The notes under the pieces are model-generated. The model saw nothing but the letters and a program-made list of their open reading frames with translations. It had not been told where the DNA came from and did not search any database. From the IMG/VR virus record IMGVR_UViG_3300026522_000001, positions 32,001 to 96,000 of that record: a stretch of DNA of 64,000 nucleotides; one strand, written 5' to 3'. The first letter of the stretch is position 1, and each line of letters begins with the position of its first letter. Of this stretch, positions 1-64,000 are shown one piece after another. The stretch is from a virus. The position numbers and the translations under genes are program-made.

Positions 1-61
1 ACCCACCTGTGTCTCTACACTATTCATGGTGAGTATTGCACTATATGTTTCTATTTTTTTT

Positions 62-148
62 TCAACAATTCATAAGAATTGTCTTGTAAATATTCTTTGA
101 TTGCTTTTTACGCTCATCTGTCAATTTTTCAATAAACTTCTCATCCAT
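62..148 (-). CDS. small hypothetical protein (28 aa)
   Basis: ATG at 148 with GGAGG 8 nt upstream and its own promoter at 186-214. TGA stop at 62-64. Below the ORF-track size cutoff and no family recognised. Confidence 0.3.
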   Translation of the reverse strand: MDEKFIEKLTDERKKQSKNIYKTILMNC

Positions 149-185
149 ATTAATTTCCTCCGTGCTATCAAATTTCTATATATTC

Positions 186-214
186 ATTATAGCATTTATA
201 CAGCATTATGTCAA
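186..214 (-). promoter_or_regulatory. sigma70-type promoter
   Basis: On the minus strand, TTGACA (209-214), a 17-nt spacer, and TATAAT (186-191). Confidence 0.6.
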
Positions 215-218
215 TAAA

Positions 219-327
219 TTGACACTCCACATTTCTAAAAGCAGGAGATTCTTGGTTCAACAACCATTGCGCTTTCCGCCAAAGCATCTGGCGTCTTACA
301 CGATTTCCCCAAGCGTGAATTCCCATG
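219..327 (-). ncRNA. conserved structured element, copy A (paralog of 26446-26552)
   Basis: About 110 nt align with 26446-26552. Conserved blocks (minus strand) are GGGAATTCACGCTTGGGGAAATCRTGTAAGAC and GTTGAACCAAGAATC. Hairpins are kept by compensatory changes. The plus-strand ORF 162-353 across it looks spurious. Confidence 0.45.
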
Positions 328-386
328 CAAAACATATAGCTAAATTATTTTAAAAAATAGAAATTTGACAATGAAGTATAACTTGA

Positions 387-590
387 CTATGTGTTTATAG
401 TACCACATGACTTTTCATATGCCAATAGATTTTTATGAAAAATTTTATTTTTTCTTGAAGAAATTTCCAAAGATTTGAACAGTTCTTGTTTTGTGTCACA
501 ATTAGGTAAACATATTAATATTTCCATAACTTGTTCATATGTCATTCTCATAGAAACTTCTCTACTATTACAATCCATATATGTAAACAT
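387..590 (-). CDS. hypothetical protein
   Basis: 67-aa ORF. A TGtTATAAT sequence lies immediately upstream, so the true start may be an internal Met. No motif recognised. Confidence 0.3.
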   Translation of the reverse strand: MFTYMDCNSREVSMRMTYEQVMEILICLPNCDTKQELFKSLEISSRKNKIFHKNLLAYEKSCGTINT

Positions 591-999
591 GAATTATAAC
601 ACCTCAATATGTGTACTTAAATACAATATGCCATAAATAATATTAACTATTTAAGACATATTTTATATTATTACTTACATTTAGCCGTAAAATAAAATCG
701 TACAAAACAGGGTAGGCGAAATCCTGTCACGATTTTAGATGTTACGGAGCACCTACATCTACAAATTTCTTATACCGTTTCTCTTGCAAGCAATGGACTA
801 CAACAGCTTGGGAAATCCGTTACCTTATTAGAATCCAATCAGGTAGGAGTGCCTGAATCTCTTGGAACAGACAGTCCTACCTGATTGGAATTTTATTATC
901 TAAATTAAGCAGGTTTCGTAAAGTCACTTCTTTTATACATAGGATAACACCTCGTTTATTGTCTTTTTATATTATATCATTTTTGTTCTAATTTGTCAA

Positions 1000-1047
1000 A
1001 TAAAAAATAGGTGCAAATAAGGAATTTATGCCCCCGTTTGCACCTAT
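1000..1047 (-). terminator. rho-independent terminator after the tape measure gene
   Basis: 11-bp stem ATAGGTGCAAA/TTTGCACCTAT (1007-1017 with 1037-1047), followed on the minus strand by a T-run. Confidence 0.7.
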
Positions 1048-1321
1048 TATAAAATCTGCTAACTTACCTTTTAGTATTAAAGTACTGATAATACTTTAAT
1101 TTGGTATAGTTTATTATTTATAGAGTCTAACTCTGTTGATATATCTATATTATTATTTTGTATTACTGACTTTAATTTTGAAATATAGTTTATTATAGTA
1201 TCAGTATTCTGTTTACTATCTTCTGCCAACACAATATTTATATAATTTTTCATATACTAAATTATACTCTTATTAAATTCTTCTACAATTTCATCTTCTG
1301 TAATAACCTCACCTTCCTATA

Positions 1322-4300
1322 TTAATAGCTACCAACAATCTTATTAGTAAACTTAGCACTACCTCTTGTAAAGTCAAGCATAATTCTCTGACCTCTTGGT
1401 GAACGCATAAAGTGTGCTATGGCTTCTTCTTGGTTGCTTACTAATGCTACATTCATATTTGTTGTACTACTTACATTTGTTCCTAAAGTACTAGCAAATG
1501 TACTCATTCCTCTTGCAGTCTCTTGTGCCGCAACTTCACCACCATCTGCAAATTTAGGAACATTTATAATATTTGGTATTCTGCTAAAGTTACCATTATT
1601 TACAGCATTTAAGAATCCTGTTCCGTATTTTCTTACGGCGCTTGCTTTAACAACAAATTCTCCATTACTCAACATCGCAGGTATACTGTCACTTGTTGAT
1701 GTTCCTTCACCTTTAACATTTCCACCTGTAGAGAATTTTCTTATTAGTCCTCCATCCTTATGCCCTTGTTCTTTAGTTCCTTGCCCTGAAGGTATATTTG
1801 CAGCTGCTGTTGCTATAACGTCTAGTGCTTCCTTTGCACTTTTAGCTGAATCACTAAGTTCATCTAAACTAGTCTTTACTTCTGTTGAACTTTGCTGAAC
1901 TGCACTAGATAGCTGTTGCAAAGATGTATTTGTTTGTGATATTGTTGTTTCTATTGAAGCATTATTTGTAGCTTGCTGTGCTTGTGCAGAAGCATTTGCT
2001 ACTGTTGGAGTAGATAATGCTGATTGTGATTTCTTCAATTCACTATATGTTTTATTTTGGTCTAATACTCTAAAGTATCCACCAGTACCATCTTGCATCC
2101 ATGTATTTTTTAAGTCATAATTCTTTTTGCTATTATCCATCTCAAAATAATGACCAGTTTCGGGATTTTTAAGGCCTAATATATCTGAGGAATCTCTATA
2201 TGTTTGTAGACCCTGTATTCCAGTACCATCTTCTGATGCTATAATATGTAGCTGTGACCTGATAGGTGAAAAATAGTCTGTTAAACCATTTTTATCTACA
2301 TTTTTATATTGATTAAGTGTATATATTTGCCCTGGTGTTACTTTAGACGCAAGATTTTCTGTTGTTGGTTGTCTACCAGACTCGTCTTTTACTGGAAACC
2401 ATTGTTGCATAAGCCCTTCAACAAGTCTCTTTGCAAAGAACTTTTGCATTGTCTTTAGGAAATCTACAACCATATTTTGTAGAGCTTCACCTAATGAATG
2501 AGCTTCATTTACCCCGTCTGTAAGGAATGTTACAAGCCCATCTTCTAGTGCTTGTCTTGCAGTTTCATGCGTTTCTTCTAATAAAGTTTTTATATGACTT
2601 AACATACCAGAAATTCTCTCTTTATTAGCTATCTCTTGCATCTGACTCATAGAAGCTGTCTGTCTTTCCATCTGTAAAGCTATATCAGCATTTAACTCAT
2701 CTATTCTTTTTGTTACATTAGCCACTTCTTGAGAGCCTTGTGGAAGTCTATCTCTTTCTGCCTGTTTCTTGCTTAATTCTTCTCTTAATCCTGCTATTTG
2801 TATCTGCCTACTCATATAGTCATTATTCATAGCGGCATATTGTTGTTTATATGCTTTATTTAATTCGGCATTTTTATAGGCTTTCATCTCCTTATTTGCT
2901 TCTTCTCTTTGAAGGTTTGTCATAGGTATATTTTCTAATACACTATTCATGTAGTCATACCTATCAGAAATTGCTTGTGTCATACCATTTAATATACTAT
3001 ATAATTTTTCTTGTGCACTTATTAGCTTTTTCTTTATTTCTTCTGCTTTTTCAGAATTACCCATAGCTGTAAACTCAGCATATTGCTTTACTAGAGCTTC
3101 CATCTGATAAGCAGGTGTTTGTTTAGCAAGATTTATTTTTGTTCTAAGTGTATCTAATTCTTTATTGTACTCTGATAATTCAACATCTGATTTTTTCTTT
3201 GCAACAAAATATGCTTGTTCTTTTATTTTTAGGTCTGATTTTTTCTGATTCCAAATCTTCTGTTCTGCAAGTAAATCATCTCTTGTAATGTTCTTACCTG
3301 CTGTTTTATCAGACATATCAAAGCCCTTATTATACTTAATAAGCATTTCATAGAACTTTTGATTTTCTTTACTAAATTCTTTTCTTACTTTATCATAGTC
3401 TGATTTAGCGTTTTGTGTATTTCTTATATTAGCATATTTACCAATATCAGAACGCTTTAAACCTTCTCTTAAAGAGTCTTGTAAGCCTTTTCTCCAATAA
3501 TAACTATCAAACTGTTTCTTATTCTCATTGTTGTTTCTATACGCCCACTCTTTATCATTAGCTTCTTTCCAACTATTATAATAAGTCTTATATGACTCGT
3601 TCATCATATCATTACCACGAAGTGCTAATAATCTTTGTGTATCTGCATGTAAGTCATTTAATACATTTAGCTTATCAACTATTCCTTGGTTCTTAATATA
3701 ATTACTATCATTTAACTTCTTATATGCACTTTGTAGTTCTTCTTTTGATGAAAGTCTATAATAATAATCACTAAGCATATTTCTACTTTCTTCCATTGAC
3801 TGCCAAGAGTCAACAATATTTTTATTATTACCTGTGTTATTAAATCTCCAAAGTGCATCATTAGCAGGACGTTCTTTATCATTTATTTCTCTATATTTTG
3901 GATTTGATTTATCCCATCCTATTGAATCCATTTCTGTTTTATATTTTTTATATTCAGAAAATAAATAATTAAATTCACTTACTAAATCTTTTGCATTATT
4001 TTGTGACTCAAATACTTCCATCTTGCTTGTAAGATTTTCATAAGCTTTCTTTAATTCACTAAACCCATTAGGATTAGATAGGAAATCATATATTTTTTGT
4101 CTCTTATCGAGTGTATCTCTTATTAAGGATATACTTTCAGGTTTATTTATATAACCTATATATTTTTCTGCTAATTCACCAAAATCTGTATCATAGTTTT
4201 TATATTTTCCATAAGCAACTTCATATGCACGATACTTAGCTGTTGTTTCAAGTCTACTTATATTAAAGTCAAGCTGTTTTTCTAGTGCATCTGTTACAAC

Positions 4301-7300
4301 TTTTGCTGTCTCTTGTCTTATTCTTATATTTAGTGCGTTAACCATATCACTAGCTTCAGGAGAATTACTTCTTTTGGCTTTTTCTAGCTTTTCATAAAGA
4401 CTTCTTAACTTTACTTCAAGCATTGGCTGACTACCAAATATATCAGAATTTATATCACTTAATATATCCTTGTATTCATCTATTTTCTTTTGCATATCTT
4501 CAAATGCTTGCATAGCTTCTTTTGAGCTATGTGGAGAAAATAGAGACATCCTTCCATTAGATGAACCGCCACTTAATGCAACATTCTGTGAACCTGTTCT
4601 TATTACTGCATTTGTTCTAGCTAACCAATAATTTAAGTCTTGTTCCATAATACCACTACCACTAGAAGTATTTGGGTTATTATGTGAGCTGTTTCCTACA
4701 GTATGCTGTGCGTCTTTTACCATAACAACATGACCATAATCATTTGTAACTAAAACATCACCCGGCTGTGCAATACTTGTATTTGTGTCTACTGCAATCC
4801 CTTGACTCTTTGCATCACTAACAAGTCTATCAACATTTGCTACACCTTTAGCATATTCATCTGCTAAGAATGTGTTAAACCAACTACCTAGTCTAACTAC
4901 TGCTTCTACACACCCATTAGCTAAATCAGGCATTTCTGCATTTCTTAGTCCACTATTTAATGCTGTATTCAATGCACTTGTAATAGCATTTCCTGCATTA
5001 AATCCTATCTGCTCTCCTAATGCTTGGTTTCCTATTGAGTTACTAATATAATTAGCTAATGTTATTCCGCTTTGTGAAATTTTCTGCTGATATTCTTGTG
5101 CTAATGAAATATATCCACTTAAGTCATTTGTGGTCATATAACCGCCATTATGGAGTATGTTAAATGCACTAGAAGCATCATGTGACTGTAAGAATCCACT
5201 ATATCTATCTTGTTCTAATACTTCTGCTAAATCTTTAGCGGCGGCTGATAAGTCAGGAAATTTTACATAATATCCACCCTCATTAGAAGGTCTTGCGTCA
5301 CCACGCATTGACATTGGATAATTTTCATTCCACGTTATGCCAGCTGGGTTATTATCATTTACAAATACATCACTTGTTCCTCTTGCTGTTTCATTAGCTA
5401 TAAGTCCTGCTATTATTCCAATATCAGGTGAAGTTCCTGTCTGTGCTTGGATTGCCTTAGAAACTTCTATTGCTAAGTCTAATACTTTATCACCTGTATT
5501 AGCTTGTGCACCATTCGTTCCTGACTGCTGTACCATCTGCATAGAAGAAAGTGCATTACTAAATTGTGCAGATGCTTCAAGCATTACTTCGCTATATGTA
5601 CCTAAGTCTCTACCAATTTCTTTTTGTGTTTGTGTAGCTTTAGCAAGTTCTTTTGTATATTTATTTATTTCTCTTTGTACTTTATGTTCTTCTTTTAGCT
5701 TATCATACTCGTTTGCAAATTTACTTGTCTGTATAGCGGCTAGTTCTTCTTTTGCTTCTTCTAGTCTAGCCGCCGCTTCTTCTTTTTCGATTTCTGTTTT
5801 CTGCATATAATAATCTTTTACAGACTTAAATCCTTCTTTATATGCTATGTCATTTTTTTCAAGTAAATCTTTTAGTGCTTCTATCTTATCGCTAAGAATC
5901 TCTTTTAGTCTTTCTCTGTTTTCTTTTAGCATATCTTGAGATTCTTTAATAGCCGCTCTATTTGCCTTATCTGCTTCTCTTTGTGCTTTAGCTTTTTCTT
6001 TGCTATCGTCAGCAGGTCTGCCTTTTAATGCGTTTTGATTTGGATTTTGAGTTGAAAGTATATGTTCCCTATTATTTAAGAAATTTCTTATACCTTCAAC
6101 AAAATCATGCAAATTCTTATGTGGTTGTGAATTTTCTCCTGCTTCTCTTGCTTGCTGACCTCTTTCTCTCCATCCATTTATGGTTTGAATATCTCTGTAA
6201 GAATTTGTTATTATATCTGCACCTGTAATGGCTATCCCTGCGATTGGGATATATTTCTTTAACATGCCTTTTGCGGCTTCTGCTGCATCTACTCCTGCTT
6301 GTGTAAATGCCTTTGCCGCACCTTCTGCATCACCATGCATCAAATCCCACACAGCCTTAACAACATTGTATAAAGTTCTAAAAATAGCAACAACAGGTTT
6401 TACATATGAAACAATACCTATAAGTACATTCTTAATTATTGCAAAAGCATATAAAGCATCATAACCTAAATCTTCAATAGATGTTTTATTTTCTTCTAAT
6501 AAAGCAATTACATCTATTATTCTTTCTGCAATGAATACTAATAAGCCAACACAAATACTTATTGCGTCGCTAAGTGAATCTACAGAATCTTCTGCCCCTA
6601 GAGATTGCTCTGCATATTCTGCAACCTCTATAATAGCATCACCGATAATTTCAACAAAATTAGCAACAAAATTAAGTAATCCTTCAAATGATTCACTTAA
6701 TGTTATTACAGTAGCATTTTGTTCTTCTAATGCTTGTGTTTCTTCTTCTGTTGCTCCTGTTGCTTCTCTATACTTTGTAGCATCATCTTGCAGTCCTGTA
6801 TCTTCTGCATTTTTATCTACCGCCGCTTGGTCTGATGTATCAATACCATTTCTTGCCGCTGATGATTTCTTTAGCACATCCCATTTTGCAGAGTTTGGAT
6901 TGATTCCCATATCATAGACTGTTGCTATTTGAGAACCTACCCATTTCATAAACTCAATTACAGGCTGTTTTACTGCATCACTATCAAATACACTTGCTAG
7001 TGTTAATTCCCATGTTGATTTTAAGCTGTCAAAAGCACCACCTAGAGTAGCAATGTTTTCTCTGTTTGATGCAACGAAACCTGCTAGTCTATTCTCTAAC
7101 CACGCATATAAATCTTCACCTTTGGCTTTTACTTCTTTAATTTCTTCGTCTGTAATGCCTAGTTGTTTAGCCATTACAGTTCTGTTAGCCATACCATTAA
7201 AGATATCTCTTGTATCTCTTGCGATAGTCAAAGAGTTTAATTGAAGTTCTTTACCAATAGTTGTGAACAAATTAGCCATTTCTTCAATCTGACTAATGTT

Positions 7301-9655
7301 CATTCCTGATTGTAAGCCAGGCTCAATGATTGCTCTAAATGTATTTGTTATTGCTTCTAGGCTAGTACCTGTTTTTATTGCGTCTACTGCTAGTTGCTTA
7401 ACAATACCATCTGCCATATTTAGTGCTTGGCTAAATTGTAGTGGTTGATTATTTAGCAAACCTATTGATGACATAGCACCTGCAATACCATTACGCATCA
7501 TCTGCATAGCGTTTGCCGCTTCTAGCCCAGGCTTTATAATATAATCTTCTATTGCACTACCAATAGATTGTACAACACTAAAAAGTGTTTCTGTTGCTGA
7601 AATAGCACCACCGATTGCAACAGAAAATGCCGCCGCTCCTGCAACCATAGTAGAAAACATCTCTGGGAGAACCGCTAGACCATTGTTTATACCAAGTATT
7701 GACTTTTCTGCCATCTCCGACTGTCTAGCCAATTCGTGCATACCAGAACCAAATCCACGTTCAAAAGAACCTGCTAACTTAGCTAATTCTATCCCTGAAA
7801 GTCTTGTTGTGAGAATATTCTTTAAGGAAGATATTGTAGGCTCATATCTTCCTTCTACATTTGAACGTAATCCTGAACCTAGATTTGCATAGTTATTATT
7901 AACAGCCGCCGCTCTTTGACGTTTTAGCCATTCCCTTCTAGCATATTCATTCTTTATTGAAGGTAGGAAATCACCATATAATTTAGATTCTGCCGCATAA
8001 CTTAGCTTTCCTCTTTCTGTAAGGAATTGCTTCATGTTATTCATGATTCCTAGTGCTTCTTGTACTCTAGCATTTAAGGCTTTATTACCCTTATCAGCAC
8101 TGGTATCAAATTTATTTATTTCTGCAATAGTAGACGCAAGTTGTTTACGTAATTCATTAAACTGTTTACTATCATTATTTACCTCGCGTCTATTCTTCCT
8201 TATAGAGTCAGTTAATCTATCTACACCCGCAGAAGAATTTCCAGTATCACCTAATAACTGTTTAGCATAATTATTAAAGTTATTTTTTCTACTTTCTATT
8301 GTATTTTTTAGTTGTGCCGCTGTATCATATCTAGGGTCTTGTTCTGTTATTGTACCATTCTTGATTTGAGAAAGAAGATTTCTATATACTTTTTGCTGTT
8401 CTGAAATAGAACGTAAAGAATTTAAGAACTCATTTTGTGCCGCTTTTGTTGCATCTCTTTCAGCAACTAATGCATTATATTTACCAAGGTCTCCATCTCT
8501 CCATGCTTTTTCAGCACCTTGAGTAGCATTTTTTATTCTAGTATTAAACTGTTCATTTTTTTCTTTTGCAAGTCTTTCACGACGTTCTTTGTTTTCTAAA
8601 GCTGTTAATGCTCTATCTGTTTTTTCACGTTCTCTTTCAGCTTCTTTATCCTTGCGGATTTGTGCAATTTCTTCTTGCTTTACTTGTCTCCACATGGCAT
8701 CGATTTGCTTATTAGCTTCTGCCCTGCTTCGTCTTTCTTCTCTATCTAAAGCATTATTTGCTCTTGCTATATTATTAGAGGTTCTTATTCGTTCTGCTTT
8801 AGATATTTCAGGCTCATTTATTTTATCAATAACTTCTTGCCCTTTTGCTTTTAGCTGTTGCATTTTAGCATTAGCTGAATCTAGTCCATTACCAAATCCA
8901 TCTATATGAACAGCCTTTGCCTTATCCCCTAGCTCTTGTAAAAGCCCTATTGCCTGTGTTAAAGACCTTTGTGCATTTTTATTATCTGCAAGCCCATCAT
9001 ACATACTTGCTTCTAGCACTTTTACTTGTGCTAGTTTCTGCTTTAGCTTATCTAAATTAGGTGTAAGCCCTGCTTCTTTCTGCATAGTAAAAGAGTCTTT
9101 TATAGCCTTAGAAACAATTCCAGACCTAATTTGATAGCTTGCTATGCTAGGTGAATCTTTTAATGCTTTAGCAACAGCATTTTCATAACTCTTTACTGCC
9201 TTTCTAGCAGAGTCTACATCTAGCCCATTATTCTTTAAGTTTGAAAGCAATAGCCTAGCATCACTAGCCCTATTGTTTCCATATGAAAGATTTCCTGCTA
9301 TTTTTTGATTTGTTATATGGAATGGGGAATTCTTTATAGCAAGAGAGAGCGCCTTTAGTCTATTTAGAGCCGCTTCTAGTTCTGCTATATCTCTCTTTGC
9401 TTGCTTTGTGTCTACCCCTATTTTAATGTCTTTTGCTACAGTTGAAAGTTGTTTGCTTAATCCCTTTGTAGCAACTACTGATTCCCTCTCAAGGCTATTC
9501 TGCAAATTTTTAAGAGGTTTATTTACATCAAATTTTATGTTTGCATCATTTAGACTTCTTTTCCAGTCTGTTATTTTTCTTTTAGCTACGTCTAAATTTG
9601 CTAGTAGACTTTTTACATCCGCTTCTATGTCTACTACTATTTTTTCTCTAGCCAT
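1322..9655 (-). CDS. tail tape measure protein with embedded glucosaminidase-like and CHAP/NlpC-P60-like lytic domains
   Basis: 2777 aa, mostly coiled-coil, with a hydrophobic glycine-rich central segment. The lysozyme-subfamily-2-like motif IANETARGTS...NNPAGITW maps to about nt 5150-5470. The Cys/His papain-like pair NGCVEAV...DYGHVVMV has its Cys codon at 4910-4912. The C-terminal tape-measure motif SDSIPAMLSNGEFVV is present. The gene sits downstream of the chaperone gene. Confidence 0.9.
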   Translation of the reverse strand: MAREKIVVDIEADVKSLLANLDVAKRKITDWKRSLNDANIKFDVNKPLKNLQNSLERESVVATKGLSKQLSTVAKDIKIGVDTKQAKRDIAELEAALNRLKALSLAIKNSPFHITNQKIAGNLSYGNNRASDARLLLSNLKNNGLDVDSARKAVKSYENAVAKALKDSPSIASYQIRSGIVSKAIKDSFTMQKEAGLTPNLDKLKQKLAQVKVLEASMYDGLADNKNAQRSLTQAIGLLQELGDKAKAVHIDGFGNGLDSANAKMQQLKAKGQEVIDKINEPEISKAERIRTSNNIARANNALDREERRSRAEANKQIDAMWRQVKQEEIAQIRKDKEAEREREKTDRALTALENKERRERLAKEKNEQFNTRIKNATQGAEKAWRDGDLGKYNALVAERDATKAAQNEFLNSLRSISEQQKVYRNLLSQIKNGTITEQDPRYDTAAQLKNTIESRKNNFNNYAKQLLGDTGNSSAGVDRLTDSIRKNRREVNNDSKQFNELRKQLASTIAEINKFDTSADKGNKALNARVQEALGIMNNMKQFLTERGKLSYAAESKLYGDFLPSIKNEYARREWLKRQRAAAVNNNYANLGSGLRSNVEGRYEPTISSLKNILTTRLSGIELAKLAGSFERGFGSGMHELARQSEMAEKSILGINNGLAVLPEMFSTMVAGAAAFSVAIGGAISATETLFSVVQSIGSAIEDYIIKPGLEAANAMQMMRNGIAGAMSSIGLLNNQPLQFSQALNMADGIVKQLAVDAIKTGTSLEAITNTFRAIIEPGLQSGMNISQIEEMANLFTTIGKELQLNSLTIARDTRDIFNGMANRTVMAKQLGITDEEIKEVKAKGEDLYAWLENRLAGFVASNRENIATLGGAFDSLKSTWELTLASVFDSDAVKQPVIEFMKWVGSQIATVYDMGINPNSAKWDVLKKSSAARNGIDTSDQAAVDKNAEDTGLQDDATKYREATGATEEETQALEEQNATVITLSESFEGLLNFVANFVEIIGDAIIEVAEYAEQSLGAEDSVDSLSDAISICVGLLVFIAERIIDVIALLEENKTSIEDLGYDALYAFAIIKNVLIGIVSYVKPVVAIFRTLYNVVKAVWDLMHGDAEGAAKAFTQAGVDAAEAAKGMLKKYIPIAGIAITGADIITNSYRDIQTINGWRERGQQAREAGENSQPHKNLHDFVEGIRNFLNNREHILSTQNPNQNALKGRPADDSKEKAKAQREADKANRAAIKESQDMLKENRERLKEILSDKIEALKDLLEKNDIAYKEGFKSVKDYYMQKTEIEKEEAAARLEEAKEELAAIQTSKFANEYDKLKEEHKVQREINKYTKELAKATQTQKEIGRDLGTYSEVMLEASAQFSNALSSMQMVQQSGTNGAQANTGDKVLDLAIEVSKAIQAQTGTSPDIGIIAGLIANETARGTSDVFVNDNNPAGITWNENYPMSMRGDARPSNEGGYYVKFPDLSAAAKDLAEVLEQDRYSGFLQSHDASSAFNILHNGGYMTTNDLSGYISLAQEYQQKISQSGITLANYISNSIGNQALGEQIGFNAGNAITSALNTALNSGLRNAEMPDLANGCVEAVVRLGSWFNTFLADEYAKGVANVDRLVSDAKSQGIAVDTNTSIAQPGDVLVTNDYGHVVMVKDAQHTVGNSSHNNPNTSSGSGIMEQDLNYWLARTNAVIRTGSQNVALSGGSSNGRMSLFSPHSSKEAMQAFEDMQKKIDEYKDILSDINSDIFGSQPMLEVKLRSLYEKLEKAKRSNSPEASDMVNALNIRIRQETAKVVTDALEKQLDFNISRLETTAKYRAYEVAYGKYKNYDTDFGELAEKYIGYINKPESISLIRDTLDKRQKIYDFLSNPNGFSELKKAYENLTSKMEVFESQNNAKDLVSEFNYLFSEYKKYKTEMDSIGWDKSNPKYREINDKERPANDALWRFNNTGNNKNIVDSWQSMEESRNMLSDYYYRLSSKEELQSAYKKLNDSNYIKNQGIVDKLNVLNDLHADTQRLLALRGNDMMNESYKTYYNSWKEANDKEWAYRNNNENKKQFDSYYWRKGLQDSLREGLKRSDIGKYANIRNTQNAKSDYDKVRKEFSKENQKFYEMLIKYNKGFDMSDKTAGKNITRDDLLAEQKIWNQKKSDLKIKEQAYFVAKKKSDVELSEYNKELDTLRTKINLAKQTPAYQMEALVKQYAEFTAMGNSEKAEEIKKKLISAQEKLYSILNGMTQAISDRYDYMNSVLENIPMTNLQREEANKEMKAYKNAELNKAYKQQYAAMNNDYMSRQIQIAGLREELSKKQAERDRLPQGSQEVANVTKRIDELNADIALQMERQTASMSQMQEIANKERISGMLSHIKTLLEETHETARQALEDGLVTFLTDGVNEAHSLGEALQNMVVDFLKTMQKFFAKRLVEGLMQQWFPVKDESGRQPTTENLASKVTPGQIYTLNQYKNVDKNGLTDYFSPIRSQLHIIASEDGTGIQGLQTYRDSSDILGLKNPETGHYFEMDNSKKNYDLKNTWMQDGTGGYFRVLDQNKTYSELKKSQSALSTPTVANASAQAQQATNNASIETTISQTNTSLQQLSSAVQQSSTEVKTSLDELSDSAKSAKEALDVIATAAANIPSGQGTKEQGHKDGGLIRKFSTGGNVKGEGTSTSDSIPAMLSNGEFVVKASAVRKYGTGFLNAVNNGNFSRIPNIINVPKFADGGEVAAQETARGMSTFASTLGTNVSSTTNMNVALVSNQEEAIAHFMRSPRGQRIMLDFTRGSAKFTNKIVGSY

Positions 9656-9714
9656 ATATCCACACCGACCTCTGCTTTCTATATTATATGCCGTACATTT
9701 TATTTATTAACAAA

Positions 9715-9747
9715 ATAGCCGTATCTAACATAAAATTAAATACGGCT
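9715..9747 (-). terminator. hairpin plus T-tract between chaperone and tape measure genes (possible attenuator)
   Basis: Minus-strand stem TAGCCGTAT...ATACGGCTA followed by ATTTTGTT. A TATAAT-like box lies further downstream. Confidence 0.3.
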
Positions 9748-9754
9748 AATATAT

Positions 9755-10467
9755 TTATTGCTTCATTTTGTCTAGTAGCTTTGTTATGCGTTTTCCACCG
9801 TTGCCATTACCAGAAAAAGCTAAACCAATCGCCATTGCTGTCATTTCACAGTCATAGGCATTTTTTCGCATGTCTTGCTTTACACACTTTTCATAGTACA
9901 TCATGATTTCTTCTCTACTATATTCTCTTAGTATTTTATCTTTATCGTGACCATGTTCTATTAAGCATTGTATAGCATCATATATGCTTATTTGCTCTTC
10001 TTCTTTTCTGCGTCTAGCTTCTTCTTGACTCCCGCTAACTTCTCGTTTACTTTCGTTATAAATTTCGTAAAAAAACCTTCATTTACCTCGTAGATGTTTT
10101 GAATCAAATCAACACTATCTTCAAGTGCAATCATCTCTACATCTTCATCTGTCATTGTGGTTGACTTTACAATTAAATCTTTAATAAAGTCTACACCTTC
10201 ATCACCAATCATAGTTACAAGGTCTACAAAACCTAGTAGACGTATGCTTGTAGTTGTAGCTTTATTATTTTCATCTACATACGAAAGTTCACTTATTGCT
10301 CTACTAAATCCTTCGCTATCTTCCATTAGCCGTTTAACAACACCACTTAGTTTTGTTGTTAGTCTGATAGCATTAAGCATTGAAATTTTCTTTACGATAA
10401 ATTTCTTTGTACCTAGTTTTATTTCTCTTTCTGCCAAGAGTAAATCCATTTCATCTTTTGTACTCAT
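9755..10467 (-). CDS. tail assembly chaperone, long form made by -1 frameshift (gpGT-like)
   Basis: The -1 frame is open from at least about 10060 through a TAA stop at 9755-9757. This adds about 78 codons beyond the zero-frame stop. An A-rich slip-prone run GCA GAA AAG AAG AAG lies at 9997-10011. Confidence 0.5.
9988..10467 (-). CDS. tail assembly chaperone, short form (gpG-like)
   Basis: 159-aa acidic protein located directly upstream of the tape measure gene. The call is based on synteny. Confidence 0.6.
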   Translation of the reverse strand: MSTKDEMDLLLAEREIKLGTKKFIVKKISMLNAIRLTTKLSGVVKRLMEDSEGFSRAISELSYVDENNKATTTSIRLLGFVDLVTMIGDEGVDFIKDLIVKSTTMTDEDVEMIALEDSVDLIQNIYEVNEGFFTKFITKVNEKLAGVKKKLDAEKKKSK

Positions 10468-10576
10468 AAAATCTTCCTCATTTCTTTTTATTAATTTTAT
10501 TAGTTTTCTGCATCAATTCATTAATTATATTATAACATATTTATCAAAAAAATGCAATATGCAAAAATGCAATACA

Positions 10577-12382
10577 TTACTGTTTCCACATCCATTTTGT
10601 ATTACCACATCTCCATACTTGAAATGCGCCTAGCTTATCCATTATATACACTTCTTTATTTCCTACTTCTTTATTTATTGCTTCTTCAAACAAATCAGGA
10701 TAATCTTTTTTTAGATATTTTAACTGACAATGCTCTCTTTTTATTTCTTCCCCGTTCAAATACCAATAATATCTAGGTGTAGACTGACTATCAAATTTAT
10801 ACCCCAATACAGGATATATTCCCCCTAAAAAGTAGTCATTATCAGAATAGCTTCTTATGTATTTAGGACTATATTCTCTAATAAAGGCTTTATGCAGTTT
10901 ATTTGCACCGCCTACAATAGTATATCCATCTTTTACACAATACCTGTGTAACTCATATTCGCCACTTTCTGCTTTTGTCAATCTAGGCTTACCAAAAATC
11001 ATTACAGAATATAATTCGTCATTATAAAACAATCCATAATTATACAATGCAAAATGCTTTTGTGTTCTGCCCTGAATATGATATTTGTCACAAAAGCTAT
11101 TTGCTTCTTCCTCTGTAATATGTCTTACAATACATTTTCTTGCATAGATTGCTTTATTTTTTACTAATAATGACCTTAAATACATTTTTATTTTTTCAGA
11201 GTTTTTCTTCCAGTCAACATCAAAAATACTAATTAGATGTACACCATTTTCTTTGCATGTCAAAAATTTTTCTCTATGATATTCTTTATCTTTGCAATAT
11301 AGTTTATTATTTACTGAATGAAATACACTACCGTTATATTCAATAGCTAAATGCTTAGATGGAATATAAATATCAAGCTCTTTTCCACCTAATACACTTC
11401 TATTATGTTGCACTACTTCCTCGTTTGTAATGCTTTTTACATAATCATATATTTCTAATTCTGCTTGTGAACCTCTCTGTGCAATGTTTACACAACCACA
11501 AGAATAGCACTTACCAGCTTTGACGGAAGTAACTCGCATTATCTTATCTTTTCCACAATGTGTACAATGGAATTTCCAAAAAGTTGCCCCGTCTTTAGTA
11601 TAAACATATTCTTTAGCTACTAAATATCCAAACTGTTTCCCTGTAATATCTTCATATCTATGCTCATGTTTTTTATGTCCACAAGAAGTTGTTAAACCAC
11701 TTTTCATTCTTTTACCACAGATAACACACTTCTTTCCGCAAGAACATGTACAATTCCAATAAGCCCTATGTTCTTTAGTATATGCAAAAGAATCAACATG
11801 CAATTCTCCAAAAGTCTTTCCCGTTAAATCCTCACCAAAATGATTATGCTTTCCACAATCATCTGTCTTACCATTTCTTAGCCTTTGTCCACTAGCTACG
11901 CATGTGTTCCCACAATCACATACACAATTCCAATAAAGCCTATTATCTTTACTATATGCAAAAGAAGTTACTGTTAGTTTTCCAAATCTTTTACCAATAA
12001 GTTCTTTTCTTTCTTCCTCTGGCTTACACTTGCCACAGGATTTTCTTCTTCCATTTAACAAAGAGTCTCCATCTGCAATAGTTTCATTTCCACAATCACA
12101 TTTACACCTAAATTTACTTTTACCAACATACTCCAATACAGTAAGGCTACCATACTTATTCCCAATCATATAATCATATTTTGTTGACTTCTTTTTTAAT
12201 ATACATTCTTTACAATGTGTTGTTATACCTTTTGTTAAATTTCCTGTTGCTGTTTCAATAGTGCCACCACAATCACATTTACATAACCAAAGTACCTTTC
12301 CACTATTTGATTTATGGTTGCATTTATTTAATACAACTAAGCTCCCAAATCTTTTCCCAGCTAAATTTAATGCTTTTGGCAT
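10577..12382 (-). CDS. homing-endonuclease-like protein: five tandem Cys-rich ribbon repeats, a DUF559/Vsr-like PD-(D/E)XK-type nuclease-like domain, and a conserved C-terminal domain
   Basis: Five repeats of GKRFGxLxV...WxCxCDCG...SCGC. These are followed by ELEIY...ELDIYIP...IEYNGSVFH...GVHLISIFDVDW and a C-terminal YELHRYCV..GGANKL..SYSDND..PRYYWY domain. It is a paralog of 13814-15460 and has its own promoter and a terminator upstream. Confidence 0.6.
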   Translation of the reverse strand: MPKALNLAGKRFGSLVVLNKCNHKSNSGKVLWLCKCDCGGTIETATGNLTKGITTHCKECILKKKSTKYDYMIGNKYGSLTVLEYVGKSKFRCKCDCGNETIADGDSLLNGRRKSCGKCKPEEERKELIGKRFGKLTVTSFAYSKDNRLYWNCVCDCGNTCVASGQRLRNGKTDDCGKHNHFGEDLTGKTFGELHVDSFAYTKEHRAYWNCTCSCGKKCVICGKRMKSGLTTSCGHKKHEHRYEDITGKQFGYLVAKEYVYTKDGATFWKFHCTHCGKDKIMRVTSVKAGKCYSCGCVNIAQRGSQAELEIYDYVKSITNEEVVQHNRSVLGGKELDIYIPSKHLAIEYNGSVFHSVNNKLYCKDKEYHREKFLTCKENGVHLISIFDVDWKKNSEKIKMYLRSLLVKNKAIYARKCIVRHITEEEANSFCDKYHIQGRTQKHFALYNYGLFYNDELYSVMIFGKPRLTKAESGEYELHRYCVKDGYTIVGGANKLHKAFIREYSPKYIRSYSDNDYFLGGIYPVLGYKFDSQSTPRYYWYLNGEEIKREHCQLKYLKKDYPDLFEEAINKEVGNKEVYIMDKLGAFQVWRCGNTKWMWKQ

Positions 12383-12473
12383 ATTAAAGTCTCCTTATGC
12401 TCCTTATGTCTCCTTAAAAAATTCTAAATACGGGCATTCCCTGCCCTTGCAGGTCATTCTTATACATACTTAT

Positions 12474-12501
12474 ATTATACCACAAATTGAGCATAAGTCA
12501 A
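12474..12501 (-). promoter_or_regulatory. sigma70-type promoter for 10577-12382
   Basis: On the minus strand, TTGACT (12496-12501), a 16-nt spacer, and TGgTATAAT (12474-12482). Confidence 0.6.
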
Positions 12502-12525
12502 TTACAATTACATTAAATTTTTATA

Positions 12526-12561
12526 CTAAAAAGAGGGTACTCCTGTGCCGGAATACCCTCT
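12526..12561 (-). terminator. rho-independent terminator after the major tail gene
   Basis: 8-bp stem AGAGGGTA/TACCCTCT followed by a T-run on the minus strand. Confidence 0.6.
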
Positions 12562-12599
12562 GTTCATAAAAAGGAAAAGAAAGGAAAAGATTTATATGA

Positions 12600-13811
12600 T
12601 TACCACTCAGGTAGATATTCACCTTTACCGCTCTGTGCATCAGAAACACGCTCGATTGCTGTAACCTTTGCATATGGGAACTGTGGGTGGTGTTCTGAAT
12701 CGTCCAAAAAGTCAATTTTTAGCTTATAAGAGCCAAAATCACTTGAGATAAGACCTGAAAGGTCGCCATCAGGCTGCACTTTGACCTTCCAACCTTCTAT
12801 TGTATAGTTGATACCAACATTAGCGTCACCAACAAATAGAAGTTCACCTTCAATATCTCCTGCGTCACCTAGTGAAACATTTGAGAATGTTCTTTCAGGA
12901 ACAGATGCACTAACTAGAACTGTGTCACCTGTCTTTAGTGAACCATTTGGAAGGAATCTTATGATACCTGCTCTTGCATCTTGTTCAGAGCAATCATAGT
13001 CTACACCTTTTACATATGCTGTCTTTGGTGCTACTATTTTTACTTCTGCCATTACACCTGAACTAAATGCTGTAAAAGAATCACTACTAGTTAGTGTTAT
13101 TACTGCTTTTGCACCACTTGCAAGAGTAAATGTTTCTGTTGTACCTGTTGTAGCTGTATACTTCTGTGCCGCGCCTGTAATACCTTCTTTGAAAGTTATT
13201 ACTAGCCCTGCAACATCACCATTAGCTGTGTTTGCTGTGTCTACACTAAAGAATAGTCTTTCATCTGTGCCTGTTGCATAAGCAGTTGCATCAATCTGTA
13301 TTTTACCACCTTTATCATCTGTTAGTGTAGAACCTGTAAAGTTCATAGAAGATGGCGCTGTCTTTACTGTTGCTGTTGCTTTACCTGCACCAACAGGCTT
13401 AACAACAATATCCTTTACATCATAGTATCTATTACCATCTGCATCTGTTAGTGTTATGATTCCTGGAACACTTGCAAGAGTATATGATTCATTAGTTAGT
13501 GTTACCGCTTCTTGCTTTGTTATTGCTTCCTCACCATAAAGACCGAGTGCAAGGTCATATGGGTTGTATTCTGTTAGTGTAAGAGAAGCACTAGGCTTAA
13601 CTGCTGTTGTAACTGTTGCCATTAGCGTTCTCTTTCTATTCATTGAACTGTTCTTTTCGACTGTTGTTACGTCTACTGTAATATTAAATTCATCAACATT
13701 GCCTAGATGGTGGAATCCGTTTGAATCCTTTGATGCACTCTTACGATTAAACCAAACTTCACCCGCCCCTACGAGGAGATCGGAAGCTAGACTTTGTGCC
13801 TGATTACTCAA
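12600..13811 (-). CDS. major tail (tube) protein with an Ig-like or beta-rich insertion
   Basis: 403 aa, T/G/A/V-rich and beta-type in composition. It lies between the head-tail connector genes and the chaperone. No sheath gene was seen, which implies a siphovirus-type tail. Confidence 0.55.
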   Translation of the reverse strand: MSNQAQSLASDLLVGAGEVWFNRKSASKDSNGFHHLGNVDEFNITVDVTTVEKNSSMNRKRTLMATVTTAVKPSASLTLTEYNPYDLALGLYGEEAITKQEAVTLTNESYTLASVPGIITLTDADGNRYYDVKDIVVKPVGAGKATATVKTAPSSMNFTGSTLTDDKGGKIQIDATAYATGTDERLFFSVDTANTANGDVAGLVITFKEGITGAAQKYTATTGTTETFTLASGAKAVITLTSSDSFTAFSSGVMAEVKIVAPKTAYVKGVDYDCSEQDARAGIIRFLPNGSLKTGDTVLVSASVPERTFSNVSLGDAGDIEGELLFVGDANVGINYTIEGWKVKVQPDGDLSGLISSDFGSYKLKIDFLDDSEHHPQFPYAKVTAIERVSDAQSGKGEYLPEW

Positions 13812-13813
13812 TA

Positions 13814-15460
13814 TTATTCCTCCCTTAAATTAAACAACCATTTTGTGTTGCCACTTCTATATACCTGACTTGCATTTAATTTTGTCATTACATAAATTTC
13901 TTTATTTGAAGCATTTTCTTTTAATGCTTCATTATAGATGTCTTTATACATTTCTTTTAGGTATTTTAACTGGCATTTTTCTCTTTTAAGCTCTACGCCG
14001 TTTAAGTACCAATAGTATCTAGGGTTTGTATACCCACTAAATGTATATCCTAGTCTATTGTAGATATTACCACTAAAGAAATCATTATCAGAATAGCTTA
14101 CTATTTGTTTTACATTGTGTGTTCTTTCAAAATACTTGTGTAATTTATTTGCCCCACCGACTACTGTATAGCCGTCCTTTACACAATATCTGTGTAATTC
14201 GTAGTAACCTTCTTTATTTTTAACAAATCTTTGATTACCAAAACACATTACACTAATCAATTCATTGTTATAGTATAAACCATAAATATATTTTGAAAGT
14301 CCTTTTCTTGAAGCCCCTTGTAAATGATATTTATTACAAAAGTCTTTATATGTCTCATAGTCTACATGTACTAGAGCGCATTTTCTTGCATATACCACTT
14401 TATTCTTTGTTAGCAATGATTTTAGATACATTTTAATCTTTTGTTTGTTTGATTCCCAGTCAACATCAAAGATATTTATTAAATGTACTCCTTTTTCTTT
14501 TGCTAATTTAAATTTATTAAAATGATATAGCTTGTCAACATTATCATATACGGAATTTACTGTTGCATGAAACATACTTCCATTATATTCTATACCTAAT
14601 TTATATTCAGGTAAATACAAGTCTATTTCTTTACCATCAAGAATTTCTCTTGTTTTTTCTATCTTTATATTTTTATTTAGTGATAATATATAATTTTTAA
14701 TTTCTAATTCTTCACTAGAACCTTCTTTTGCTATTGAAATGCAACCACAAGACTTGACTTCGCCGCGCATTACATATATTTTCTTTGCAATTATTTCATT
14801 ACCACAATCGCATCTAAATTTCCAGTAATGCCTTTTATCATCGCCCACATGGTCGAAACATATAGCTGTTAAATGATTGAATTTTTTATCCGTAATATCA
14901 ATAGTTCTTTCTTCATCTCGTAAACATCCACAAGACTTAGACCTCCCTGCTAATAACTTAGCTTTTTCTACTACTGATGTATTTCCACAATCACACCTAC
15001 ATAACCATTTTGCATCACCAACATAGGAAACTACTGTAAACCTACCAAATCTTCTACCAATAAATGAAGTGTCAATCTTTTTTCTACTACACCCACAAGA
15101 ATAATCTTTATCGTTCTTATGTGATATTAAGTAACTTCTTTTCTTTGTTGTGTAGTTTCCACATTCACACTTACATTTCCACAAGTCATTACCTAAATAT
15201 TCAACAATGGTAAGTTTCCCTATCTTTTTATTTAATAGGTCTTTGTTAAAGTTTTTTCTTTGTGCTTTCTTTCTTTGCTCTTTTCTAAAACACCCACAAG
15301 AAATTACCTTACCAGTATTTAGCAATGAACCTTGTACGGTTGTGTAATTTCCACAATCGCATTTACATAGCCATGCAGTCCGCCCGTTCTTCTTGCCATT
15401 CTCTCGAATAACTGTTAGTCTGCCAAACCGCTTTCCTGAAAGTTCTAGCTTTCGTCCCAC
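13814..15460 (-). CDS. homing-endonuclease-like protein, paralog with four ribbon repeats
   Basis: Four GKRFGRLTV...WLCKCDCGN...SCGC repeats. The nuclease-like and C-terminal domains are the same as in 10577-12382, at roughly 55-60% identity by eye. Confidence 0.6.
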   Translation of the reverse strand: MGRKLELSGKRFGRLTVIRENGKKNGRTAWLCKCDCGNYTTVQGSLLNTGKVISCGCFRKEQRKKAQRKNFNKDLLNKKIGKLTIVEYLGNDLWKCKCECGNYTTKKRSYLISHKNDKDYSCGCSRKKIDTSFIGRRFGRFTVVSYVGDAKWLCRCDCGNTSVVEKAKLLAGRSKSCGCLRDEERTIDITDKKFNHLTAICFDHVGDDKRHYWKFRCDCGNEIIAKKIYVMRGEVKSCGCISIAKEGSSEELEIKNYILSLNKNIKIEKTREILDGKEIDLYLPEYKLGIEYNGSMFHATVNSVYDNVDKLYHFNKFKLAKEKGVHLINIFDVDWESNKQKIKMYLKSLLTKNKVVYARKCALVHVDYETYKDFCNKYHLQGASRKGLSKYIYGLYYNNELISVMCFGNQRFVKNKEGYYELHRYCVKDGYTVVGGANKLHKYFERTHNVKQIVSYSDNDFFSGNIYNRLGYTFSGYTNPRYYWYLNGVELKREKCQLKYLKEMYKDIYNEALKENASNKEIYVMTKLNASQVYRSGNTKWLFNLREE

Positions 15461-15484
15461 TTTTCATTTCCCCTCTCACTATGT

Positions 15485-15513
15485 ATTATACCACATTTTG
15501 AGGGAAATTTCAA
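15485..15513 (-). promoter_or_regulatory. sigma70-type promoter for 13814-15460
   Basis: On the minus strand, TTGAAA (15508-15513), a 17-nt spacer, and TGgTATAAT (15485-15493). Confidence 0.6.
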
Positions 15514-15576
15514 CTCCAAAACTCTAACCACCATTTAGCATATTTATATGCAAACATTTTCTTTATTTTATTTTTT

Positions 15577-16062
15577 TTATAATCTATTTTTGCGCCATTC
15601 TATATCTAAAACATAGCGTGCTGAAACTGAAACTGGAGCATTTGTATCTCCATCGCTCAATACTGCTAATGGATTTAGCTTCATCACTATTCCATTGTCT
15701 GCCATGTATCTTTGAAATACAGGTAATAGTTGAGTTATTTCTTGTTCTATTTCATATACTTGCCGATAACAGGAGTCGTCGTAATCGTTCTCTCCATCTT
15801 CTGCCGCACCTTTTACATACATATCTATCCATAACTGAACTATTGCTCCGTTTACCCTGTCCTGTTTATCTAATGATTCTTCTGAACCAAATAGTATCCA
15901 TATTGCAGGATATTCGCCTGTATTACCTGCGCCTACTCTTATTATTAAGTCATCTCTATCAACTAGAGATGGAAATAATATAGAACCATCACTCTTTTTA
16001 TAGTTTCTCAAAAAATTTCTTAGCGTCATAGCTATTGTATACCAATTAACTTCATGTAACAA
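15577..16062 (-). CDS. tail completion or tail terminator-like protein
   Basis: 161 aa with a TTG start and AAGGAG RBS. The call rests only on position between the connector genes and the tail genes. Confidence 0.3.
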   Translation of the reverse strand: MLHEVNWYTIAMTLRNFLRNYKKSDGSILFPSLVDRDDLIIRVGAGNTGEYPAIWILFGSEESLDKQDRVNGAIVQLWIDMYVKGAAEDGENDYDDSCYRQVYEIEQEITQLLPVFQRYMADNGIVMKLNPLAVLSDGDTNAPVSVSARYVLDIEWRKNRL

Positions 16063-16076
16063 TTTTGTTTCACTCC

Positions 16077-16463
16077 TTAATTTCTATACACAGCCATTGT
16101 ACTAGGAAACTTTCTTCTTTTAGCACTATTACCATCTTTGAAGCTATCAGCTGTTATTTTTGATTCAAGCTCATCTAATAAAGATTTATATAGTCTATAC
16201 TTTAATGAAAAACTGTCATTATTTGCATCTTTACCAACACTAAATGTTGCTTTTCTTTGCGCCGCTGTCATATAAGCAAATGTCTGTGCAAGTCTGCTTA
16301 TTGGATATGGTGTAGGATTAGCAATATCTTTTGGCAAGATGTTAAATGTTAGTGCTAATGATTCTATATACTTAGATGATTCCTCTACTATAGCAGGGGT
16401 TACATAAGTTTTTAAGAGAGCATCATCTAAGTTTTTTGAATTAAAATATTCTCTATTAGCCAT
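16077..16463 (-). CDS. head-tail connector or adaptor protein
   Basis: 128 aa. It overlaps the upstream gene, suggesting translational coupling. The call is based on synteny. Confidence 0.35.
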   Translation of the reverse strand: MANREYFNSKNLDDALLKTYVTPAIVEESSKYIESLALTFNILPKDIANPTPYPISRLAQTFAYMTAAQRKATFSVGKDANNDSFSLKYRLYKSLLDELESKITADSFKDGNSAKRRKFPSTMAVYRN

Positions 16464-16992
16464 TAAGTAACCTCTCTAAGTTTTTGCTAAAAATCTTACT
16501 TATAGAAACAGACTTCTTTGCATTTATTACAGGTTTTTCTAAGTCTATTGGCGATGTACCCGGATGAAGTACTCTATGAACAACTATATATTTATCCATT
16601 TTCTCCCAATAAAACTTTAGCTTTTTATGTGGTGTATATTTACCAACTATCTCATGTGGTCTTGTACCATTCTGCACATATGGAGCATAATAATAATCTT
16701 TACCATGTTCTCTATGTACAGCTATTCTTTCGTTTATATATATAGTACCACCTTTTGCACCGTTTACTAACCTATATTGTATTGCTCGTTCTAGTCTGCC
16801 GCTTCTTGTCTTAAAAGAAGGATGGTGATGTCTTGCATACATAGTAATTTTTTCACAGGCTTCTACTAGACTGTCTCTTATAAAAGCATTGATGTCAACA
16901 TCTTTTATAATCCCTTCTTCTAGTCCTTTTGAAAGTTTATTTCTAAACTTAACTGCAACCCTACTACCTACATTATTAAGTATATCTGCCAC
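16456..16992 (-). CDS. HK97 gp10-like head-tail joining protein
   Basis: The KTRSGRLERAIQY motif resembles the gp10-family TGxLxxSI motif. The gene lies just after the capsid gene. Confidence 0.5.
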   Translation of the reverse strand: MADILNNVGSRVAVKFRNKLSKGLEEGIIKDVDINAFIRDSLVEACEKITMYARHHHPSFKTRSGRLERAIQYRLVNGAKGGTIYINERIAVHREHGKDYYYAPYVQNGTRPHEIVGKYTPHKKLKFYWEKMDKYIVVHRVLHPGTSPIDLEKPVINAKKSVSISKIFSKNLERLLNG

Positions 16993-17016
16993 AACATCAC
17001 CACTTTCTTAAACTTA

Positions 17017-18066
17017 TTAGTTTACAGAAGCAATTAGGATTGAACCTGCACCACTCTCAACGTCTGTGCTAAAGGATGGCAAGCAAATCTGAGAAACGAT
17101 TGTCTCAACATTAACAGGGTGCTCTATTGTACGTGTAAATACTGCTACACCTGTATCAATGATGCTAACTGCATTATTCTGCTTATTGAGAAGGTCTGCT
17201 TCCTCTGGTGTTGTACCCATGAACATGTTACCAATCACGCCGTTACCAACTGGAAGAAGTGTAACAACATCATCAGGGAAGAATGTCTTTGGTGTGCCAC
17301 CAACTGCATCTCTATAAGAGTTATCATTGATAAGAACAGTTAGTCCTGTAAACTTCTGAATTGCACTCTTAACTTCTGCCGCTGTGACAAGAGGTGCATT
17401 TACTGCATTTGGATAAAGTGCCTGCTTAACTTCCTTAGAAGCCTTGATAAGATTAAATGTCTTTGTTGTCATTACTGCGTAACCAAGTGCAATACGGAAG
17501 TCTGTTCTAAATTGGTCAACCCAATTCATCAGATCTTCTAGTGGTTTGCTGTTTTCAGTATCTTCCCACTTAACAGAAGCCTTTGTCTTTTGCTTACGAT
17601 TTAGCTTGTAGTCATATGCAAGACGAACACCATTACCAACAATATCAATCTTACCAGTTGAGATAAGTTGCATTGCCATGCGTTCGCGCTGTGCTCTTGC
17701 ACCACGGATTAGGTTGTTGGTATCATCAAAGATGTTTGCAACAATTCCTTCTAGTACGCTATCATTGGAGATTGCCATGATTTGCTGTCTAGTTTCCTCG
17801 TCAACCTTCATTCTTTCACGGAAGAATGGCATCTTTGATTTCTGGAGTTCAACAGACTGTCTATCACGGTATGTTGCCTGTGTATCAAAAGCACTTGGCT
17901 TTAGAGTAACAGGAAGTCCTGCATATCCGCTAATCTTATTTATTTCAAGCCCCATAACCTTCTTCTTTGGGAAAAGGTAATCAGAAAGATAAGTTGTCTG
18001 ATTTGCTTTTGTATTATCCCAATATGCTACAATATTTTGTGGGGTAACAATATCAAAAATATTCAC
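17017..18066 (-). CDS. major capsid protein, lambda gpE-like family
   Basis: 349 aa. The N-terminus ...TYLSDYLFPKKKVMGLEI... and the length are typical of the capsid E family. It has a GTG start with a GGAGG RBS and is preceded by scaffold and decoration genes. Confidence 0.8.
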   Translation of the reverse strand: MNIFDIVTPQNIVAYWDNTKANQTTYLSDYLFPKKKVMGLEINKISGYAGLPVTLKPSAFDTQATYRDRQSVELQKSKMPFFRERMKVDEETRQQIMAISNDSVLEGIVANIFDDTNNLIRGARAQRERMAMQLISTGKIDIVGNGVRLAYDYKLNRKQKTKASVKWEDTENSKPLEDLMNWVDQFRTDFRIALGYAVMTTKTFNLIKASKEVKQALYPNAVNAPLVTAAEVKSAIQKFTGLTVLINDNSYRDAVGGTPKTFFPDDVVTLLPVGNGVIGNMFMGTTPEEADLLNKQNNAVSIIDTGVAVFTRTIEHPVNVETIVSQICLPSFSTDVESGAGSILIASVN

Positions 18067-18089
18067 TATTATTTTTCCTCCCTCTTATA

Positions 18090-18818
18090 TTAGTCCTTAC
18101 GACCAAATACGATATGTGGTAGCTTTGCTTTTACTGCCGCACTTGGAACACTTGGCATATTATCTACATTGATATAGCCATGAATAATAAGTGCTCCTGT
18201 TGCTTCACCATCTGTAACATCTACACTGTGATAAAGAATACCGTCGATGTCTCCATCTACTGTTGCATCTCCACCCTTTGAAAGTGGCGCGGCTACTGCT
18301 TCTGCCGCTAGAGCATCTTCACCAACACCGGCCGCGAGTTCTGCTGTTACAAAAGTATTAGCAACAATATCGTCATTGATTGCATCGACAACCTCTTTAT
18401 ATGTGGTTGTGATAGCACCTGCCTTGTCTACTGCAAGAGTAACAACTAGTGCCTTTGTTTTAACATCAAAATTAACAGAAAGTGCACGCTTTGTTCCTTT
18501 TGTAAATGCTACTGTATAAGCACTAAGGTCGCCCTCATCCTTTGCTGTAACAACAACACTAGAATTTACTGTTAGTGCTGACTTTGTAACTTTTTCCTTA
18601 ACTGCTACTGCTTCTTGCTGTGGATTAACTAGAAGTGAACCTTCCTTACCATAAAGATATGTGCCTTGTGGAATAATATAATGTCCATCAACAGGTGTAA
18701 TATCTGCAATGGTATCTTTTGAAACTGTTACAGGACGTGCAACATACCCCTCGCTGACAAGAAGTAGTTCTTTATCATCCAAGCCTGTAACTGGACTTTT
18801 TCCAAAATTTACTGCCAT
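18090..18818 (-). CDS. head decoration protein (gpD-like) with a central insertion
   Basis: 242 aa, A/V/T-rich, located immediately upstream of the E-type capsid gene. Strong RBS. Confidence 0.5.
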   Translation of the reverse strand: MAVNFGKSPVTGLDDKELLLVSEGYVARPVTVSKDTIADITPVDGHYIIPQGTYLYGKEGSLLVNPQQEAVAVKEKVTKSALTVNSSVVVTAKDEGDLSAYTVAFTKGTKRALSVNFDVKTKALVVTLAVDKAGAITTTYKEVVDAINDDIVANTFVTAELAAGVGEDALAAEAVAAPLSKGGDATVDGDIDGILYHSVDVTDGEATGALIIHGYINVDNMPSVPSAAVKAKLPHIVFGRKD

Positions 18819-18865
18819 ATTTATTATGTCCTCCTTAAATATTAAATTTATTATATATTATCCGA

Positions 18866-19630
18866 TTAGCCAAATGTTTCAGCTAAACTTGCTCCGTCAC
18901 CATTTTCATTGCCGGAATTGTTATCACCAATAATCTTTGACATAAAATCACTAACACCAGTGTTAGCTCCATTGCCATTAGAACCATTTGAACCAAATCC
19001 ACTATGTACTTGTTTTTCAATAAATGCACTATTAGATTCATCATTTGCGAAGTCTGCAATATAATCAGCAATAGAAAGTTCCGAACCATCATCACCTGTA
19101 ATCATAACAGTCTTGCCGTCCTTGTCTACTGTTGCTCTACTGCTAAACATATCAACAAACATGTCAGGCTTAATTACATGATTCTTTTCAAGCTCTTTTC
19201 TAATAGCTGTCTTTTTAACTCCATCAATTCTCATTTTCTGTTCTTTGGTGAGATTTTCTGTAAGTTCAGAAATCTGCTTTGCATCCTTTTCTGTTTGACG
19301 CTTTAGCTTTGTAAGCTCTCTATTGAGTTCCTTAATCTCATCAGGTGTAGCTCCACCACCTGCTTCTTTTAGCATTTCATCTTTCTTTTCTTGAATCATT
19401 GTGTCAATATCTTCTGCTTCAAAGTCAAGATTAAATGCTTTCTTTACAATATCTAGCTTTTCTAGGCTTGCCTTATTATCCTCTAGGGACTTGTTAGATG
19501 CTTCTAGGTCTTTCTTTGCCTTGTTAAGCTCTCTCTGTTGAGCATTATATTCTTTCTTTAGAATACTTGCCTTATCCTTATTTTCATCTGTATCAAGCCC
19601 AAGTGCCTTTGTAAGTTCTTCTAGTGTCAT
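18866..19630 (-). CDS. scaffolding protein
   Basis: K/E-rich coiled-coil protein between the portal and capsid genes. I moved the start to Met-17 (19630), which has a GGAGG RBS, because the promoter at 19684-19712 lies too close to the ORF-track start. Confidence 0.65.
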   Translation of the reverse strand: MTLEELTKALGLDTDENKDKASILKKEYNAQQRELNKAKKDLEASNKSLEDNKASLEKLDIVKKAFNLDFEAEDIDTMIQEKKDEMLKEAGGGATPDEIKELNRELTKLKRQTEKDAKQISELTENLTKEQKMRIDGVKKTAIRKELEKNHVIKPDMFVDMFSSRATVDKDGKTVMITGDDGSELSIADYIADFANDESNSAFIEKQVHSGFGSNGSNGNGANTGVSDFMSKIIGDNNSGNENGDGASLAETFG

Positions 19631-19683
19631 ATTTATCTTTTCCTCCGTAATAAAAATCTTTTTATAATTTTCATTCATTATAT

Positions 19684-19712
19684 ATTATAACATATTTTTA
19701 ATAATTTGTCAA
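19684..19712 (-). promoter_or_regulatory. sigma70-type promoter
   Basis: On the minus strand, TTGACA (19707-19712), a 17-nt spacer, and TGtTATAAT. Confidence 0.6.
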
Positions 19713-19787
19713 TACCTGTAAATATATATAAAAGTGTGTATAAAATCTCGTTATTAAACATATACAAATAATACATATTATTACCTC

Positions 19788-21260
19788 TTATACCGCTGTT
19801 GGCTGAACTGTCTTTATTGTACCTGCTTCTATTCCAGTACCCTTTTCAGGATTCTTCTCTAGGTCATTTATTACTTCTGTTACAACACTATTGTCAACAT
19901 CTTGAAGTACACTTCTTATTACCTGCTTCTTTACTTCTATATTAAATCCTTCGCAAATATTCATCGCTAAAGAAGAAGTAGCATTTGCAAGAACACTTGA
20001 AGCGTCTGTAACACTAAAGTTTTTATTATATACTACTGATATGTTATCAAGACTTTCACCAACATATAGCCCAAATATCTTTGCTATCTTTTTTTCTACT
20101 TCTTGTAGCCCATTAGCTAATTCTGTCAATGACTGATATAGCTGTTGGTTCATCATCTGCATAGCCGCACCAGAAACATTTGAAACATACTGTTGCTGTG
20201 TAAACTGCATGTTTGCCATTCTATAAATTTCTTTTATTAACATAGAAATTTCATTACTTATCATATCAGAAGCATGTGTATTAGGGCAAATCCATTCAGG
20301 TTTCTGACTACCATTTCTATATAATAGCAAATCAGAAGTTCCTATGTTTAGTGAATCAACATCTTCATAATCATCATCTTCACCTACTGGGTATACTAAT
20401 AGGTTAAATGCCTGATTACGTGTAATTTCTCTCCATTCACTGCAAGCATTAAACAGAGCTAAATTAGTTCTTGCTATTGCATACATATCAGATTGTGGAA
20501 TTAAATCATCACTATTATTTATAGTCCCATAGACAGGTATCATTGGTATAATACCAATAGTATTATCAAACTTTTCTGTATTGCCATCATAGCTTTTAAT
20601 ACAAAATTCTTTTGTCAATGTCCATGTCTCAAACATGGTTTTCTTATTACCTTCGCTGTCTATTGTATCATTCTCCACACTATATTTAATGTATACAAGT
20701 CTACCAAATTTATCTACAACATAATCTTCTATGTTTGCTGGACTAACTAAATATAGATATGGATATAGTCTATCATCAATAAATTTCTTTTTTGTTACAA
20801 CAGTAGTTTCATCTATTCTTGGTGCGTCTATTACAATAAATTCAACCCCATGTAGCTTTGCTCTTATAGCCGCTTTTTTCATAAATCTTGTCAATGATGT
20901 TCCGTTTCCATCAACGTCTGATAAAAACAAATTATAAGTTGATGAAATGTTCTGCCTAACAGGTTCATTCTTAAAAATAAGATTTATATTTGCATCTACT
21001 ATCGGCTTTACATAATTTATGAAATATGACATGTTCTTACGTCTTGTATATTTCTCTGCTGTTTCTCTCGGATGAGGAATTAAAGCATCTCCTGTTTCAA
21101 ACATACCATTTGCTCTATAAGCATCATCAAGTAATTTATATTTGTTAAATGGAGCACCACTATATGAAGCCATCAACTGATTTATTGTCTCATTATATTT
21201 CTTTTCAGTATATTCATGCTCACCTTTTAACGTGGAATACCTTTCACCTATTTGTGACAT
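19788..21260 (-). CDS. portal protein
   Basis: 490 aa, immediately downstream of the large terminase gene. The call rests on size and synteny. Confidence 0.7.
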   Translation of the reverse strand: MSQIGERYSTLKGEHEYTEKKYNETINQLMASYSGAPFNKYKLLDDAYRANGMFETGDALIPHPRETAEKYTRRKNMSYFINYVKPIVDANINLIFKNEPVRQNISSTYNLFLSDVDGNGTSLTRFMKKAAIRAKLHGVEFIVIDAPRIDETTVVTKKKFIDDRLYPYLYLVSPANIEDYVVDKFGRLVYIKYSVENDTIDSEGNKKTMFETWTLTKEFCIKSYDGNTEKFDNTIGIIPMIPVYGTINNSDDLIPQSDMYAIARTNLALFNACSEWREITRNQAFNLLVYPVGEDDDYEDVDSLNIGTSDLLLYRNGSQKPEWICPNTHASDMISNEISMLIKEIYRMANMQFTQQQYVSNVSGAAMQMMNQQLYQSLTELANGLQEVEKKIAKIFGLYVGESLDNISVVYNKNFSVTDASSVLANATSSLAMNICEGFNIEVKKQVIRSVLQDVDNSVVTEVINDLEKNPEKGTGIEAGTIKTVQPTAV

Positions 21261-21289
21261 CTAATTATATTCACCAACTTTCAAAATCA

Positions 21290-22636
21290 TTACAGGCCTA
21301 TACGGCGTGTAACATTTTCCATAGAATGTACTCTCTGTGTTTCCATTACTAAATATCTTAATGCATCGCAAGCGTGGTCATTAACCTTGCATGGACTATC
21401 TATACCTAACTGTTGTTTTTTTGAATCCCAACTATATGTATGTAATTCTTGTATTAGATTTGTACATTCTTTACTTATATATAATTTACCTTGTGAAAAC
21501 AATGTGGCTACTGTTCTTATTCCATCTAATACATCGTTATTAGCATTTTTTGTTTTCATATGGTATCTTCTTAACTGTAACTTAAAGCTATTTGCCGCAG
21601 GGTCTACAATTATAGGAATTTCTCTATATGTAAGCCCATCTGTTAAATATTCATTATCAGATATGAATTGTCTCATATCATTTGTATACTCAATATCTGT
21701 TTTTTGTGAATCATAGTCACCCTGTTCTTGAGCTTCTAATCTTCCTGCAAAATAATATTCTTTACATATATAAATATTTCCATTTATATCCTTAAAACCT
21801 AATTCAAAAGCTGTAGCATTTGCTGTTCCATAGTCTACACCAATATACCATTTTTCAGCCTTATCATAAGGTATATCGTCAGGATGTTTTATGTTTACTG
21901 GTGACAACATATCATATATTAGTCCATCAGCAACACACCATTTACCATCTATAAATCTACGTTTCCAAACACCACTATATAGCTGTTTGTATCTATCCTT
22001 TACTTCTTCTGAAAGTGAAGGGTTATCATCCATCGTGAAATGTAAATAGATTCCATTTATTTTTGGTAGCCTTTTTATTACATCTTTATAAAACCATGAC
22101 CAAGGACTACCAGGGTTTGAAGTAGTAAATATTTTTGCACCATCAACACTATGTCTTGCTACTAACTGATTATAGAACGATTCAGGCATTAGTACAACCT
22201 CGTCGATTAGTGAACAAGCAAGTGTTAAGCCCTGTACCATGTCTTGTGCTCTCTCATCTTTACCACCGAAGATATATACAAGATTACAAGTCTTTCCCTG
22301 ACGTAACTCTAAAAAGTTCTCACTTCTATGGTCTATTACTTCTATACCTAATGTTAAACATATTTGCTTTAGTGGATTTACTAAGTTTCTTCTTGCTGTC
22401 ATTACTGTCTTACCACTTATTGAAGCATTTTGATAGTTAAAATTTGACATTAAGAATAAAACAAAAGATGTTATAGCTACAACTGTTTTTCCTGAGCGGA
22501 CACTTCCGTCAGCTACACATATAAATTTATCTTTATATGGACTATCTTTTGTCCACCAAGATAATAATTCAAGTTGTTTTTTGCTAAATGGTTGAAACTT
22601 AAATGCTTTAGCAACAATACTCTTATTATTTGCCAT
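21290..22636 (-). CDS. terL: terminase large subunit (PBSX/XtmB-like)
   Basis: Walker A GSVRSGKT and Walker B LIDEV. The C-terminal nuclease region carries acidic motifs GVDYG and DHACDALRY. Confidence 0.9.
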   Translation of the reverse strand: MANNKSIVAKAFKFQPFSKKQLELLSWWTKDSPYKDKFICVADGSVRSGKTVVAITSFVLFLMSNFNYQNASISGKTVMTARRNLVNPLKQICLTLGIEVIDHRSENFLELRQGKTCNLVYIFGGKDERAQDMVQGLTLACSLIDEVVLMPESFYNQLVARHSVDGAKIFTTSNPGSPWSWFYKDVIKRLPKINGIYLHFTMDDNPSLSEEVKDRYKQLYSGVWKRRFIDGKWCVADGLIYDMLSPVNIKHPDDIPYDKAEKWYIGVDYGTANATAFELGFKDINGNIYICKEYYFAGRLEAQEQGDYDSQKTDIEYTNDMRQFISDNEYLTDGLTYREIPIIVDPAANSFKLQLRRYHMKTKNANNDVLDGIRTVATLFSQGKLYISKECTNLIQELHTYSWDSKKQQLGIDSPCKVNDHACDALRYLVMETQRVHSMENVTRRIGL

Positions 22637-22650
22637 TCAAATCTTTTCCT

Positions 22651-23370
22651 TTAGTAGTCTTTTGTCGCTTCTTTCCAATCATCATTTGAATCATTATTTT
22701 CTTCTTTTTGATTCTCATATAATTTCTTTGTTGATTTACTTATAGCATCAATAAGGCTATTTGAATCAGCTCCAGAATCTTTCTTTGTGCCCCAATCAAA
22801 GTAATTCTTTAGATTTTCCCATGCTTTATATTTATTTGGAAGTAATAGTTTTATTCCATCTCTGCCTTGTGAAACTTCTGACAAAAGACTTGTATCACAC
22901 TCATCACTATTCTTAAATTTAAGTCTACTTATTTTCTTAAATTTCTGATTTCCATTTTCATCTAAAACAGGACTACCATCTACGTCTGTTTCTGGTACTT
23001 CTTCTGTATAGAATGACATATAATCTCCTATGTCTGCTTTTGCTATTTTTAGATTATATTCTACATATTCTAGTGGGTCTATATCTAAAGTATATGCCAT
23101 TAACTTCTTTGCTCTTTTTAGTGCGGCCTGTATTTTAGGCTTTTTTATTTCCATATTTCCTAAAACACCTGCTGTTTTCTTATTCTTTACATTAAAAGCA
23201 CTAAAATAAGAAATTGTAGGATTTGAATTAGAAAGATATAGCATAACAAAATCTTTTTGTTTATCAGTTAAATCTGAATCACCAAAAATATCATCATATA
23301 TTTTTTCTCTTAATTCTTTATTTTCTTCAAAAGAATTAACAACACGCTCTTCTTCTTTTTTCTTTGCCAT
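22651..23370 (-). CDS. terS: terminase small subunit
   Basis: LTDKQKDFVMLYL is a Terminase_2-like helix-turn-helix. The gene lies directly upstream of terL. Confidence 0.7.
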   Translation of the reverse strand: MAKKKEEERVVNSFEENKELREKIYDDIFGDSDLTDKQKDFVMLYLSNSNPTISYFSAFNVKNKKTAGVLGNMEIKKPKIQAALKRAKKLMAYTLDIDPLEYVEYNLKIAKADIGDYMSFYTEEVPETDVDGSPVLDENGNQKFKKISRLKFKNSDECDTSLLSEVSQGRDGIKLLLPNKYKAWENLKNYFDWGTKKDSGADSNSLIDAISKSTKKLYENQKEENNDSNDDWKEATKDY

Positions 23371-23417
23371 CTAAAAAGTCCCCTTTATCTAAATGATTAG
23401 CATACTGTTATATCAGT

Positions 23418-23446
23418 ATTATAGCATATTTTTAATAAAAAATCAA
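23418..23446 (-). promoter_or_regulatory. sigma70-type promoter upstream of terS
   Basis: On the minus strand, TTGATT (23441-23446), a 17-nt spacer, and TATAAT (23418-23423). Confidence 0.55.
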
Positions 23447-23457
23447 GATATTATATA

Positions 23458-23493
23458 CAACAAAATAGCTACTGTGGTTAATCAGTAGCTATT
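23458..23493 (-). terminator. hairpin terminator after the tRNA cluster
   Basis: 11-bp stem AATAGCTACTG/CAGTAGCTATT followed by TTTTGTT on the minus strand. Confidence 0.5.
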
Positions 23494-23566
23494 TGCACAA
23501 GGAGACTGAAAAATGGAAACCGAATTCATTGGCAATCTTTATGTGTTTAGCATATTGATTGCATGT

Positions 23567-23640
23567 TGGAGCGAATAATCAGAATCGAACTGACATATTA
23601 TCCTTGGAGGGGATATGTTCTACCATTGAACTATATTCGC
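23567..23640 (-). tRNA. tRNA-Gly(UCC) with an unusual C33
   Basis: Cloverleaf GCGAATA-TA-GTTC-AATGGTA-GAAC-A-TATCC-CCTCCAA-GGATA-ATAT-GTCAG-TTCGATT-CTGAT-TATTCGC-T-CCA. The discriminator is U, as in bacterial tRNA-Gly. Confidence 0.75.
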
Positions 23641-23642
23641 AT

Positions 23643-23716
23643 TGGATGCGGAAGAAAGAGTTGCACTTTCATCTCCTGCCTATGAAACAAGTATTCTTCT
23701 GTTAAACTATTCCGCT
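23643..23716 (-). tRNA. divergent tRNA with CAU anticodon (Met or Ile2-type)
   Basis: AGCGGAA..CTTGT-TTCATAG-GCAGG..GAAAG-TGCAACT-CTTTC-TTCCGCA-T-CCA. It has an A1/A72 mismatch, no GG in the D-loop, and a non-TTC T-loop. Confidence 0.5.
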
Positions 23717-23717
23717 A

Positions 23718-24036
23718 TGGTTGAGATAGATGGGCTTGAACCATCGACCTTTGGTTTATCTTGCTACTACATATTTCTATGTCCACAAAAAATATTGTGT
23801 TGTAGTCTGGGCTATATCTTCATCATTTCAGATGGGCAACGTATAGTCTCTACGAATCCTGTGCAATCAGTTTTCTCGGTATTGTCTTTAGCATTACCTA
23901 GTAAGAGTTTCACCGATATAGTTGCCTGCACTTTATACATTAACTCATTACATTAAATCTATTGCAAGTAATGATTCTGTATAAAGGCTCATATTATGTT
24001 TAAGACCACTGCTCTAACCTACTGAGCTATATCTCA
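23718..24036 (-). tRNA. tRNA-Ile(UAU) interrupted by a group I intron
   Basis: Exon 1 (24036-24002) and exon 2 (23759-23718) form a canonical 77-nt cloverleaf with CCA once 23760-24001 is removed. The resulting anticodon loop is CTTATAA. Confidence 0.8.
23760..24001 (-). ncRNA. group I intron (242 nt, no ORF) between anticodon positions 34 and 35
   Basis: The 5' exon ends in U and the intron ends in G. R-like GTAGAGACTATACG and S-like AAGATATAGCC elements are present. Helices P2, P2.1, P3, P4, P6, P7, P8 and P9 can be drawn by hand. Confidence 0.75.
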
Positions 24037-24040
24037 ATTA

Positions 24041-24115
24041 TGGTGGGCTTACTAAGAATCGAACTTAGATTGTGGGATTAGAAGTCCCATGTATTATCCT
24101 TTATACTATAAGCCC
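24041..24115 (-). tRNA. tRNA-Arg(UCU)
   Basis: GGGCTTA-TA-GTAT-AAAGGATA-ATAC-A-TGGGA-CTTCTAA-TCCCA-CAAT-CTAAG-TTCGATT-CTTAG-TAAGCCC-A-CCA. All stems are perfectly paired. Confidence 0.9.
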
Positions 24116-24338
24116 ATTATTACAAGTTTTTTCCTGTTTCCCCACCAAGCAGAATGGAAAACTTGAAAAACCATCTAACACACCCACATATTACTATGTA
24201 TATATCCATATGTAATGTTAGTCCCTAAGCCAGCTTACATTTTACTAGACGCATTTGATAAAGATTTATAAATCATATATGTATAACTTTTTTCAATTAA
24301 TTGCTGTGTGCGTCTATTCCCTTACCGCTTATATATTT

Positions 24339-24367
24339 ATTATACCACAGGTTAAGCCCTGTGTCAA
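24339..24367 (-). promoter_or_regulatory. sigma70-type promoter driving a leader of about 220 nt plus the tRNA cluster
   Basis: On the minus strand, TTGACA (24362-24367), a 17-nt spacer, and TGgTATAAT (24339-24347). Confidence 0.65.
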
Positions 24368-24452
24368 TACCTTATTTTTTTTTATTCTCCAAACTTGAAA
24401 TTCTGTTCTCCCCGATGACATGTACTTATTCTAACACATATTAGCCCCAATG

Positions 24453-26009
24453 TCAACAGTATTTGAAAATTTCTTCGACAACGTCATAGCGGGACTTATT
24501 CAGCTGTCTGCAAAAGGCTTTATATGGGTCAAGTTCATTACAACAAACCATATCTACAAGCTCTTTACTAAATCCACTCAAAAGAATTACACCATTTCTT
24601 GAGCTTTGAATTGGGACTGTACCATCATTATAACAAGAGACATTCCAAAAAATGAGTTTAGGAAGTTCATACCCACAATCCTTATACTTCTTCTCAATAT
24701 TCTCAAATAATGTGTCATTTTCTTGTATATTTTGATTGCGTAATGGGAATCCAAATGCATCTGTATCACACATAGCAGTATTAAACTGCATATCAGAAAT
24801 GATAAGAACATTCTTTGGCATATCTGCCTGTGTCGCATTACACTTCTTTGCTGTTTTTAGGATGAGGTCAAATACAGATTCAACATTAGTTGTACTACAT
24901 TCTGTATTTTTCATTAGCTTTTCTATATTGTCCCTTAATGTATTGCAGTTTACTGTAATCATCTTTGGGTTATTAGAAAATGCCATGATTTTATCTTTGA
25001 ATACACCTGTATTATTTTTTGCACAATACAGAGCAATTGAATCCCCAATTTCCATCGCTGAAACATTTTTTGATACATATGATAACATAGAGCCACTTCC
25101 ATCTCTAACAACAAGCGTATCAGCAAATGTTTTTGGTTTCTTTTGAGATTCCCAAAGACTCTCTAGGGTATTGTCAACAGGTTTCATTCCAATGCCAAAA
25201 AAATTAGCATCTTTCTCATATGCATGAACTATGTCATACAAAAACATAGAATTAGCATTTATCTTATTTTCGCCACGAGCTACATCAATAAGATATTCAT
25301 TTCTTCTAGCAAAATCGTGCTTAAGAAAAGAATCCTTATACTTGATATTTGCTAAAGATGGTACATGAGAGTAATCTACTTTATCCCATTTATTTGAACT
25401 TAACTTTACCTCTAAAACATCTAGCCCTTTTCTTAGTTTAGAAAGTGTTTTTCTATACTGTGAAGGAGACATTCTAAAATATTTTCTAAGTTCATTACCA
25501 ACTGCTACTGTTTTCTTTGAAGATGTATTGATACTCGGCATCCATTTTGCTAAAAGACTGTATGGCTTTCCATTGGAATAATTATATAAGTCATCATAAA
25601 GCTGTTCTTGCAAAATCCCTGCAATATATATTTTTAAGTCATCATATTTTGTATTTGCAAAAAGATAAATATAGTCGTCCCATCTGCCAAATTCAGGCAA
25701 GTCAACCGTGTAAATAAATCTATAGAAAATAGACATATCGATTTCTGTAAGATGAAGTAGCAACTTTCTAAAAGTATCTCTTTCACCCATTCCTTCTCTG
25801 ACATCTCTCAAAAAGAGAAGGAATCTTAATGTCATAGCTTTATCTTGATAATATGCTTCATCAAAAAGAGAATAATCTATTGGATTTTCCCTAAATGATG
25901 AAACTTTATAGAAAAAATCTAAAAGTTTACTGCCTGTTGTAGCATAAGCTACTGCACCATTTTCTGTTGTTGTTTTTACATTGTTTTCAAGATTTTCAAT
26001 AAAATTCAT
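24453..26009 (-). CDS. DUF2828-type protein with a Ro60/TROVE-like N-terminus and a C-terminal vWA domain
   Basis: The N-terminus TTENGAVAYATTGSKLLDFF resembles the TROVE entry motif (N-x-E/N-G-G/A-x-A-F/Y). The C-terminal MIDAS motif VVRDGSGSM is followed by ISDMQFN. This TROVE-plus-vWA architecture matches Ro60. Confidence 0.6.
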   Translation of the reverse strand: MNFIENLENNVKTTTENGAVAYATTGSKLLDFFYKVSSFRENPIDYSLFDEAYYQDKAMTLRFLLFLRDVREGMGERDTFRKLLLHLTEIDMSIFYRFIYTVDLPEFGRWDDYIYLFANTKYDDLKIYIAGILQEQLYDDLYNYSNGKPYSLLAKWMPSINTSSKKTVAVGNELRKYFRMSPSQYRKTLSKLRKGLDVLEVKLSSNKWDKVDYSHVPSLANIKYKDSFLKHDFARRNEYLIDVARGENKINANSMFLYDIVHAYEKDANFFGIGMKPVDNTLESLWESQKKPKTFADTLVVRDGSGSMLSYVSKNVSAMEIGDSIALYCAKNNTGVFKDKIMAFSNNPKMITVNCNTLRDNIEKLMKNTECSTTNVESVFDLILKTAKKCNATQADMPKNVLIISDMQFNTAMCDTDAFGFPLRNQNIQENDTLFENIEKKYKDCGYELPKLIFWNVSCYNDGTVPIQSSRNGVILLSGFSKELVDMVCCNELDPYKAFCRQLNKSRYDVVEEIFKYC

Positions 26010-26273
26010 CTTTTTTCTTCCTTCCTAGATACAAAATAATTATCCCATATTATTATTTATTATTGATTGCTGTATGTATCTAAATAAATTAAAATTATAT
26101 TATAAATACTTTAGGTTATGAATACCAAAACAAATCAATACAATTCCTGAAATTAGAATAAGACTAACTAGCATTATATATCTCCAAAAAGCAATTTGCT
26201 TTAACATCTATTGGTTTCATCATTTTGACTACTTATGCTATCCACCACGTAAAGGTTGATGTTACTGGATAAC

Positions 26274-26354
26274 TGCCCCTGACAGGATTCGAACCTGCAC
26301 GTCTTTCGACAACGGATTTTGAATCCGCACTGTCTTCCATTCCAGCACAAGGGC
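26274..26354 (-). tRNA. tRNA-Leu(CAA), long variable arm, no encoded CCA
   Basis: GCCCTTG..GCGGA-TTCAAAA-TCCGT, a variable arm TGTCGAAAGACGT, then GCAGG-TTCGAAT-CCTGT-CAGGGGC-A. Confidence 0.85.
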
Positions 26355-26445
26355 AATAATTGGTTTTTTCGTTTTTTCCTTAACGACCTAGCTTTTCAGA
26401 TGCGTTTTAGTGCTGGCCAGTCACTTCAAGCATAGTCCTATCCGC

Positions 26446-26565
26446 TTGACACTCCCCATGCCTAAAGGCAGGGGATTCTTGGTTCAACGACCAGTGCACC
26501 GCTTCCAAGGAATTGGTGTCTTACATGATTTCCCCAAGCGTGAATTCCCGTGTGTCCCACGGTAT
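26446..26565 (-). ncRNA. promoter-proximal conserved structured element, copy B (5' leader ahead of tRNA-Leu)
   Basis: It starts about 7 nt downstream of the -10 box at 26572-26577. It shares the 219-327 consensus and proposed helices P1 GGGAATTC/GAATCCCC, P2 CGCTT/AAGCG, and hairpins CCAA-TTCC-TTGG, TGGT..ACCA and CCCCTGCC..GGCATGGGG. Confidence 0.5.
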
Positions 26566-26571
26566 GTTTAT

Positions 26572-34898: not shown

Positions 34899-35136
34899 AA
34901 AAGATTTATCATGGCATGAAAAGCTAAAGTATATTTGGTGTGTTTTTAGATATTCAAAACATATGGCAAATTGGGTTGTGATGGATTGTGAGTATTGTCA
35001 TCATTATGAATTGGAAAGAACTGGGAATCCGATAATAAGCGATGTCAATGGACAAAAAGAGTTCCAGCAAAAATATAGATGCTTACATTGTGGTGCTATT
35101 GGAATAGTTACGCAAATATGGGTTAAGGAGCATTGA
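34879..35136 (+). CDS. zinc-ribbon protein
   Basis: CEYCHH...CLHCG. Confidence 0.4.
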   Translation: MVKKSNKKDLSWHEKLKYIWCVFRYSKHMANWVVMDCEYCHHYELERTGNPIISDVNGQKEFQQKYRCLHCGAIGIVTQIWVKEH

Positions 35137-35325
35137 GTATGTCAGAAAATACAATGATATTCTTTGATACGTGGGAAGAATTTGAAAAACAATATGGATT
35201 TCATGATAGTAAACAGGTATATATGTTTGGCAATACTATGCTTACACCAAGTTTTAGAATACAGTAATGGTTAGACTATATAGAAGATATGAGATATAAG
35301 AGACAGTTTAGGAGCAGGAAGAATA

Positions 35326-35520
35326 ATGAAAATCGGTGCTAAAGCAAGAGTAATTGCTCAACAGTCAGTATATTCAGAAGAGAATGTTAGTCTTATCAGA
35401 GAAGAAGATAATGAATACATATTTACTAATGAAAAACATAAATGTGGTACATTGATAGTTAATAAAAATTTAGCACATGATTTTATTGTGTGGGAGTGTA
35501 GTTCAGATGGCAAAGAATAA
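35326..35520 (+). CDS. hypothetical protein
   Basis: 64-aa ORF with a GGAG RBS. Confidence 0.35.
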   Translation: MKIGAKARVIAQQSVYSEENVSLIREEDNEYIFTNEKHKCGTLIVNKNLAHDFIVWECSSDGKE

Positions 35521-35899
35521 AGCAGAGCAATATTGCAAATTACCAATTCCAATTACGGCATATCAGACAGATAAAGAGTTTGATATTGAAACGCTTGAAG
35601 GAACACATCATGCAAGCATTGGTGATTGAATAATTACAGGAGTAAAAGGTGAGCAATATCCATGTAAGCCAGATATTTTCGCGAAGACATATATTAAATG
35701 TGGTCAAGCGAATAAGATGGAACAGGTCGTGGCGATGTTTGGAAAAAAACTAAATGAAGAGTTTACTATTAAATATGAAGGTAGACGCTATAGGGCATAC
35801 TTTAAGAAAAGTGGAATTAGAGTACGTGGTTTATATTATATGGATTGGAACAATGTTCTTGTTGGACTTCTTACCGGGGAATCGACAATTATTGACTGA
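35507..35899 (+). CDS. PGDYG-like protein, one frame interrupted by a single in-frame TGA (35627-35629): readthrough product or fresh pseudogene
   Basis: The frame reads ATG 35507 ... HHASIGD-TGA-IITGVKGEQYPCKPDIFAKTY and continues without another stop into ORF 35717-35899. The TGA falls where the family motif GDWI has Trp. Confidence 0.45.
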
Positions 35900-36059
35900 A
35901 TTAGATTGGCTTGACTAATAAAAATGAAGTGTAATAATGGAACTAGAAAATTTCCTGTATTTACATTGTGGTGAGCACAGAAAAATTACGCATTTATTAT
36001 CAGTTTAGAAAAAGCCACTTGATAAAACAGAGGAGTAAAAACAGAAGGAGGTAATTAGT

Positions 36060-36293
36060 ATGAAACCACTATATATAGGAAACAATGTTTATATTGACAG
36101 CAATACAATTTTATGTATTATGTCAGCATGGCATTCTGAAGCAAAGAAACTTATTGCACAAGCAAAGAAAGAAAATACTCTTTTGGATTTTACGTCAGGT
36201 AATGCAAGACAATCTGTCATTATTCTTAATACAGGTAGTATCATTATTTCAACAGTATTGCCAAATGATATTGCTGATAATATAGAAAGCTGA
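36060..36293 (+). CDS. hypothetical protein
   Basis: 77-aa ORF with a GGAGG RBS. It is the last gene of the rightward module. Confidence 0.45.
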   Translation: MKPLYIGNNVYIDSNTILCIMSAWHSEAKKLIAQAKKENTLLDFTSGNARQSVIILNTGSIIISTVLPNDIADNIES

Positions 36294-36367
36294 AATATAA
36301 CATAGCAAGTAAACTATATAATTATACATCCAAATCGGCAGAGAATAAAAAAGATAAAAAGAGAAAG

Positions 36368-36400
36368 CCCTCAAGCAGAAAAGCCTTGAGGGTGTTTTTT
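36368..36400 (+). terminator. rho-independent terminator ending the early module
   Basis: Stem CCCTCAAG/CTTGAGGG followed by a T-run. Confidence 0.75.
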
Positions 36401-36628
36401 ATATAAAGCTATATAGCTTGTGGCAAAGAAAAAGAAAAGAAATGGTGGTGTATATACATATTACAAATCAAAATCTATCAAAAAATTTTATAGCTAAAAA
36501 GAATACATAGATATAATAAAAAGAGGGGTATACTTAATAGGCAATGCTAATAAGTTAAGCAAAAACAGTTTCAAAGCAAAAGTACCCAATTCTCAATCAA
36601 AGAGAAAATAGTTTCCGATTTTCATTTG

Positions 36629-37513
36629 TTATCCTCTTTTTCTTATTAAAATTCTGGCGTATTTAGATTTACCATTGATAGCAACACGACCACCGACTAA
36701 AAATTCTTTTGGTACAGTGTATCTGTCAAGACCAACTATTTCAAATTGTTCTGGATTATATTTATCAAGAAATGTAATCGGCACACCCATTACACCATTA
36801 TAATCAATAGGTATATCAGCAACGTGTCCTACTTCAATACCATCATAACCATCATATTTAGGGTATTCTTCTGTCGTATAATGTTTCCATAAAATCAGCT
36901 TTTCATGCCGCTTTGCAACATCCAAATTTGTGAACCAACCAACATTGCCAAACTTCTTAATACTACCACCAGGCTGTAAAAACTCTTTTACATTCGTATA
37001 GCCAAGCCATACTTTGTTATCCTTTAGTAACGGAAAGAACTCTTTGTATGTGATTGCGTTTTTATTCCCGATAATCAGAAACTTCTTCTCATGCTCCATC
37101 AGAACAGCCACATACTCACGAAACAGGCTGAAAGGCGGGTTCGTTACAACAATATCTGCCTCGTCCAAAATGTCAAGACATTCCTGATTACGGAAGTCAC
37201 CATTACCCTCTAACGTGGTCTTTACACCGACCTCAATATCATTGTCATTGCCACCTGTGTATTCCATCTTATAGGTAGGTTGAGTTTTATCATAATGAGT
37301 GGAAATTAGCTTCTTGAGACCAAGAGCTGAGAAGTTCAGAAGGAAATATTTCCAAAATGCTGACAAAGTGGGGTCATCACAATTACAGAGTATGGTCTTA
37401 TCCTTAAAATGCTGCTTATAATGCATCAGCTCCTTTGATACATCTGTGAGCTGAGTATAGAACTCATCATTCTTCGCATCTTTTGCTTTATGAAGATTTG
37501 CATTTGTTGACAT
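36629..37513 (-). CDS. orphan N6-adenine DNA methyltransferase (EcoRI-methylase-like family)
   Basis: Catalytic motif IVVTNPPFS (NPPF) and the N-terminal KNDEFYT motif. No adjacent endonuclease gene. Confidence 0.75.
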   Translation of the reverse strand: MSTNANLHKAKDAKNDEFYTQLTDVSKELMHYKQHFKDKTILCNCDDPTLSAFWKYFLLNFSALGLKKLISTHYDKTQPTYKMEYTGGNDNDIEVGVKTTLEGNGDFRNQECLDILDEADIVVTNPPFSLFREYVAVLMEHEKKFLIIGNKNAITYKEFFPLLKDNKVWLGYTNVKEFLQPGGSIKKFGNVGWFTNLDVAKRHEKLILWKHYTTEEYPKYDGYDGIEVGHVADIPIDYNGVMGVPITFLDKYNPEQFEIVGLDRYTVPKEFLVGGRVAINGKSKYARILIRKRG

Positions 37514-37547
37514 ATATACTATTACGTCCTTTCTTATAAAGTAACGG

Positions 37548-37612
37548 TATAGTGGTACTCCGAGAGTAAAGAAATATGCCTATCTTCTGACAAGCAAATC
37601 AGTACCACTATA
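37548..37612 (-). promoter_or_regulatory. 12-bp perfect inverted repeat in the methyltransferase leader
   Basis: TATAGTGGTACT (37548-37559) pairs with AGTACCACTATA (37601-37612), 35-100 nt upstream of the ATG. Confidence 0.5.
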
Positions 37613-38175
37613 GTATCCCTATCCATTAGTAATTATACTACTATAAAGTTGTAAATGCAACTTTTTATATACTATAAAAGAACTGGTTATGTTTCGGCAA
37701 TAAGAGAAAGAAAGAGAACATTTATATTACTAAAAATCCGGTAGTAAAAGAAAAGAAGAAAAGCGTATGTATAAATTATACTATATAGAGAGTATAGAAA
37801 GAAAGAGAGAGAGAAACAAACTATATATAAGAATACTATATAAACACTCTATAAAATTAAATAGAAAGTTTTAGGTTTTTATTATGTGATGTTATAAAAT
37901 TTAGAATATAGAATAGAGCAATGTGTATATACAGAACCAAATAGAAAATCTCAAAAAATTTTTCATCATGGGTTGTACAGCTGGCCCAATCTCAAAACTT
38001 GAATCCACGGGGCCTATATTCACTTTTAATATTTCAATAATATTTTTATAATTTTATAATATTTAATTTTTATATAATATTTTTATAATACATAGTAACA
38101 TGATAGGCTATCAATAAGATAGGTTATAAAATTGATAGGCTATAAAACATAGTGAAAAGATATGTAATAAAGAGA

Positions 38176-38211
38176 AGAAAAAAAAGAGGAAGAATTTTTT
38201 TTCTTCCTCTT
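38176..38211 (-). terminator. rho-independent terminator
   Basis: 11-bp stem AAGAGGAAGAA/TTCTTCCTCTT followed by a T-run on the minus strand. Confidence 0.75.
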
Positions 38212-38219
38212 TGAGATAT

Positions 38220-38486
38220 TTACTCACAGTAAACTTTTTTGTAATGCTCTTGTAACTCCCTGAAATATTCGAGAGTTTCTTTCACGGAATCGGCATAAGA
38301 TTCCGATTCAGTGGTATTTTCTGCCATGCCAGTGCCAAGCGTCTGCTCTGCCCAAATATGGAATACTTTTTTATACGGATTCCATGCATACGCGATGTTT
38401 CCTCTCCAAAAATGGGACGGTCTATCCCATGCATCATAGGCACAGCCAGCGCTAAAATGTATTGGACGAAACTTATGTTCATTCAT
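38220..38486 (-). CDS. hypothetical protein (GC-rich island)
   Basis: 88 aa, Trp/His-rich. Start and stop overlap with the upstream gene (ATGA). Confidence 0.45.
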   Translation of the reverse strand: MNEHKFRPIHFSAGCAYDAWDRPSHFWRGNIAYAWNPYKKVFHIWAEQTLGTGMAENTTESESYADSVKETLEYFRELQEHYKKVYCE

Positions 38487-38959
38487 TCTTTCTTCTCTCC
38501 CTTCTGGGCTTTGACGGCCTTGCTAGCGGCCTTGCTAGTGGCCTTCTTGACTGTTGTCTTGCTAGTGACTTTCGCCGCCTGCACGACAGGCTTATTAGAT
38601 GGCGCGCTAGGGGCTTTTGCGGGCTTGTCCTCCGCTGTCTTGTCACGCCTATGGGACTTATACGGCGTGACTTCTTCCCACGCCTGCCCTACAGACTTGA
38701 AGAAGTTCGTACTCTTGAGAAGTTCGTCAAGCGCCTGCGCGAATGACATGCCATTCGCCGTGCCGTAGCGACGAATGACGGTGCTTGCCCGCCCGCTAAT
38801 TCTCACAGGCACGCTTTCACCTGTCCAGCTTTTTGCTTTTGCTTTGAGAACGGCCGCCTTCTTAGCCTCCTCTTTTGCGTTCTCTTTGCAGGCCGGGCAG
38901 ATGACTTCTCTACCCGTCGCAACGAACTCGTGACCGCACTTAACACAATACTTTTTCAT
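38483..38959 (-). CDS. zinc-ribbon protein with a Lys/Ala-rich histone-H1-like tail
   Basis: N-terminal CVKCG...CPAC and a C-terminal tail KPAKAPSAPSNKPVVQAAKVTSKTTVKKATSKAASKAVKAQKGEKKE. The DNA is visibly GC-rich. Confidence 0.5.
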   Translation of the reverse strand: MKKYCVKCGHEFVATGREVICPACKENAKEEAKKAAVLKAKAKSWTGESVPVRISGRASTVIRRYGTANGMSFAQALDELLKSTNFFKSVGQAWEEVTPYKSHRRDKTAEDKPAKAPSAPSNKPVVQAAKVTSKTTVKKATSKAASKAVKAQKGEKKE

Positions 38960-39590
38960 GATAGAACTCCTTTCTGCCGTCTCTTGACGGCAACACCAAT
39001 TAATTTTGTCTTGTTCCCTTGGAACAATTATATATTACTACGCCGCCACAAAAATTGCAATTATAAAAGCATTAAAAATAAAATTAGAGAAATCGCTGGT
39101 GTAGGCCTGTAGGCAAAATATCTTTTTCCTTCTATATATAGGAAGGAAAATGTACTGTATATACACAAGCAGGAAATATACACACTTTCTTCTATTATAT
39201 AGAAAGAAAAAGCTAGCACGCTTGACTATATACTGCATATCAGGCAGGTATGTTATTATATGCTATATATATATACGCCTATATATCCTTATATATAATA
39301 TTATCTATGTTTCACGTGAAACATCTATATAGCGCCCTATAATTGTATCTATAATTGTATATGATTTTGGTTTGAAATTTTTTTTGAGATAAGATTTTTT
39401 CGTTGTTGCTTTCTATATAGCTATAATTATACTATGTTGTTTATGCCGATTTTTGCCCTTTTTCACTGTTAAAATCTTGTGATAATCTTGCTAAAATCTT
39501 TATGTTTTTAGGCTATATTTTATGCTATGTTTGCTATAATTGTGTTCTCTATTTAGCTATATAGATGTATCTATAATTGTGTTTATATAC

Positions 39591-39610
39591 TTATCCACAT
39601 CTTATCCACT
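39591..39610 (+). promoter_or_regulatory. two adjacent DnaA-box matches
   Basis: TTATCCACA (39591-39599, 9/9 match) and TTATCCACT (39602-39610, 8/9 match). Confidence 0.55.
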
Positions 39611-39657
39611 TTATACACATCTATAATTGTCTATAATTGTCTGTCTGCGAATTTCAG

Positions 39658-39830
39658 ACGATTTACCACTATCTTTTGCCATATTGTATATATATATAGC
39701 TATAATCACATATAATTTTTCTAAAACGATTTACCACATCTTTTTGCCAATCTATATATATAAAATCTAAAAAACGATTTGCCACTATCTTTTGCCAATC
39801 TATATATATATAGCTATATTACATTTCTTT
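39658..39830 (+). repeat. three tandem copies of a unit of about 55 nt
   Basis: ACGATTTACCAC(T)ATCTTTTGCCAATCTATATATATA occurs three times with small differences. Confidence 0.7.
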
Positions 39831-40442
39831 TTTCTATTGATAATGGTAAAACTATTTTACCATTTATATTCTTTTCTATATAGTGTATCTTTTCCTATAT
39901 AGTTTTACCTCTATATAGTATATTCTTTATTACTCTTATTCTCTATATTACTATAATTGTATAATATCCTTTTCTTTTTTTGTTTACTGCCGGAAGGTGA
40001 AATGATTTATTCTTTATGTTGTTACTACTCTTATTCTATATAGTATACTCTTTTTCTTTTTCTCTTTTGTTTACTGCCGAATAATCTATGATATATTCTC
40101 TATATAGCTATATATGTTATAATTGTTATACATTCTTTTCTTTTTTCTTTTTTCTTTCTGCCGCGCTGAAAGTTGATATAATTGTAGATATACTGTTTAT
40201 ATACTGTTGATACACTGTTGATATAATTGTGTTATATTTTATACACATATCTATGTTATAATTCTTGTTATTTATTATGTGATAAATTATAACATAAATT
40301 ATCGTATTCTTATGTTACACCTTATAGTATAATTGTTATTATAATCATTGTTATATTAAGTATTTTTATTGATTTTTCATATGGATAATATATAATTGAT
40401 TCTATCTATATATTACAGACGTTTTTCCCATATATATTGTAT

Positions 40443-40471
40443 AAAAAAAATAGCTCCATTGATGGAGCTAT
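40443..40471 (-). terminator. rho-independent terminator
   Basis: Stem TAGCTCCAT/ATGGAGCTA followed by T8 on the minus strand. Confidence 0.75.
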
Positions 40472-40486
40472 AAAACATATTATCTT

Positions 40487-40684
40487 TTATTCTGCTTTTG
40501 CCGCAAAATCACCGCAACATACAGTTTTTGCAGTAGCAGAATATCTCACTAGGGAATAATCATATTCCCATGTGTTGAAATTGTTTTTTGCATACTGATA
40601 GTATGCATTAACAACCGCCTGTTCTGGTGGAACAGTATAGATATATGCATTCCTTGTTCCGAGCTGATACACAATAGTTTTCAT
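40487..40684 (-). CDS. hypothetical protein
   Basis: 65-aa ORF with a GGAG RBS. Confidence 0.45.
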   Translation of the reverse strand: MKTIVYQLGTRNAYIYTVPPEQAVVNAYYQYAKNNFNTWEYDYSLVRYSATAKTVCCGDFAAKAE

Positions 40685-40765
40685 GATAATCTCTCCTTTA
40701 GTTCAGTTTGTTCTCTAACTCTCTATATTGTTTGAGAGTTGAGATTCTTTTTCTAACTGCTAATC

Positions 40766-41119
40766 TCATTTTTCCACTTCTTTCTTAATTTTCATAATCA
40801 GCCGCGCCGCCTGATACAGTGCGCGTGCTTGTACGTCAATCCATGTTTCCTGTTTGTTCGGGCGACGTTCTCCGCCCTTTGTTTTCTTGATTTCAGATGG
40901 CGTACAAAGACGATGACAGATGTCAATGTTATAAATCAATGCACATCCTCCCTCGCTATACTGTTTCCAGTTATCAGCGCCGTTGAGAAGATTCTTTTCA
41001 GTGATTTCTTCATCATCTATGCTATCCAATATATCAATAGCATAGAGAATTACTCCCTTCTTCCACGCGGAACGAGCTTTTTCTTCCATAATTGCTTTTT
41101 TGATTTCTTCTTTCGTCAT
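40766..41119 (-). CDS. hypothetical protein (MTKEEIKK family)
   Basis: I moved the start to Met-19, which has a GAGGAAG RBS. The 5' region is homologous to 55196-55262. The local DNA is GC-elevated. Confidence 0.5.
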   Translation of the reverse strand: MTKEEIKKAIMEEKARSAWKKGVILYAIDILDSIDDEEITEKNLLNGADNWKQYSEGGCALIYNIDICHRLCTPSEIKKTKGGERRPNKQETWIDVQARALYQAARLIMKIKKEVEK

Positions 41120-41233
41120 TTTTATCTTCCTCTCTTTCCTGCCCTTATGGGCAACACTTGTTTCAACTTTCAACTATATATTAACACTTTTTGCCATCGT
41201 TGTCTTTAGAATAGCATTAAAATTTCACTAAGG

Positions 41234-41270
41234 CAAAAAAAAATAAGAGGAAAAATATCTTTCCTCTTAT
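41234..41270 (-). terminator. rho-independent terminator
   Basis: 11-bp stem ATAAGAGGAAA/TTTCCTCTTAT followed by T9 on the minus strand. Confidence 0.75.
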
Positions 41271-41279
41271 GGTTGATAT

Positions 41280-41480
41280 TTATTTGTTGAAACTCTTTTT
41301 AAATCTTTCTAAAGATTCTCTAACTTCTTCTCTTGATTTTACACTATAACTGAATCCCATTTTAACACCAATATCTCTATCCCTGTATTCTTCTTCTACA
41401 ACGAAATTTTTATTCGTTGTACTATATGAAACAGTAATTCTATTATCACCAAAAATATAACCAGCCATTGCGATTTTCAT
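41280..41480 (-). CDS. hypothetical protein
   Basis: 66-aa ORF. Confidence 0.4.
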   Translation of the reverse strand: MKIAMAGYIFGDNRITVSYSTTNKNFVVEEEYRDRDIGVKMGFSYSVKSREEVRESLERFKKSFNK

Positions 41481-41517
41481 AATACATCTTTCCTTTCTTT
41501 GTTCTTTTTCATGATTT

Positions 41518-41712
41518 TTAATCCATACAATAGACTATGTGGTAGCTTTCAGACTGATGTGTTTTGTGTACGGCCCATCTGTAGCCCCGCCACTTTATCC
41601 ACTCGATCTCGTTGGCTACATCATAATGTAGCTGGCGGGTGATATAGATAGTTTTAAAGATGTTGCGTTCCGGTCTATCCTGCCGGATTGCTACTGTGAT
41701 TTTGTCCATCAT
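41518..41712 (-). CDS. hypothetical protein
   Basis: 64-aa ORF with a GGAGGAG RBS. Confidence 0.45.
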   Translation of the reverse strand: MMDKITVAIRQDRPERNIFKTIYITRQLHYDVANEIEWIKWRGYRWAVHKTHQSESYHIVYCMD

Positions 41713-41760
41713 TTCATTCCACTCCTCCTTTTCTTTTGGCCTTCCTTTCGGCTTATGTCA

Positions 41761-41808
41761 AGTATACCACATTCTCGCCGTGTCTGTACAGTTAAAATTT
41801 TATTAAAA
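41761..41808 (-). promoter_or_regulatory. promoter with a conserved A/T UP-like element
   Basis: On the minus strand, TTTTAATAAAATTTTAAC, then TGTACA, an 18-nt spacer, and TGgTATACT. Confidence 0.5.
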
Positions 41809-42253
41809 CATTCTTAACAGCTAAACGATTTCTTGTTGCTATGTATATATAGAAGAAAAGTTATAAAAATAATGCTAAAATATGTGTTCGCGCTTTATTC
41901 TACAAGGCTTTACATGCTTTTCACTATACTATGTTTAGCCAGTCTTTTTATATCTGTTAGCTACAATACATATATTCAAGGTATGTATTATATTTCTTAT
42001 CTATCTTATATTTCATAATTATCATATATGTATTATCTATCTTATATGTATTGTATGATATATGTATGTGTATATGTGTATACATATGTGCATACATGCA
42101 CAGGCTAAATAAATCTTAATATCTCAATGATTCTTTATTGCCTGCCCTATAATTGTATTTGTTTTTGAAAAACATTTTGGTTAAAAATAGTTAAGCACCT
42201 ATCAATATCTTATCACATTCTATAATTGTATTTGATTTCAAAAAACATTTTAG

Positions 42254-42288
42254 ACAAAAAAATAGCCACTAGATATTATTTCTAGTGA
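42254..42288 (-). terminator. rho-independent terminator
   Basis: On the minus strand, stem GTCACTAG/CTAGTGGC followed by T7. Confidence 0.65.
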
Positions 42289-42302
42289 CTAAATATCTTA
42301 TG

Positions 42303-42662
42303 TTAATGCCTATCTTCGTCTACATCATTGATATATTCTTTGATGCAGTCCATTTCTCCCATAACTTCTTTATACAGTTTCTTTGATATTCTCTTATTGG
42401 CGCTTGCCGATAAAAGAATACTTTCGATGTTTCTCAAACTAACTTCAATTTTATCAATGCAAGCATCAAGATTTCCTGCACTCTCTTCCAACAAATCTGT
42501 GTACCTGCTATAATCTTCAAGTCTCTTTTCTTCTTTTTCAACCTTTCTTTCTTCTTTTTCAAACACATCAAATATGTCGTTTGATATGTCATAACCTAAT
42601 ACTTTATCTAGGTAATTCCGCACATCATACTTATCATCAAAATAAACATTTTGGCTATTCAT
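42303..42662 (-). CDS. hypothetical coiled-coil protein
   Basis: 119-aa ORF. Confidence 0.45.
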   Translation of the reverse strand: MNSQNVYFDDKYDVRNYLDKVLGYDISNDIFDVFEKEERKVEKEEKRLEDYSRYTDLLEESAGNLDACIDKIEVSLRNIESILLSASANKRISKKLYKEVMGEMDCIKEYINDVDEDRH

Positions 42663-42688
42663 TTCTAATCCTTCTTTCTATCTTTTAA

Positions 42689-42925
42689 TTATTTTACTTC
42701 ACGCAATTCACAATACGGGTTGCCATCATAATCTACATAGATAACCCCCTTGTTAGTAGCATCTAAGTCAATTTTATATGGGTCATCAAGACCCAATTTT
42801 TTACAGATACTTGATTTAGATGTATCTGTATAAATGATGATGCCTGTTGGGATTACATCATTCACACTATACCCACCTTCTTCGTTTCTCCAAACGTCAT
42901 AGTCAAAGATTTCGTACTTTTTCAT
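42689..42925 (-). CDS. hypothetical protein
   Basis: 78-aa ORF with a GGAGGAG RBS. Confidence 0.45.
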   Translation of the reverse strand: MKKYEIFDYDVWRNEEGGYSVNDVIPTGIIIYTDTSKSSICKKLGLDDPYKIDLDATNKGVIYVDYDGNPYCELREVK

Positions 42926-43038
42926 ATTTTTCTCCTCCTATCGTGCCATATGGGCTTCCCTACGGCCTGCCTTGTTTTTCTTTACACCTATAATATAGCA
43001 CAAATAAGGCTATTTTACAAGTTAGAATTAAATTAAAA

Positions 43039-43254
43039 TTATTGGTCAGCACGCATACACTCATCAAGATAAATCTTGCGATTGTGTGAAACAAAATAGC
43101 TACGCTCTTTTTCATACCGTATTTTAGAATATCTTGTCTTTTCCACTTTACCACAGATATTCCATGAAAACTTGATTTTATCGTCGATGTCATAGATAAC
43201 ATCATAAATGATAATACAAACGTTTTCTGTTACTGGATAATAAGCCTTAATCAT
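43039..43254 (-). CDS. hypothetical protein
   Basis: 71-aa ORF with a GGAGG RBS. I preferred it over the overlapping ORF 42960-43205. Confidence 0.4.
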   Translation of the reverse strand: MIKAYYPVTENVCIIIYDVIYDIDDKIKFSWNICGKVEKTRYSKIRYEKERSYFVSHNRKIYLDECMRADQ

Positions 43255-43471
43255 TTTTAATTCCTCCTATCATTGCAACGTGTTCACACATCCAATTACG
43301 GAGTGCTTGATGGAAAATCAACAAATCATCACTAGATTTGTAATTCTTTTCCATCTTCTTGATAATAAGAAACATCACATAAGCCTTTTCTGAATAAGAA
43401 ATCAGCTTATTTTCATTGATTTTGTTGAGTTTCTTATTCAACAAATTGATAATATTTTCATACTTTTCCAT
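43247..43471 (-). CDS. hypothetical protein
   Basis: 74-aa ORF. A promoter (TTGCAA, 17-nt spacer, TGTATAAT) lies at 43501-43529. Confidence 0.45.
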   Translation of the reverse strand: MEKYENIINLLNKKLNKINENKLISYSEKAYVMFLIIKKMEKNYKSSDDLLIFHQALRNWMCEHVAMIGGIKND

Positions 43472-43541
43472 ACTTTTCTCCTCCTCCTGTTTCTGTCCTT
43501 ATTATACAGTATGAGAACTGGAATTGCAAATTAAAATTTTA

Positions 43542-43874
43542 TTAATATAAAATTAACGTACCGTGCACTTTTAAGTATCTCAAGAATGTTTCATCATCGT
43601 CTAAAACATATATAGATGGTACTAGCTCTGTTTCAACTCCAATCTTATTATTATATATTCCATTGGCTATCTGTACTGCTTTTTTCAAGTCTTTTTGTTC
43701 ATCATCAAAGTAATATTCTAAACAAACATTATTTTTTAAGATAATAACATAGTGCTTTTTCTTTTTATATTTTATATGATAAACAGAAAGTATCTTCTTG
43801 ATGTATTTATACTTTCTTTTAGGTACAAGCTCGTAGGCTATAATTGTATTCGTGTATCTATACAGCTGTCTCAT
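43542..43874 (-). CDS. hypothetical protein
   Basis: 110-aa ORF. Confidence 0.4.
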   Translation of the reverse strand: MRQLYRYTNTIIAYELVPKRKYKYIKKILSVYHIKYKKKKHYVIILKNNVCLEYYFDDEQKDLKKAVQIANGIYNNKIGVETELVPSIYVLDDDETFLRYLKVHGTLILY

Positions 43875-43918
43875 AAAGCATCATCCCTTAAATATATATA
43901 TCTATAATTGTAGTTGTA

Positions 43919-44173
43919 TTAACCAAAAATTATCTTAGATGGATTTACTAAGATAAGGTATTTTTCTTCAACGCCTGTATACCCATTATTTGGGTCATCA
44001 TTTCCTGCTGCAGGAGTTATCATATATTCAAAATCACCCGGTTCGAAATCACCCGCTACAGAACGATACAAGCCATCACCGGTTATATTATATTCTTTAC
44101 TAGGAATTGGATGACCAGCACGCTTTTTACCTGTATATCTTACTCTATCTCCTACTTTAAATTTTGGTTTCAT
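43919..44173 (-). CDS. hypothetical protein
   Basis: 84-aa ORF with a GGAG RBS. Confidence 0.45.
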   Translation of the reverse strand: MKPKFKVGDRVRYTGKKRAGHPIPSKEYNITGDGLYRSVAGDFEPGDFEYMITPAAGNDDPNNGYTGVEEKYLILVNPSKIIFG

Positions 44174-44189
44174 TATTGTTATCTCCTTT

Positions 44190-44717
44190 TTATTTTGTTA
44201 GATACACAAACATCTTAATGCTATCTTCTACTCTTAATTGTCCTTCTAGTATTTGTGAAATAATAAATCCACTAGTCCATTTATATTTGTTATTTCCATA
44301 TACACCATAATATACAGCATACAAGAATGAAACATATTCATTCTTTTCTAGCTGTTTTAATACATCAATATCTTTTGTTTTTAGAAAATTCTTTGCTTTG
44401 GTCTTTACACTTGTATCTGCAAATTCTTCTATATATTCTAGCTTGTTTTTATAATGCTTATAGAAAGCACTCTTTTTATCTAATTGTGTCTCTACTACAC
44501 AGATAACATCATAACTTAACTTATCTACCAACTTATCAAATTCTTTTAATTCTTTTGTTGGTAGATTCATTTCTTTTGTGTATAGAAAATATACATCATC
44601 CTTTTTTGGTGAAAATAAACTGTCTGTATTGATGTAGTCAAATACGTTCTTTACGAATTTATAGTCTTTTAATACATCATTTAGACGTGTTCTATTCCCT
44701 ACAAGTATCCTAAACAT
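44190..44717 (-). CDS. hypothetical protein
   Basis: 175-aa ORF. Confidence 0.45.
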   Translation of the reverse strand: MFRILVGNRTRLNDVLKDYKFVKNVFDYINTDSLFSPKKDDVYFLYTKEMNLPTKELKEFDKLVDKLSYDVICVVETQLDKKSAFYKHYKNKLEYIEEFADTSVKTKAKNFLKTKDIDVLKQLEKNEYVSFLYAVYYGVYGNNKYKWTSGFIISQILEGQLRVEDSIKMFVYLTK

Positions 44718-44809
44718 TGGACTATCATCCTTCTTATACGTATATCACAAACTTATACATACATCACAAATTGCCTAGCTATTAGCGTAGCTAGGCTAGG
44801 ATATTTTAT

Positions 44810-45085
44810 TTACTCTTCTTCATCGTCATCGTCGTCGTCATTTTCGTCATCATCTTCATCATACAGATGCATGATGTCTGAAAGACTAAACCAAATAAAA
44901 TCATTAAGCTCAGCTTCACTAGGAATATATCCTAATACGTCCTCTGACATATATTCTTCAATGATATTCATTGCTTCTTCTTCTCTACCCTGCTTCTCAA
45001 TATCATCTAATGTAGTACGTGCTCCACTCCATGCATTTCCTTTATACTCATCCCATCCGTATCTCTCTACAGTAACTTTAATCAT
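44810..45085 (-). CDS. highly acidic small protein (candidate DNA mimic)
   Basis: I moved the start to Met-39, which has a GGAGG RBS. A promoter (TTGACA, 17-nt spacer, TATTAT) lies inside the upstream part of the track ORF. The C-terminus is YDEDDDENDDDDDDEEE. Confidence 0.5.
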   Translation of the reverse strand: MIKVTVERYGWDEYKGNAWSGARTTLDDIEKQGREEEAMNIIEEYMSEDVLGYIPSEAELNDFIWFSLSDIMHLYDEDDDENDDDDDDEEE

Positions 45086-45220
45086 TACAAATTCCTCCTT
45101 GTGTTGTGAATACCCTGTTTTTCTGTTTTGTTCCCTTTGAACAGTTTCATAATAACATACCTTGTGGGCTATGTCAATTAGAAATTCATTAAAAAACACT
45201 ATAATTGTATTTATTCTATT

Positions 45221-45424
45221 TCAAATTCCTTTTGATGTAAGATATAATATATAGAAGTCATACAATACATTATTTGTACATCTATTTATACCACAACATA
45301 CTTTATTTATTTCTTTTAGGTTGTTGTAGTATTTTATGTCTTTTGTTGCTATGAAATTATTTAGATTTTCTTGTAATTTTTCTTTGTAAAATTCTTCCAA
45401 GATATTTTCACCACCATTATACAC
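45221..45424 (-). CDS. hypothetical protein
   Basis: 67-aa ORF. Confidence 0.35.
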   Translation of the reverse strand: MYNGGENILEEFYKEKLQENLNNFIATKDIKYYNNLKEINKVCCGINRCTNNVLYDFYILYLTSKGI

Positions 45425-45749
45425 CTAAAAATACTGCATTATCTTTTACTGTATACTCTTTAGGAACATCACCATTACATCTAAGATTATGTGTAGTGAT
45501 TACTTCTCCAGTATCTAGCATTTTAATACGAAATTTCATCCCTCCATATCCTAATCCGTATGTGTTTATTAAATCTTTTGGTTCCTTACCTATATGATAG
45601 CAAACGCCTTTAATAATTACTGCACTATCATCTAATGCTAATTGCCAAAATCTTTTAGAAAAGCATTTTTCGTCACCACATAGCCCTGAAAATTCACTGC
45701 CTTTGTAGTAATCTTTCTTTACTTCTTTTCCACAGATAGGACATTTCAT
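45417..45749 (-). CDS. zinc-ribbon protein
   Basis: N-terminal MKCPICGKE...CGDEKC. Confidence 0.45.
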   Translation of the reverse strand: MKCPICGKEVKKDYYKGSEFSGLCGDEKCFSKRFWQLALDDSAVIIKGVCYHIGKEPKDLINTYGLGYGGMKFRIKMLDTGEVITTHNLRCNGDVPKEYTVKDNAVFLGV

Positions 45750-45774
45750 AATATCACGCTCCTATAATTGTATG

Positions 45775-46752
45775 TTATTCACAAAACATTTCTCTATATA
45801 CGGTTGCAATAAATAATTCTTTTAGCATATCATTACTTGCATTTGTCTGCAGGTCATAGAAATCATTCATAATTTTTTTTGCAACACTAACATATCCTTT
45901 AATATCATTTTCAAGAACATCAGGTATTCCTGTAAGTGTAATATCTTTTGTCTTTCCATATACACAAATACCTAGCACAAAGCTAAAGAAATTTCTTGTA
46001 AAGATTTCTATATTTGTAACGCTATTTAGTGTCGTTACAACATCTTTAATGTTCTTTGTCATAATGCCCTCAAGAATATTAAACATATCGTCATATTTAC
46101 CACATAACATATTTGTTACTGTTGACATAGTGATATGTTTTTCACCAATTACTTTTTCAAGATTACTAATAGCTTTACGCATAGAACCATCAGAACGCCT
46201 TGCAATTTCTTTTAGTGCTAGACTATCGTATGATGTTCCTTCACAGTCACAAATATATTTCAACCTATTTGTAATATCTACTGTTCCAATACTGTTAAAT
46301 ACAAGTGTTTTTACACGACTTTTAATCGTATCAATCAGCTTATCATATTCTGTTGTTGTGAGAATATAGATAACATAACTAGGTGTATTCTCTAAAGCTA
46401 AAAGTAACTTTTGTCCACCAATGCTATCTTTTCTCATAAAGATGTTATGTGCTTCTTCTAGGATAATAACAAGTTTTTCATATCCGATTGGTTTTGTCAT
46501 TGTTAGATTGATGATTTCTTCTACATTTTCTGCTTTATTAAACATAGACGAATCAATCGTGTATGTATAGGCATTAATTGTTTTAGCAAAAATCTTAGCG
46601 GTATTACTTTTTCCACATCCATATTTTCCTGCAAAACAATAACAGTTAGGAAATTTATTTGTCTTGATGTCATGTTTAAGAATATCTATAGTTGTATCCT
46701 GTCCAACAATGTCATCTAATGTTTTACATTCATATTTATTGTAAAGTGCCAT
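45775..46752 (-). CDS. AAA+ clamp-loader subunit (DNA pol III gamma/tau or delta-prime-like)
   Basis: Walker A GKYGCGKSNT, Walker B IILEEAH, and sensor motif KSRVKTL (SRC-like). Confidence 0.6.
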   Translation of the reverse strand: MALYNKYECKTLDDIVGQDTTIDILKHDIKTNKFPNCYCFAGKYGCGKSNTAKIFAKTINAYTYTIDSSMFNKAENVEEIINLTMTKPIGYEKLVIILEEAHNIFMRKDSIGGQKLLLALENTPSYVIYILTTTEYDKLIDTIKSRVKTLVFNSIGTVDITNRLKYICDCEGTSYDSLALKEIARRSDGSMRKAISNLEKVIGEKHITMSTVTNMLCGKYDDMFNILEGIMTKNIKDVVTTLNSVTNIEIFTRNFFSFVLGICVYGKTKDITLTGIPDVLENDIKGYVSVAKKIMNDFYDLQTNASNDMLKELFIATVYREMFCE

Positions 46753-46820
46753 GATTCTACCTCACTTTTTAATTATAAATAAGCAGGAAATTCACTACAC
46801 TTCCTGCTAGATAAATACAA

Positions 46821-47102
46821 TTAATTTACTTTTGCTAATCTATAAACATCCTTAATGCATTTTTTGTCAAACCAATAACTATCACCATCAATAATGATTA
46901 CAAAATCAACCATGTTTACTCGTTCTACTTTATACATCTTTGATGTCCCGAGAGCGTCTACCATTTCTGGACTAAAATATATATTATCTGCAATTAATGA
47001 TTTTCCACAACCATTTACAATAAGTTCACAACCATTATATAACTTCATTACGTCTTTCAATGATTTTAATGTAATATAGTCACCAGTTTCGATGTTCATC
47101 AT
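46821..47102 (-). CDS. hypothetical protein, tandem paralog of 47123-47419
   Basis: Both share the N-terminus MNI.xGDY..LKS and the C-terminus FDKKC.KDVYRL..V. Confidence 0.5.
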   Translation of the reverse strand: MMNIETGDYITLKSLKDVMKLYNGCELIVNGCGKSLIADNIYFSPEMVDALGTSKMYKVERVNMVDFVIIIDGDSYWFDKKCIKDVYRLAKVN

Positions 47103-47122
47103 TATGTCCTCCTGTCTATTGT

Positions 47123-47419
47123 TTATTCCACCCGTACAAGTCTATAGACATCTTTTACACACTTTTTATCAAACACATATGCATCCTTACCAATGAATAC
47201 ACAAACTCTATTATCATCTGACCATGCTACTCTATACACATCGCATGCATCCATAGCATCTAACATAACCTGTGAAAAATATCTATCACCTATGTCTACA
47301 TATATCTCAACCTTTCCTGATGCATTTTTAAGTTTAAAAGTCGTTTTCCATTTTTTGTAAAGACTCTTTACTTCATCTACTGATTTTAACATAACATAAT
47401 CTCCTGCATGGATATTCAT
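47123..47419 (-). CDS. hypothetical protein, tandem paralog of 46821-47102
   Basis: Same shared motifs as its paralog. A promoter (TTGACT, 16-nt spacer, TATACT) lies at 47485-47512. Confidence 0.5.
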   Translation of the reverse strand: MNIHAGDYVMLKSVDEVKSLYKKWKTTFKLKNASGKVEIYVDIGDRYFSQVMLDAMDACDVYRVAWSDDNRVCVFIGKDAYVFDKKCVKDVYRLVRVE

Positions 47420-47569
47420 TGTTTATTCCTCCTGTTCATCTTTACTAATGACTTTTACCTTAGTATTCCTTTTGACCTACCTATAGTATAGCACAAGCAC
47501 GACCAAAGTCAATTATAAAACCATTATAGAAACATTAAAAATGACCCTGCTCGTGCTTTTATTTATACT

Positions 47570-47851
47570 TTATCTTGTTTTATCTAATTCTCTTGTATAG
47601 TTATTTTTAGCACTACATATATCATCATATTCTGCTTCGCTAAAAATAAAATTCTCTTCATCCTCTATTGCACTATTCATTGCCAGCTTAAACCATCTAT
47701 TCTTTTTATTTCTCATACATCTATTATTAGGACAATCATTACTATTGCAATATGAAAAATCATTGTCATTAAATAAAGCATAAGATGTTGGCGATTCATA
47801 TAATGCAAAAGAACCAAATTTTTTTTGAGATGTATTATTATACCACCACAT
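47570..47851 (-). CDS. hypothetical protein
   Basis: 93-aa ORF. Confidence 0.4.
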   Translation of the reverse strand: MWWYNNTSQKKFGSFALYESPTSYALFNDNDFSYCNSNDCPNNRCMRNKKNRWFKLAMNSAIEDEENFIFSEAEYDDICSAKNNYTRELDKTR

Positions 47852-47854
47852 GTA

Positions 47855-48310
47855 TTACACCTTCTTTTTTCTTGCCGTTTTATTTTTTAGAATTTTCTTT
47901 TTCTTATTAGAAATTATGTTTTCATCAATAATTGTTATGTTTTTTATAGAACATTTTGTGTAAAGAATTTTACCATTTCTATAATCTTTACTGTAAGCAT
48001 ATACAGTTCCTTTTGCTAAAAATCTTCCTTTTGGTATTCTATTAAATTCATTTTCGTGAATCCATAAATGGTTAAATGTTTCTGCCATACCCATATCTTT
48101 ATCATGCTGATTCAATGAAATATCAGTAATTAGGAGTGATTTTCCTACATAATCTAAAGAAACAACATCTGTTTCACTTACGATTACTCCTGAGAAATAT
48201 ACTTCTTTATCTATATATTTAATTAGTCTTTGTTTTTCTTTATTGTTTTTTCTAAAATAATTCTTTTTCCCTTTTGGCAGTCGATTTTTCTTTAGTCTTA
48301 CTTTAATCAT
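47855..48310 (-). CDS. basic hypothetical protein
   Basis: I moved the start to Met-15, which has a GAAGGTGA RBS. Both termini are Lys-rich. Confidence 0.4.
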   Translation of the reverse strand: MIKVRLKKNRLPKGKKNYFRKNNKEKQRLIKYIDKEVYFSGVIVSETDVVSLDYVGKSLLITDISLNQHDKDMGMAETFNHLWIHENEFNRIPKGRFLAKGTVYAYSKDYRNGKILYTKCSIKNITIIDENIISNKKKKILKNKTARKKKV

Positions 48311-49037
48311 AATAATCACCTTCTTCTTTGAAGTATACTTTTCCACCAACACATTTCAACTCATTACATTTTACTGTATTCTCCATTGACCTGATTTTTA
48401 CTTTATTCAAAATATCTTTTGGGACTGAATGCTCAAACTTATCAATAGGTATCCCCTCATAAAATGGAATTTCATACATTCTATTCACATATTTATCTCT
48501 AAGGTATATTGTTGTCCACGGTTTAATAAGACTATTTTTATATTTATATTGGTCTATACTATTACAAACATTTATAGGTACTTTTCTTTCATCCGTTGTA
48601 TCAAACAACCACCTTTCCACATAAAACATGTTAGCACCAAGTTTTTCTATATTGCTAATTGGATGTTCTTTTTCTGTTATGCTAACAGCGCATTTTCCAT
48701 AATCAGAAATCAATTTAATAGCACAACTCATATCTCTATCTTGTGTGATGAGAAAAAATGTTGTTATATCGTCATTTTCATATAACATTTTTGAGATAAA
48801 ACAACACATATATGTATCTGCAAGATTTTTCCCTACCTGTGTATTAACAAGTGTTGCATGAGTATATTTATTATAATGCTTTAGTGGGATATTATGTTTA
48901 TTCCCAAAAATATATATTCCAGAAGAATTTCCAAACTGTTTATGTTTGATATATGAATAAGCATACTGGAATAATTCTTTAGATACATTCTCTGCATCTA
49001 CAATAATAACGCTATGTTTTCTTGTATTGTATCCCAT
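48303..49037 (-). CDS. NYN/LabA-like (PIN-fold) nuclease domain protein
   Basis: VIIVDAENV ... GKNLADTYM ... FLITQDRDMSCAIKLISDYGKCAVSI matches the NYN acidic-residue pattern. Confidence 0.5.
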   Translation of the reverse strand: MGYNTRKHSVIIVDAENVSKELFQYAYSYIKHKQFGNSSGIYIFGNKHNIPLKHYNKYTHATLVNTQVGKNLADTYMCCFISKMLYENDDITTFFLITQDRDMSCAIKLISDYGKCAVSITEKEHPISNIEKLGANMFYVERWLFDTTDERKVPINVCNSIDQYKYKNSLIKPWTTIYLRDKYVNRMYEIPFYEGIPIDKFEHSVPKDILNKVKIRSMENTVKCNELKCVGGKVYFKEEGDYYD

Positions 49038-49066
49038 CAGTCTCTATCTCGCTTTCTTTATTCTTG

Positions 49067-49477
49067 TTATTCTTCACTAAAAATCAGTCTTTTGACCTGA
49101 TACCAGTCCACATTCCTGCCATATCTATCATAGCTCTTATCGTCTATATACAGGTCAGCTGTAACTTTATTGCTACAAGAATATGTGTTATGATTTCTAC
49201 ACCAGTCTGTTGCAACACTATCTACATCTTTATTAACAGCATCAAACTCTAATCCATATTTCTTACAATTTTCTACTGCAAGCTCTAATGATTTATCTGT
49301 CCTACATGTGAATAGAATTACTTTACCTCCCATTTTCCTGTATTCTTTTAAGATATTAACAGCGTATTTATTTAATTTTCCTACACTAGGATATGAGTCT
49401 TTTCCATTTTCATTCAATGGTTCTAGTGTACCATCATAATCAACAGCAATAACCTTAAACTTTAGATTTTTCATCAT
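49067..49477 (-). CDS. HAD-superfamily phosphatase
   Basis: Motif I is AVDYDGTL. I moved the start to MMKNLKF. Confidence 0.55.
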   Translation of the reverse strand: MMKNLKFKVIAVDYDGTLEPLNENGKDSYPSVGKLNKYAVNILKEYRKMGGKVILFTCRTDKSLELAVENCKKYGLEFDAVNKDVDSVATDWCRNHNTYSCSNKVTADLYIDDKSYDRYGRNVDWYQVKRLIFSEE

Positions 49478-49604
49478 TTTTAATTCCTTTCCAGACCTTA
49501 TGGATAATATAAATAGCAAATCCCGTACCAACTAAAAATAAAACTGCAAAAATCACTAATGTAATCGCTACCCCATACACCATCATATTTAACAATTCTA
49601 TCAT
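49458..49604 (-). CDS. small single-pass membrane protein (48 aa)
   Basis: GGGAGG RBS 5 nt upstream of the ATG at 49604. It has a hydrophobic core VYGVAITLVIFAVLFLVGTGFAIYII and is below the ORF-track cutoff. Confidence 0.35.
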
Positions 49605-49666
49605 CTTTTCCTCCCATAATAAAAAAAAGACTATTACATTATATAATTGTAATAGCCAGTTACTTC

Positions 49667-50086
49667 TTACTTCTTGTTGTACGACTCAAGCCTATCAATC
49701 TTTTTAATAGATTTTTTCAGCTTTCCTTCTACACGATGTTCCATAACATTAACCTGTTTATGGATGTATTTAGAGATTGCACATGTAAGATTAAACTCAA
49801 GATTTGTCCATTTCAAAATAAGTCTATCTTTTGCAATTTTCTTTGCTAATTCTACATCACAATCTTTTGTTACTTTTACTTTTGTGACAAACTGAATGTT
49901 ATCTACTGCATCACTAACAAAGTCATCAAAAGTAAAATTATCAATAAGTTTGTTGCTAAACACTTTACAAAGTGAATTAGAGATATGATGAAACCAATAT
50001 TCTCTCCCTCCGAAATTTCCTGTTACCTCATCGCAAAAATATGCAACGATAACATTTTTCTCCTTGTTGTAGTGATACTTAATCAT
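49667..50086 (-). CDS. hypothetical protein, paralog of 32961-33401
   Basis: I moved the start to MIKYHYN, which has a GGGAGAG RBS. The promoter at 50138-50166 lies inside the longer track ORF. Confidence 0.5.
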   Translation of the reverse strand: MIKYHYNKEKNVIVAYFCDEVTGNFGGREYWFHHISNSLCKVFSNKLIDNFTFDDFVSDAVDNIQFVTKVKVTKDCDVELAKKIAKDRLILKWTNLEFNLTCAISKYIHKQVNVMEHRVEGKLKKSIKKIDRLESYNKK

Positions 50087-50137
50087 TACTTTTCTCTCCC
50101 TTTCTTTTACAAGTAGAATTTTTTCGTTCATGCTTAT

Positions 50138-50185
50138 ATTATACACCATATTAGCACCAAAGTCGAGTTAAAATTTTATTAAAAA
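50138..50185 (-). promoter_or_regulatory. promoter with a conserved UP-like element
   Basis: On the minus strand, TTTTTAATAAAATTTTAAC, then TCGACT, a 17-nt spacer, and TATAAT. Confidence 0.5.
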
Positions 50186-50375
50186 TATATTACATTATAT
50201 TAAAGTTAATGCTTTTCCTTTTCCACAAAATCTACTACAGAAAGAGTTCCAAAATTATCTCTAAAGTTATTTAATGCATCTTTTTTATTGTGTGCTTTTG
50301 TTTCGAAAACTTCAATGTTTGGTCTAATCTCATTTAACTTGTGATGATAAATTCTAAATATGCTTTGTCTCATTA

Positions 50376-50726
50376 TTATTCCTCTTTCAGATATTCTACT
50401 AACATTTTCATTAGATTACTGTTTATAACAAAATAATTTTCGTTATAATTGTCATCAGGATTGAATTTAATTGCTAAACAGCTATATGGTAGTTGCATCT
50501 CTTTTCTTTCTAGCTCGTTCTTTTCAATCCAATTTCTATTGATAGAAAAACTATTACTTTCTTTTGTTTTTGTCTTACACTCAATAAGCATAAGATTATC
50601 TAAGATAACATCACCTTTAACGAACCCTGTTGCTCCGCTATTAGGTGTTTGATGTCCTCCTAGCATCTTTGCAACTTCTTTTTCCTGCTTATCACTAAAA
50701 TATCTTGTAGCTTCTTTATTTTTCAA
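50376..50726 (-). CDS. PD-(D/E)XK nuclease (resolvase-like)
   Basis: The pattern GDVILDNLMLIECKTK fits a D...ExK catalytic motif. Confidence 0.4.
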   Translation of the reverse strand: MKNKEATRYFSDKQEKEVAKMLGGHQTPNSGATGFVKGDVILDNLMLIECKTKTKESNSFSINRNWIEKNELERKEMQLPYSCLAIKFNPDDNYNENYFVINSNLMKMLVEYLKEE

Positions 50727-51199
50727 AGTATAATATCCTCCGTGTCACCAAACAAATATCTAAGGTATTCGTCTAAGTTTCTGTTTTTATATTCCTTATA
50801 TATTCTACTAAAATTTTCTTTTGCATTAACATTTATATGTATACAATATTTACAGATAAAATTAGTTAGTTCTTCTTCTATATTACTCCAAATCTTATGA
50901 TGGTCATTTTCTTTATATGTTTCTTCTGTGTCAAAAATACGAATAGCTTTTATAATTGTAGTGTCAAAATAATAATCTTGATGCAAATAATTGTTGTTAT
51001 AAGCATCAGATAGCCCATACTCTTTTAGTTTCTTCTGTATAAACCTTTCTAACATAGAAATCTTTTGTTTATATACTTCTTTTGTGTTGTATTCTTTATA
51101 GATATATTTTTCTACTTCCCAAATAAACCTATCTCTATCTGATACAAGCTCATCAAATTTATATAGCTTATATCTTGGTTTTACTTTGTAGTTTTGCAT
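50723..51199 (-). CDS. hypothetical protein
   Basis: 158-aa ORF. Confidence 0.4.
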   Translation of the reverse strand: MQNYKVKPRYKLYKFDELVSDRDRFIWEVEKYIYKEYNTKEVYKQKISMLERFIQKKLKEYGLSDAYNNNYLHQDYYFDTTIIKAIRIFDTEETYKENDHHKIWSNIEEELTNFICKYCIHINVNAKENFSRIYKEYKNRNLDEYLRYLFGDTEDIIL

Positions 51200-51608
51200 T
51201 TTCTAACCTCCGTATTTTCATCTGATAAATCCCATTGTAATCCGTATATACAATTCTTTTTATTCCTGCCGTTATAATTCTTCTTTGACAAGCAGGACAA
51301 GGAAAACAATTTCCTAAGTTACCATTTTTTAATTCTCTATAGATATAAATGGTAGCCCCATCTATATCTAAATGCTTACATTTCATTAGTGCATCCATCT
51401 CTGCATGAAGATTATTTTCTTTTGTAGTAAACCCTCTATATTTTTTATTAAAAACTTTCATGATAGGATGTGACTTATGTTTATTATACCCAACAGAAAT
51501 AATTTCACTTTTAAGTACAATAACTGCACCTATTTTTATTTTTCTATAATCTGATAGATTACTAACTTCTTTAGCTATAGAAATAAATCTTTCGTCCTTC
51601 TTATTCAT
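51168..51608 (-). CDS. dCMP deaminase
   Basis: Zinc-binding motifs HAEMDAL and PCPACQRRI. I moved the start to MNKKDERF because the promoter at 51640-51668 overlaps the longer track ORF. Confidence 0.8.
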   Translation of the reverse strand: MNKKDERFISIAKEVSNLSDYRKIKIGAVIVLKSEIISVGYNKHKSHPIMKVFNKKYRGFTTKENNLHAEMDALMKCKHLDIDGATIYIYRELKNGNLGNCFPCPACQRRIITAGIKRIVYTDYNGIYQMKIRRLENAKLQSKTKI

Positions 51609-51639
51609 AGTAACTACCTTTCTTATACCTCTAATAACC

Positions 51640-51686
51640 AGTTTACTACAAATACAAAAAGGTGTCAAGTTAAAATTTTATTAAAA
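51640..51686 (-). promoter_or_regulatory. promoter with a conserved UP-like element
   Basis: On the minus strand, TTTTAATAAAATTTTAAC, then TTGACA, a 17-nt spacer, and TAAACT. Confidence 0.55.
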
Positions 51687-51702
51687 TATACTTTTTATAA
51701 TA

Positions 51703-51729
51703 CAAAAAAAAGATAGCTAAAAAGCTACC
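51703..51729 (-). terminator. rho-independent terminator
   Basis: On the minus strand, stem GGTAGCT/AGCTATC followed by T8. Confidence 0.6.
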
Positions 51730-51753
51730 TTCCTAAACTATGATACTTTCAGA

Positions 51754-52029
51754 TTATGCACCCTGTTTAGGTGTATCTGTTTTAGACTCACCAGCTGTAC
51801 CTGTACTTGCTCCTGTGCTTGTTCCCTTAGAAGAATCTTCTGCTGTTGTTGCCGCTTCAATAATAATTGTTGGTTTAACTTCTTCTGCCCTATAAACTTT
51901 AACAGTATTCAATGGAAATTTAAGTAGCTTTGATGCGGCTTCATCAAGAGTGAAAATAGGATTCTTTGTGTCACTATCATTCCAGATAATAGAGTCATTC
52001 TGATGGATAATGTATTTGTTTTCTGCCAA
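51754..52029 (-). CDS. hypothetical protein with a T/G/S-rich tail
   Basis: 91-aa ORF. Confidence 0.45.
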   Translation of the reverse strand: MAENKYIIHQNDSIIWNDSDTKNPIFTLDEAASKLLKFPLNTVKVYRAEEVKPTIIIEAATTAEDSSKGTSTGASTGTAGESKTDTPKQGA

Positions 52030-52064
52030 AATAATTCACCTCGCTATGTATGATTATTGTCTAT

Positions 52065-52093
52065 ATTATAACACAATTAAAAGGATTTGTCAA
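52065..52093 (-). promoter_or_regulatory. consensus sigma70 promoter
   Basis: On the minus strand, TTGACA (52088-52093), a 17-nt spacer, and TGtTATAAT. Confidence 0.65.
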
Positions 52094-52101
52094 AAAATAT
52101 C

Positions 52102-52139
52102 AAAAAAAAATAGCAGGATAGATATTATCCACCCTGCTA
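52102..52139 (-). terminator. rho-independent terminator
   Basis: Stem TAGCAGG/CCTGCTA followed by T9 on the minus strand. Confidence 0.7.
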
Positions 52140-52153
52140 CTGACTAAATACCT

Positions 52154-53107
52154 TTACGCACAATCTTTAATGAGCGCTACAGCTTTATCGAACATCTGAT
52201 TACCATTAATGACACTCAAGAGATTATTCTCTTTTTCATTTTTGGTATGGCGTGTAGTCGCTAAACCATGAAAAATCATGTCGCTAAATGCGTTTACTGC
52301 TTTATATGCAGTACCATTGAAATTTTGGAGGTCATCAGCCTGCATACATTTTTTGAAGTTTTCATGCATCGCAATCATATTGTTTAACTTGCGATTTGTG
52401 TATTCCCCATCTTCCTTGATTGGGAACATCTTGTCCAAAATACCCTTAATCTGATTTCCGCTAAGTTTCTGTTTAGCAAGCGCGATGCACTCATCGTCAA
52501 ACGCTTTATTGTACTTATCTGCCATCATGAGACATTGCTTTGCTTCCTGCAATTTACCACCAATATCTCCCTTATGGGCGAAACTCCACTTACGTTTCGC
52601 ACCTTTCAACGCTATATTTAATGTGTTATTGCATACTACCCTAACAGGCGTAATAGCAACATTGATAGAACGCTTTCCATCAAAGGAATTTGAGAACAAC
52701 AGATACTTGTCAATGTCATCCCCTAAGATATTCGTGCTTGGGATGCGTGCAAGCATCCAAGTCAGCTTGCCATTTTGCAAACTACCTGCTGTCTCATACT
52801 TCACATCATCATTGTCCAAAAGTGCATCCGTGAACTCGAATGCATCTTCATTTTGGACGATTTCATACCTATCAGATACAAAACCCAAAATAGCATGGTC
52901 TGTATCACGATAGTTGCACAGAAGGTCTGTATAAAAACCCTCTTCTTCATCGTCAGGCATTGCGCACATTGGTGCTTGCAGGACTTTCCAATCAAGACCT
53001 GCTTTCTTGATGGCTGTCTTTGAATCCGGTGCATCCTTGATAACTACACCCATACCATGCCAAGCAGGCTCACGAACGAAAAAACCACTCTCAAATTCTG
53101 CGGACAT
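52154..53107 (-). CDS. DUF932-type phage/plasmid-associated protein
   Basis: The N-terminus FFVREPAWHGMG...AGLDWKV is typical of that family. I moved the start to MSAEFES, which has a GGAGG RBS. The gene is GC-elevated. Confidence 0.55.
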   Translation of the reverse strand: MSAEFESGFFVREPAWHGMGVVIKDAPDSKTAIKKAGLDWKVLQAPMCAMPDDEEEGFYTDLLCNYRDTDHAILGFVSDRYEIVQNEDAFEFTDALLDNDDVKYETAGSLQNGKLTWMLARIPSTNILGDDIDKYLLFSNSFDGKRSINVAITPVRVVCNNTLNIALKGAKRKWSFAHKGDIGGKLQEAKQCLMMADKYNKAFDDECIALAKQKLSGNQIKGILDKMFPIKEDGEYTNRKLNNMIAMHENFKKCMQADDLQNFNGTAYKAVNAFSDMIFHGLATTRHTKNEKENNLLSVINGNQMFDKAVALIKDCA

Positions 53108-53178
53108 TTCTAATTCCTCCATTTCTTTTACCTGCAAGAAATTTATTTTGTTCTTGCCTCGAATTACCTTACACGTTT

Positions 53179-53207
53179 ATATTACAATACACTGGAGGAA
53201 TTGTCAA
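53179..53207 (-). promoter_or_regulatory. sigma70-type promoter
   Basis: On the minus strand, TTGACA (53202-53207), a 17-nt spacer, and TAATAT. Confidence 0.55.
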
Positions 53208-53267
53208 TTAAAGAATACTTAAAAATTATTAAAAGGCAAAAAAGAAATAGAAGAAATTCCTAAATAG

Positions 53268-53465
53268 TTATTCATGATTATCTATACATACCATTGCTAA
53301 TTTTATTTCAGCAAAAGCATTAACAATATGTTTGTGAAATTCTTTATTGCTATGTGAATAATTTAGCTCCATTATTCCTTGAAGTAATTTAGATACCTTA
53401 AATAAATTATTCTTTATTGCTAAAATTATTGGGCTACTGCTCTTTTTATTCATATTATATATCAC
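53268..53465 (-). CDS. hypothetical protein
   Basis: 65-aa ORF. Confidence 0.35.
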   Translation of the reverse strand: MIYNMNKKSSSPIILAIKNNLFKVSKLLQGIMELNYSHSNKEFHKHIVNAFAEIKLAMVCIDNHE

Positions 53466-54728
53466 CTCTAATACATCTAAAAATCGGCAGAGAATAACAA
53501 AGAAAAGACCATTTTCGTAATGTCACGAATATGGTATAATAATAAAAAAAAATAAACTTCTTATCATACCAAGCATACAATCCAAAAAAATTATATGTTT
53601 AGCATGACAAGAAGTTTATTAAATATACACATCTATAATTGTAGTGCCTATAAGGTAAAAATATAAAAAATATCTTTTGATATTTTATTATTTTTTATTG
53701 TTTTGTCTATACAATATTTATCCATGCTATTTCTCCATTTCTCTTTCCTTTTAGCAATTCAATAATTGTTTGTTATTGTTTATATTATTATATGTATATT
53801 ATCTTATCTATATATACTTTTATGCTTGATGGCGAGTGAGCGTTTTGACTAGGAAACGAATACCCACCTAGCAGCATAGCAGAATATCAGAATAATAAAA
53901 ATATAGAGATATCCAATACACCAAAAATTAGTATATCTTTTTGCTATGCTACTAGGCAGGTAGGTTTCCTAATCAAAAGCTCAGTCAAATCTGCCATTAT
54001 TAATCACACTAATAATAGTACATTTGACTGAGGTTTCCATATCTATAACTGTTTTTGATACATTAACTATTTATTTTCAGTCCAGTTAGTGTAAAAAATC
54101 TCATTCGCCCCTTGATTCAGTTATTTAACCCACTTAGTTCATCTATTAGACAAACTAAACGAATTTCCATTAGCACACTTCTATGTAAATTCATTATGAT
54201 AAAAATTTTTACATATATGTTTCCCTCCCGTTTTGCCGCCACATGGTCGGAGACACCATCTCTCACTCTTGTTGACATATCCTATCACCACCATATAAAT
54301 ATATGATTCAGAATATCCTTTGGCACAAGGAGAACGTGCCAATCTCTATGCTATACAAAATCTATGAATACCACATGAATAATACATACTCTGCATTGTA
54401 TAGTTTACAGATTGTTGCTTTTTGTCTCTAATCATAACTATATGGCTATAATTATAACTCAAACAAGACTCTAAGTAGTATGTATTTTTAGTCTTTATAT
54501 ATGCAACTTAACATACACAAAGCTACATGATTTTCTGGGTGTATTCCCTCCAACCTATATCTAGGTTTATTTAATTAGCGGACTAGCTGTTTGATTTTTG
54601 CGATGTGCAGTGCTACCACACACGGTTTGATAACACAGTTCTTGCTCTTTCTGCGGGTTTAATAAGTCGGGCTTGTCCTTCCTGACAAATGACAAAATAA
54701 AATAGAAACTTTCTACTTCATCTTTCAT
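53466..54728 (-). ncRNA. candidate large noncoding transcript (about 1.2 kb, ORF-free, hairpin-rich)
   Basis: A consensus promoter at 54735-54763 fires into this region. No minus-strand ORF of 60 aa or more is present. Long hairpins lie at 53555-53625, 53838-53982 and 53982-54030. Confidence 0.35.
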
Positions 54729-54734
54729 ACTTTT

Positions 54735-54763
54735 ATTATAACATAAAATGGAGAGGTTGTCAA
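54735..54763 (-). promoter_or_regulatory. consensus sigma70 promoter with its -35 box in the loop of a 10-bp hairpin
   Basis: On the minus strand, TTGACA (54758-54763), a 17-nt spacer, and TGtTATAAT. The hairpin is GGAGAGGTTG-T-CAACCTCTCC at 54750-54770. Confidence 0.65.
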
Positions 54764-54863
54764 CCTCTCCATCTAAATAAATATTTTAACAACAAGAGTT
54801 AGAAAGTCAGGGCAACTTCCTAACTATTGTTCATTAGCAAGAAAACAAGCCTGATAAAAACTA

Positions 54864-55166
54864 TTACAATAACATCTCCCATTCTTTGATAGTCATATAG
54901 TCCTCGCCGGAGTAGACAACGTACTCATCCGGTGGCCAACCATCAAAGTCAGGCAAGGCAATCCGATATTCCTTGCCGTCTACGACGGTTTTATAATTCC
55001 CGTCATAAGCGTCAGAAACTACGGGATTCAGCCATAACATACCGGTTCTATTCTTCTCTGCTTCTGCCTTTTCAGCAAGATAATTGGCAACAGCTTTACG
55101 TGCATTTTCCTTTTTCATTTTATTCGTTCCTTTCTGTATAGTTTCTATAATTTCATTTTTTGTCAT
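54864..55166 (-). CDS. hypothetical protein (MTK.EI N-terminus family)
   Basis: 100-aa ORF with a GGAGGG RBS. Confidence 0.45.
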   Translation of the reverse strand: MTKNEIIETIQKGTNKMKKENARKAVANYLAEKAEAEKNRTGMLWLNPVVSDAYDGNYKTVVDGKEYRIALPDFDGWPPDEYVVYSGEDYMTIKEWEMLL

Positions 55167-55178
55167 TTTCTAGCCCTC

Positions 55179-55598
55179 CTATGCAGAACGTGCTTTTTCT
55201 TTTTCCAATTCATCCATAATTTCTTTTTTGATTTCTTCTTTTTTCATTTTTATCTTCCTCTCTTTTATAATGTATTTTTCTGCTTTTTTAGGATTTTTCA
55301 TTAGCCAATTAGCTAAAATATTTTCGTTAATACCATAGCAATTTTGCCAATAATTGAACGACTCTAAGATTCCATAGCTGTTAAATATTACATAATCATC
55401 ATAGCTATGGTAGTTACCTTCTTCTGCAGCAGAAACTGCATCAGAAGGTGAATGAAAGAACGAATCAAGAAATTCAGAACAATTTTTATAGATTTTACTG
55501 TTGGTGTTACCATTTTCATCATTGCATTCATTCCATAAACTGATGAACTCATCATTAGTCATGTTGTGGATAGCCTCCATAATTTCTCTTTTGGTCAT
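55179..55598 (-). CDS. hypothetical protein whose last 22 codons are a copy of the 5' end of the 40766-41119 gene
   Basis: The C-terminus KIKMKKEEIKKEIMDELEKEKARSA matches KIKMTKEEIKKAIMEEKARSA, including the RBS DNA. Confidence 0.45.
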   Translation of the reverse strand: MTKREIMEAIHNMTNDEFISLWNECNDENGNTNSKIYKNCSEFLDSFFHSPSDAVSAAEEGNYHSYDDYVIFNSYGILESFNYWQNCYGINENILANWLMKNPKKAEKYIIKERKIKMKKEEIKKEIMDELEKEKARSA

Positions 55599-55629
55599 CT
55601 CTTAGCCCTCCTTTGACTTTTCTGCTTGT

Positions 55630-55658
55630 ATTATATACCAAACACAATAAGTTGTCAA
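55630..55658 (-). promoter_or_regulatory. sigma70-type promoter
   Basis: On the minus strand, TTGACA (55653-55658), a 17-nt spacer, and TATAAT (55630-55635). Confidence 0.6.
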
Positions 55659-55870
55659 CCCATTTTTTGCAGGTAGCCTATTTTTTTTTTATTCATAGTT
55701 CTATATGCCCTGTTTGGCATTTCCTAGCATGAACTATTTTAATAACGCCCTCTGTACGTGCCGTAGGACGCCCGCTGACGGGTGTCTAACCCACTTTAGG
55801 TATAATTATACCTGTGGCAGAAAATGAACGCTTAGAGAGCGCCATAGGGGCTGAAAAAAAAATAAAAATA

Positions 55871-55905
55871 TAAAAAAAATACTTGCAAAGATATATTGCA
55901 AGTAT
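55871..55905 (-). terminator. rho-independent terminator after dut
   Basis: 10-bp stem ATACTTGCAA/TTGCAAGTAT followed by T8 on the minus strand. Confidence 0.75.
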
Positions 55906-55925
55906 ATGTGGATAGATATATTTAT

Positions 55926-56420
55926 TTAGTTAGTCCCTGTGCTACCAATACCACCTGTTCTAGTTTGGTCAGCATTATCATTATCTACAACACCATATTT
56001 TTGGAAAACTCCTTGTGCTACTCTTTCAAAAGGTTCTAGTGTTACAGACTCATCACCATAGTTATATAAAGCTACAATGATATGTCCTTCATTATCTTCG
56101 TTGTTATAGAAATCACTATCCACGATTCCCACGGCATTATTTAGCATTAGATGCTTTTTAATACCAATAGAACTTCTAATATAAATTGCTAGAAATTCAT
56201 CCTTTGGCATATATGCTTTAATGCCTGTATTAAATACTTTTGATTCATGAGGTTTAATTGTTACTGGTGTAGTGCTATAGATGTGGATGTCATATCCACA
56301 ACTATTTTTTGTTTTTCTTGTTGGAAGAATTGCATTATCAAATCCTGAAACTCTTTCAAATCCTCGAATCTTATTGTTGTAATCATGAATTTCTACTTTG
56401 TTGTTTTCTTTGATAATCAT
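55926..56420 (-). CDS. dut: dUTP diphosphatase
   Basis: Motifs SCGYDIH, RSSIG, GIVDSDF and TRTGGIGSTG. Confidence 0.85.
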   Translation of the reverse strand: MIIKENNKVEIHDYNNKIRGFERVSGFDNAILPTRKTKNSCGYDIHIYSTTPVTIKPHESKVFNTGIKAYMPKDEFLAIYIRSSIGIKKHLMLNNAVGIVDSDFYNNEDNEGHIIVALYNYGDESVTLEPFERVAQGVFQKYGVVDNDNADQTRTGGIGSTGTN

Positions 56421-56444
56421 ATATCTTATCCTTTCACTACTACA

Positions 56445-57182
56445 TTAAAGACTAAACTTTACAGTCTTTTTAAGAGGTACTTTTTCGATGTTTCCTGTAA
56501 TCTTGTAAATGTCAAAATCTTCAATGTCCTCTTGTTCATTGAGAATGTCATCAATGTCTTCCTTATCCCAGAGGAAATCTGCTACACCATTCTTATTACC
56601 ATAGATAAGCTCTCTGCGGTCTTTACTAACAAAAATATACTTTACATTGTTATCACAAGGCTTATCCTTACTCTCCTGCTTTTTTAGTGTAGAGTCATAT
56701 CTATAAAGGCTATCCATGTTGTTCTCCTTTTCTTTTGCAAAGTCTTTAATTGTAGTATTGTCTGTTTTCTGTTTATTCTTAATTACTTTATCTACAAAGT
56801 CCTTAGACTTATCAAATTGACTATTCTTAAATGTATTCTTATAGTTTTCTTTGTCTTTATTAAACATCTTTACCTCGATATTAGTAAAGCCATAAAGTTT
56901 TTCTTTGGGGTTATTACCCTTTAGATAACATACTCCATAGCACTTTTTTGTATACAACAAATCCAATTTACACATCTTATCATAGAATTTTAATTCTATT
57001 GTTGTAAACATAAAATCTCCTAATTCTCGTTCAACAATAGAATATGCATCTTTCATTGAAAACAGATGTTCATTTTCCTTATCAAATTTAACAACTGCTC
57101 CAATAATGTTTCCTTCATCTGAAATAGCTGTTCCCATGCCATATACATCACTATATACTCTGTTTCCTTTTTTGATAAACAT
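56445..57182 (-). CDS. hypothetical protein
   Basis: I moved the start to MFIKKGN, which has a GGAGG RBS. Confidence 0.4.
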   Translation of the reverse strand: MFIKKGNRVYSDVYGMGTAISDEGNIIGAVVKFDKENEHLFSMKDAYSIVERELGDFMFTTIELKFYDKMCKLDLLYTKKCYGVCYLKGNNPKEKLYGFTNIEVKMFNKDKENYKNTFKNSQFDKSKDFVDKVIKNKQKTDNTTIKDFAKEKENNMDSLYRYDSTLKKQESKDKPCDNNVKYIFVSKDRRELIYGNKNGVADFLWDKEDIDDILNEQEDIEDFDIYKITGNIEKVPLKKTVKFSL

Positions 57183-57449
57183 ATCAAATCCTCCAATTAT
57201 TTCCAATTCATTCATCTAGTTCGTCTGATTGAACCAATATAAAACTATTGAAGCCATATACATAAACTTCTAAAAGGTTGTCATCTCTATGATTATTGAC
57301 AATCTTGCATTTAGCTCCGTTAAATAGTTTTAACTCTGCTCTCTTACTGTTTAAGGTAAAATACAAATCTTCTTCTTCAATGTACATCTAATAACCACCT
57401 CATGAATTATTCTATCATATTTAATGGCTACTTGTCAAATGTATATGAA

Positions 57450-57740
57450 TCACATGAAGAAGTCATATTCATAATCTTCCTGTGGAATATCCTTCATAGG
57501 ATTGATTGTATGACCTTGCTTTGAAAGTTTCCTCCAATAATTATATACTGTAGCTTTATGCATGTCTGACTCTTTTTGTCCTTTATAATCTGCTCTCATA
57601 CGATATTTCAATTCATTCCCAAAACAAAATGCTTGAAATTCCTTTTGTGTAAAAATCGACTGGAGAATTTCAATAGGCTGTTTTGCACTATTGATATAAT
57701 GTTTTTGCTTATTTGGCATACCAATTTCATCTTTGTTCAT
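57450..57740 (-). CDS. DUF3310-type phage protein
   Basis: KHYINSAKQPIEILQS...GNELKYRMRADYKGQKESDMHKATVYNYW. I moved the start to MNKDEIG, which has an AAGAGG RBS. Confidence 0.55.
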   Translation of the reverse strand: MNKDEIGMPNKQKHYINSAKQPIEILQSIFTQKEFQAFCFGNELKYRMRADYKGQKESDMHKATVYNYWRKLSKQGHTINPMKDIPQEDYEYDFFM

Positions 57741-57756
57741 AATAACATACCTCTTA

Positions 57757-58275
57757 TTATTGTAGCATACGGCTTTTAAGTTCTTGTGCAGTTTTATATT
57801 CTTCAAACAATTCACAAGGCTTTTTATTTTCAATTCTAGCATCAATCATGCTATAGATTCTTTCGATGTTGTTTTCGCATTCTTCTACATTAGAAGGAAT
57901 ACGGATAAACCTGTCTGCACTAATTTTAAGAATATCAGCTAACCTACCTGCATAACACAAAGGAATAGGTTGTCTATATTCTCCATTATCATCTTTCTTA
58001 TCTACAAACTGTTTTAGAACATAGCATGTAGATGTTGCTTGAATGAAGTATGGATACTCTAGGATAAGAACATGGCTAAATCTAGCTTTCTGTTCTTTTG
58101 TCCAACTTTTCTTTTTCTTTCTAGCTTCTTGTAATGTTTTCTTGATTTTTTCTGTACTAGAGCTATAAACAATTTTTTTGATTCTTACTCTCTTTTTCTT
58201 TACAGGCATTTCCTGCGCCTGTAATTGTTCTTGTACTTTTGTCTTTTTGTTCTTTGACCCCTTTGGTCTACCCAT
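57757..58275 (-). CDS. hypothetical protein with an AT-hook-like N-terminus
   Basis: N-terminal MGRPKGSKNKK. Confidence 0.4.
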   Translation of the reverse strand: MGRPKGSKNKKTKVQEQLQAQEMPVKKKRVRIKKIVYSSSTEKIKKTLQEARKKKKSWTKEQKARFSHVLILEYPYFIQATSTCYVLKQFVDKKDDNGEYRQPIPLCYAGRLADILKISADRFIRIPSNVEECENNIERIYSMIDARIENKKPCELFEEYKTAQELKSRMLQ

Positions 58276-58320
58276 AATTAACCCTCCTTAATGCAGGTTT
58301 CAATTATTTCATACAAACAC

Positions 58321-58349
58321 AGTATAACATGAAAAAAGCCTTGTGTCAA
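58321..58349 (-). promoter_or_regulatory. sigma70-type promoter
   Basis: On the minus strand, TTGACA (58344-58349), a 17-nt spacer, and TGtTATACT. Confidence 0.6.
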
Positions 58350-58408
58350 TAGGAATTTCATTAAAATTTACTGACACAAAGCTAATTTATTTTTATGTAA
58401 ACACAGAA

Positions 58409-58972
58409 TCACTCCTTTTGCATAAGCAATTTTCTTGCCCTTAAATCTGTTAAGCCCATAAACAAGTTTGCTATACATTCAATTGCTATAGCTGTCTCAA
58501 TGTTCATAGTTCCTAATACAAGAATGATTAAGCCACCTGCTAAAGAAGCATAGAGTTCATAACTATTCGATAGGCTTTGCCATATAGTCAATTCTTCGCC
58601 GTTAATGATGTGGTTTATGGAATTTCTCATTACGCATACCCACAAGGTAGTAGATATTGCATTTATAAGAGCCATCCCTATAAATCTCGCCGTAGCCATT
58701 TCCATACCTGCACAAGATACGACCATAAATGATAGAACGTCTGTTACTACGATGAATGTAAAATGTTTGTCATACCACCTCAAAAATTTTTCTTTTGTGA
58801 TGGATGTATTTGTAATAGCTGCTATTCCTACTGCCAGCATATTAGAAATAGCTAATACAGAAGAATCTATGAGCTGCATAAAATATATTTGAATTACAGG
58901 CGAAGTCATCGCTACCGCAAAAGAAAATACAACTGGGCCAATTAAAAGCCATCTTTTTTGTTTATTATTCAT
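58409..58972 (-). CDS. polytopic membrane protein (5-6 TM segments)
   Basis: Hydrophobic segments run throughout the protein. No family recognised. Confidence 0.5.
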   Translation of the reverse strand: MNNKQKRWLLIGPVVFSFAVAMTSPVIQIYFMQLIDSSVLAISNMLAVGIAAITNTSITKEKFLRWYDKHFTFIVVTDVLSFMVVSCAGMEMATARFIGMALINAISTTLWVCVMRNSINHIINGEELTIWQSLSNSYELYASLAGGLIILVLGTMNIETAIAIECIANLFMGLTDLRARKLLMQKE

Positions 58973-58985
58973 TTAAGCATCAGTT

Positions 58986-60113
58986 TTAGTCCTCTGTAAT
59001 AGCTTTGTTTAGCTGTTCACTAATCTTATCAAAAATATCTTTATTTCTTTCAAGGTAATCCATCAGTTTTAGCTTACCTGCAAAAGAACAAGGCTCTCCT
59101 GATTCTGATTCAATGACTTCTCCATTTTCATTTTCATAGGAATACCATGCACCTTTTTGTTTGATAATTCCATAAGTAATTGCCATATTTACTGTGTCGA
59201 TATATCCATCTACACCTTTTGTATATGTAATAGCAAACTTACTTAATCTTCTGTTTGGCTTTGTTGCTTTATTCTTAATTACTTCAACTTCACTATAATT
59301 ACCGTATGCATCTTCTGGATGTGCTTTTAAGTCAGCATATTTATCATCAAAGAACTTACCTTTTTTTAGAAGAAGTCTAATTGAGCAAGTATGTTGCCAC
59401 ATTTTTCCGCCTGGTGTGATTACACGGTTATACCCACTCATATCGGCTCTAGTTTGGTTGATGCCAATAAACAAACACTTATGTTTATTACATAGTGGAA
59501 GTAGCTTACTAGAAAATACAGATAGTGGTTGAGAGATTCCTGCCATTGTTTTTTCTTCCATTGTTTTTTCCATTGTTTGTTGACTGACTAATGCAGGAAT
59601 AGAATCAAGAATAAAACAACCAATACCATCTGATGCAATAAGCTGTAGTGTAATCTCAAATAGCTGTTCTGCTGTCTGATTATCAGGTGCAATAAATACT
59701 AGGTCATCAACGTCTACACCATTCTTTTCTAGCCAATCGTTAGAAGTAGAAAACTCACTATCAAGATATGCAACCTTTTGATAACCACGCTCTTTCAAAT
59801 AAGCAAGTCTTTCTTTTTGTTCTTTATTTGGCTTTTCAATTTCTTCAAGTGCTGATACTTCTTCTTCATATTCTTTCTTTAATTGTTTTTGTGCTTGTCC
59901 ACAGATAGAATATGACAAGCTCGATTTTCCTGCTCCGGGCTGGCCCGCAAGCTCTGCAACTGTTCTAGGCATACCACCATGAAAAAGAAAAGTTAGTGAT
60001 GGCGTAACAAAAGGAACTTTTTCATAATTTCTTTGCTTAACATCACTCTTACCAATAATTTTTTCTTTGTACTTTTTGTTAATATCTTTAATAACATCAT
60101 CTAGTGCTGACAT
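58986..60113 (-). CDS. RecA-family recombinase
   Basis: Walker A GQPGAGKSS, Walker B-like CFILDS, and a length of 375 aa. Confidence 0.65.
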   Translation of the reverse strand: MSALDDVIKDINKKYKEKIIGKSDVKQRNYEKVPFVTPSLTFLFHGGMPRTVAELAGQPGAGKSSLSYSICGQAQKQLKKEYEEEVSALEEIEKPNKEQKERLAYLKERGYQKVAYLDSEFSTSNDWLEKNGVDVDDLVFIAPDNQTAEQLFEITLQLIASDGIGCFILDSIPALVSQQTMEKTMEEKTMAGISQPLSVFSSKLLPLCNKHKCLFIGINQTRADMSGYNRVITPGGKMWQHTCSIRLLLKKGKFFDDKYADLKAHPEDAYGNYSEVEVIKNKATKPNRRLSKFAITYTKGVDGYIDTVNMAITYGIIKQKGAWYSYENENGEVIESESGEPCSFAGKLKLMDYLERNKDIFDKISEQLNKAITED

Positions 60114-60170
60114 ATAAATATTCTCCTTATATTCTTTACTAAATTTAACTTGACTTAACTTAACTTTACT

Positions 60171-60668
60171 TTACATATTGTTATTTCGTGTTAATTCCAT
60201 TTCTGAAATCTTACTGCTAATAATTTTCCTGAGTGTGTCATTAAGTCTTTCTGCACTTGAATATCTATTCTTTAGGATTTTATAAGCCCTATCAAAAATA
60301 ATATTTACAAGTTCTTCTTCTTTTACATCCTCTAATGCTTGTGCTTGCTTATCTGCAATCGTTCCTTTTTCAATAGAAATATAACTTTTATTATATTTCT
60401 CATCCCTAATGATGTTAGCGATGCTAGAACGTAACCCAACCTTTTCTACATGAGAGGACAAGAAGAAAAGATAACTTGCTACTCTTAGTGCCATATTATT
60501 TAGGTCATCTAAAGATACCTCCTCTGTACCATTCTCTAGGAACTTCCTGATATTATCTACATAGGCTTCTAGTGCTCCTGTTGATTCAGAAACTACCCTA
60601 TCAATAATCTTATCTAATACAGAAGAATCTTGCTCAACGTGCTCGATAATTGTATTGTTTACATTCAT
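60171..60668 (-). CDS. hypothetical protein
   Basis: 165-aa ORF upstream of the recombinase gene. Confidence 0.4.
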   Translation of the reverse strand: MNVNNTIIEHVEQDSSVLDKIIDRVVSESTGALEAYVDNIRKFLENGTEEVSLDDLNNMALRVASYLFFLSSHVEKVGLRSSIANIIRDEKYNKSYISIEKGTIADKQAQALEDVKEEELVNIIFDRAYKILKNRYSSAERLNDTLRKIISSKISEMELTRNNNM

Positions 60669-60681
60669 GAGAGTTTTCCTT

Positions 60682-61143
60682 TCAATGCTTGTTCAAATCT
60701 TCAACAAACTTTTTCATATTGTACTCAAAATACAGTCTTTTCTTTTTACCTTGAAGTTCTATACATACTTCATCATCATAACTTACTTTCTTCTCACCGG
60801 ATTCAATCAGCTTAACAATATAATTCATGTTAAATGCTTTTGTTACTCCTTTTTCATAAAAGAATATAACGACATAACACTCAACATTAGCTTTATTCTC
60901 ACAGATTTGTTTCATTTCATCTATCTGATGTTGTGCAAATCCACTAAAATAAAAACTCTTATTCTTTGTTGCTTTACACTCAATATAGTAACTTCCATAT
61001 TGAGTAAACAAGATGTAGTCAGATGGATAATGTAAAGCAAGTTTACTCATGTTGTCGTACAGTCTTTGTATGACAATTTCATCTTGTAATTGCTCTCTAA
61101 GTTGTTTAGCAAAGTCAATCTCAAAGTTCTTTCCTATGCTCAC
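60682..61143 (-). CDS. RecU-like Holliday junction resolvase
   Basis: GKNFE..., D-x-n, YIECKATK and HQIDEM resemble RecU motifs. Confidence 0.5.
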   Translation of the reverse strand: MSIGKNFEIDFAKQLREQLQDEIVIQRLYDNMSKLALHYPSDYILFTQYGSYYIECKATKNKSFYFSGFAQHQIDEMKQICENKANVECYVVIFFYEKGVTKAFNMNYIVKLIESGEKKVSYDDEVCIELQGKKKRLYFEYNMKKFVEDLNKH

Positions 61144-61152
61144 TTATTTATT

Positions 61153-61992
61153 TTACACCTCTGCTTCGTCTTTGTCAATAGTATATTCGTTAATACCAAT
61201 ATCTTTACATTTACTCTTATAAATGCAATATGCACAATCTCTTTTTGTTACAGTCATTGGTTTAGAGAGAATAACACCACTATCTACTGCTTCAATAACA
61301 GAATTGATTTTATTCTTTAGTGTTTCTTTTTCATCCCTGCTAGGTGTATAGCTATATGTCTTTACATTTGGAATATCTCTGCTGAAATACATAAACACAA
61401 CCGTAGGAATATCTAAAAGTAAGCTATATGCTGTAGCCTGATTCTTGTGTTTTTCTTGTACCCCATCTTGCTTGAAAAATGCTCCTGAACCTTCTGTCTT
61501 GATTTCTAGGATATAATATTTACCTGTTTTCTTACTCTTTAGTACACCATCACATAAAAAAGACACAATAGGCTTATCATTTTTCATGTAATATAGATGG
61601 GTTTCAAACTCATCAACAAAGTTACTTTCTTTATAAACAACAATATTCTTAGGCTTAAACTTCCTAACGTAGTCAGCAACATTTACATACTCAAAGGATG
61701 AAAGAGAAAGACAATTTTTCTGAACAAATTCATGTGTTTTTGTTCCAATCTCACAGATGATGTCTAGTGTATAAGACTTCTTTACATTAGTTGGTTTTAT
61801 ACCATTATATTTAAAACACATCTGTCTTACACAATTCATAGAAGAGGGGGAAACGGTTTTGCTAGGGATATGGTCAACTTCACCATTTTCTTCTACTGTT
61901 TTAATAAAGTCATCTTTTAATATATTCGAGATGTCATTTTTCTTTACTTCTTCTTCTGCATGCTTAATCATGCTGATTAGATTTTTTCTCAT
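61153..61992 (-). CDS. Cas4/RecB-like PD-(D/E)XK exonuclease with a Cys cluster
   Basis: YILEIKT (ExK motif). One N-terminal Cys (NCVRQMC) plus a C-terminal CAYCIYKSKC cluster. Confidence 0.6.
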   Translation of the reverse strand: MRKNLISMIKHAEEEVKKNDISNILKDDFIKTVEENGEVDHIPSKTVSPSSMNCVRQMCFKYNGIKPTNVKKSYTLDIICEIGTKTHEFVQKNCLSLSSFEYVNVADYVRKFKPKNIVVYKESNFVDEFETHLYYMKNDKPIVSFLCDGVLKSKKTGKYYILEIKTEGSGAFFKQDGVQEKHKNQATAYSLLLDIPTVVFMYFSRDIPNVKTYSYTPSRDEKETLKNKINSVIEAVDSGVILSKPMTVTKRDCAYCIYKSKCKDIGINEYTIDKDEAEV

Positions 61993-62257
61993 TATCTAAA
62001 AATTCCTCCATATTCCTAACATACATTTCAACAAAATTATAAACATGTGCTCTAGTTTTCTTATTTTCAATACTAATAGTTAAAAATGCTCCAGTTACAT
62101 TAAGTGTAAGTGCCAATTCTTCAATCTCTTTATTTTCATAGCGTTCATACAAAGTATCAAAGATATTTCTTAAAATTATTTTATGGTTGATGTCACTTCC
62201 AATATAGTCTACATACATCCTCTCATCGAAACCATAGTCTATAACAATGTCTCCCAT
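61964..62257 (-). CDS. hypothetical protein
   Basis: I moved the start to MGDIVID. Confidence 0.35.
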   Translation of the reverse strand: MGDIVIDYGFDERMYVDYIGSDINHKIILRNIFDTLYERYENKEIEELALTLNVTGAFLTISIENKKTRAHVYNFVEMYVRNMEEFLDNEKKSNQHD

Positions 62258-62271
62258 AATAACATCCTTTC

Positions 62272-63354
62272 TTATTTTTCCTCTACTTTTTCTGTTGTCT
62301 CTGAAACAACGTAACAACCTGTCACATCTTCAAGAACAACATATTTCCCTTCATTCATATAGATATTGATTTTACCAATATCCAATAATTTCACAAACTG
62401 CATCATTTTGTCAAGAAGGAATACACCTTTTACTGTGGCTTCTGTACTTGTTTCTGCTTCTAGTTCTTCTTTTGTCTGCCCTGTTGTGCTTTCCAAAAGT
62501 ACACTACCTTTATTCAATGTGATTCTTACCTTCGGATAGTCAACGATTGTACGAATGAAGTCACTTCTCTTTAATGCATTTAAGAAACTCATCTTATCTA
62601 CACTAAAATGCGGGAAATTCTCATAATTAAAGAATGGTGTAATGATATTCTTTGGGAAAATATCTTCTGTTGTCACAACTTTTTCATACACTTCAATGTT
62701 ATTTGTTGAAATCCTATACCCATCTGCTATCTTAGAGATGTTTACTAGATTTCTTGGAATCCTTGAAATGTGTTCAATGATTTCATTGTTCAATTCATTG
62801 AACGGAAGTTTTGTATTAACAATAGAGATTGTTTTAGCGTTTGTAGAAACAGTCTTACCATCAATACAAACAAATCTCTGAAATTCCGGATGTGACCATG
62901 CATCTTCTGGGATAGAGCATTTTCCTCTGCTGATAATTTCTTTTGCATTGTCTACAAAGAACTCAACAGAATCTTTATTTTCCGGCATAGAAAGAGGAAG
63001 GTCAATTTTATCTCCATTTTCATCAAACATAGCTTCTACCTTATATTTTCCTTTACCTGAAACAATCATAAGATAGTCACTCTTATTGTAGAGATATGTA
63101 TGGTCACTATCAAGTAGTTTAACAATACTATTAAACCTGCTAAGTTGTACTGTAATGCTACTCATAGGAATGTCTTTTTCATCGTTCAATACATTCTTAT
63201 AGACCATAGCAGTCTTTTTATTTGTTGCACCAAATTGGATGAGCTTATTTTCACTCACACTTATCTCAATAAGGTCACTCATTACATTTAGCTTATCCTG
63301 CTTAATGATGCTCTGAAACAAACTCAATGTAGCTTTTAGTGTTTTCGTATTCAT
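62272..63354 (-). CDS. DNA polymerase sliding clamp (beta-like)
   Basis: 360 aa with a three-domain beta-rich pattern. The call rests on size and replication-module context, with no strict motif. Confidence 0.45.
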   Translation of the reverse strand: MNTKTLKATLSLFQSIIKQDKLNVMSDLIEISVSENKLIQFGATNKKTAMVYKNVLNDEKDIPMSSITVQLSRFNSIVKLLDSDHTYLYNKSDYLMIVSGKGKYKVEAMFDENGDKIDLPLSMPENKDSVEFFVDNAKEIISRGKCSIPEDAWSHPEFQRFVCIDGKTVSTNAKTISIVNTKLPFNELNNEIIEHISRIPRNLVNISKIADGYRISTNNIEVYEKVVTTEDIFPKNIITPFFNYENFPHFSVDKMSFLNALKRSDFIRTIVDYPKVRITLNKGSVLLESTTGQTKEELEAETSTEATVKGVFLLDKMMQFVKLLDIGKINIYMNEGKYVVLEDVTGCYVVSETTEKVEEK

Positions 63355-63689
63355 AAATCTTCTTCTTCCTTTTCTTTTCTTGTGAATCCTTCTAAATCTG
63401 TGTTATTTGTATTTATATACAAACCATTATTGATGAATGAATCTTTTGTCCAGCAATAGTCATTATATTTAATAAGACTACCATGTGTTAGTTCATCAAA
63501 ATATAACATGTCTACTGCTGAATAGAATCCTTGTTTTTGAGCAAATAGATTCAACCAAACATCTTTTTCCTCTCCTGTCTTTTTCCATACACCGCTATGA
63601 AATCTTTTTTCATATAATCTTTTTGTTTCTTCATACGGTAAAAAGTAACTAATCAGCCCTTCCACTACTTGTTTCTTATATATTTTCAT
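63351..63689 (-). CDS. hypothetical protein
   Basis: 112-aa ORF. Confidence 0.4.
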   Translation of the reverse strand: MKIYKKQVVEGLISYFLPYEETKRLYEKRFHSGVWKKTGEEKDVWLNLFAQKQGFYSAVDMLYFDELTHGSLIKYNDYCWTKDSFINNGLYINTNNTDLEGFTRKEKEEEDL

Positions 63690-63730
63690 AACACACTATT
63701 TCACCTCCTTTACACTCTCTGTTTAGGTTT

Positions 63731-63759
63731 AGTTTAACACAAAAGCCCCTATATGTCAA
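63731..63759 (-). promoter_or_regulatory. sigma70-type promoter with its -35 box in a hairpin loop
   Basis: On the minus strand, TTGACA (63754-63759), a 17-nt spacer, and TGtTAAACT. The hairpin AAGCCCCTAT...ATAGGGGCTT surrounds the -35 box. Confidence 0.55.
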
Positions 63760-63782
63760 TAGGGGCTTACATTAAAATTATA

Positions 63783-63995
63783 TTATTTTTCCTTTTCCAT
63801 GTTTGCTAAAAGATTATGGTTGACATCAAACACAAATTCTTTTCTTTTAGTATCATATGGGAAGAATGGCATTGAGTGATAATTTACGTATCTACTCTTT
63901 GCTTGTTTGTCTGAAAGCCTTTGTTCTTTAATTGTTTTACATTTACAAAGCAACTCATCAATGTTATTTCTCATTGTCATGACGTAAGCTCCCAT
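63783..63995 (-). CDS. hypothetical protein
   Basis: 70-aa ORF at the window edge. Confidence 0.35.
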   Translation of the reverse strand: MGAYVMTMRNNIDELLCKCKTIKEQRLSDKQAKSRYVNYHSMPFFPYDTKRKEFVFDVNHNLLANMEKEK

Positions 63996-64000
63996 CTGGT

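Follow-up and report, generated by a model that had tools for sequence, protein, structure and literature searches.

Group I introns are removed by two successive transesterification steps, an established chemistry of this ribozyme class. A review from 2014 placed all phage introns known at that time in protein-coding genes, despite the many tRNA genes that phages carry (PMC3984707). In a 2018 preprint on the Lak megaphages, Devoto et al. reported 'enigmatic' introns in phage tRNA genes, which were found with the eukaryote settings of tRNAscan-SE, tested against Rfam and left unclassified; one of them was said to hold a possible tRNA (10.1101/356790). Theta ribozymes have already been linked to the maturation of phage tRNAs. 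The word 'intron' is absent from the huge-phage paper and from the paper on Agrobacterium phage Atu_ph07, and a tRNA-borne phage intron goes unmentioned in the papers on crAss-like, recoded and jumbo phages and on Bastillevirinae introns, in the 2025 group I intron database and in the theta ribozyme papers. Within the full-text literature available without subscription, we found no paper that classes a phage tRNA intron as group I.

The window, that is, the whole 64-kb stretch of DNA that was analyzed, comes from a tailed phage, with genes for the small and large terminase, portal, scaffold and major head proteins just downstream of a tRNA cluster, which is flanked by a DUF2828 gene and the small terminase gene. 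Default ARAGORN and a scan at the Rfam gathering threshold returned only four tRNAs from the window, with a gap of 324 nt between the Arg and Met calls, and missed a split tRNA-Ile(UAU) gene on the minus strand at 24036-23718, in which an insert of 242 nt at 24001-23760 separates U34 from A35 in the anticodon. Run with intron detection, ARAGORN called a 77-nt tRNA-Ile(tat) at 24036-23718 with an intron at exactly 24001-23760 and the junction gtctt|ataaa. These are the boundaries that the earlier note had drawn for a tRNA-Ile(UAU) gene split at 34/35, and the sequence quoted there for the minus strand agrees letter for letter. The raw position given by ARAGORN, 35/36, corresponds to canonical 34/35 because the D loop holds one extra base. 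The two halves joined by hand were also called as tRNA-Ile(tat) with a canonical cloverleaf. Removal of the insert restores a 7-nt anticodon loop, and the ligated product shows U8, G18 G19, U33, the TTC loop, A73 and CCA. Across the whole window the intron mode yielded one split tRNA, the Ile(tat) gene, and 20 random, composition-matched sequences of 64 kb yielded none; the call is therefore not a chance product. Since intron and exon 2 both begin with A, the boundary can be slid by one base with an identical product. A U before the 5' splice site together with G as the last intron base is seen at the boundary adopted here only, where the group I rule holds as had been proposed. A weak YrlA match (19.5 versus 69 bits) at the border between the Arg and Ile genes reflects tRNA-likeness, and a Y RNA was ruled out by the free ends of the acceptor stem with CCA and by the group I core of the insert.

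Table 1. Coordinates of the tRNA genes and of the intron elements in the window.
Feature	Position	Strand	Basis
tRNA cluster, order Arg(UCU), Ile(UAU) with intron, Met(CAU), Gly(UCC)	23567..24115	-	
tRNA-Arg(UCU)	24115-24041		default ARAGORN, Rfam gathering scan
tRNA-Ile(UAU) 5' exon: acceptor 5' strand, D arm, anticodon-stem 5' strand, C32 U33 U34	24002..24036	-	ARAGORN intron mode, spliced product, sequence
ORF-less group I intron, 242 nt	23760..24001	-	RF00028, covariation, MFE fold, ORF check
Internal guide sequence UAU|GAGCC	23986..23993	-	pairing pattern also in relatives
P2/P2a hairpin CUUUAUAC...GUAUAAAG, inner CAUUAC/GUAAUG	23931..23986	-	MFE fold, comparison with L004
P3 5' strand GGCAAC	23921..23926	-	all 6 pairs with compensatory changes
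P4-P5-P5a domain, P4 UCGGUG/UACCGA enclosing P5/P5a	23876..23916	-	pairing, covariation, blastn
P6 (GAA/UUC; 23875-23873 with 23856-23854) and P6a (CUG/CAG)	23854..23875	-	alignment of 40
P7 5' strand GACUAUA with bulged A (R element)	23842..23848	-	Rfam alignment, invariant columns
P3 3' strand GUUGCC	23835..23840	-	covariation
P8 hairpin CAUC-UGAAAU-GAUG	23821..23834	-	alignment, MFE fold; CACC/GGUG in L004
P7 3' strand UAUAGC (S element)	23811..23816	-	Rfam alignment, alignment of 40
Branched P9 (ACUA.../...UAGU), two hairpins, one with GAAA tetraloop	23764..23806	-	MFE fold
Terminal (omega) G	23760..23760	-	sequence, relatives
tRNA-Ile(UAU) 3' exon: A35 U36 A37 A38, anticodon-stem 3' strand, variable loop, T arm, acceptor 3' strand, A73, encoded CCA	23718..23759	-	ARAGORN; ligated junction in 13 intact genes
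tRNA-Met(CAU)	23716-23643		default ARAGORN, Rfam gathering scan
tRNA-Gly(UCC)	23640-23567		default ARAGORN, Rfam gathering scan
tRNA-Leu(CAA)	26355-26273		default ARAGORN, Rfam gathering scan

On its own strand the intron holds no ORF longer than 42 aa, in line with the ORF-less insert described before, and no homing endonuclease. Helices P1, P2, P3, P4, P8 and P9 of the earlier model are all present, and three details of that model were revised. The helix named P2.1 (CATTAC/GTAATG) forms, but it is nested inside P2 and is its extension P2a; CTG/CAG pairs, but it is P6a, the true P6 being GAA/UUC; and P4, given as TCGGT/ACCGA, extends to 6 bp. The R-like and S-like elements, GUAGAGACUAUACG and AAGAUAUAGCC, align to the P7 columns of RF00028 and form, as had been claimed, a P7 with a bulged A, which we regard as the putative guanosine-binding helix. 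P6 has A-U at two pairs: at one of these (column pair 75/113) 38 of 40 relatives have GC and two AU, and the other is variable among the 40. Bacterial tRNA introns of subgroup IC3 are characterized at the periphery by L9 and L2 tetraloops that dock into receptors in P5 and P8 and by the lack of P2.1 and P7.1/7.2. In the window intron there is no P7.1/7.2, P9 carries a GAAA tetraloop and P5 is without the 11-nt receptor motif seen in several relatives.

In a permissive scan of 23650-24120, RF00028 matched with 32.5 bits and E = 1.3e-6 (471-nt search). The alignment spans the whole model from P3 to P9, with the R and S elements of P7 matched almost perfectly. The match is real in this respect, but it lies below the curated gathering threshold of 50 bits, at which the scan of the whole window stayed empty, and for this reason Rfam alone neither clearly yields nor clearly denies the covariance hit whose absence would have spoken against a group I intron. 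The unconstrained ViennaRNA fold of the 242 nt reached −54.1 kcal/mol compared with −40.7 ± 3.8 kcal/mol for shuffled sequences (z = −3.55; 0 of 200 shuffles as stable). It contains P2/P2a, P3, P4, P5/P5a, P6/P6a, P8 and the branched P9 with its GAAA tetraloop; only the P7 pseudoknot is missing, a type of structure that the method cannot predict.

The question of group I identity is settled by covariation at the level of the family. The signature common to the window and its relative L004, ATCGGTGAA followed after 40-70 nt by CGTAGAGACTA, was scanned for in IMG/VR and found in at least 119 stretches. P3 was examined free of any alignment, in a fixed register anchored on the two motifs, in 125 family copies with 60 distinct strand pairs. 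Full pairing was seen in 31 of the 60, with 28 different 5' strands, and on average 4.72 of 6 positions paired, compared with 2.85 ± 0.13 when partners were shuffled and 1.7-2.65 when the register was shifted. The proposed pairs were also counted after 40 compact cores had been aligned with MAFFT, without reference to any structure. Here 79.3% of the cells were standard pairs, against 68.8% after shuffling and 37-44% after sliding; double-sided changes occurred in 173 cells where 69.5 were expected (0 of 500 shuffles reached 173), and the covariation score was 0.275 versus 0.124. Such changes were found in 6/6 pairs of P3, 6/7 of P5/P5a and 4/6 of P6/P6a. P4 was paired in 100% of the 40 sequences, with P5/P5a co-varying, and the P7 columns were invariant, partly by ascertainment: because the family was collected with the signature of the window and L004, P4 and the P7 5' strand are uninformative in their invariance. 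The insert of the window is thus a real group I intron.

The guide sequence accounts for both splice sites. In P1, GAGCC pairs with U34 (G.U), U33 (A-U), C32 (G-C) and, beyond a skipped position 31, G30; in P10, the guide UAU pairs with the exon-2 bases A35 U36 A37. The U-G pair at the 5' splice site, already noted before, is thereby placed at U34 and the G of GAGCC, a pattern repeated in relatives. In a motif-anchored table of relatives the same guide layout recurs and varies with tRNA identity. P10 is formed by AUA and UAU in a second, independent tRNA-Ile(UAU) (L079), by AAA and UUU in tRNA-Leu(UAA) and by AUA and UGU in the CAU-type tRNAs. In P1 the exon CUU goes with the guide GAG and the exon CCU of tRNA-Thr with GGG. 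Most family members begin after U and end in ...TAGTGGTAAG. No convincing P1 was seen in this table for the UCA-type introns or for L051, L054 and L126. In the window P1 is short, with three contiguous pairs, the mismatch at position 31 and one or two further pairs, and splicing may therefore need the support of the anticodon stem or of a helper protein. Zaug et al. reportedly found in 1993 that splicing of the Anabaena tRNA intron requires exon pairing in the anticodon stem.

The nearest cultured phages, whose hosts are Clostridium, Oenococcus or Streptococcus, share only ~46% TerL identity with the window, and megablast with 24 kb from the window gave no match among the GenBank phages. Two IMG/VR contigs are much closer, L003 (TerL 97% identical) and L004 (94%), and both have the same Arg-Ile-Met-Gly cluster. 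In L003 the corresponding slot is filled by an uninterrupted 77-nt tRNA-Ile(UAU) of different sequence, and homology with the window ends at both edges of this gene, which indicates that the tRNA-Ile gene was swapped as a cassette. L004 has a homologous tRNA-Ile(UAU) with the identical split point, GGTCTT|AAA...AAG|ATAAACC, and an insert of ~923 nt. Between the window and L004 the stems have changed on both sides: TGAGATA/TATCTCA to AGTGAGG/CCTCACT in the acceptor stem, GCTC/GAGC to GCAC/GTGC in the D stem and GATGG/CCATC to GGCGG/CCGCC in the T stem of the tRNA, and GGCAAC/GTTGCC to TCACAC/GTGTGA in P3 and CATC/GATG to CACC/GGTG in P8 of the intron. The L004 intron carries an ORF of 252 aa with a Pfam HNH_3 match above cutoff (E = 3.7e-14), located where the window has its P2/P2a hairpin. 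The same site thus hosts an endonuclease-bearing mobile intron in L004 and an ORF-less form in the window, and for this reason the window element looks like a copy of a mobile intron without the endonuclease gene; both a loss here and a gain in the relative are possible. Elsewhere in the window, a putative HDV-like element at 26273-26216 on the minus strand adjoins the tRNA-Leu(CAA) gene; L003 and L004 have a different tRNA-Leu, without an HDV-like element.

The ligated arm occurs in nature. Thirteen metagenome contigs contain the 21-nt ligated junction AGTGGTCTTATAAACCAAAGG, and each of them has it within an intact tRNA-Ile(UAU) gene, usually in a tRNA array. These genes have the anticodon arm in common with the window but not the body of the tRNA, agreeing at 46-58 of 77 positions overall; no allele of the window gene that lacks the intron was found. 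Exact-match IMG/VR scans for a 25-nt ligated junction and for a 19-nt P7/P3 string gave no matches, and two contigs from a scan with a 17-nt 3' junction (L006 and L007) were dropped as chance matches inside coding sequence. The window has a GC content of 31.7%, and in its long ORFs ATA makes up 35% of the Ile codons, which would fit, as circumstantial evidence, decoding of AUA by the phage tRNA-Ile(UAU). AGA accounts for 69% of the Arg codons, fitting the phage's own tRNA-Arg(UCU).

The family extends well beyond these contigs; the counts that follow were seeded with the window signature, refer to the matches listed and are indications rather than estimates of prevalence. By blastn, the P4-P6 region of the window is 89-93% identical over ~45 nt to unannotated stretches of cultured phages, which lie in a split RNR-beta gene of Yersinia phage fHe-Yen9-04 and, in Vibrio phage phi 1, in a DNA polymerase gene that is also split and has an HNH ORF. 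In crAss-like phages (Kolpuevirus, cr111_1) family members split DnaB and carry GIY-YIG ORFs. According to ARAGORN, 22 of 129 cores among the matches listed sit inside same-strand split tRNAs, namely Arg-UCU, Leu-UAA, Ile-UAU, Thr-UGU, CAU-type and UCA, the last being suppressor tRNAs in phage contigs that look TGA-recoded. In the phage tRNA-Leu(UAA) copies the insertion is at CTT|AAAATC. One of these, with an intron of 278 nt, belongs to the cultured Agrobacterium jumbo phage Atu_ph07, where an ORF annotated as hypothetical protein overlaps the split gene; another, with 205 nt, lies in LR756501 (735 kb). LR745208 (485 kb) has a 210-nt intron in tRNA-Ile(UAU) with the guide TATGAGCC, and LR756508 (484 kb) has introns of 193 and 175 nt in tRNA-Lys(UUU) and tRNA-Arg(UCU). 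In bacterial genomes the signature is abundant among the matches listed, mostly in MAGs of CPR/Patescibacteria and Gammaproteobacteria, and in 44 of 120 bacterial contigs sampled it lies inside a split tRNA. Both fractions are rough, because ARAGORN misplaces some long or atypical introns and then gives wrong boundaries or anticodons (L004 was called Ser-tga); as called, the introns of L038, L073, L094, L108, L111 and L119 have no terminal G. None of the compact tRNA-type relatives scored above the curated RF00028 threshold. The model is insensitive to this sub-family, and the low score of the window is therefore typical of it and not a sign of decay. Copies of the family in tRNA genes are frequent in phage contigs among the matches listed. 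The expectation that a tRNA-borne phage intron would be unusual thus agrees with the 2014 review, with its introns in protein genes only, but not with these copies or with the Lak preprint.

Taken together, the locus is very probably a phage tRNA-Ile(UAU) gene interrupted at U34/A35 by a compact, ORF-less group I intron that splices in the standard way. Anatomy, homology, covariation and the natural occurrence of the ligated arm are observed directly; self-splicing and the exact RNA junction are what we infer from them. The tRNA cluster would be transcribed and the intron would fold into its P3-P8 core, with the guide UAU|GAGCC aligning both exons through P1 and P10. Free guanosine bound in P7 would attack after U34, and the freed 3'-OH of U34 would then attack after the terminal G at 23760. 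CUU would thereby be joined to AUAA, restoring the 7-nt anticodon loop in a 77-nt tRNA already ending in CCA, and the mature tRNA would read AUA.

It is conceivable, though we consider it unlikely, that the intron splices and has in addition been kept for a function beyond selfish persistence, such as control over the availability of tRNA-Ile(UAU) in the course of infection, or protection of the gene when relatives with a tRNA-targeting homing endonuclease co-infect. The HNH-carrying form at the same site in a close relative, the exchange of the tRNA-Ile gene as a cassette among the three close relatives and the family members in UCA suppressor tRNAs of apparently TGA-recoded phage contigs are in favor of such a role. 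No sign of regulation was seen in this analysis, however, the spliced mature tRNA is the same as the product of an uninterrupted gene, and introns that lack an ORF are what decay in the homing cycle is expected to produce.

Still less probable is a group I intron in which decay has put an end to splicing, leaving the tRNA-Ile(UAU) gene as a pseudogene. The score under the Rfam threshold, the weak P1 and the loss of an endonuclease ORF such as that in L004 could be read in this way, but all core helices are intact in the window sequence, the departures from consensus are compensated (G-C to A-U at one pair of P6, G.U to G-C in P7), and the U.G pair, the terminal G, P10 and the bulged A are all present. 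Clearly conserved compact relatives likewise score below the threshold, both exons keep a perfect cloverleaf and the phage makes heavy use of ATA. That the insert is a tRNA intron spliced by proteins (bulge-helix-bulge), or some unrelated insertion between the tRNA halves, has next to no probability given the full group I core with covariation, an insertion at 34/35 instead of the canonical 37/38 and exon-intron junctions that, by eye, are occupied by P1 and P10, all the more as bacteria, to our knowledge, have no splicing endonuclease. What can be quoted for it is that the Lak phage tRNA introns were left unclassified by Devoto et al. (10.1101/356790).

The window intron belongs to a large and largely unannotated set of tRNA-borne phage introns. 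Genes of this kind are missed by standard pipelines (tRNAscan-SE in bacterial mode, default ARAGORN, the curated Rfam threshold), in the last case because the window intron and its compact relatives score below that threshold, and phage tRNA inventories are undercounted as a result. The textbook-level view that phage introns reside in protein genes only needs revision, and group I becomes a candidate class for at least some of the 'enigmatic' phage tRNA introns. The covariation of guide and anticodon shows by what route a single intron lineage can switch from one tRNA to another. We raise only tentatively, as a doubtful proposal, that phage tRNA genes may host a specialized mobile lineage of compact group I introns that are more than passengers. 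The guide of such introns may read the conserved C32-U33-U34 plus the anticodon and so permit movement between U34 tRNAs, for which Ile-UAU, Arg-UCU, Leu-UAA, Lys-UUU and the UCA suppressors of TGA-recoded phages may be the targets. While the existence and spread of this lineage are largely shown by the family data, its functions are speculation: the introns might gate the availability of a phage tRNA or of a code-switching suppressor tRNA, or they might serve phage-phage competition, with endonucleases cleaving those tRNA genes in which no intron is present. The copies in UCA suppressor tRNAs of apparently TGA-recoded phages raise the idea that ribozyme splicing may sit upstream of a genetic-code switch, alongside the theta ribozymes with their known link to phage tRNA maturation.

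The closest functional relatives of the window intron are the bacterial and plastid tRNA introns, which likewise are group I ribozymes of compact size (~200-250 nt), have no ORF and lie in the anticodon loop. The insertion point U34/A35 is that established for tRNA-Leu(UAA). The core signature ATCGGTGAA...CGTAGAGACTA is shared with bacterial split tRNAs (those 44 of 120, among the matches listed), and P1 is short here as in the Anabaena tRNA intron. The genome that harbors the window intron, in contrast, is that of a tailed phage and not of a cell or organelle. The Azoarcus IC3 intron differs in that it lies in tRNA-Ile(CAU) after the anticodon, whereas the gene in the window is tRNA-Ile(UAU); the cores of Atu_ph07 and LR756501 may resemble the Azoarcus sequence. 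With the introns of phage protein genes (T4 td/nrdB/nrdD, SPO1, Twort, Bastille, crAss-like phages) the window intron shares the ribozyme class and the association with homing endonucleases, but it interrupts a tRNA gene. The Lak tRNA introns, compared here by their description only, are also conserved inserts that interrupt phage-encoded tRNA genes; the insert in the window differs in that it could be classed as group I and in residing in a phage of ordinary architecture. What is new is the setting, a phage tRNA gene, while the ribozyme itself is an ordinary group I intron whose mechanism is well known.

The same slot between otherwise homologous flanks contains three distinct tRNA-Ile(UAU) bodies in three phages whose TerL proteins are 94-97% identical, namely the window phage and the relatives L003 and L004. 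When the window, L003 and L004 were compared, homology of the flanks ended at the edges of the tRNA-Ile gene. From this comparison, the tRNA-Ile gene moves among the three phages as a cassette, whether or not it carries an intron.

Immediately upstream of the Arg-Ile-Met-Gly tRNA cluster lies a gene for a 518-aa product, with tRNA-Leu(CAA) on its other side. Besides its Pfam DUF2828 and DUF7788 matches and a weak match to VWA_2, the product matched PHROG 850, 'RNA-binding protein', with E = 4e-117. The window tRNA-Leu(CAA) has no encoded CCA, and directly 3' of its discriminator is the first base of a weak RF02682 match (22.2 bits vs a threshold of 44 bits; E = 0.033 in a 251-nt search), a family of HDV-like ribozymes. 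The tRNA-Leu of L003 and L004 differs from that of the window, and no HDV-like element was found there.

Features of the window, of the contigs L003, L004, L058, L059 and L101, and of deposited phage genomes (L129-L132)
Feature	Location	Strand	Remarks
Candidate HDV-like ribozyme	window 26216-26273	minus	weak RF02682 match
518-aa gene	window 24453-26009	minus	DUF2828 + DUF7788; PHROG 850
tRNA-Ile(UAU) slot	window 23718-24036		
tRNA-Ile(UAU) slot	L003 3934-4010		
tRNA-Ile(UAU) slot	L004 2909-3909		
Split CAU-anticodon tRNA (Met or Ile2)	L058 5817-6784		intron ~900 nt
Split CAU-anticodon tRNA (Met or Ile2)	L101 2212-3219		intron ~900 nt
Split tRNA-Thr(UGU)	L059 543-812		194-nt intron
Split Leu(UAG) call	L059 1777-2660		799-nt intron
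Split tRNA-Leu(UAA)	L129 1253-1614		Agrobacterium phage Atu_ph07, MF403008
Split tRNA	L130 1397-1687		LR756501
Split tRNA	L131 1430-1716		LR745208
Two split tRNAs, one cluster	L132 1362-1630 and 1761-2012		LR756508
HEARO RNA match	L132 2160-2384		LR756508; RF02033, 144 bits

In the IMG/VR contigs L119, L082, L012 and L120, members of the window intron's family interrupt tRNAs whose UCA anticodon decodes the stop codon UGA. A convincing P1 was sought for the introns of these four tRNAs and was not found. When TGA was treated as a sense codon, open-frame coverage rose from 0.45 to 0.92 in L119, from 0.75 to 0.96 in L082 and from 0.49 to 0.71 in L012, compared with little change in the window (0.74 to 0.82). 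The split UCA tRNAs and the gain in coverage, taken together, mean that in some apparently TGA-recoded phages the suppressor tRNA contains a group I intron.

Other relatives showed atypical or long introns. The 5' exon of the split CAU-anticodon tRNA in L058 and L101 ends in C, not U, so the splice-site pair would be C-G instead of the usual U.G wobble. Two split tRNAs are present on the single contig L059, and among twelve related loci scored, only its longer intron passed the curated RF00028 threshold, with 72 bits.

Among the matches listed, the core signature of the intron was common in MAGs of CPR/Patescibacteria and Gammaproteobacteria. Split tRNAs, including tRNA-Asp(GUC), Thr(UGU), Arg(UCU) and CAU-type tRNAs, hold 44 of the 120 sampled bacterial copies, a count that scored tRNA context only and placed none of the other 76 copies. 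Deposited phage genomes (MF403008, LR756501, LR745208 and LR756508) likewise contain unannotated tRNA genes split by this family. A strong HEARO match was observed in LR756508, closely downstream of the cluster with two split tRNAs. In the cultured jumbo phage Atu_ph07, the tRNA-Leu(UAA) intron is overlapped by the ORF AUZ94936.1, annotated as a hypothetical protein.

Follow-up and report, generated by a model that had tools for sequence, protein, structure and literature searches.

A strong promoter that runs directly into a structured element, a second copy of which lies elsewhere in the same phage DNA, raises the question of whether the two copies represent a new RNA family with a function in the phage. 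The original prediction claimed two minus-strand copies in the window, that is, in the whole 64,000-nucleotide stretch analyzed here, and a covariance model built from relatives located both, copy B at 26446..26563 (125.9 bits) and copy A at 219..338 (91.8 bits), with no third copy in the window. A weak 16-bit end-like hairpin was also observed with the covariance model outside the window. The element is not a new RNA family but belongs to a known class, and relics of this kind, without the nuclease gene, are known and common. We consider it very probable that both copies are the terminal ~118 nt of an ISDra2/ISGst2-type IS200/IS605 right end together with its TnpB ωRNA scaffold, and that both are relics; the assignment to the ωRNA class rests on synteny, boundary, covariation, and architecture, and Rfam holds no curated model for this clade. 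An apparent unnamed RNA family with two paralogues is thereby corrected to the guide-RNA scaffold of a very common transposon.

Fold of the two copies

Copies A and B were 76% identical and shared the same final decamer, GGAGTGTCAA, and the similarity stopped exactly there. The last bases of this decamer are TCAA, which end at 26446 in copy B and at 219 in copy A. The two nearly invariant blocks that had been claimed were present as described. Searches with Rfam returned no relevant match, either at gathering scores over the whole window or at E<=10 over both copies. Thus, the claim that no named family is matched held for Rfam, although the identity of the element is known, namely a TnpB ωRNA scaffold at an IS605-family right end.

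The single-sequence folding energies of the two copies were not unusual (z = -0.5 and -0.4). The consensus fold was based on an alignment of 27 distinct members of the ωRNA-scaffold family (alignment A3), for which RNAalifold gave 23 pairs, 12 of them with compensatory changes. A pseudoknot was added to this consensus by hand, as expected from the ISDra2 structure. The fold with the pseudoknot showed 96.8% paired cells and 12 pairs changed on both sides across the 27 members; none of 500 shuffles matched the observed pairing and covariation, and slid controls reached 34-42%. The pseudoknot strands, GACA/UGUC, were pairable in 98% of cells, and because the 3' strand is invariant, no compensatory changes were observed in this helix. 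A variable internal hairpin and a 3' hairpin had been proposed from the sequence, and both are real, the latter (CCCCUGCC/GGCAUGGGG) covarying among the 27 relatives. On the other hand, the proposed shared helices P1 (GGGAATTC/GAATCCCC), P2 (CGCTT/AAGCG), and TGGT/ACCA showed 68.8% paired cells and no compensatory pairs, and scored no better than shuffles. The more general view that the element is of a functional-RNA type, rather than coding or a simple protein-binding site, was right. Likewise, the lengths of the homologues ranged from 107 to 125 nt and differed by non-multiples of 3, in agreement with the claim that the plus-strand open reading frames over the element are artefacts.

Copy B, which is 118 nt long, retained 21 of the 23 consensus pairs on the minus strand. 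Its stem 1 (26562-26558/26552-26548) pairs CCGUG with CACGG around the loop GGACA, and four bases of this region (GACA, 26556-26553) are predicted to form the pseudoknot with UGUC at 26451-26448, which places the 3' strand at -6..-3 relative to the end. Stem 2 (26538-26534/26482-26478) pairs CUUGG with CCAAG. Stem 4 (26473-26467/26462-26454) has the form CCCCUGCC-UUUA-GGCAUGGGG, with the UUUA loop at 26466-26463 (-21..-18). Thus, stems 1, 2, and 4 and the predicted pseudoknot, four of the five scaffold helices, are intact. In stem 3a (26530-26525/26494-26489; scaffold positions 34-39/70-75) two pairs are broken; compared with host copies, these are two uncompensated end mismatches, U39·C70 and A34·C75. 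The variable stem 3b lies at about 26517-26498.

Copy A, also on the minus strand, is a degenerate scaffold and right end, in which clear homology starts at ~326 (CATGGGAATTC). Its stem 3a is kept. The stem-1 loop GGACA, which would supply the 5' strand of the predicted pseudoknot, is replaced, stem 4 is weakened and partly lost, and the covariance model flagged non-canonical pairs in stems 1 and 4. Our best estimate is that copy A, with the pseudoknot-forming loop gone, is a dead relic. The flank in the place of its guide, TTTATTGACATAATGCTGTA (199..218, minus strand), overlaps a perfect TTGACA-17-TATAAT promoter at 214-186 of the minus strand, which serves the genes downstream of copy A, and no second match to this flank was found in the window, in the viral contigs, or in any retrieved locus. 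Just upstream of copy A, a weak promoter-like site (TTGTCA-16-AATAAT, 10 of 12 positions; 344..371, minus strand) was observed. Since 11 promoter-like sites were counted in 1.1 kb, compared with 6.8 expected from shuffles, it may be a chance occurrence in AT-rich DNA. The register of this weak site is similar to that of the copy B promoter.

Right end of an IS200/IS605-type transposon and its source

The relatives of the element are linked to tnpB. In a BLASTN search of GenBank phages, the match to the 3' 37-42 nt of the element lay immediately downstream of a gene annotated as IS605 OrfB in Geobacillus virus E3 (94.6% identity over 37 nt), whereas in Microcystis phages it lay where a 402-aa CDS ends; two Enterocloster phages gave full-length matches of 72%. 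A degenerate right-end pattern matched 112 stretches in viral contigs. For 62 distinct viral ends, the sequence extended 1.5 kb or more upstream; a TnpB match of at least 250 aa was found there in 31 of them, a shorter one in 11, and none in 20. In four Selenomonadaceae loci, tnpB was also upstream. In the closest viral relatives (L107 and L108), an open reading frame of 369-373 aa ends ~130 nt before the TCAA end and contains HTH_OrfB_IS605, OrfB_IS605, and Cas12f1-like_TNB domains as defined by Pfam. The protein of L108 matched ISDra2 TnpB (8H1J, 8BF8, 8EXA) over its full length with E = 1.5e-96. About one-third of such viral-contig ends are without tnpB, and for this reason genome scans will keep rediscovering them as "novel RNAs".

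The boundary of the element pointed in the same direction. Every copy of the family, copies A and B included, ends in GTGTCAA and is followed by unrelated flanks, which is how the right end of an IS200/IS605 element behaves when the guide is taken from the flank. TCAA is the right-end cleavage motif, as in IS608.

Other parts of a transposon were not detected around the two copies. Neither Pfam searches of the large open reading frames nor tblastn over 64 kb detected a tnpB in the window, and no TnpB was found in 8.7 kb to the left and 6 kb to the right of it (about 14.7 kb, sample ERZ27252042); the tnpB search thus covered about 79 kb, which is a part of the phage genome. TldR-like proteins were likewise not found in the window (Pfam, tblastn). 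Relatives have a left-end hairpin, CCGTAAAACCCC...GGGGATATAAGG, preceded by NTTAT, but no such hairpin was found in the window. Both window ends are without tnpA, tnpB, and a left end, and so cannot transpose.

We then compared the copies with genome loci. A copy-specific 24-mer, ACGCTTGGGGAAATCRTGTAAGAC, which is common to both window copies, was found at 25 genome loci. These were from assemblies of Selenomonas ruminantium, other Selenomonas, Mitsuokella jalaludinii, Anaerovibrio, Selenomonadaceae, or Veillonellaceae in 23 cases, and from a Succinatimonas MAG in the other two. Several copies of the host type are present per genome, each with different flanks. Some come after tnpA and a tnpB of 397-414 aa, and others are short non-autonomous elements that consist of a left end, a conserved interior of ~200 nt, and a right end. 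The identity to the best Selenomonadaceae copies was 92% for copy B and 79% for copy A. Together, the sequence comparisons showed that the phage ends derive from an IS family that is multicopy in Selenomonadaceae. From the distribution of the 24-mer and the identities to host copies, Selenomonadaceae are likely the hosts and likely the source of any TnpB that would act in trans. Among GenBank phages, a close relative was not found by megablast with a 10.7-kb stretch of the window (16000-26700).

The flank motif was derived from ten left ends of the IS family, which are preceded by NTTAT, mostly TTTAT. A reading of this motif as a TTATC TAM (transposon-adjacent motif) was considered and replaced by NTTAT plus the first base of the left end, as indicated by the ten junctions and the ISGst2 literature.

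The copy B locus and the X RNA

The perfect promoter that had been claimed upstream of copy B was confirmed. It lies at 26572..26600 on the minus strand (TTGACA-17-TGtTATAAT), is of the sigma-70 type, and matches the consensus at 12 of 12 positions with an extended TG. The predicted start at ~26565 is two bases ahead of the scaffold, with a spacing of 8 nt between promoter and scaffold. Downstream of the scaffold, the next gene of the transcription unit is tRNA-Leu(CAA) (26273..26355, minus strand), 90 nt past the scaffold end, and a DUF2828/DUF7788/VWA ("Ro-like") gene follows at 24453-26009, such that copy B lies ~440 nt upstream of it in the same transcription unit. A terminator-like hairpin was also observed downstream of copy B at 23494-23463.

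Two sister phages (L117 and L118) revealed the state of the locus without the element. Their DUF2828/VWA protein is 88-92% identical to that of the window, and they share the promoter and the downstream genes. The covariance model detected no ωRNA scaffold in either phage, and ~75 nt of other sequence is found in its place. A metagenome scan with a 22-mer from the downstream part showed that these ~75 nt belong, together with the ~90 nt that follow, to a single conserved RNA of ~165 nt, hereafter X. The X RNA is located in phage tRNA arrays and shows some covariation, and it had no match in Rfam and no BLASTN match in GenBank phages. A reading of the ~75 nt of the sister phages as a decayed or different ωRNA was rejected, as they had no match to the model and no BLAST relative among the IS loci, and as they aligned with the 5' part of X in other phages. 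Within X of L117 and L118, the first ~35 nt are nearer to the first ~35 nt of the scaffold than to X of other phages. In the sister phages, the promoter drives the X RNA, tRNA-Leu, and the DUF2828 gene. The copy B promoter is, by this comparison, ancestral to the locus, because it is conserved in L117 and L118, which are without the scaffold.

Copy B interrupts X. Intact X is present in L117, L118, L121-L124, and L152, and its last ~90 nt at the 3' side aligned with the 90 nt between the scaffold and tRNA-Leu (26356..26445, minus strand), indicating that the tail of the copy B transcript is a remnant of X, the 5' part of which is lost. The right end meets X directly after CCCTTGAT, within the helix GAUGYG/CRCAUC. 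The guide-equivalent flank of copy B, GCGGATAGGACTATGCTTGA (26426..26445, minus strand), is composed of the first bases of the interrupted X RNA, and the 16-20 nt after copy B (GCGGATAGGACTATGC...) occupy the place of the guide. A second site for this flank was absent from the window, and the exact 20-mer was absent from the viral contigs. In L118, the sequence after TTGAT differs from the flank at guide position 6 alone (23/24 match); in L117, the corresponding sequence also follows TTGAT, with mismatches at guide positions 3 and 5. TTGAT is the TAM of ISDra2 and matches, at four of five positions, the TTTAT that precedes left ends of this IS family. The integration site of copy B would thus be near-cognate, with the TTGAT of the sister phages standing in for the ancestral sequence. 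On the other side, ...TATAATATAAACATACCGTG is common to the window and L117. Complete elements have a scaffold that begins with (A)TACCGTG, and the octamer ATACCGTG is found twice, once where X starts and once where the scaffold starts.

These junctions suggest the following history. X would originally have been located between the operon promoter and tRNA-Leu. The IS would have integrated 3' of TTGAT inside X by normal transposition, at the junction position described above. Later, as judged from one comparison, a deletion between the two copies of ATACCGTG (microhomology) would have taken out the genes for transposase and nuclease along with the left end, TTGAT, and the 5' part of X, and so fused the ancestral promoter to the scaffold. 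After this deletion, the strong promoter would start transcription ~2 nt before a nearly intact scaffold, with the flank in place of a guide. In a cell that contains a cognate TnpB from a host IS copy, the copy B RNA might be loaded in trans, and the loaded protein would be predicted to target related phages at X loci that are still unoccupied, as in the usual "homing" of these transposons. The promoter-proximal position of copy B would then be explained by the deletion that moved the ancestral promoter beside the scaffold, and selection is not needed for it. The insertion also exposed X, a conserved unclassified RNA in phage tRNA arrays beside a DUF2828/VWA gene, which is the more promising lead for new RNA biology.

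Functional state and comparison with known systems

Two functions had been proposed for the element. It would be either a put-like cis-acting processive antiterminator at the starts of late transcription units or an RNA bound by the Ro-like protein encoded next to it. In the latter case, it would be comparable to a Y RNA. Both are unsupported, because the element is absent from the sister phages and is linked to tnpB elsewhere, and we regard each as very improbable. For an antiterminator, the structured and promoter-proximal character of the element, its two copies, and the terminator-like hairpin downstream would be suitable. However, the sister operon keeps the same promoter without the element, copy A lies upstream rather than downstream of the strong promoter at 214-186, and the mobile-element end is found in far more than 100 contexts that are unrelated to each other, in half of which it comes after tnpB, and not in late operons. 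The two copies are real, but the pattern of each starting a late transcription unit has a simpler account in two independent transposon insertions and, at copy B, the deletion proposed above. Similarly, the location of copy B in the transcription unit of the Ro-like gene would suit a ligand of its product, but the sister phages have the 88-92% identical protein without the element, and two further loci that encode proteins 47-49% identical (L119 and L120) also have no element nearby, L119 having a ROOL RNA instead. Conversely, in an Enterocloster phage with a full-length solo copy, the 5.9 kb inspected around that copy did not encode a homologue of the protein, and homologues of the element elsewhere accompany tnpB rather than Ro-like genes. 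Moreover, the element had no match to Y_RNA of Rfam, and the protein had no PDB sequence match to Ro60.

A more serious alternative is that copy B has been exapted as a guide RNA, such that selection keeps the fusion and the transcript either loads a host TnpB against phages with an unoccupied X or titrates TnpB. The perfect promoter with a start ~2 nt before the scaffold, the intact stems 1, 2, and 4 and predicted pseudoknot, and the likely host family with many tnpB copies and a scaffold of 92% identity are in line with such a role, as are the TTGAT and the 23 of 24 matching flank positions in L118; standalone ωRNAs have also been reported to act in trans (PMC10691335, PMC10055086). The coincidence of start and scaffold, the similar promoter register in both copies, and the four of five intact helices leave room for selection on expression. 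Nevertheless, the sister phages, which have no scaffold, share the promoter, which is ancestral, the fusion of promoter and scaffold was found in one genome only, and stem 3a carries two uncompensated mismatches. The targets in the sister phages have a non-cognate TAM (TTGAT rather than TTTAT) and mismatches at guide positions 3, 5, or 6, and ISGst2 TnpB2, the TAM of which is TTTAT, is reported to be highly sensitive to TAM mutations (PMC10055086). In addition, copy A is degenerate, and the copy B guide is without a defined 3' end, as the transcript continues into the X remnant and tRNA-Leu. We therefore consider exaptation unlikely. The specific scenario in which a lytic or temperate Selenomonadaceae phage expresses a nuclease-less guide RNA from a consensus promoter and borrows the abundant host TnpB to cut related phages with an unoccupied X appears slightly less likely again; if true, it would represent RNA-guided competition between phages, or homing of the phage's own allele, without a phage-encoded nuclease. 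Our best estimate is instead that copy B is a recent relic of a selfish element in the leader of the tRNA-Leu/DUF2828 operon, rather than an adapted phage function. As a relic, copy B is a clean natural fusion of a transposon end to a strong promoter, and its likely hosts carry a matching nuclease; the use of host TnpB in trans is therefore directly testable.

The closest structural model is the ωRNA of ISDra2, which has a 116-nt scaffold with stems 1-4, a pseudoknot at -5..-3, UUUA at -20..-17, and a flexible stem 3b (PMC10097598). The window family resembles this ωRNA of Deinococcus radiodurans (cryo-EM structures 8H1J and 8EXA) in that a scaffold of ~116-118 nt ends at the right end and the flank supplies a 3' guide. 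The resemblance extends to stem 1 with its predicted pseudoknot segment, the long-range stem 2, stem 3a, the dispensable and variable stem 3b, and stem 4, whose UUUA tetraloop lies about 18-21 nt before the end. However, a primary-sequence match of the window copies to curated models was undetectable, and stem 1 of the window family is a short hairpin, with the pseudoknot strand predicted to come from its 5-nt loop. The window copies also differ from ISDra2 in having no tnpB in cis, and the flank motif of their family is NTTAT instead of TTGAT. In this respect, the family is similar to ISGst2 of Geobacillus stearothermophilus, whose TnpB2 recognizes a TTTAT TAM (PMC10055086), the same motif as that flanking the left ends of the window family.

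Guide RNAs separated from their nuclease are also known. TldR, a nuclease-dead protein found in temperate phages (PMC10705468), similarly involves a phage-borne guide RNA of the TnpB type with a fixed guide; there, however, the locus encodes both the protein and the guide RNA, and the guides correspond to promoters of the host. Neither feature was found for the window copies. PATEs are gene-less derivatives of ISGst2 that encode ωRNAs requiring TnpB in trans (Meers et al. 2023, PMC10055086). They have both a left and a right end and are mobilizable, whereas the window copies have the right end only and are truncated remnants. Standalone ωRNAs without an adjacent nuclease or transposase, "evidently mobilised", were described by Altae-Tran et al. 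(2021), according to the summary in PMC10691335. Such ωRNAs are in the same genome as their effector loci, whereas the window copies are immobile and located in a phage with no tnpB in ~79 kb; a compatible effector for them would have to be that of the host.

A conserved phage RNA upstream of the DUF2828/VWA gene

X RNA, which is about 110-165 nt long, is non-coding and conserved, and it is located in phage tRNA arrays; its covarying helices include GAUGYG/CRCAUC together with a terminal hairpin whose loop is AAGGAAAA. Intact copies were found in the two sister phages (L117 1537-1705 and L118 496-665) and in other phage loci (L122 4590-4751, L152 1-165, and also L121, L123 and L124); in the window, only the 3' 90 nt is left (26356-26445, minus strand). 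X RNA showed no match to Rfam, and none to GenBank phages by BLASTN.

The "Ro-like" label of the protein gene at 24453-26009 (minus strand) is based solely on matches to Pfam DUF2828 and DUF7788 and a weak VWA_2 match; in a comparison with the PDB, the protein matched neither Ro60 nor any TROVE protein by sequence. The original prediction had offered the structured RNA, here identified as the ωRNA scaffold, as a possible ligand of this protein. X RNA is, however, a better candidate than the scaffold for an RNA partner, because both tRNA-Leu and the DUF2828/DUF7788/VWA gene lie downstream of it. In L119, a phage locus with a more distant homologue (49% identical), a ROOL RNA (RF03087, 1848-2415, 197 bits) within a tRNA array was found immediately upstream of the homologous gene, indicating that the structured RNA which, along with tRNAs, precedes the DUF2828/VWA gene varies from phage to phage. 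Between this gene and the tRNA-Leu/ribozyme region of the window, a 24-codon ORF for a hydrophobic peptide, MLVSLILISGIVLICFGIHNLKYL, was observed (26100-26174, minus strand), which is kept in both sister phages.

Likeness between the starts of X RNA and the ωRNA scaffold

The first ~35 nt of the sister-phage X RNA (ACCGTGAAGAGCGGGAATAAACAATCTTTGTGGAA) are closer to the opening ~35 nt of the ωRNA scaffold than to X of other phages, as observed when L117 1537-1575 and L118 496-535 were compared with window 26563-26527. This likeness could be explained by chance, or it could stem from an older conversion event; alternatively, it could be the reason why the proposed deletion happened at that spot.

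Related IS elements and a further candidate RNA region

A multicopy, non-autonomous derivative of the IS represented by the window copies was found in Selenomonadaceae genomes (L127, L131, L133, L134, L142, L143, L144 and L150). It contains no ORF; its parts are a left end, a promoter-like box (TAGTATAAT), a conserved interior of ~200 nt and the right end with the ωRNA scaffold. Beyond the window's right end, by about 4.6-4.7 kb, a weak match to the scaffold model (L156 1284-1387, 16 bits) may represent a third, older IS remnant; this match is mainly one hairpin, AAAACCCCUAUCUUCAGCUAGGGGAGUGUAAA, which resembles the hairpins at both the left and the right end of elements of the IS family.

Near the window start (about 690-1000, minus strand), another perfect TTGACA-17-TATAAT promoter (999-971) is followed by ~300 nt without a convincing ORF. 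Inside this stretch, a perfect 14-bp inverted repeat, CCAATCAGGTAGGA...TCCTACCTGATTGG, was observed, and the stretch is possibly a further non-coding RNA.

tRNA-Leu and the ribozyme-like segment

Directly after the 3' end of tRNA-Leu(CAA) begins a match to the HDV-like ribozyme RF02682 (26216-26273, minus strand), which scored 22.2 bits, below the gathering score of 44, with E = 0.066 in a 501-nt search. The sister phages lack this 58-nt segment and their tRNA-Leu sequence also differs, which suggests that the two form a tRNA-plus-ribozyme cassette. This putative cassette is similar to the "theta" ribozymes, which are linked to tRNAs in gut phages.

What the first reader, a model, noticed from the sequence alone, without database searches (positions are those of the whole stretch)
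53466..54770. Consensus promoter firing into about 1.2 kb of ORF-free, hairpin-dense sequence: candidate large noncoding RNA
The promoter at 54735-54763 (TTGACA-17-TGtTATAAT, minus strand) is followed by about 1260 nt. That stretch has no minus-strand ORF of 60 aa or more, and only one 64-aa plus-strand ORF that looks spurious. It contains unusually long helices. One is a 17-bp stem, AATAAACTTCTTATCAT/ATGACAAGAAGTTTATT, at about 53555-53625. Another is an imperfect hairpin with arms of about 40 nt at 53838-53982, where GAGCGTTTTGACTAGGAAACGAATACCCACCTAGCAGCATAGCA pairs with TGCTATGCTACTAGGCAGGTAGGTTTCCTAATCAAAAGCTC. A third is a nested hairpin at 53982-54030, with CAGTCAAAT/ATTTGACTG enclosing ATTATTA/TAATAAT. 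Segments such as 54230-54260 and 54590-54690 are GC-elevated. Large ornate RNAs such as ROOL, GOLLD and OLE are known from Firmicutes prophages, often in genomes that also carry tRNAs. I cannot match this sequence to any of them by eye.
Basis: partly seen in the sequence, partly recalled or inferred. Interest (0 to 1): 0.62.

Follow-up and report, generated by a model that had tools for sequence, protein, structure and literature searches.

The report
New large structured RNA in gut phage
The protein-free stretch is a real gene for an intricately folded RNA of about 900 bases, found only in one group of gut phages; it matches no catalogued RNA family, sits as a self-contained insert behind a perfect promoter, and its function is unknown.

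Summary
A 12/12 sigma-70-type promoter with a TG extension (54763-54735, minus strand) is followed by about 1.19 kb with no credible ORF under three genetic codes, and the named hairpins are present.

The window lies in a 118.8-kb terminally redundant phage (31% GC, Firmicutes-type signals). I recovered five further sequence variants of the stretch from independent gut metagenome assemblies (70-97% identical). They keep about 195 base pairs in 30 helices: 98% of cells are paired, against 38-45% in slid controls, and 50 pairs show compensatory changes, against 1-7. G-U pairs and consensus energy place the RNA on the promoter's strand. No ORF is conserved.

Nothing in Rfam 15 matches, including ROOL, GOLLD, OLE, raiA, HEARO and group I/II introns.

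A relative with an empty site shows the RNA is a discrete 954-nt insert (54696-53743) between a leader hairpin and the ribosome site of a 182-aa gene. That gene was lost twice independently while the RNA kept evolving under pairing constraint. I therefore read it as a stand-alone RNA, not a leader or an intron.

The scan had noted this same stretch in an overlapping window, but no look-alike on other DNA.

The parts
54746..54774 (-). Terminator-like hairpin of the upstream 100-aa gene, carrying the -35 hexamer in its loop
   Evidence: 13-pair stem followed by a T-run; I20, 12-nt perfect arms. The stem changes compensatorily in relatives.
54735..54763 (-). Promoter TTGACA-17-TGnTATAAT
   Evidence: 12/12 match with TG extension. 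Invariant hexamers in all six RNA-bearing variants, and also in RNA-less L010 and L024.
54689..54728 (-). Leader hairpin. The predicted transcription start is at about 54728, 7 nt after the -10 box (inferred).
   Evidence: Helix 1 (17 pairs, no compensatory change). The same hairpin is present in the RNA-less relative L010, so it predates the insert.
53743..54696 (-). Discrete 954-nt noncoding insert, absent from the empty site in L010
   Evidence: L010 reads ...CTACTTCAT|AAGAAATGGAGAAATAATATG. The window, L014 and L108 carry the insert between these two points. nhmmer matches L010 only over the promoter and leader.
54043..54688 (-). Conserved multi-helix core of the RNA, about 25 helices including a large multi-branch domain closed by 54581-54577/54240-54236
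   Evidence: 98% of cells paired, 50 pairs with compensatory change. blastn gives 73-74% identity to L007/L009 and 92% to L014. z = -3.6.
53985..54038 (-). Nested hairpin found only in the window-type lineage (window, L014, L108)
   Evidence: I2; gap in L007, L107 and L009.
53838..53982 (-). Long stalk hairpin (about 40-bp arms here, about 25 bp in L007/L009) with an A/U-rich apical part. Its 3' foot (53862-53851) can alternatively pair with the invariant AGGGGCGAAUG (54112-54102).
   Evidence: the stalk is present in every lineage with a different arm sequence. helix 25: 11 bp with one A-U/U-A swap.
53743..53837 (-). A/T-rich tail of the insert, not alignable between lineages
   Evidence: indels and no conservation between the window type and the L007 type.
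53686..53742 (-). Remnant of the ribosome site and first ~13 codons (ATG 53725-53723) of a 182-aa gene that is intact in L014-L017, L108 and L010
   Evidence: The deletion in the window lies between two copies of AACAATAAAAA(A)CAATAA. L007 and L009 carry a deletion with different end points.
53541..53620 (-). A/T-rich hairpin plus T-run, the probable terminator of the unit
   Evidence: I1. Conserved downstream of the 182-aa gene in relatives with and without the RNA.

Best explanation
The stretch is a gene for a previously uncatalogued large structured RNA, about 890 nt from 54728 to about 53840 on the minus strand.

Shown:
- It sits directly behind a perfect host-type promoter.
- It is a discrete 954-nt insert between a leader hairpin and the ribosome site of a small phage gene.
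- It lies in a hypervariable accessory slot between the dUTPase and DUF932 genes of a group of ~115-120-kb gut phages.
- Its fold of about 30 helices is kept by compensatory substitutions.
- No reading frame is conserved.
- It persisted under pairing constraint in two lineages that independently lost the downstream gene.

Inferred:
- The host RNA polymerase transcribes it early in infection.
- It acts as an RNA product in its own right, not as a leader or an intron.
- The long near-perfect stalk serves as a double-strand-specific processing site (RNase III type) and 3' protective end, separating the folded RNA from downstream message.
- Invariant purine-rich single-stranded segments (AAGGACAA, AAAGAGCAWGAA, GGGAGGGAA, AAGGGGCGA) and a GNRA-type tetraloop make tertiary or partner contacts.

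Most likely role, with low certainty: a scaffold or decoy that binds a host or phage factor, or a self-assembling RNA particle like ROOL and GOLLD. An accessory, counter-defence-type role would fit the slot, which in relatives holds a cytosine methylase, small genes or transposon guide RNA instead.
For: Promoter. It is conserved in all variants.

No coding capacity. The ORFs differ in frame and length between lineages, lack ribosome sites, and the alignment has many indels that are not multiples of three.

Structure: 195-229 pairs, 97.7-97.9% of cells paired against 36-45% with slid partners; 50-54 pairs with change on both sides against 1-9; 0 of 500 shuffles reach the observed values.

Independent check: several helices predicted from the window alone gain compensatory support in the other lineages.

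Strand: 180 of 1141 paired cells are G-U. Consensus energy is -147.7 for the sense strand against -108.5 for the antisense.

Constraint after loss of the neighbouring gene: L007 and L009 differ by 21 compensatory double changes against 6 breaks, and both lack the gene.

Modularity: the same RNA has different left neighbours in the window, L014, L007, L107, L009 and L108. There is an empty site in L010, and other cargo occupies the slot in L021/L022, L024 and L109.

No match to Rfam 15.
Against: - There is no expression data.
- Only six variants, effectively three lineages plus one mosaic, all from one phage group. The consensus structure was derived from the same sequences that were then counted.
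- Some long-range helices are uncertain and differ between two consensus predictions (147 pairs in common).
- No intrinsic terminator follows the structured part. In L014 and L108 the RNA is physically the 5' leader of the 182-aa gene.
- RNase III processing, partners and function are all inference.
- Narrow distribution: nothing in IMG/VR, JGI metagenomes, GTDB genomes or GenBank phages.
Confidence: 0.6

Rival explanations
1. Cis-acting leader RNA. The fold exists to control the genes downstream of the promoter (the 182-aa gene, the 59-65-aa gene, DUF932), for example by processive antitermination, message stabilisation or translational control.
For: It begins at the transcription start. In L014-L017 and L108 it is the 5' untranslated region of the intact 182-aa gene. 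No terminator separates it from what follows. The 65-aa gene has no convincing promoter of its own, so it may depend on read-through of the 53551-53620 hairpin.
Against: At about 900 nt with about 30 helices, it is far larger than known leader elements. The immediately downstream gene was lost twice independently while the RNA stayed under pairing constraint. L010 expresses the same gene from the same promoter and leader without it. L021 and L109 lack it altogether.
Confidence: 0.15
2. Selfish mobile RNA element: an ORF-less self-splicing intron (group I, IStron-like or group II) or a non-autonomous IS200/IS605-type element that entered the leader. On this reading its structure serves only its own splicing or mobility.
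For: The insert is precise, with no target duplication and no microhomology at the junctions, and it follows a T at the foot of a hairpin. Relatives carry TnpB and IscB with HEARO guide RNA, plus interrupted dUTPase genes. The insert lies inside a possible 17-codon leader frame coupled to the gene.
Against: No group I or group II model hit even at E <= 10. No GUGYG start and no domain V. The base before the 5' junction is C in L108, and the base before the 3' junction is A in L014, so U(-1) and omega-G are not conserved. By eye, no conserved guide pairing with the 5' exon. The last ~100 nt are unconserved A/T-rich sequence rather than a catalytic 3' domain. There is a single copy per genome, always in the same slot. 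The structure was kept after the 3' 'exon' decayed.
Confidence: 0.07
3. DNA-level element: a replication origin, packaging site or protein-binding array whose inverted repeats act as DNA.
For: There are long near-perfect palindromes (stalk, nested hairpin). The window lineage shows inverted duplications of flanks that look like palindrome growth. The stalk is flanked by direct repeats that co-vary between lineages. A genome-wide 10-mer motif lies at 53633-53642.
Against: Pairing is kept through G-U intermediates. 16% of paired cells are G-U, which would be A-C mismatches in DNA or on the other strand. The sense strand is strongly favoured. Most covarying helices are short, irregular and multi-branched. 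The element is bracketed by a consensus promoter and a terminator. An origin-like repeat field lies elsewhere in the genome (note e1-3474665, not tested).
Confidence: 0.04
4. Decaying coding sequence or neutral spacer that only appears structured.
For: The slot is hypervariable, and a neighbouring gene has decayed to a remnant.
Against: Identity of 73-92% over 650-1080 nt is as high as in the flanking genes. Compensatory changes far exceed the controls. No frame is shared between lineages, and no protein-like periodicity was seen.
Confidence: 0.03

Closest known systems
ROOL and GOLLD RNAs (large 'ornate' RNAs of phages and prophages; cryo-EM shows RNA-only homo-oligomeric cages; PMC12286853)
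   Same: It is phage-encoded, 600-900 nt, very helix-rich, conserved by covariation and has no associated ORF. The carrying genome also encodes tRNAs. Function is unknown for all of them.
   Different: No covariance-model match at any threshold. It is not near the tRNA island (about 27 kb away). It is known only from one narrow phage group. No palindromic kissing-loop covariation was found. Oligomerisation is untested.
HEARO RNA (Rfam RF02033), the guide RNA of IscB nucleases of IS200/IS605 elements
   Same: It is a structured non-coding RNA carried by the same phages. In L024 an orphan HEARO copy occupies the same accessory slot.
   Different: HEARO is about 210-230 nt and matches its model at 115-129 bits in relatives. 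The RNA studied here does not match it at all, and has no IscB or TnpB gene beside it.
Self-splicing group I introns and IStrons of Firmicutes and their phages
   Same: It is a precisely bounded, ORF-free, structured insert within a transcribed region of a phage whose relatives have interrupted genes.
   Different: No model hit, no conserved U(-1) or omega-G, and no recognisable P1 or core. It is retained after loss of the downstream exon.
Promoter-proximal phage leader RNAs such as HK022 put (processive antitermination; from established knowledge)
   Same: It starts at the transcription start of a phage operon and is upstream of a terminator-like hairpin.
   Different: It is an order of magnitude larger and is dispensable for that operon in relatives.

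Membership tests
ROOL (Rfam RF03087) | Match to the family covariance model | tested here: not met
   No hit at the gathering score, or at E <= 10 on 53200-54900, or at E <= 5 on the L007 copy.
ROOL / GOLLD | Usual position beside tRNA genes in phages or prophages | tested here: not met
   The nearest tRNA gene ends at 26354. The RNA starts at 53838-54728.
ROOL / GOLLD | Homo-oligomeric RNA-only cage | not testable with these tools
   This needs native gels or cryo-EM. A scan for loops switching between palindromes found none.
GOLLD (Rfam) | Match to the family covariance model | tested here: not met
   no hit.
OLE, raiA | Match to the family covariance model | tested here: not met
   no hit.
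HEARO / IscB guide RNA (RF02033) | Match to the model and an adjacent IscB (RRXRR + HNH) ORF | tested here: not met
   No hit at the locus. The same search finds HEARO at 115-129 bits elsewhere in L007, L009 and L024, which serves as a positive control. There is no ORF in the stretch.
Group I intron | Catalytic core recognisable by RF00028 | tested here: not met
   No hit at E <= 10. Caveat: the interrupted dUTPase genes of relatives also gave no hit, so the model may miss local intron types.
Group I intron | U before the 5' splice site, G as last intron base, guide pairing with the 5' exon | tested here: not met
   L108 has C before the 5' junction. L014 has A before the 3' junction. By eye, no conserved complementary guide within the first 60 nt.
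Group II intron | GUGYG start, domain V, RF00029 match | tested here: not met
   The insert starts with YUUGUCAUUUG or YUUAUCAUUUG, depending on the variant. No model hit.
Non-autonomous IS200/IS605 element | Several copies at different sites, with related sub-terminal hairpins at both ends | tested here: not met
   One copy in the 118.8-kb genome, always in the same slot in relatives. The ends are unrelated to each other.
Cis-regulatory leader (riboswitch or antiterminator type) | Conservation tied to the regulated downstream gene | tested here: not met
   The downstream 182-aa gene was deleted twice independently while the RNA was retained. The gene is expressed without the RNA in L010.
Structured non-coding RNA gene (generic) | Compensatory base changes above controls, strand specificity, no conserved ORF, own promoter | tested here: met
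Structured non-coding RNA gene (generic) | A detectable discrete transcript | not testable with these tools

The most novel reading that the evidence does not exclude
This is the founding member of a new class of large RNA machines carried as swappable, promoter-equipped cassettes in the accessory (counter-defence-type) slot of gut Firmicutes phages. The RNA would work without a dedicated protein, as a multimeric particle or a decoy for a host factor. The lineage-specific identical repeats flanking its stalk would be two recognition loops for one co-evolving nucleic-acid partner.
Probability: 0.25. Interest if true: 0.8.

Novelty: new variant of a known kind. Interest (0 to 1): 0.62.

Why it matters
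Only about a dozen bacterial or phage RNAs above 500 nt with conserved complex folds are known. Every one that has been studied turned out to be a ribozyme, a ribonucleoprotein core or, recently, an RNA-only cage.

This one has features that make it experimentally tractable:
- exact boundaries, because an empty site is available for comparison;
- natural presence/absence variants in otherwise near-identical phages;
- a natural experiment, loss of the neighbouring gene in two lineages, that separates the RNA's own selection from that of its neighbours.

It also shows that the accessory slots of gut phages exchange RNA genes as well as protein genes.

Tried and rejected
- Alternative genetic codes (TAG=Gln, table 4) open no credible frame.
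- Rfam 15 at the gathering score and at permissive E-values, on the window and on relatives: no relevant hit.
- tRNA-like modules and tandem repeats: none.
- Micro-ORFs: none conserved in frame or length, and none with a ribosome site.
- Group I, group II and IS605 readings: their defining features are not met (see the membership table).
- Pseudoknot scan of unpaired conserved segments: this recovered one covarying 8-bp helix that one consensus prediction had missed, plus an invariant candidate (UUAAAUAA with UUGUUUGA). Nothing else covaries.
- Loops that switch between palindromes, the signature of symmetric kissing seen in GOLLD and OLE: none.
- A cis partner for the co-varying direct repeats: none in L007 or L009.
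- Wider relatives were sought and not found in any of the following:
  - INPHARED phages by blastn;
  - IMG/VR by a 17-mer, which gave three chance hits that blastn did not confirm;
  - JGI metagenomes and GTDB genomes by two patterns each;
  - 80 IMG/VR loci with distant DUF932 genes, by nhmmer and by covariance model R1;
  - five whole IMG/VR phage records of 113-144 kb.
- Kin phages were reachable only through exact-protein look-ups. All 12 were used.
Full report
**Setting**

The window is bases 32001-96000 of a 118,805-bp IMG/VR phage record with direct terminal repeats and 31% GC. Nearly all genes are on the minus strand.

The terminase is closest (46% identity) to Clostridium, Oenococcus and Streptococcus phages. 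Strong GGAGG ribosome sites, extended -10 promoters and a RecU-like gene in relatives point to a Firmicutes host (inference).

The stretch lies in the replication and nucleotide-metabolism region, between a dUTPase gene (55926-56420) and DUF932 and dCMP-deaminase genes (52154-53122 and 51168-51668).

**Checking the observation**

- The promoter is the only 12/12 match in the neighbourhood and has the TG extension. It follows two terminator-like hairpins, and its -35 hexamer lies in the loop of the second.
- The stretch has no ORF above 53 aa on the promoter's strand and one 64-aa ORF on the other strand. Stop-codon reassignment does not help.
- GC is mildly raised in the two named segments.
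- The 689-nt core folds better than all 20 dinucleotide shuffles, z = -3.6.

**Relatives**

GenBank phages hold nothing similar. I searched with the neighbouring DUF932 protein, listed its clusters and used 12 exact-protein look-ups. This gave kin phage contigs from independent gut metagenome assemblies.

The stretch is present in six sequence variants:

| Variant | Position | Identity and notes (calls) |
|---|---|---|
| Window | 54730-53831, minus strand (aligned extent) | the copy under study |
| L014-L017 | L014 1750-2830 | 92% to the window (28) |
| L108 | 2270-3380 | mosaic; 86% to the window, 84% to L007 (50) |
| L007/L008 | L007 8285-9440 | about 73% to the window (21) |
| L107 | 2990-4140 | 97.5% to L007 (50) |
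| L009 | 4945-6090 | 74% to the window, 84% to L007 (21, 50) |

Identity over the first ~680 nt is as high as in the flanking protein genes.

**It is a structured RNA**

On the six-row alignment A5 I tested two RNAalifold consensus structures with explicit pair counts.

| Measure | Structure | Slid partners |
|---|---|---|
| Cells that pair | 97.7-97.9% of 1165-1370 | 36-45% |
| Pairs changed on both sides | 50-54 | 1-9 |

None of 500 column shuffles reaches the observed pairing, compensatory count or covariation score.

Because the structure came from these same sequences, I also mapped the window's own single-sequence fold onto the alignment. Its long-range helices fail in other lineages, but several local helices gain compensatory support:
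- 54525-54511/54504-54489
- 54403-54396/54358-54351
- 54341-54336/54326-54321
- 54161-54148/54144-54131

Well-supported helices, in window coordinates:

| Helix | Size and compensatory pairs | Note |
|---|---|---|
| 54686-54681/54671-54666 | 4 covarying pairs | loop AAGGACAA |
| 54655-54651/54638-54634 | all 4 pairs covary | loop AAAGAGCAWGAA |
| 54624-54615/54611-54601 | 10 bp, nearly invariant | AGC triloop |
| 54581-54577/54240-54236 | long-range, 2 | closes a domain of about eight hairpins |
| 54564-54562/54557-54555 | 1 | tetraloop GAAA, GUGA or GAUA |
| 54552-54547/54541-54536 | 2 | |
| 54525-54511/54504-54489 | 14 bp, 4 | |
| 54469-54465/54428-54424 | 3 | |
| 54459-54446/54441-54430 | 12 bp, 6 | |
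| 54403-54396/54358-54351 | 8 bp, 4 | |
| 54341-54336/54326-54321 | 2 | GGCAC/GUGCC against GGCGG/CCGCC |
| 54316-54310/54283-54277 | 3 | |
| 54307-54302/54296-54290 | 2 | |
| 54219-54215/54178-54174 | 2 | |
| 54161-54148/54144-54131 | 14 bp, 3 | |

Between the helices lie invariant single-stranded runs such as CAAAAAUC.AA.AGCUAGUCCG, CUAAAAAUA, GUGGUGAU, GGGAGGGAA and UCAAGGGGCGA.

**Strand and coding**

Sixteen per cent of paired cells are G-U. The consensus energy is -147.7 kcal/mol for the promoter's strand and -108.5 for the opposite strand.

ORFs in the six variants differ in frame, length and sequence and lack ribosome sites. The alignment has many 1-, 2- and 15-nt indels. Coding is rejected.

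**Anatomy: a discrete insert**

Relative L010 has the same promoter and the same leader hairpin, joined directly to the ribosome site and start of a 182-aa gene of unknown family...CTACTTCAT|AAGAAATGGAGAAATAATATG.

In L014-L017 and L108 the noncoding element lies exactly between those two points, and the gene is intact. In the window the element spans 54696-53743 (954 nt).

The insert has three parts:
1. The conserved core (54688-54043).
2. A hairpin region (54038-53838) built around a long stalk. All lineages have the stalk, with different arm sequences.
3. An A/T-rich tail (53837-53743) that cannot be aligned between lineages.

An 11-bp helix between the invariant AGGGGCGAAUG (54112-54102) and the 3' foot of the stalk (53862-53851) shows one A-U/U-A swap. 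This suggests the stalk is integrated with the core, giving an RNA of about 890 nt.

After the insert, the window keeps only the ribosome site and about 13 codons of the 182-aa gene (ATG at 53725-53723), fused to that gene's downstream region and terminator (53620-53541). The deletion lies between two copies of AACAATAAAAA(A)CAATAA that flank the gene body in L014. L007, L107 and L009 carry a deletion with different end points.

**Selection on the RNA itself**

The gene was lost at least twice while the RNA was kept. L007 and L009 both lack the gene, yet differ by 21 compensatory double substitutions, 8 G-U-type single changes and only 6 breaks. Pairing was therefore maintained after the loss.

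The left neighbours of the cassette differ between the variants. The slot between the dUTPase and DUF932 genes holds other cargo in RNA-less kin:
- a cytosine methylase plus small genes (L010);
- six small genes (L021/L022);
- an 89-aa gene plus an orphan HEARO RNA (L024);
- nothing (L109).

The RNA behaves as an independent, exchangeable accessory module.

**Comparison with known families**

Rfam 15 gives only tRNAs in the window. It gives nothing meaningful at E <= 10 on the stretch or at E <= 5 on the L007 copy. The same library finds HEARO at 115-129 bits elsewhere in relatives.

Group I, group II and IS200/IS605 readings fail their defining features:
- no model hit;
- junction bases not conserved (C before the 5' junction in L108, A before the 3' junction in L014);
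- no GUGYG start or domain V;
- a single copy, always at one site.

ROOL and GOLLD (PMC12286853) are the nearest in kind: large, ornate, phage-borne and of unknown function. They share neither sequence, model match nor tRNA-adjacent position with this RNA.

A covariance model of the best-conserved 188 nt (R1) finds only the RNA itself in 892 kb of held loci and in five further IMG/VR phage genomes. Pattern scans of IMG/VR, JGI metagenomes and GTDB genomes were empty. As far as these tools see, the family is confined to one phage group in gut metagenomes.

**Mechanism**

What is shown is listed above. My inference is early transcription by the host polymerase from a consensus promoter and folding into a multi-domain RNA. 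The near-perfect 25-40-bp stalk would be cleaved or protected in the way long double-stranded stems are used by RNase III in phage early transcripts (established knowledge of T7 and lambda). That would release a stable RNA of about 0.9 kb that acts in trans.

Its invariant purine-rich loops and junctions and its GNRA-type loop fit tertiary or partner contacts. Its position in a slot that otherwise carries a methylase or small accessory genes suggests an accessory, possibly counter-defence, role.

**Unexplained**

The stalk is flanked by direct repeats that are identical within a lineage but differ between lineages:

| Lineage | Repeat |
|---|---|
| Window | CCU(C)AGUCAAA |
| L007/L107 | CCU(C)AUUGCAGAG |
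| L009 | CCU(C)AUCAAAGAG |

The first copy follows GGAAAC and the second follows GUUUCC. L007 and L009 have no complementary partner for them in cis. In L007 and L009 each copy folds as a mini-hairpin with the same hexaloop. In the window lineage, inverted copies of both repeats have been added, lengthening the hairpins.

The repeats could be a target duplication, paired recognition loops for one partner, or recombination sites. I could not decide between these.

**Earlier notes of the scan**

The same stretch was flagged in an overlapping window, and the hairpin-with-promoter arrangement was noted. A sequence look-up found look-alikes only in this genome. Other follow-ups describe unrelated new large phage RNAs elsewhere. 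I used those only as context.

Noticed in passing
window 54022-54033 and 53841-53851; L007 about 9062-9073 and 9206-9217: Direct repeats flank the long stalk. They are identical within each lineage but differ between lineages, and L007 and L009 have no complementary partner for them in cis.
   Followed up: partly
window 54686-54728; L010 8510-8565: A possible leaderless micro-ORF starts at the predicted transcription start (ATG 6 nt after TATAAT): M-x-(D/N)-E-(I/V)-E-S-F-Y-F... Codons 6-12 show mostly third-position changes. In RNA-less L010 it has 17 codons, and its TGA overlaps the ATG of the 182-aa gene. In RNA-bearing variants it runs into the insert and ends at varying points.
   Followed up: partly
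L024 3435-3665; L007 11983-12199; L009 8628-8852: HEARO (IscB guide) RNAs occur in relatives, next to 419-420-aa RRXRR+HNH ORFs in L007 and L009. In L024 an orphan copy lies in the same accessory slot, where the 182-aa gene body is in L014. TnpB genes are also present (L007 16550-17662, L010 184-1290, L109 8673-9788). The window itself has no HEARO hit.
   Followed up: partly
L009 2728-4146; L022 1153-1970; L109 3302-4073: The dUTPase gene is split in some relatives: by an HNH_3 ORF in L009 and by about 300 nt without an ORF in L022 and L109. These are probably intervening sequences. No Rfam group I hit at the gathering score.
   Followed up: no
window 24453-26009: A 518-aa protein with DUF2828, DUF7788 and vWA-like domains (PHROG 850, 'RNA-binding protein', possibly Ro60-like) lies among the four tRNA genes (23570-26354).
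   Followed up: partly
window 39239-40486, 37514-38219, 591-1321: Other long ORF-free gaps exist in the same phage. Covariance model R1 finds no copy of the RNA in the window outside 54477-54665, so these gaps do not hold one.
   Followed up: no
window 53633-53642: The motif ACAATTATAG (CTATAATTGT on the plus strand, reported elsewhere as over-represented in this genome) lies between the gene remnant and the terminator. It is conserved in relatives and duplicated in L009.
   Followed up: partly
window 10577-12382 and 13814-15460: Two large (601 and 548 aa) HNH/homing-endonuclease-like ORFs flank the major tail protein gene (12600-13811).
   Followed up: no
window 55600-55925; L024 2950-3060: A GC-rich multi-hairpin noncoding segment between the dUTPase terminator and the next promoter is conserved in L014, L010 and L024. 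It directly abuts the RNA cassette in L014.
   Followed up: no
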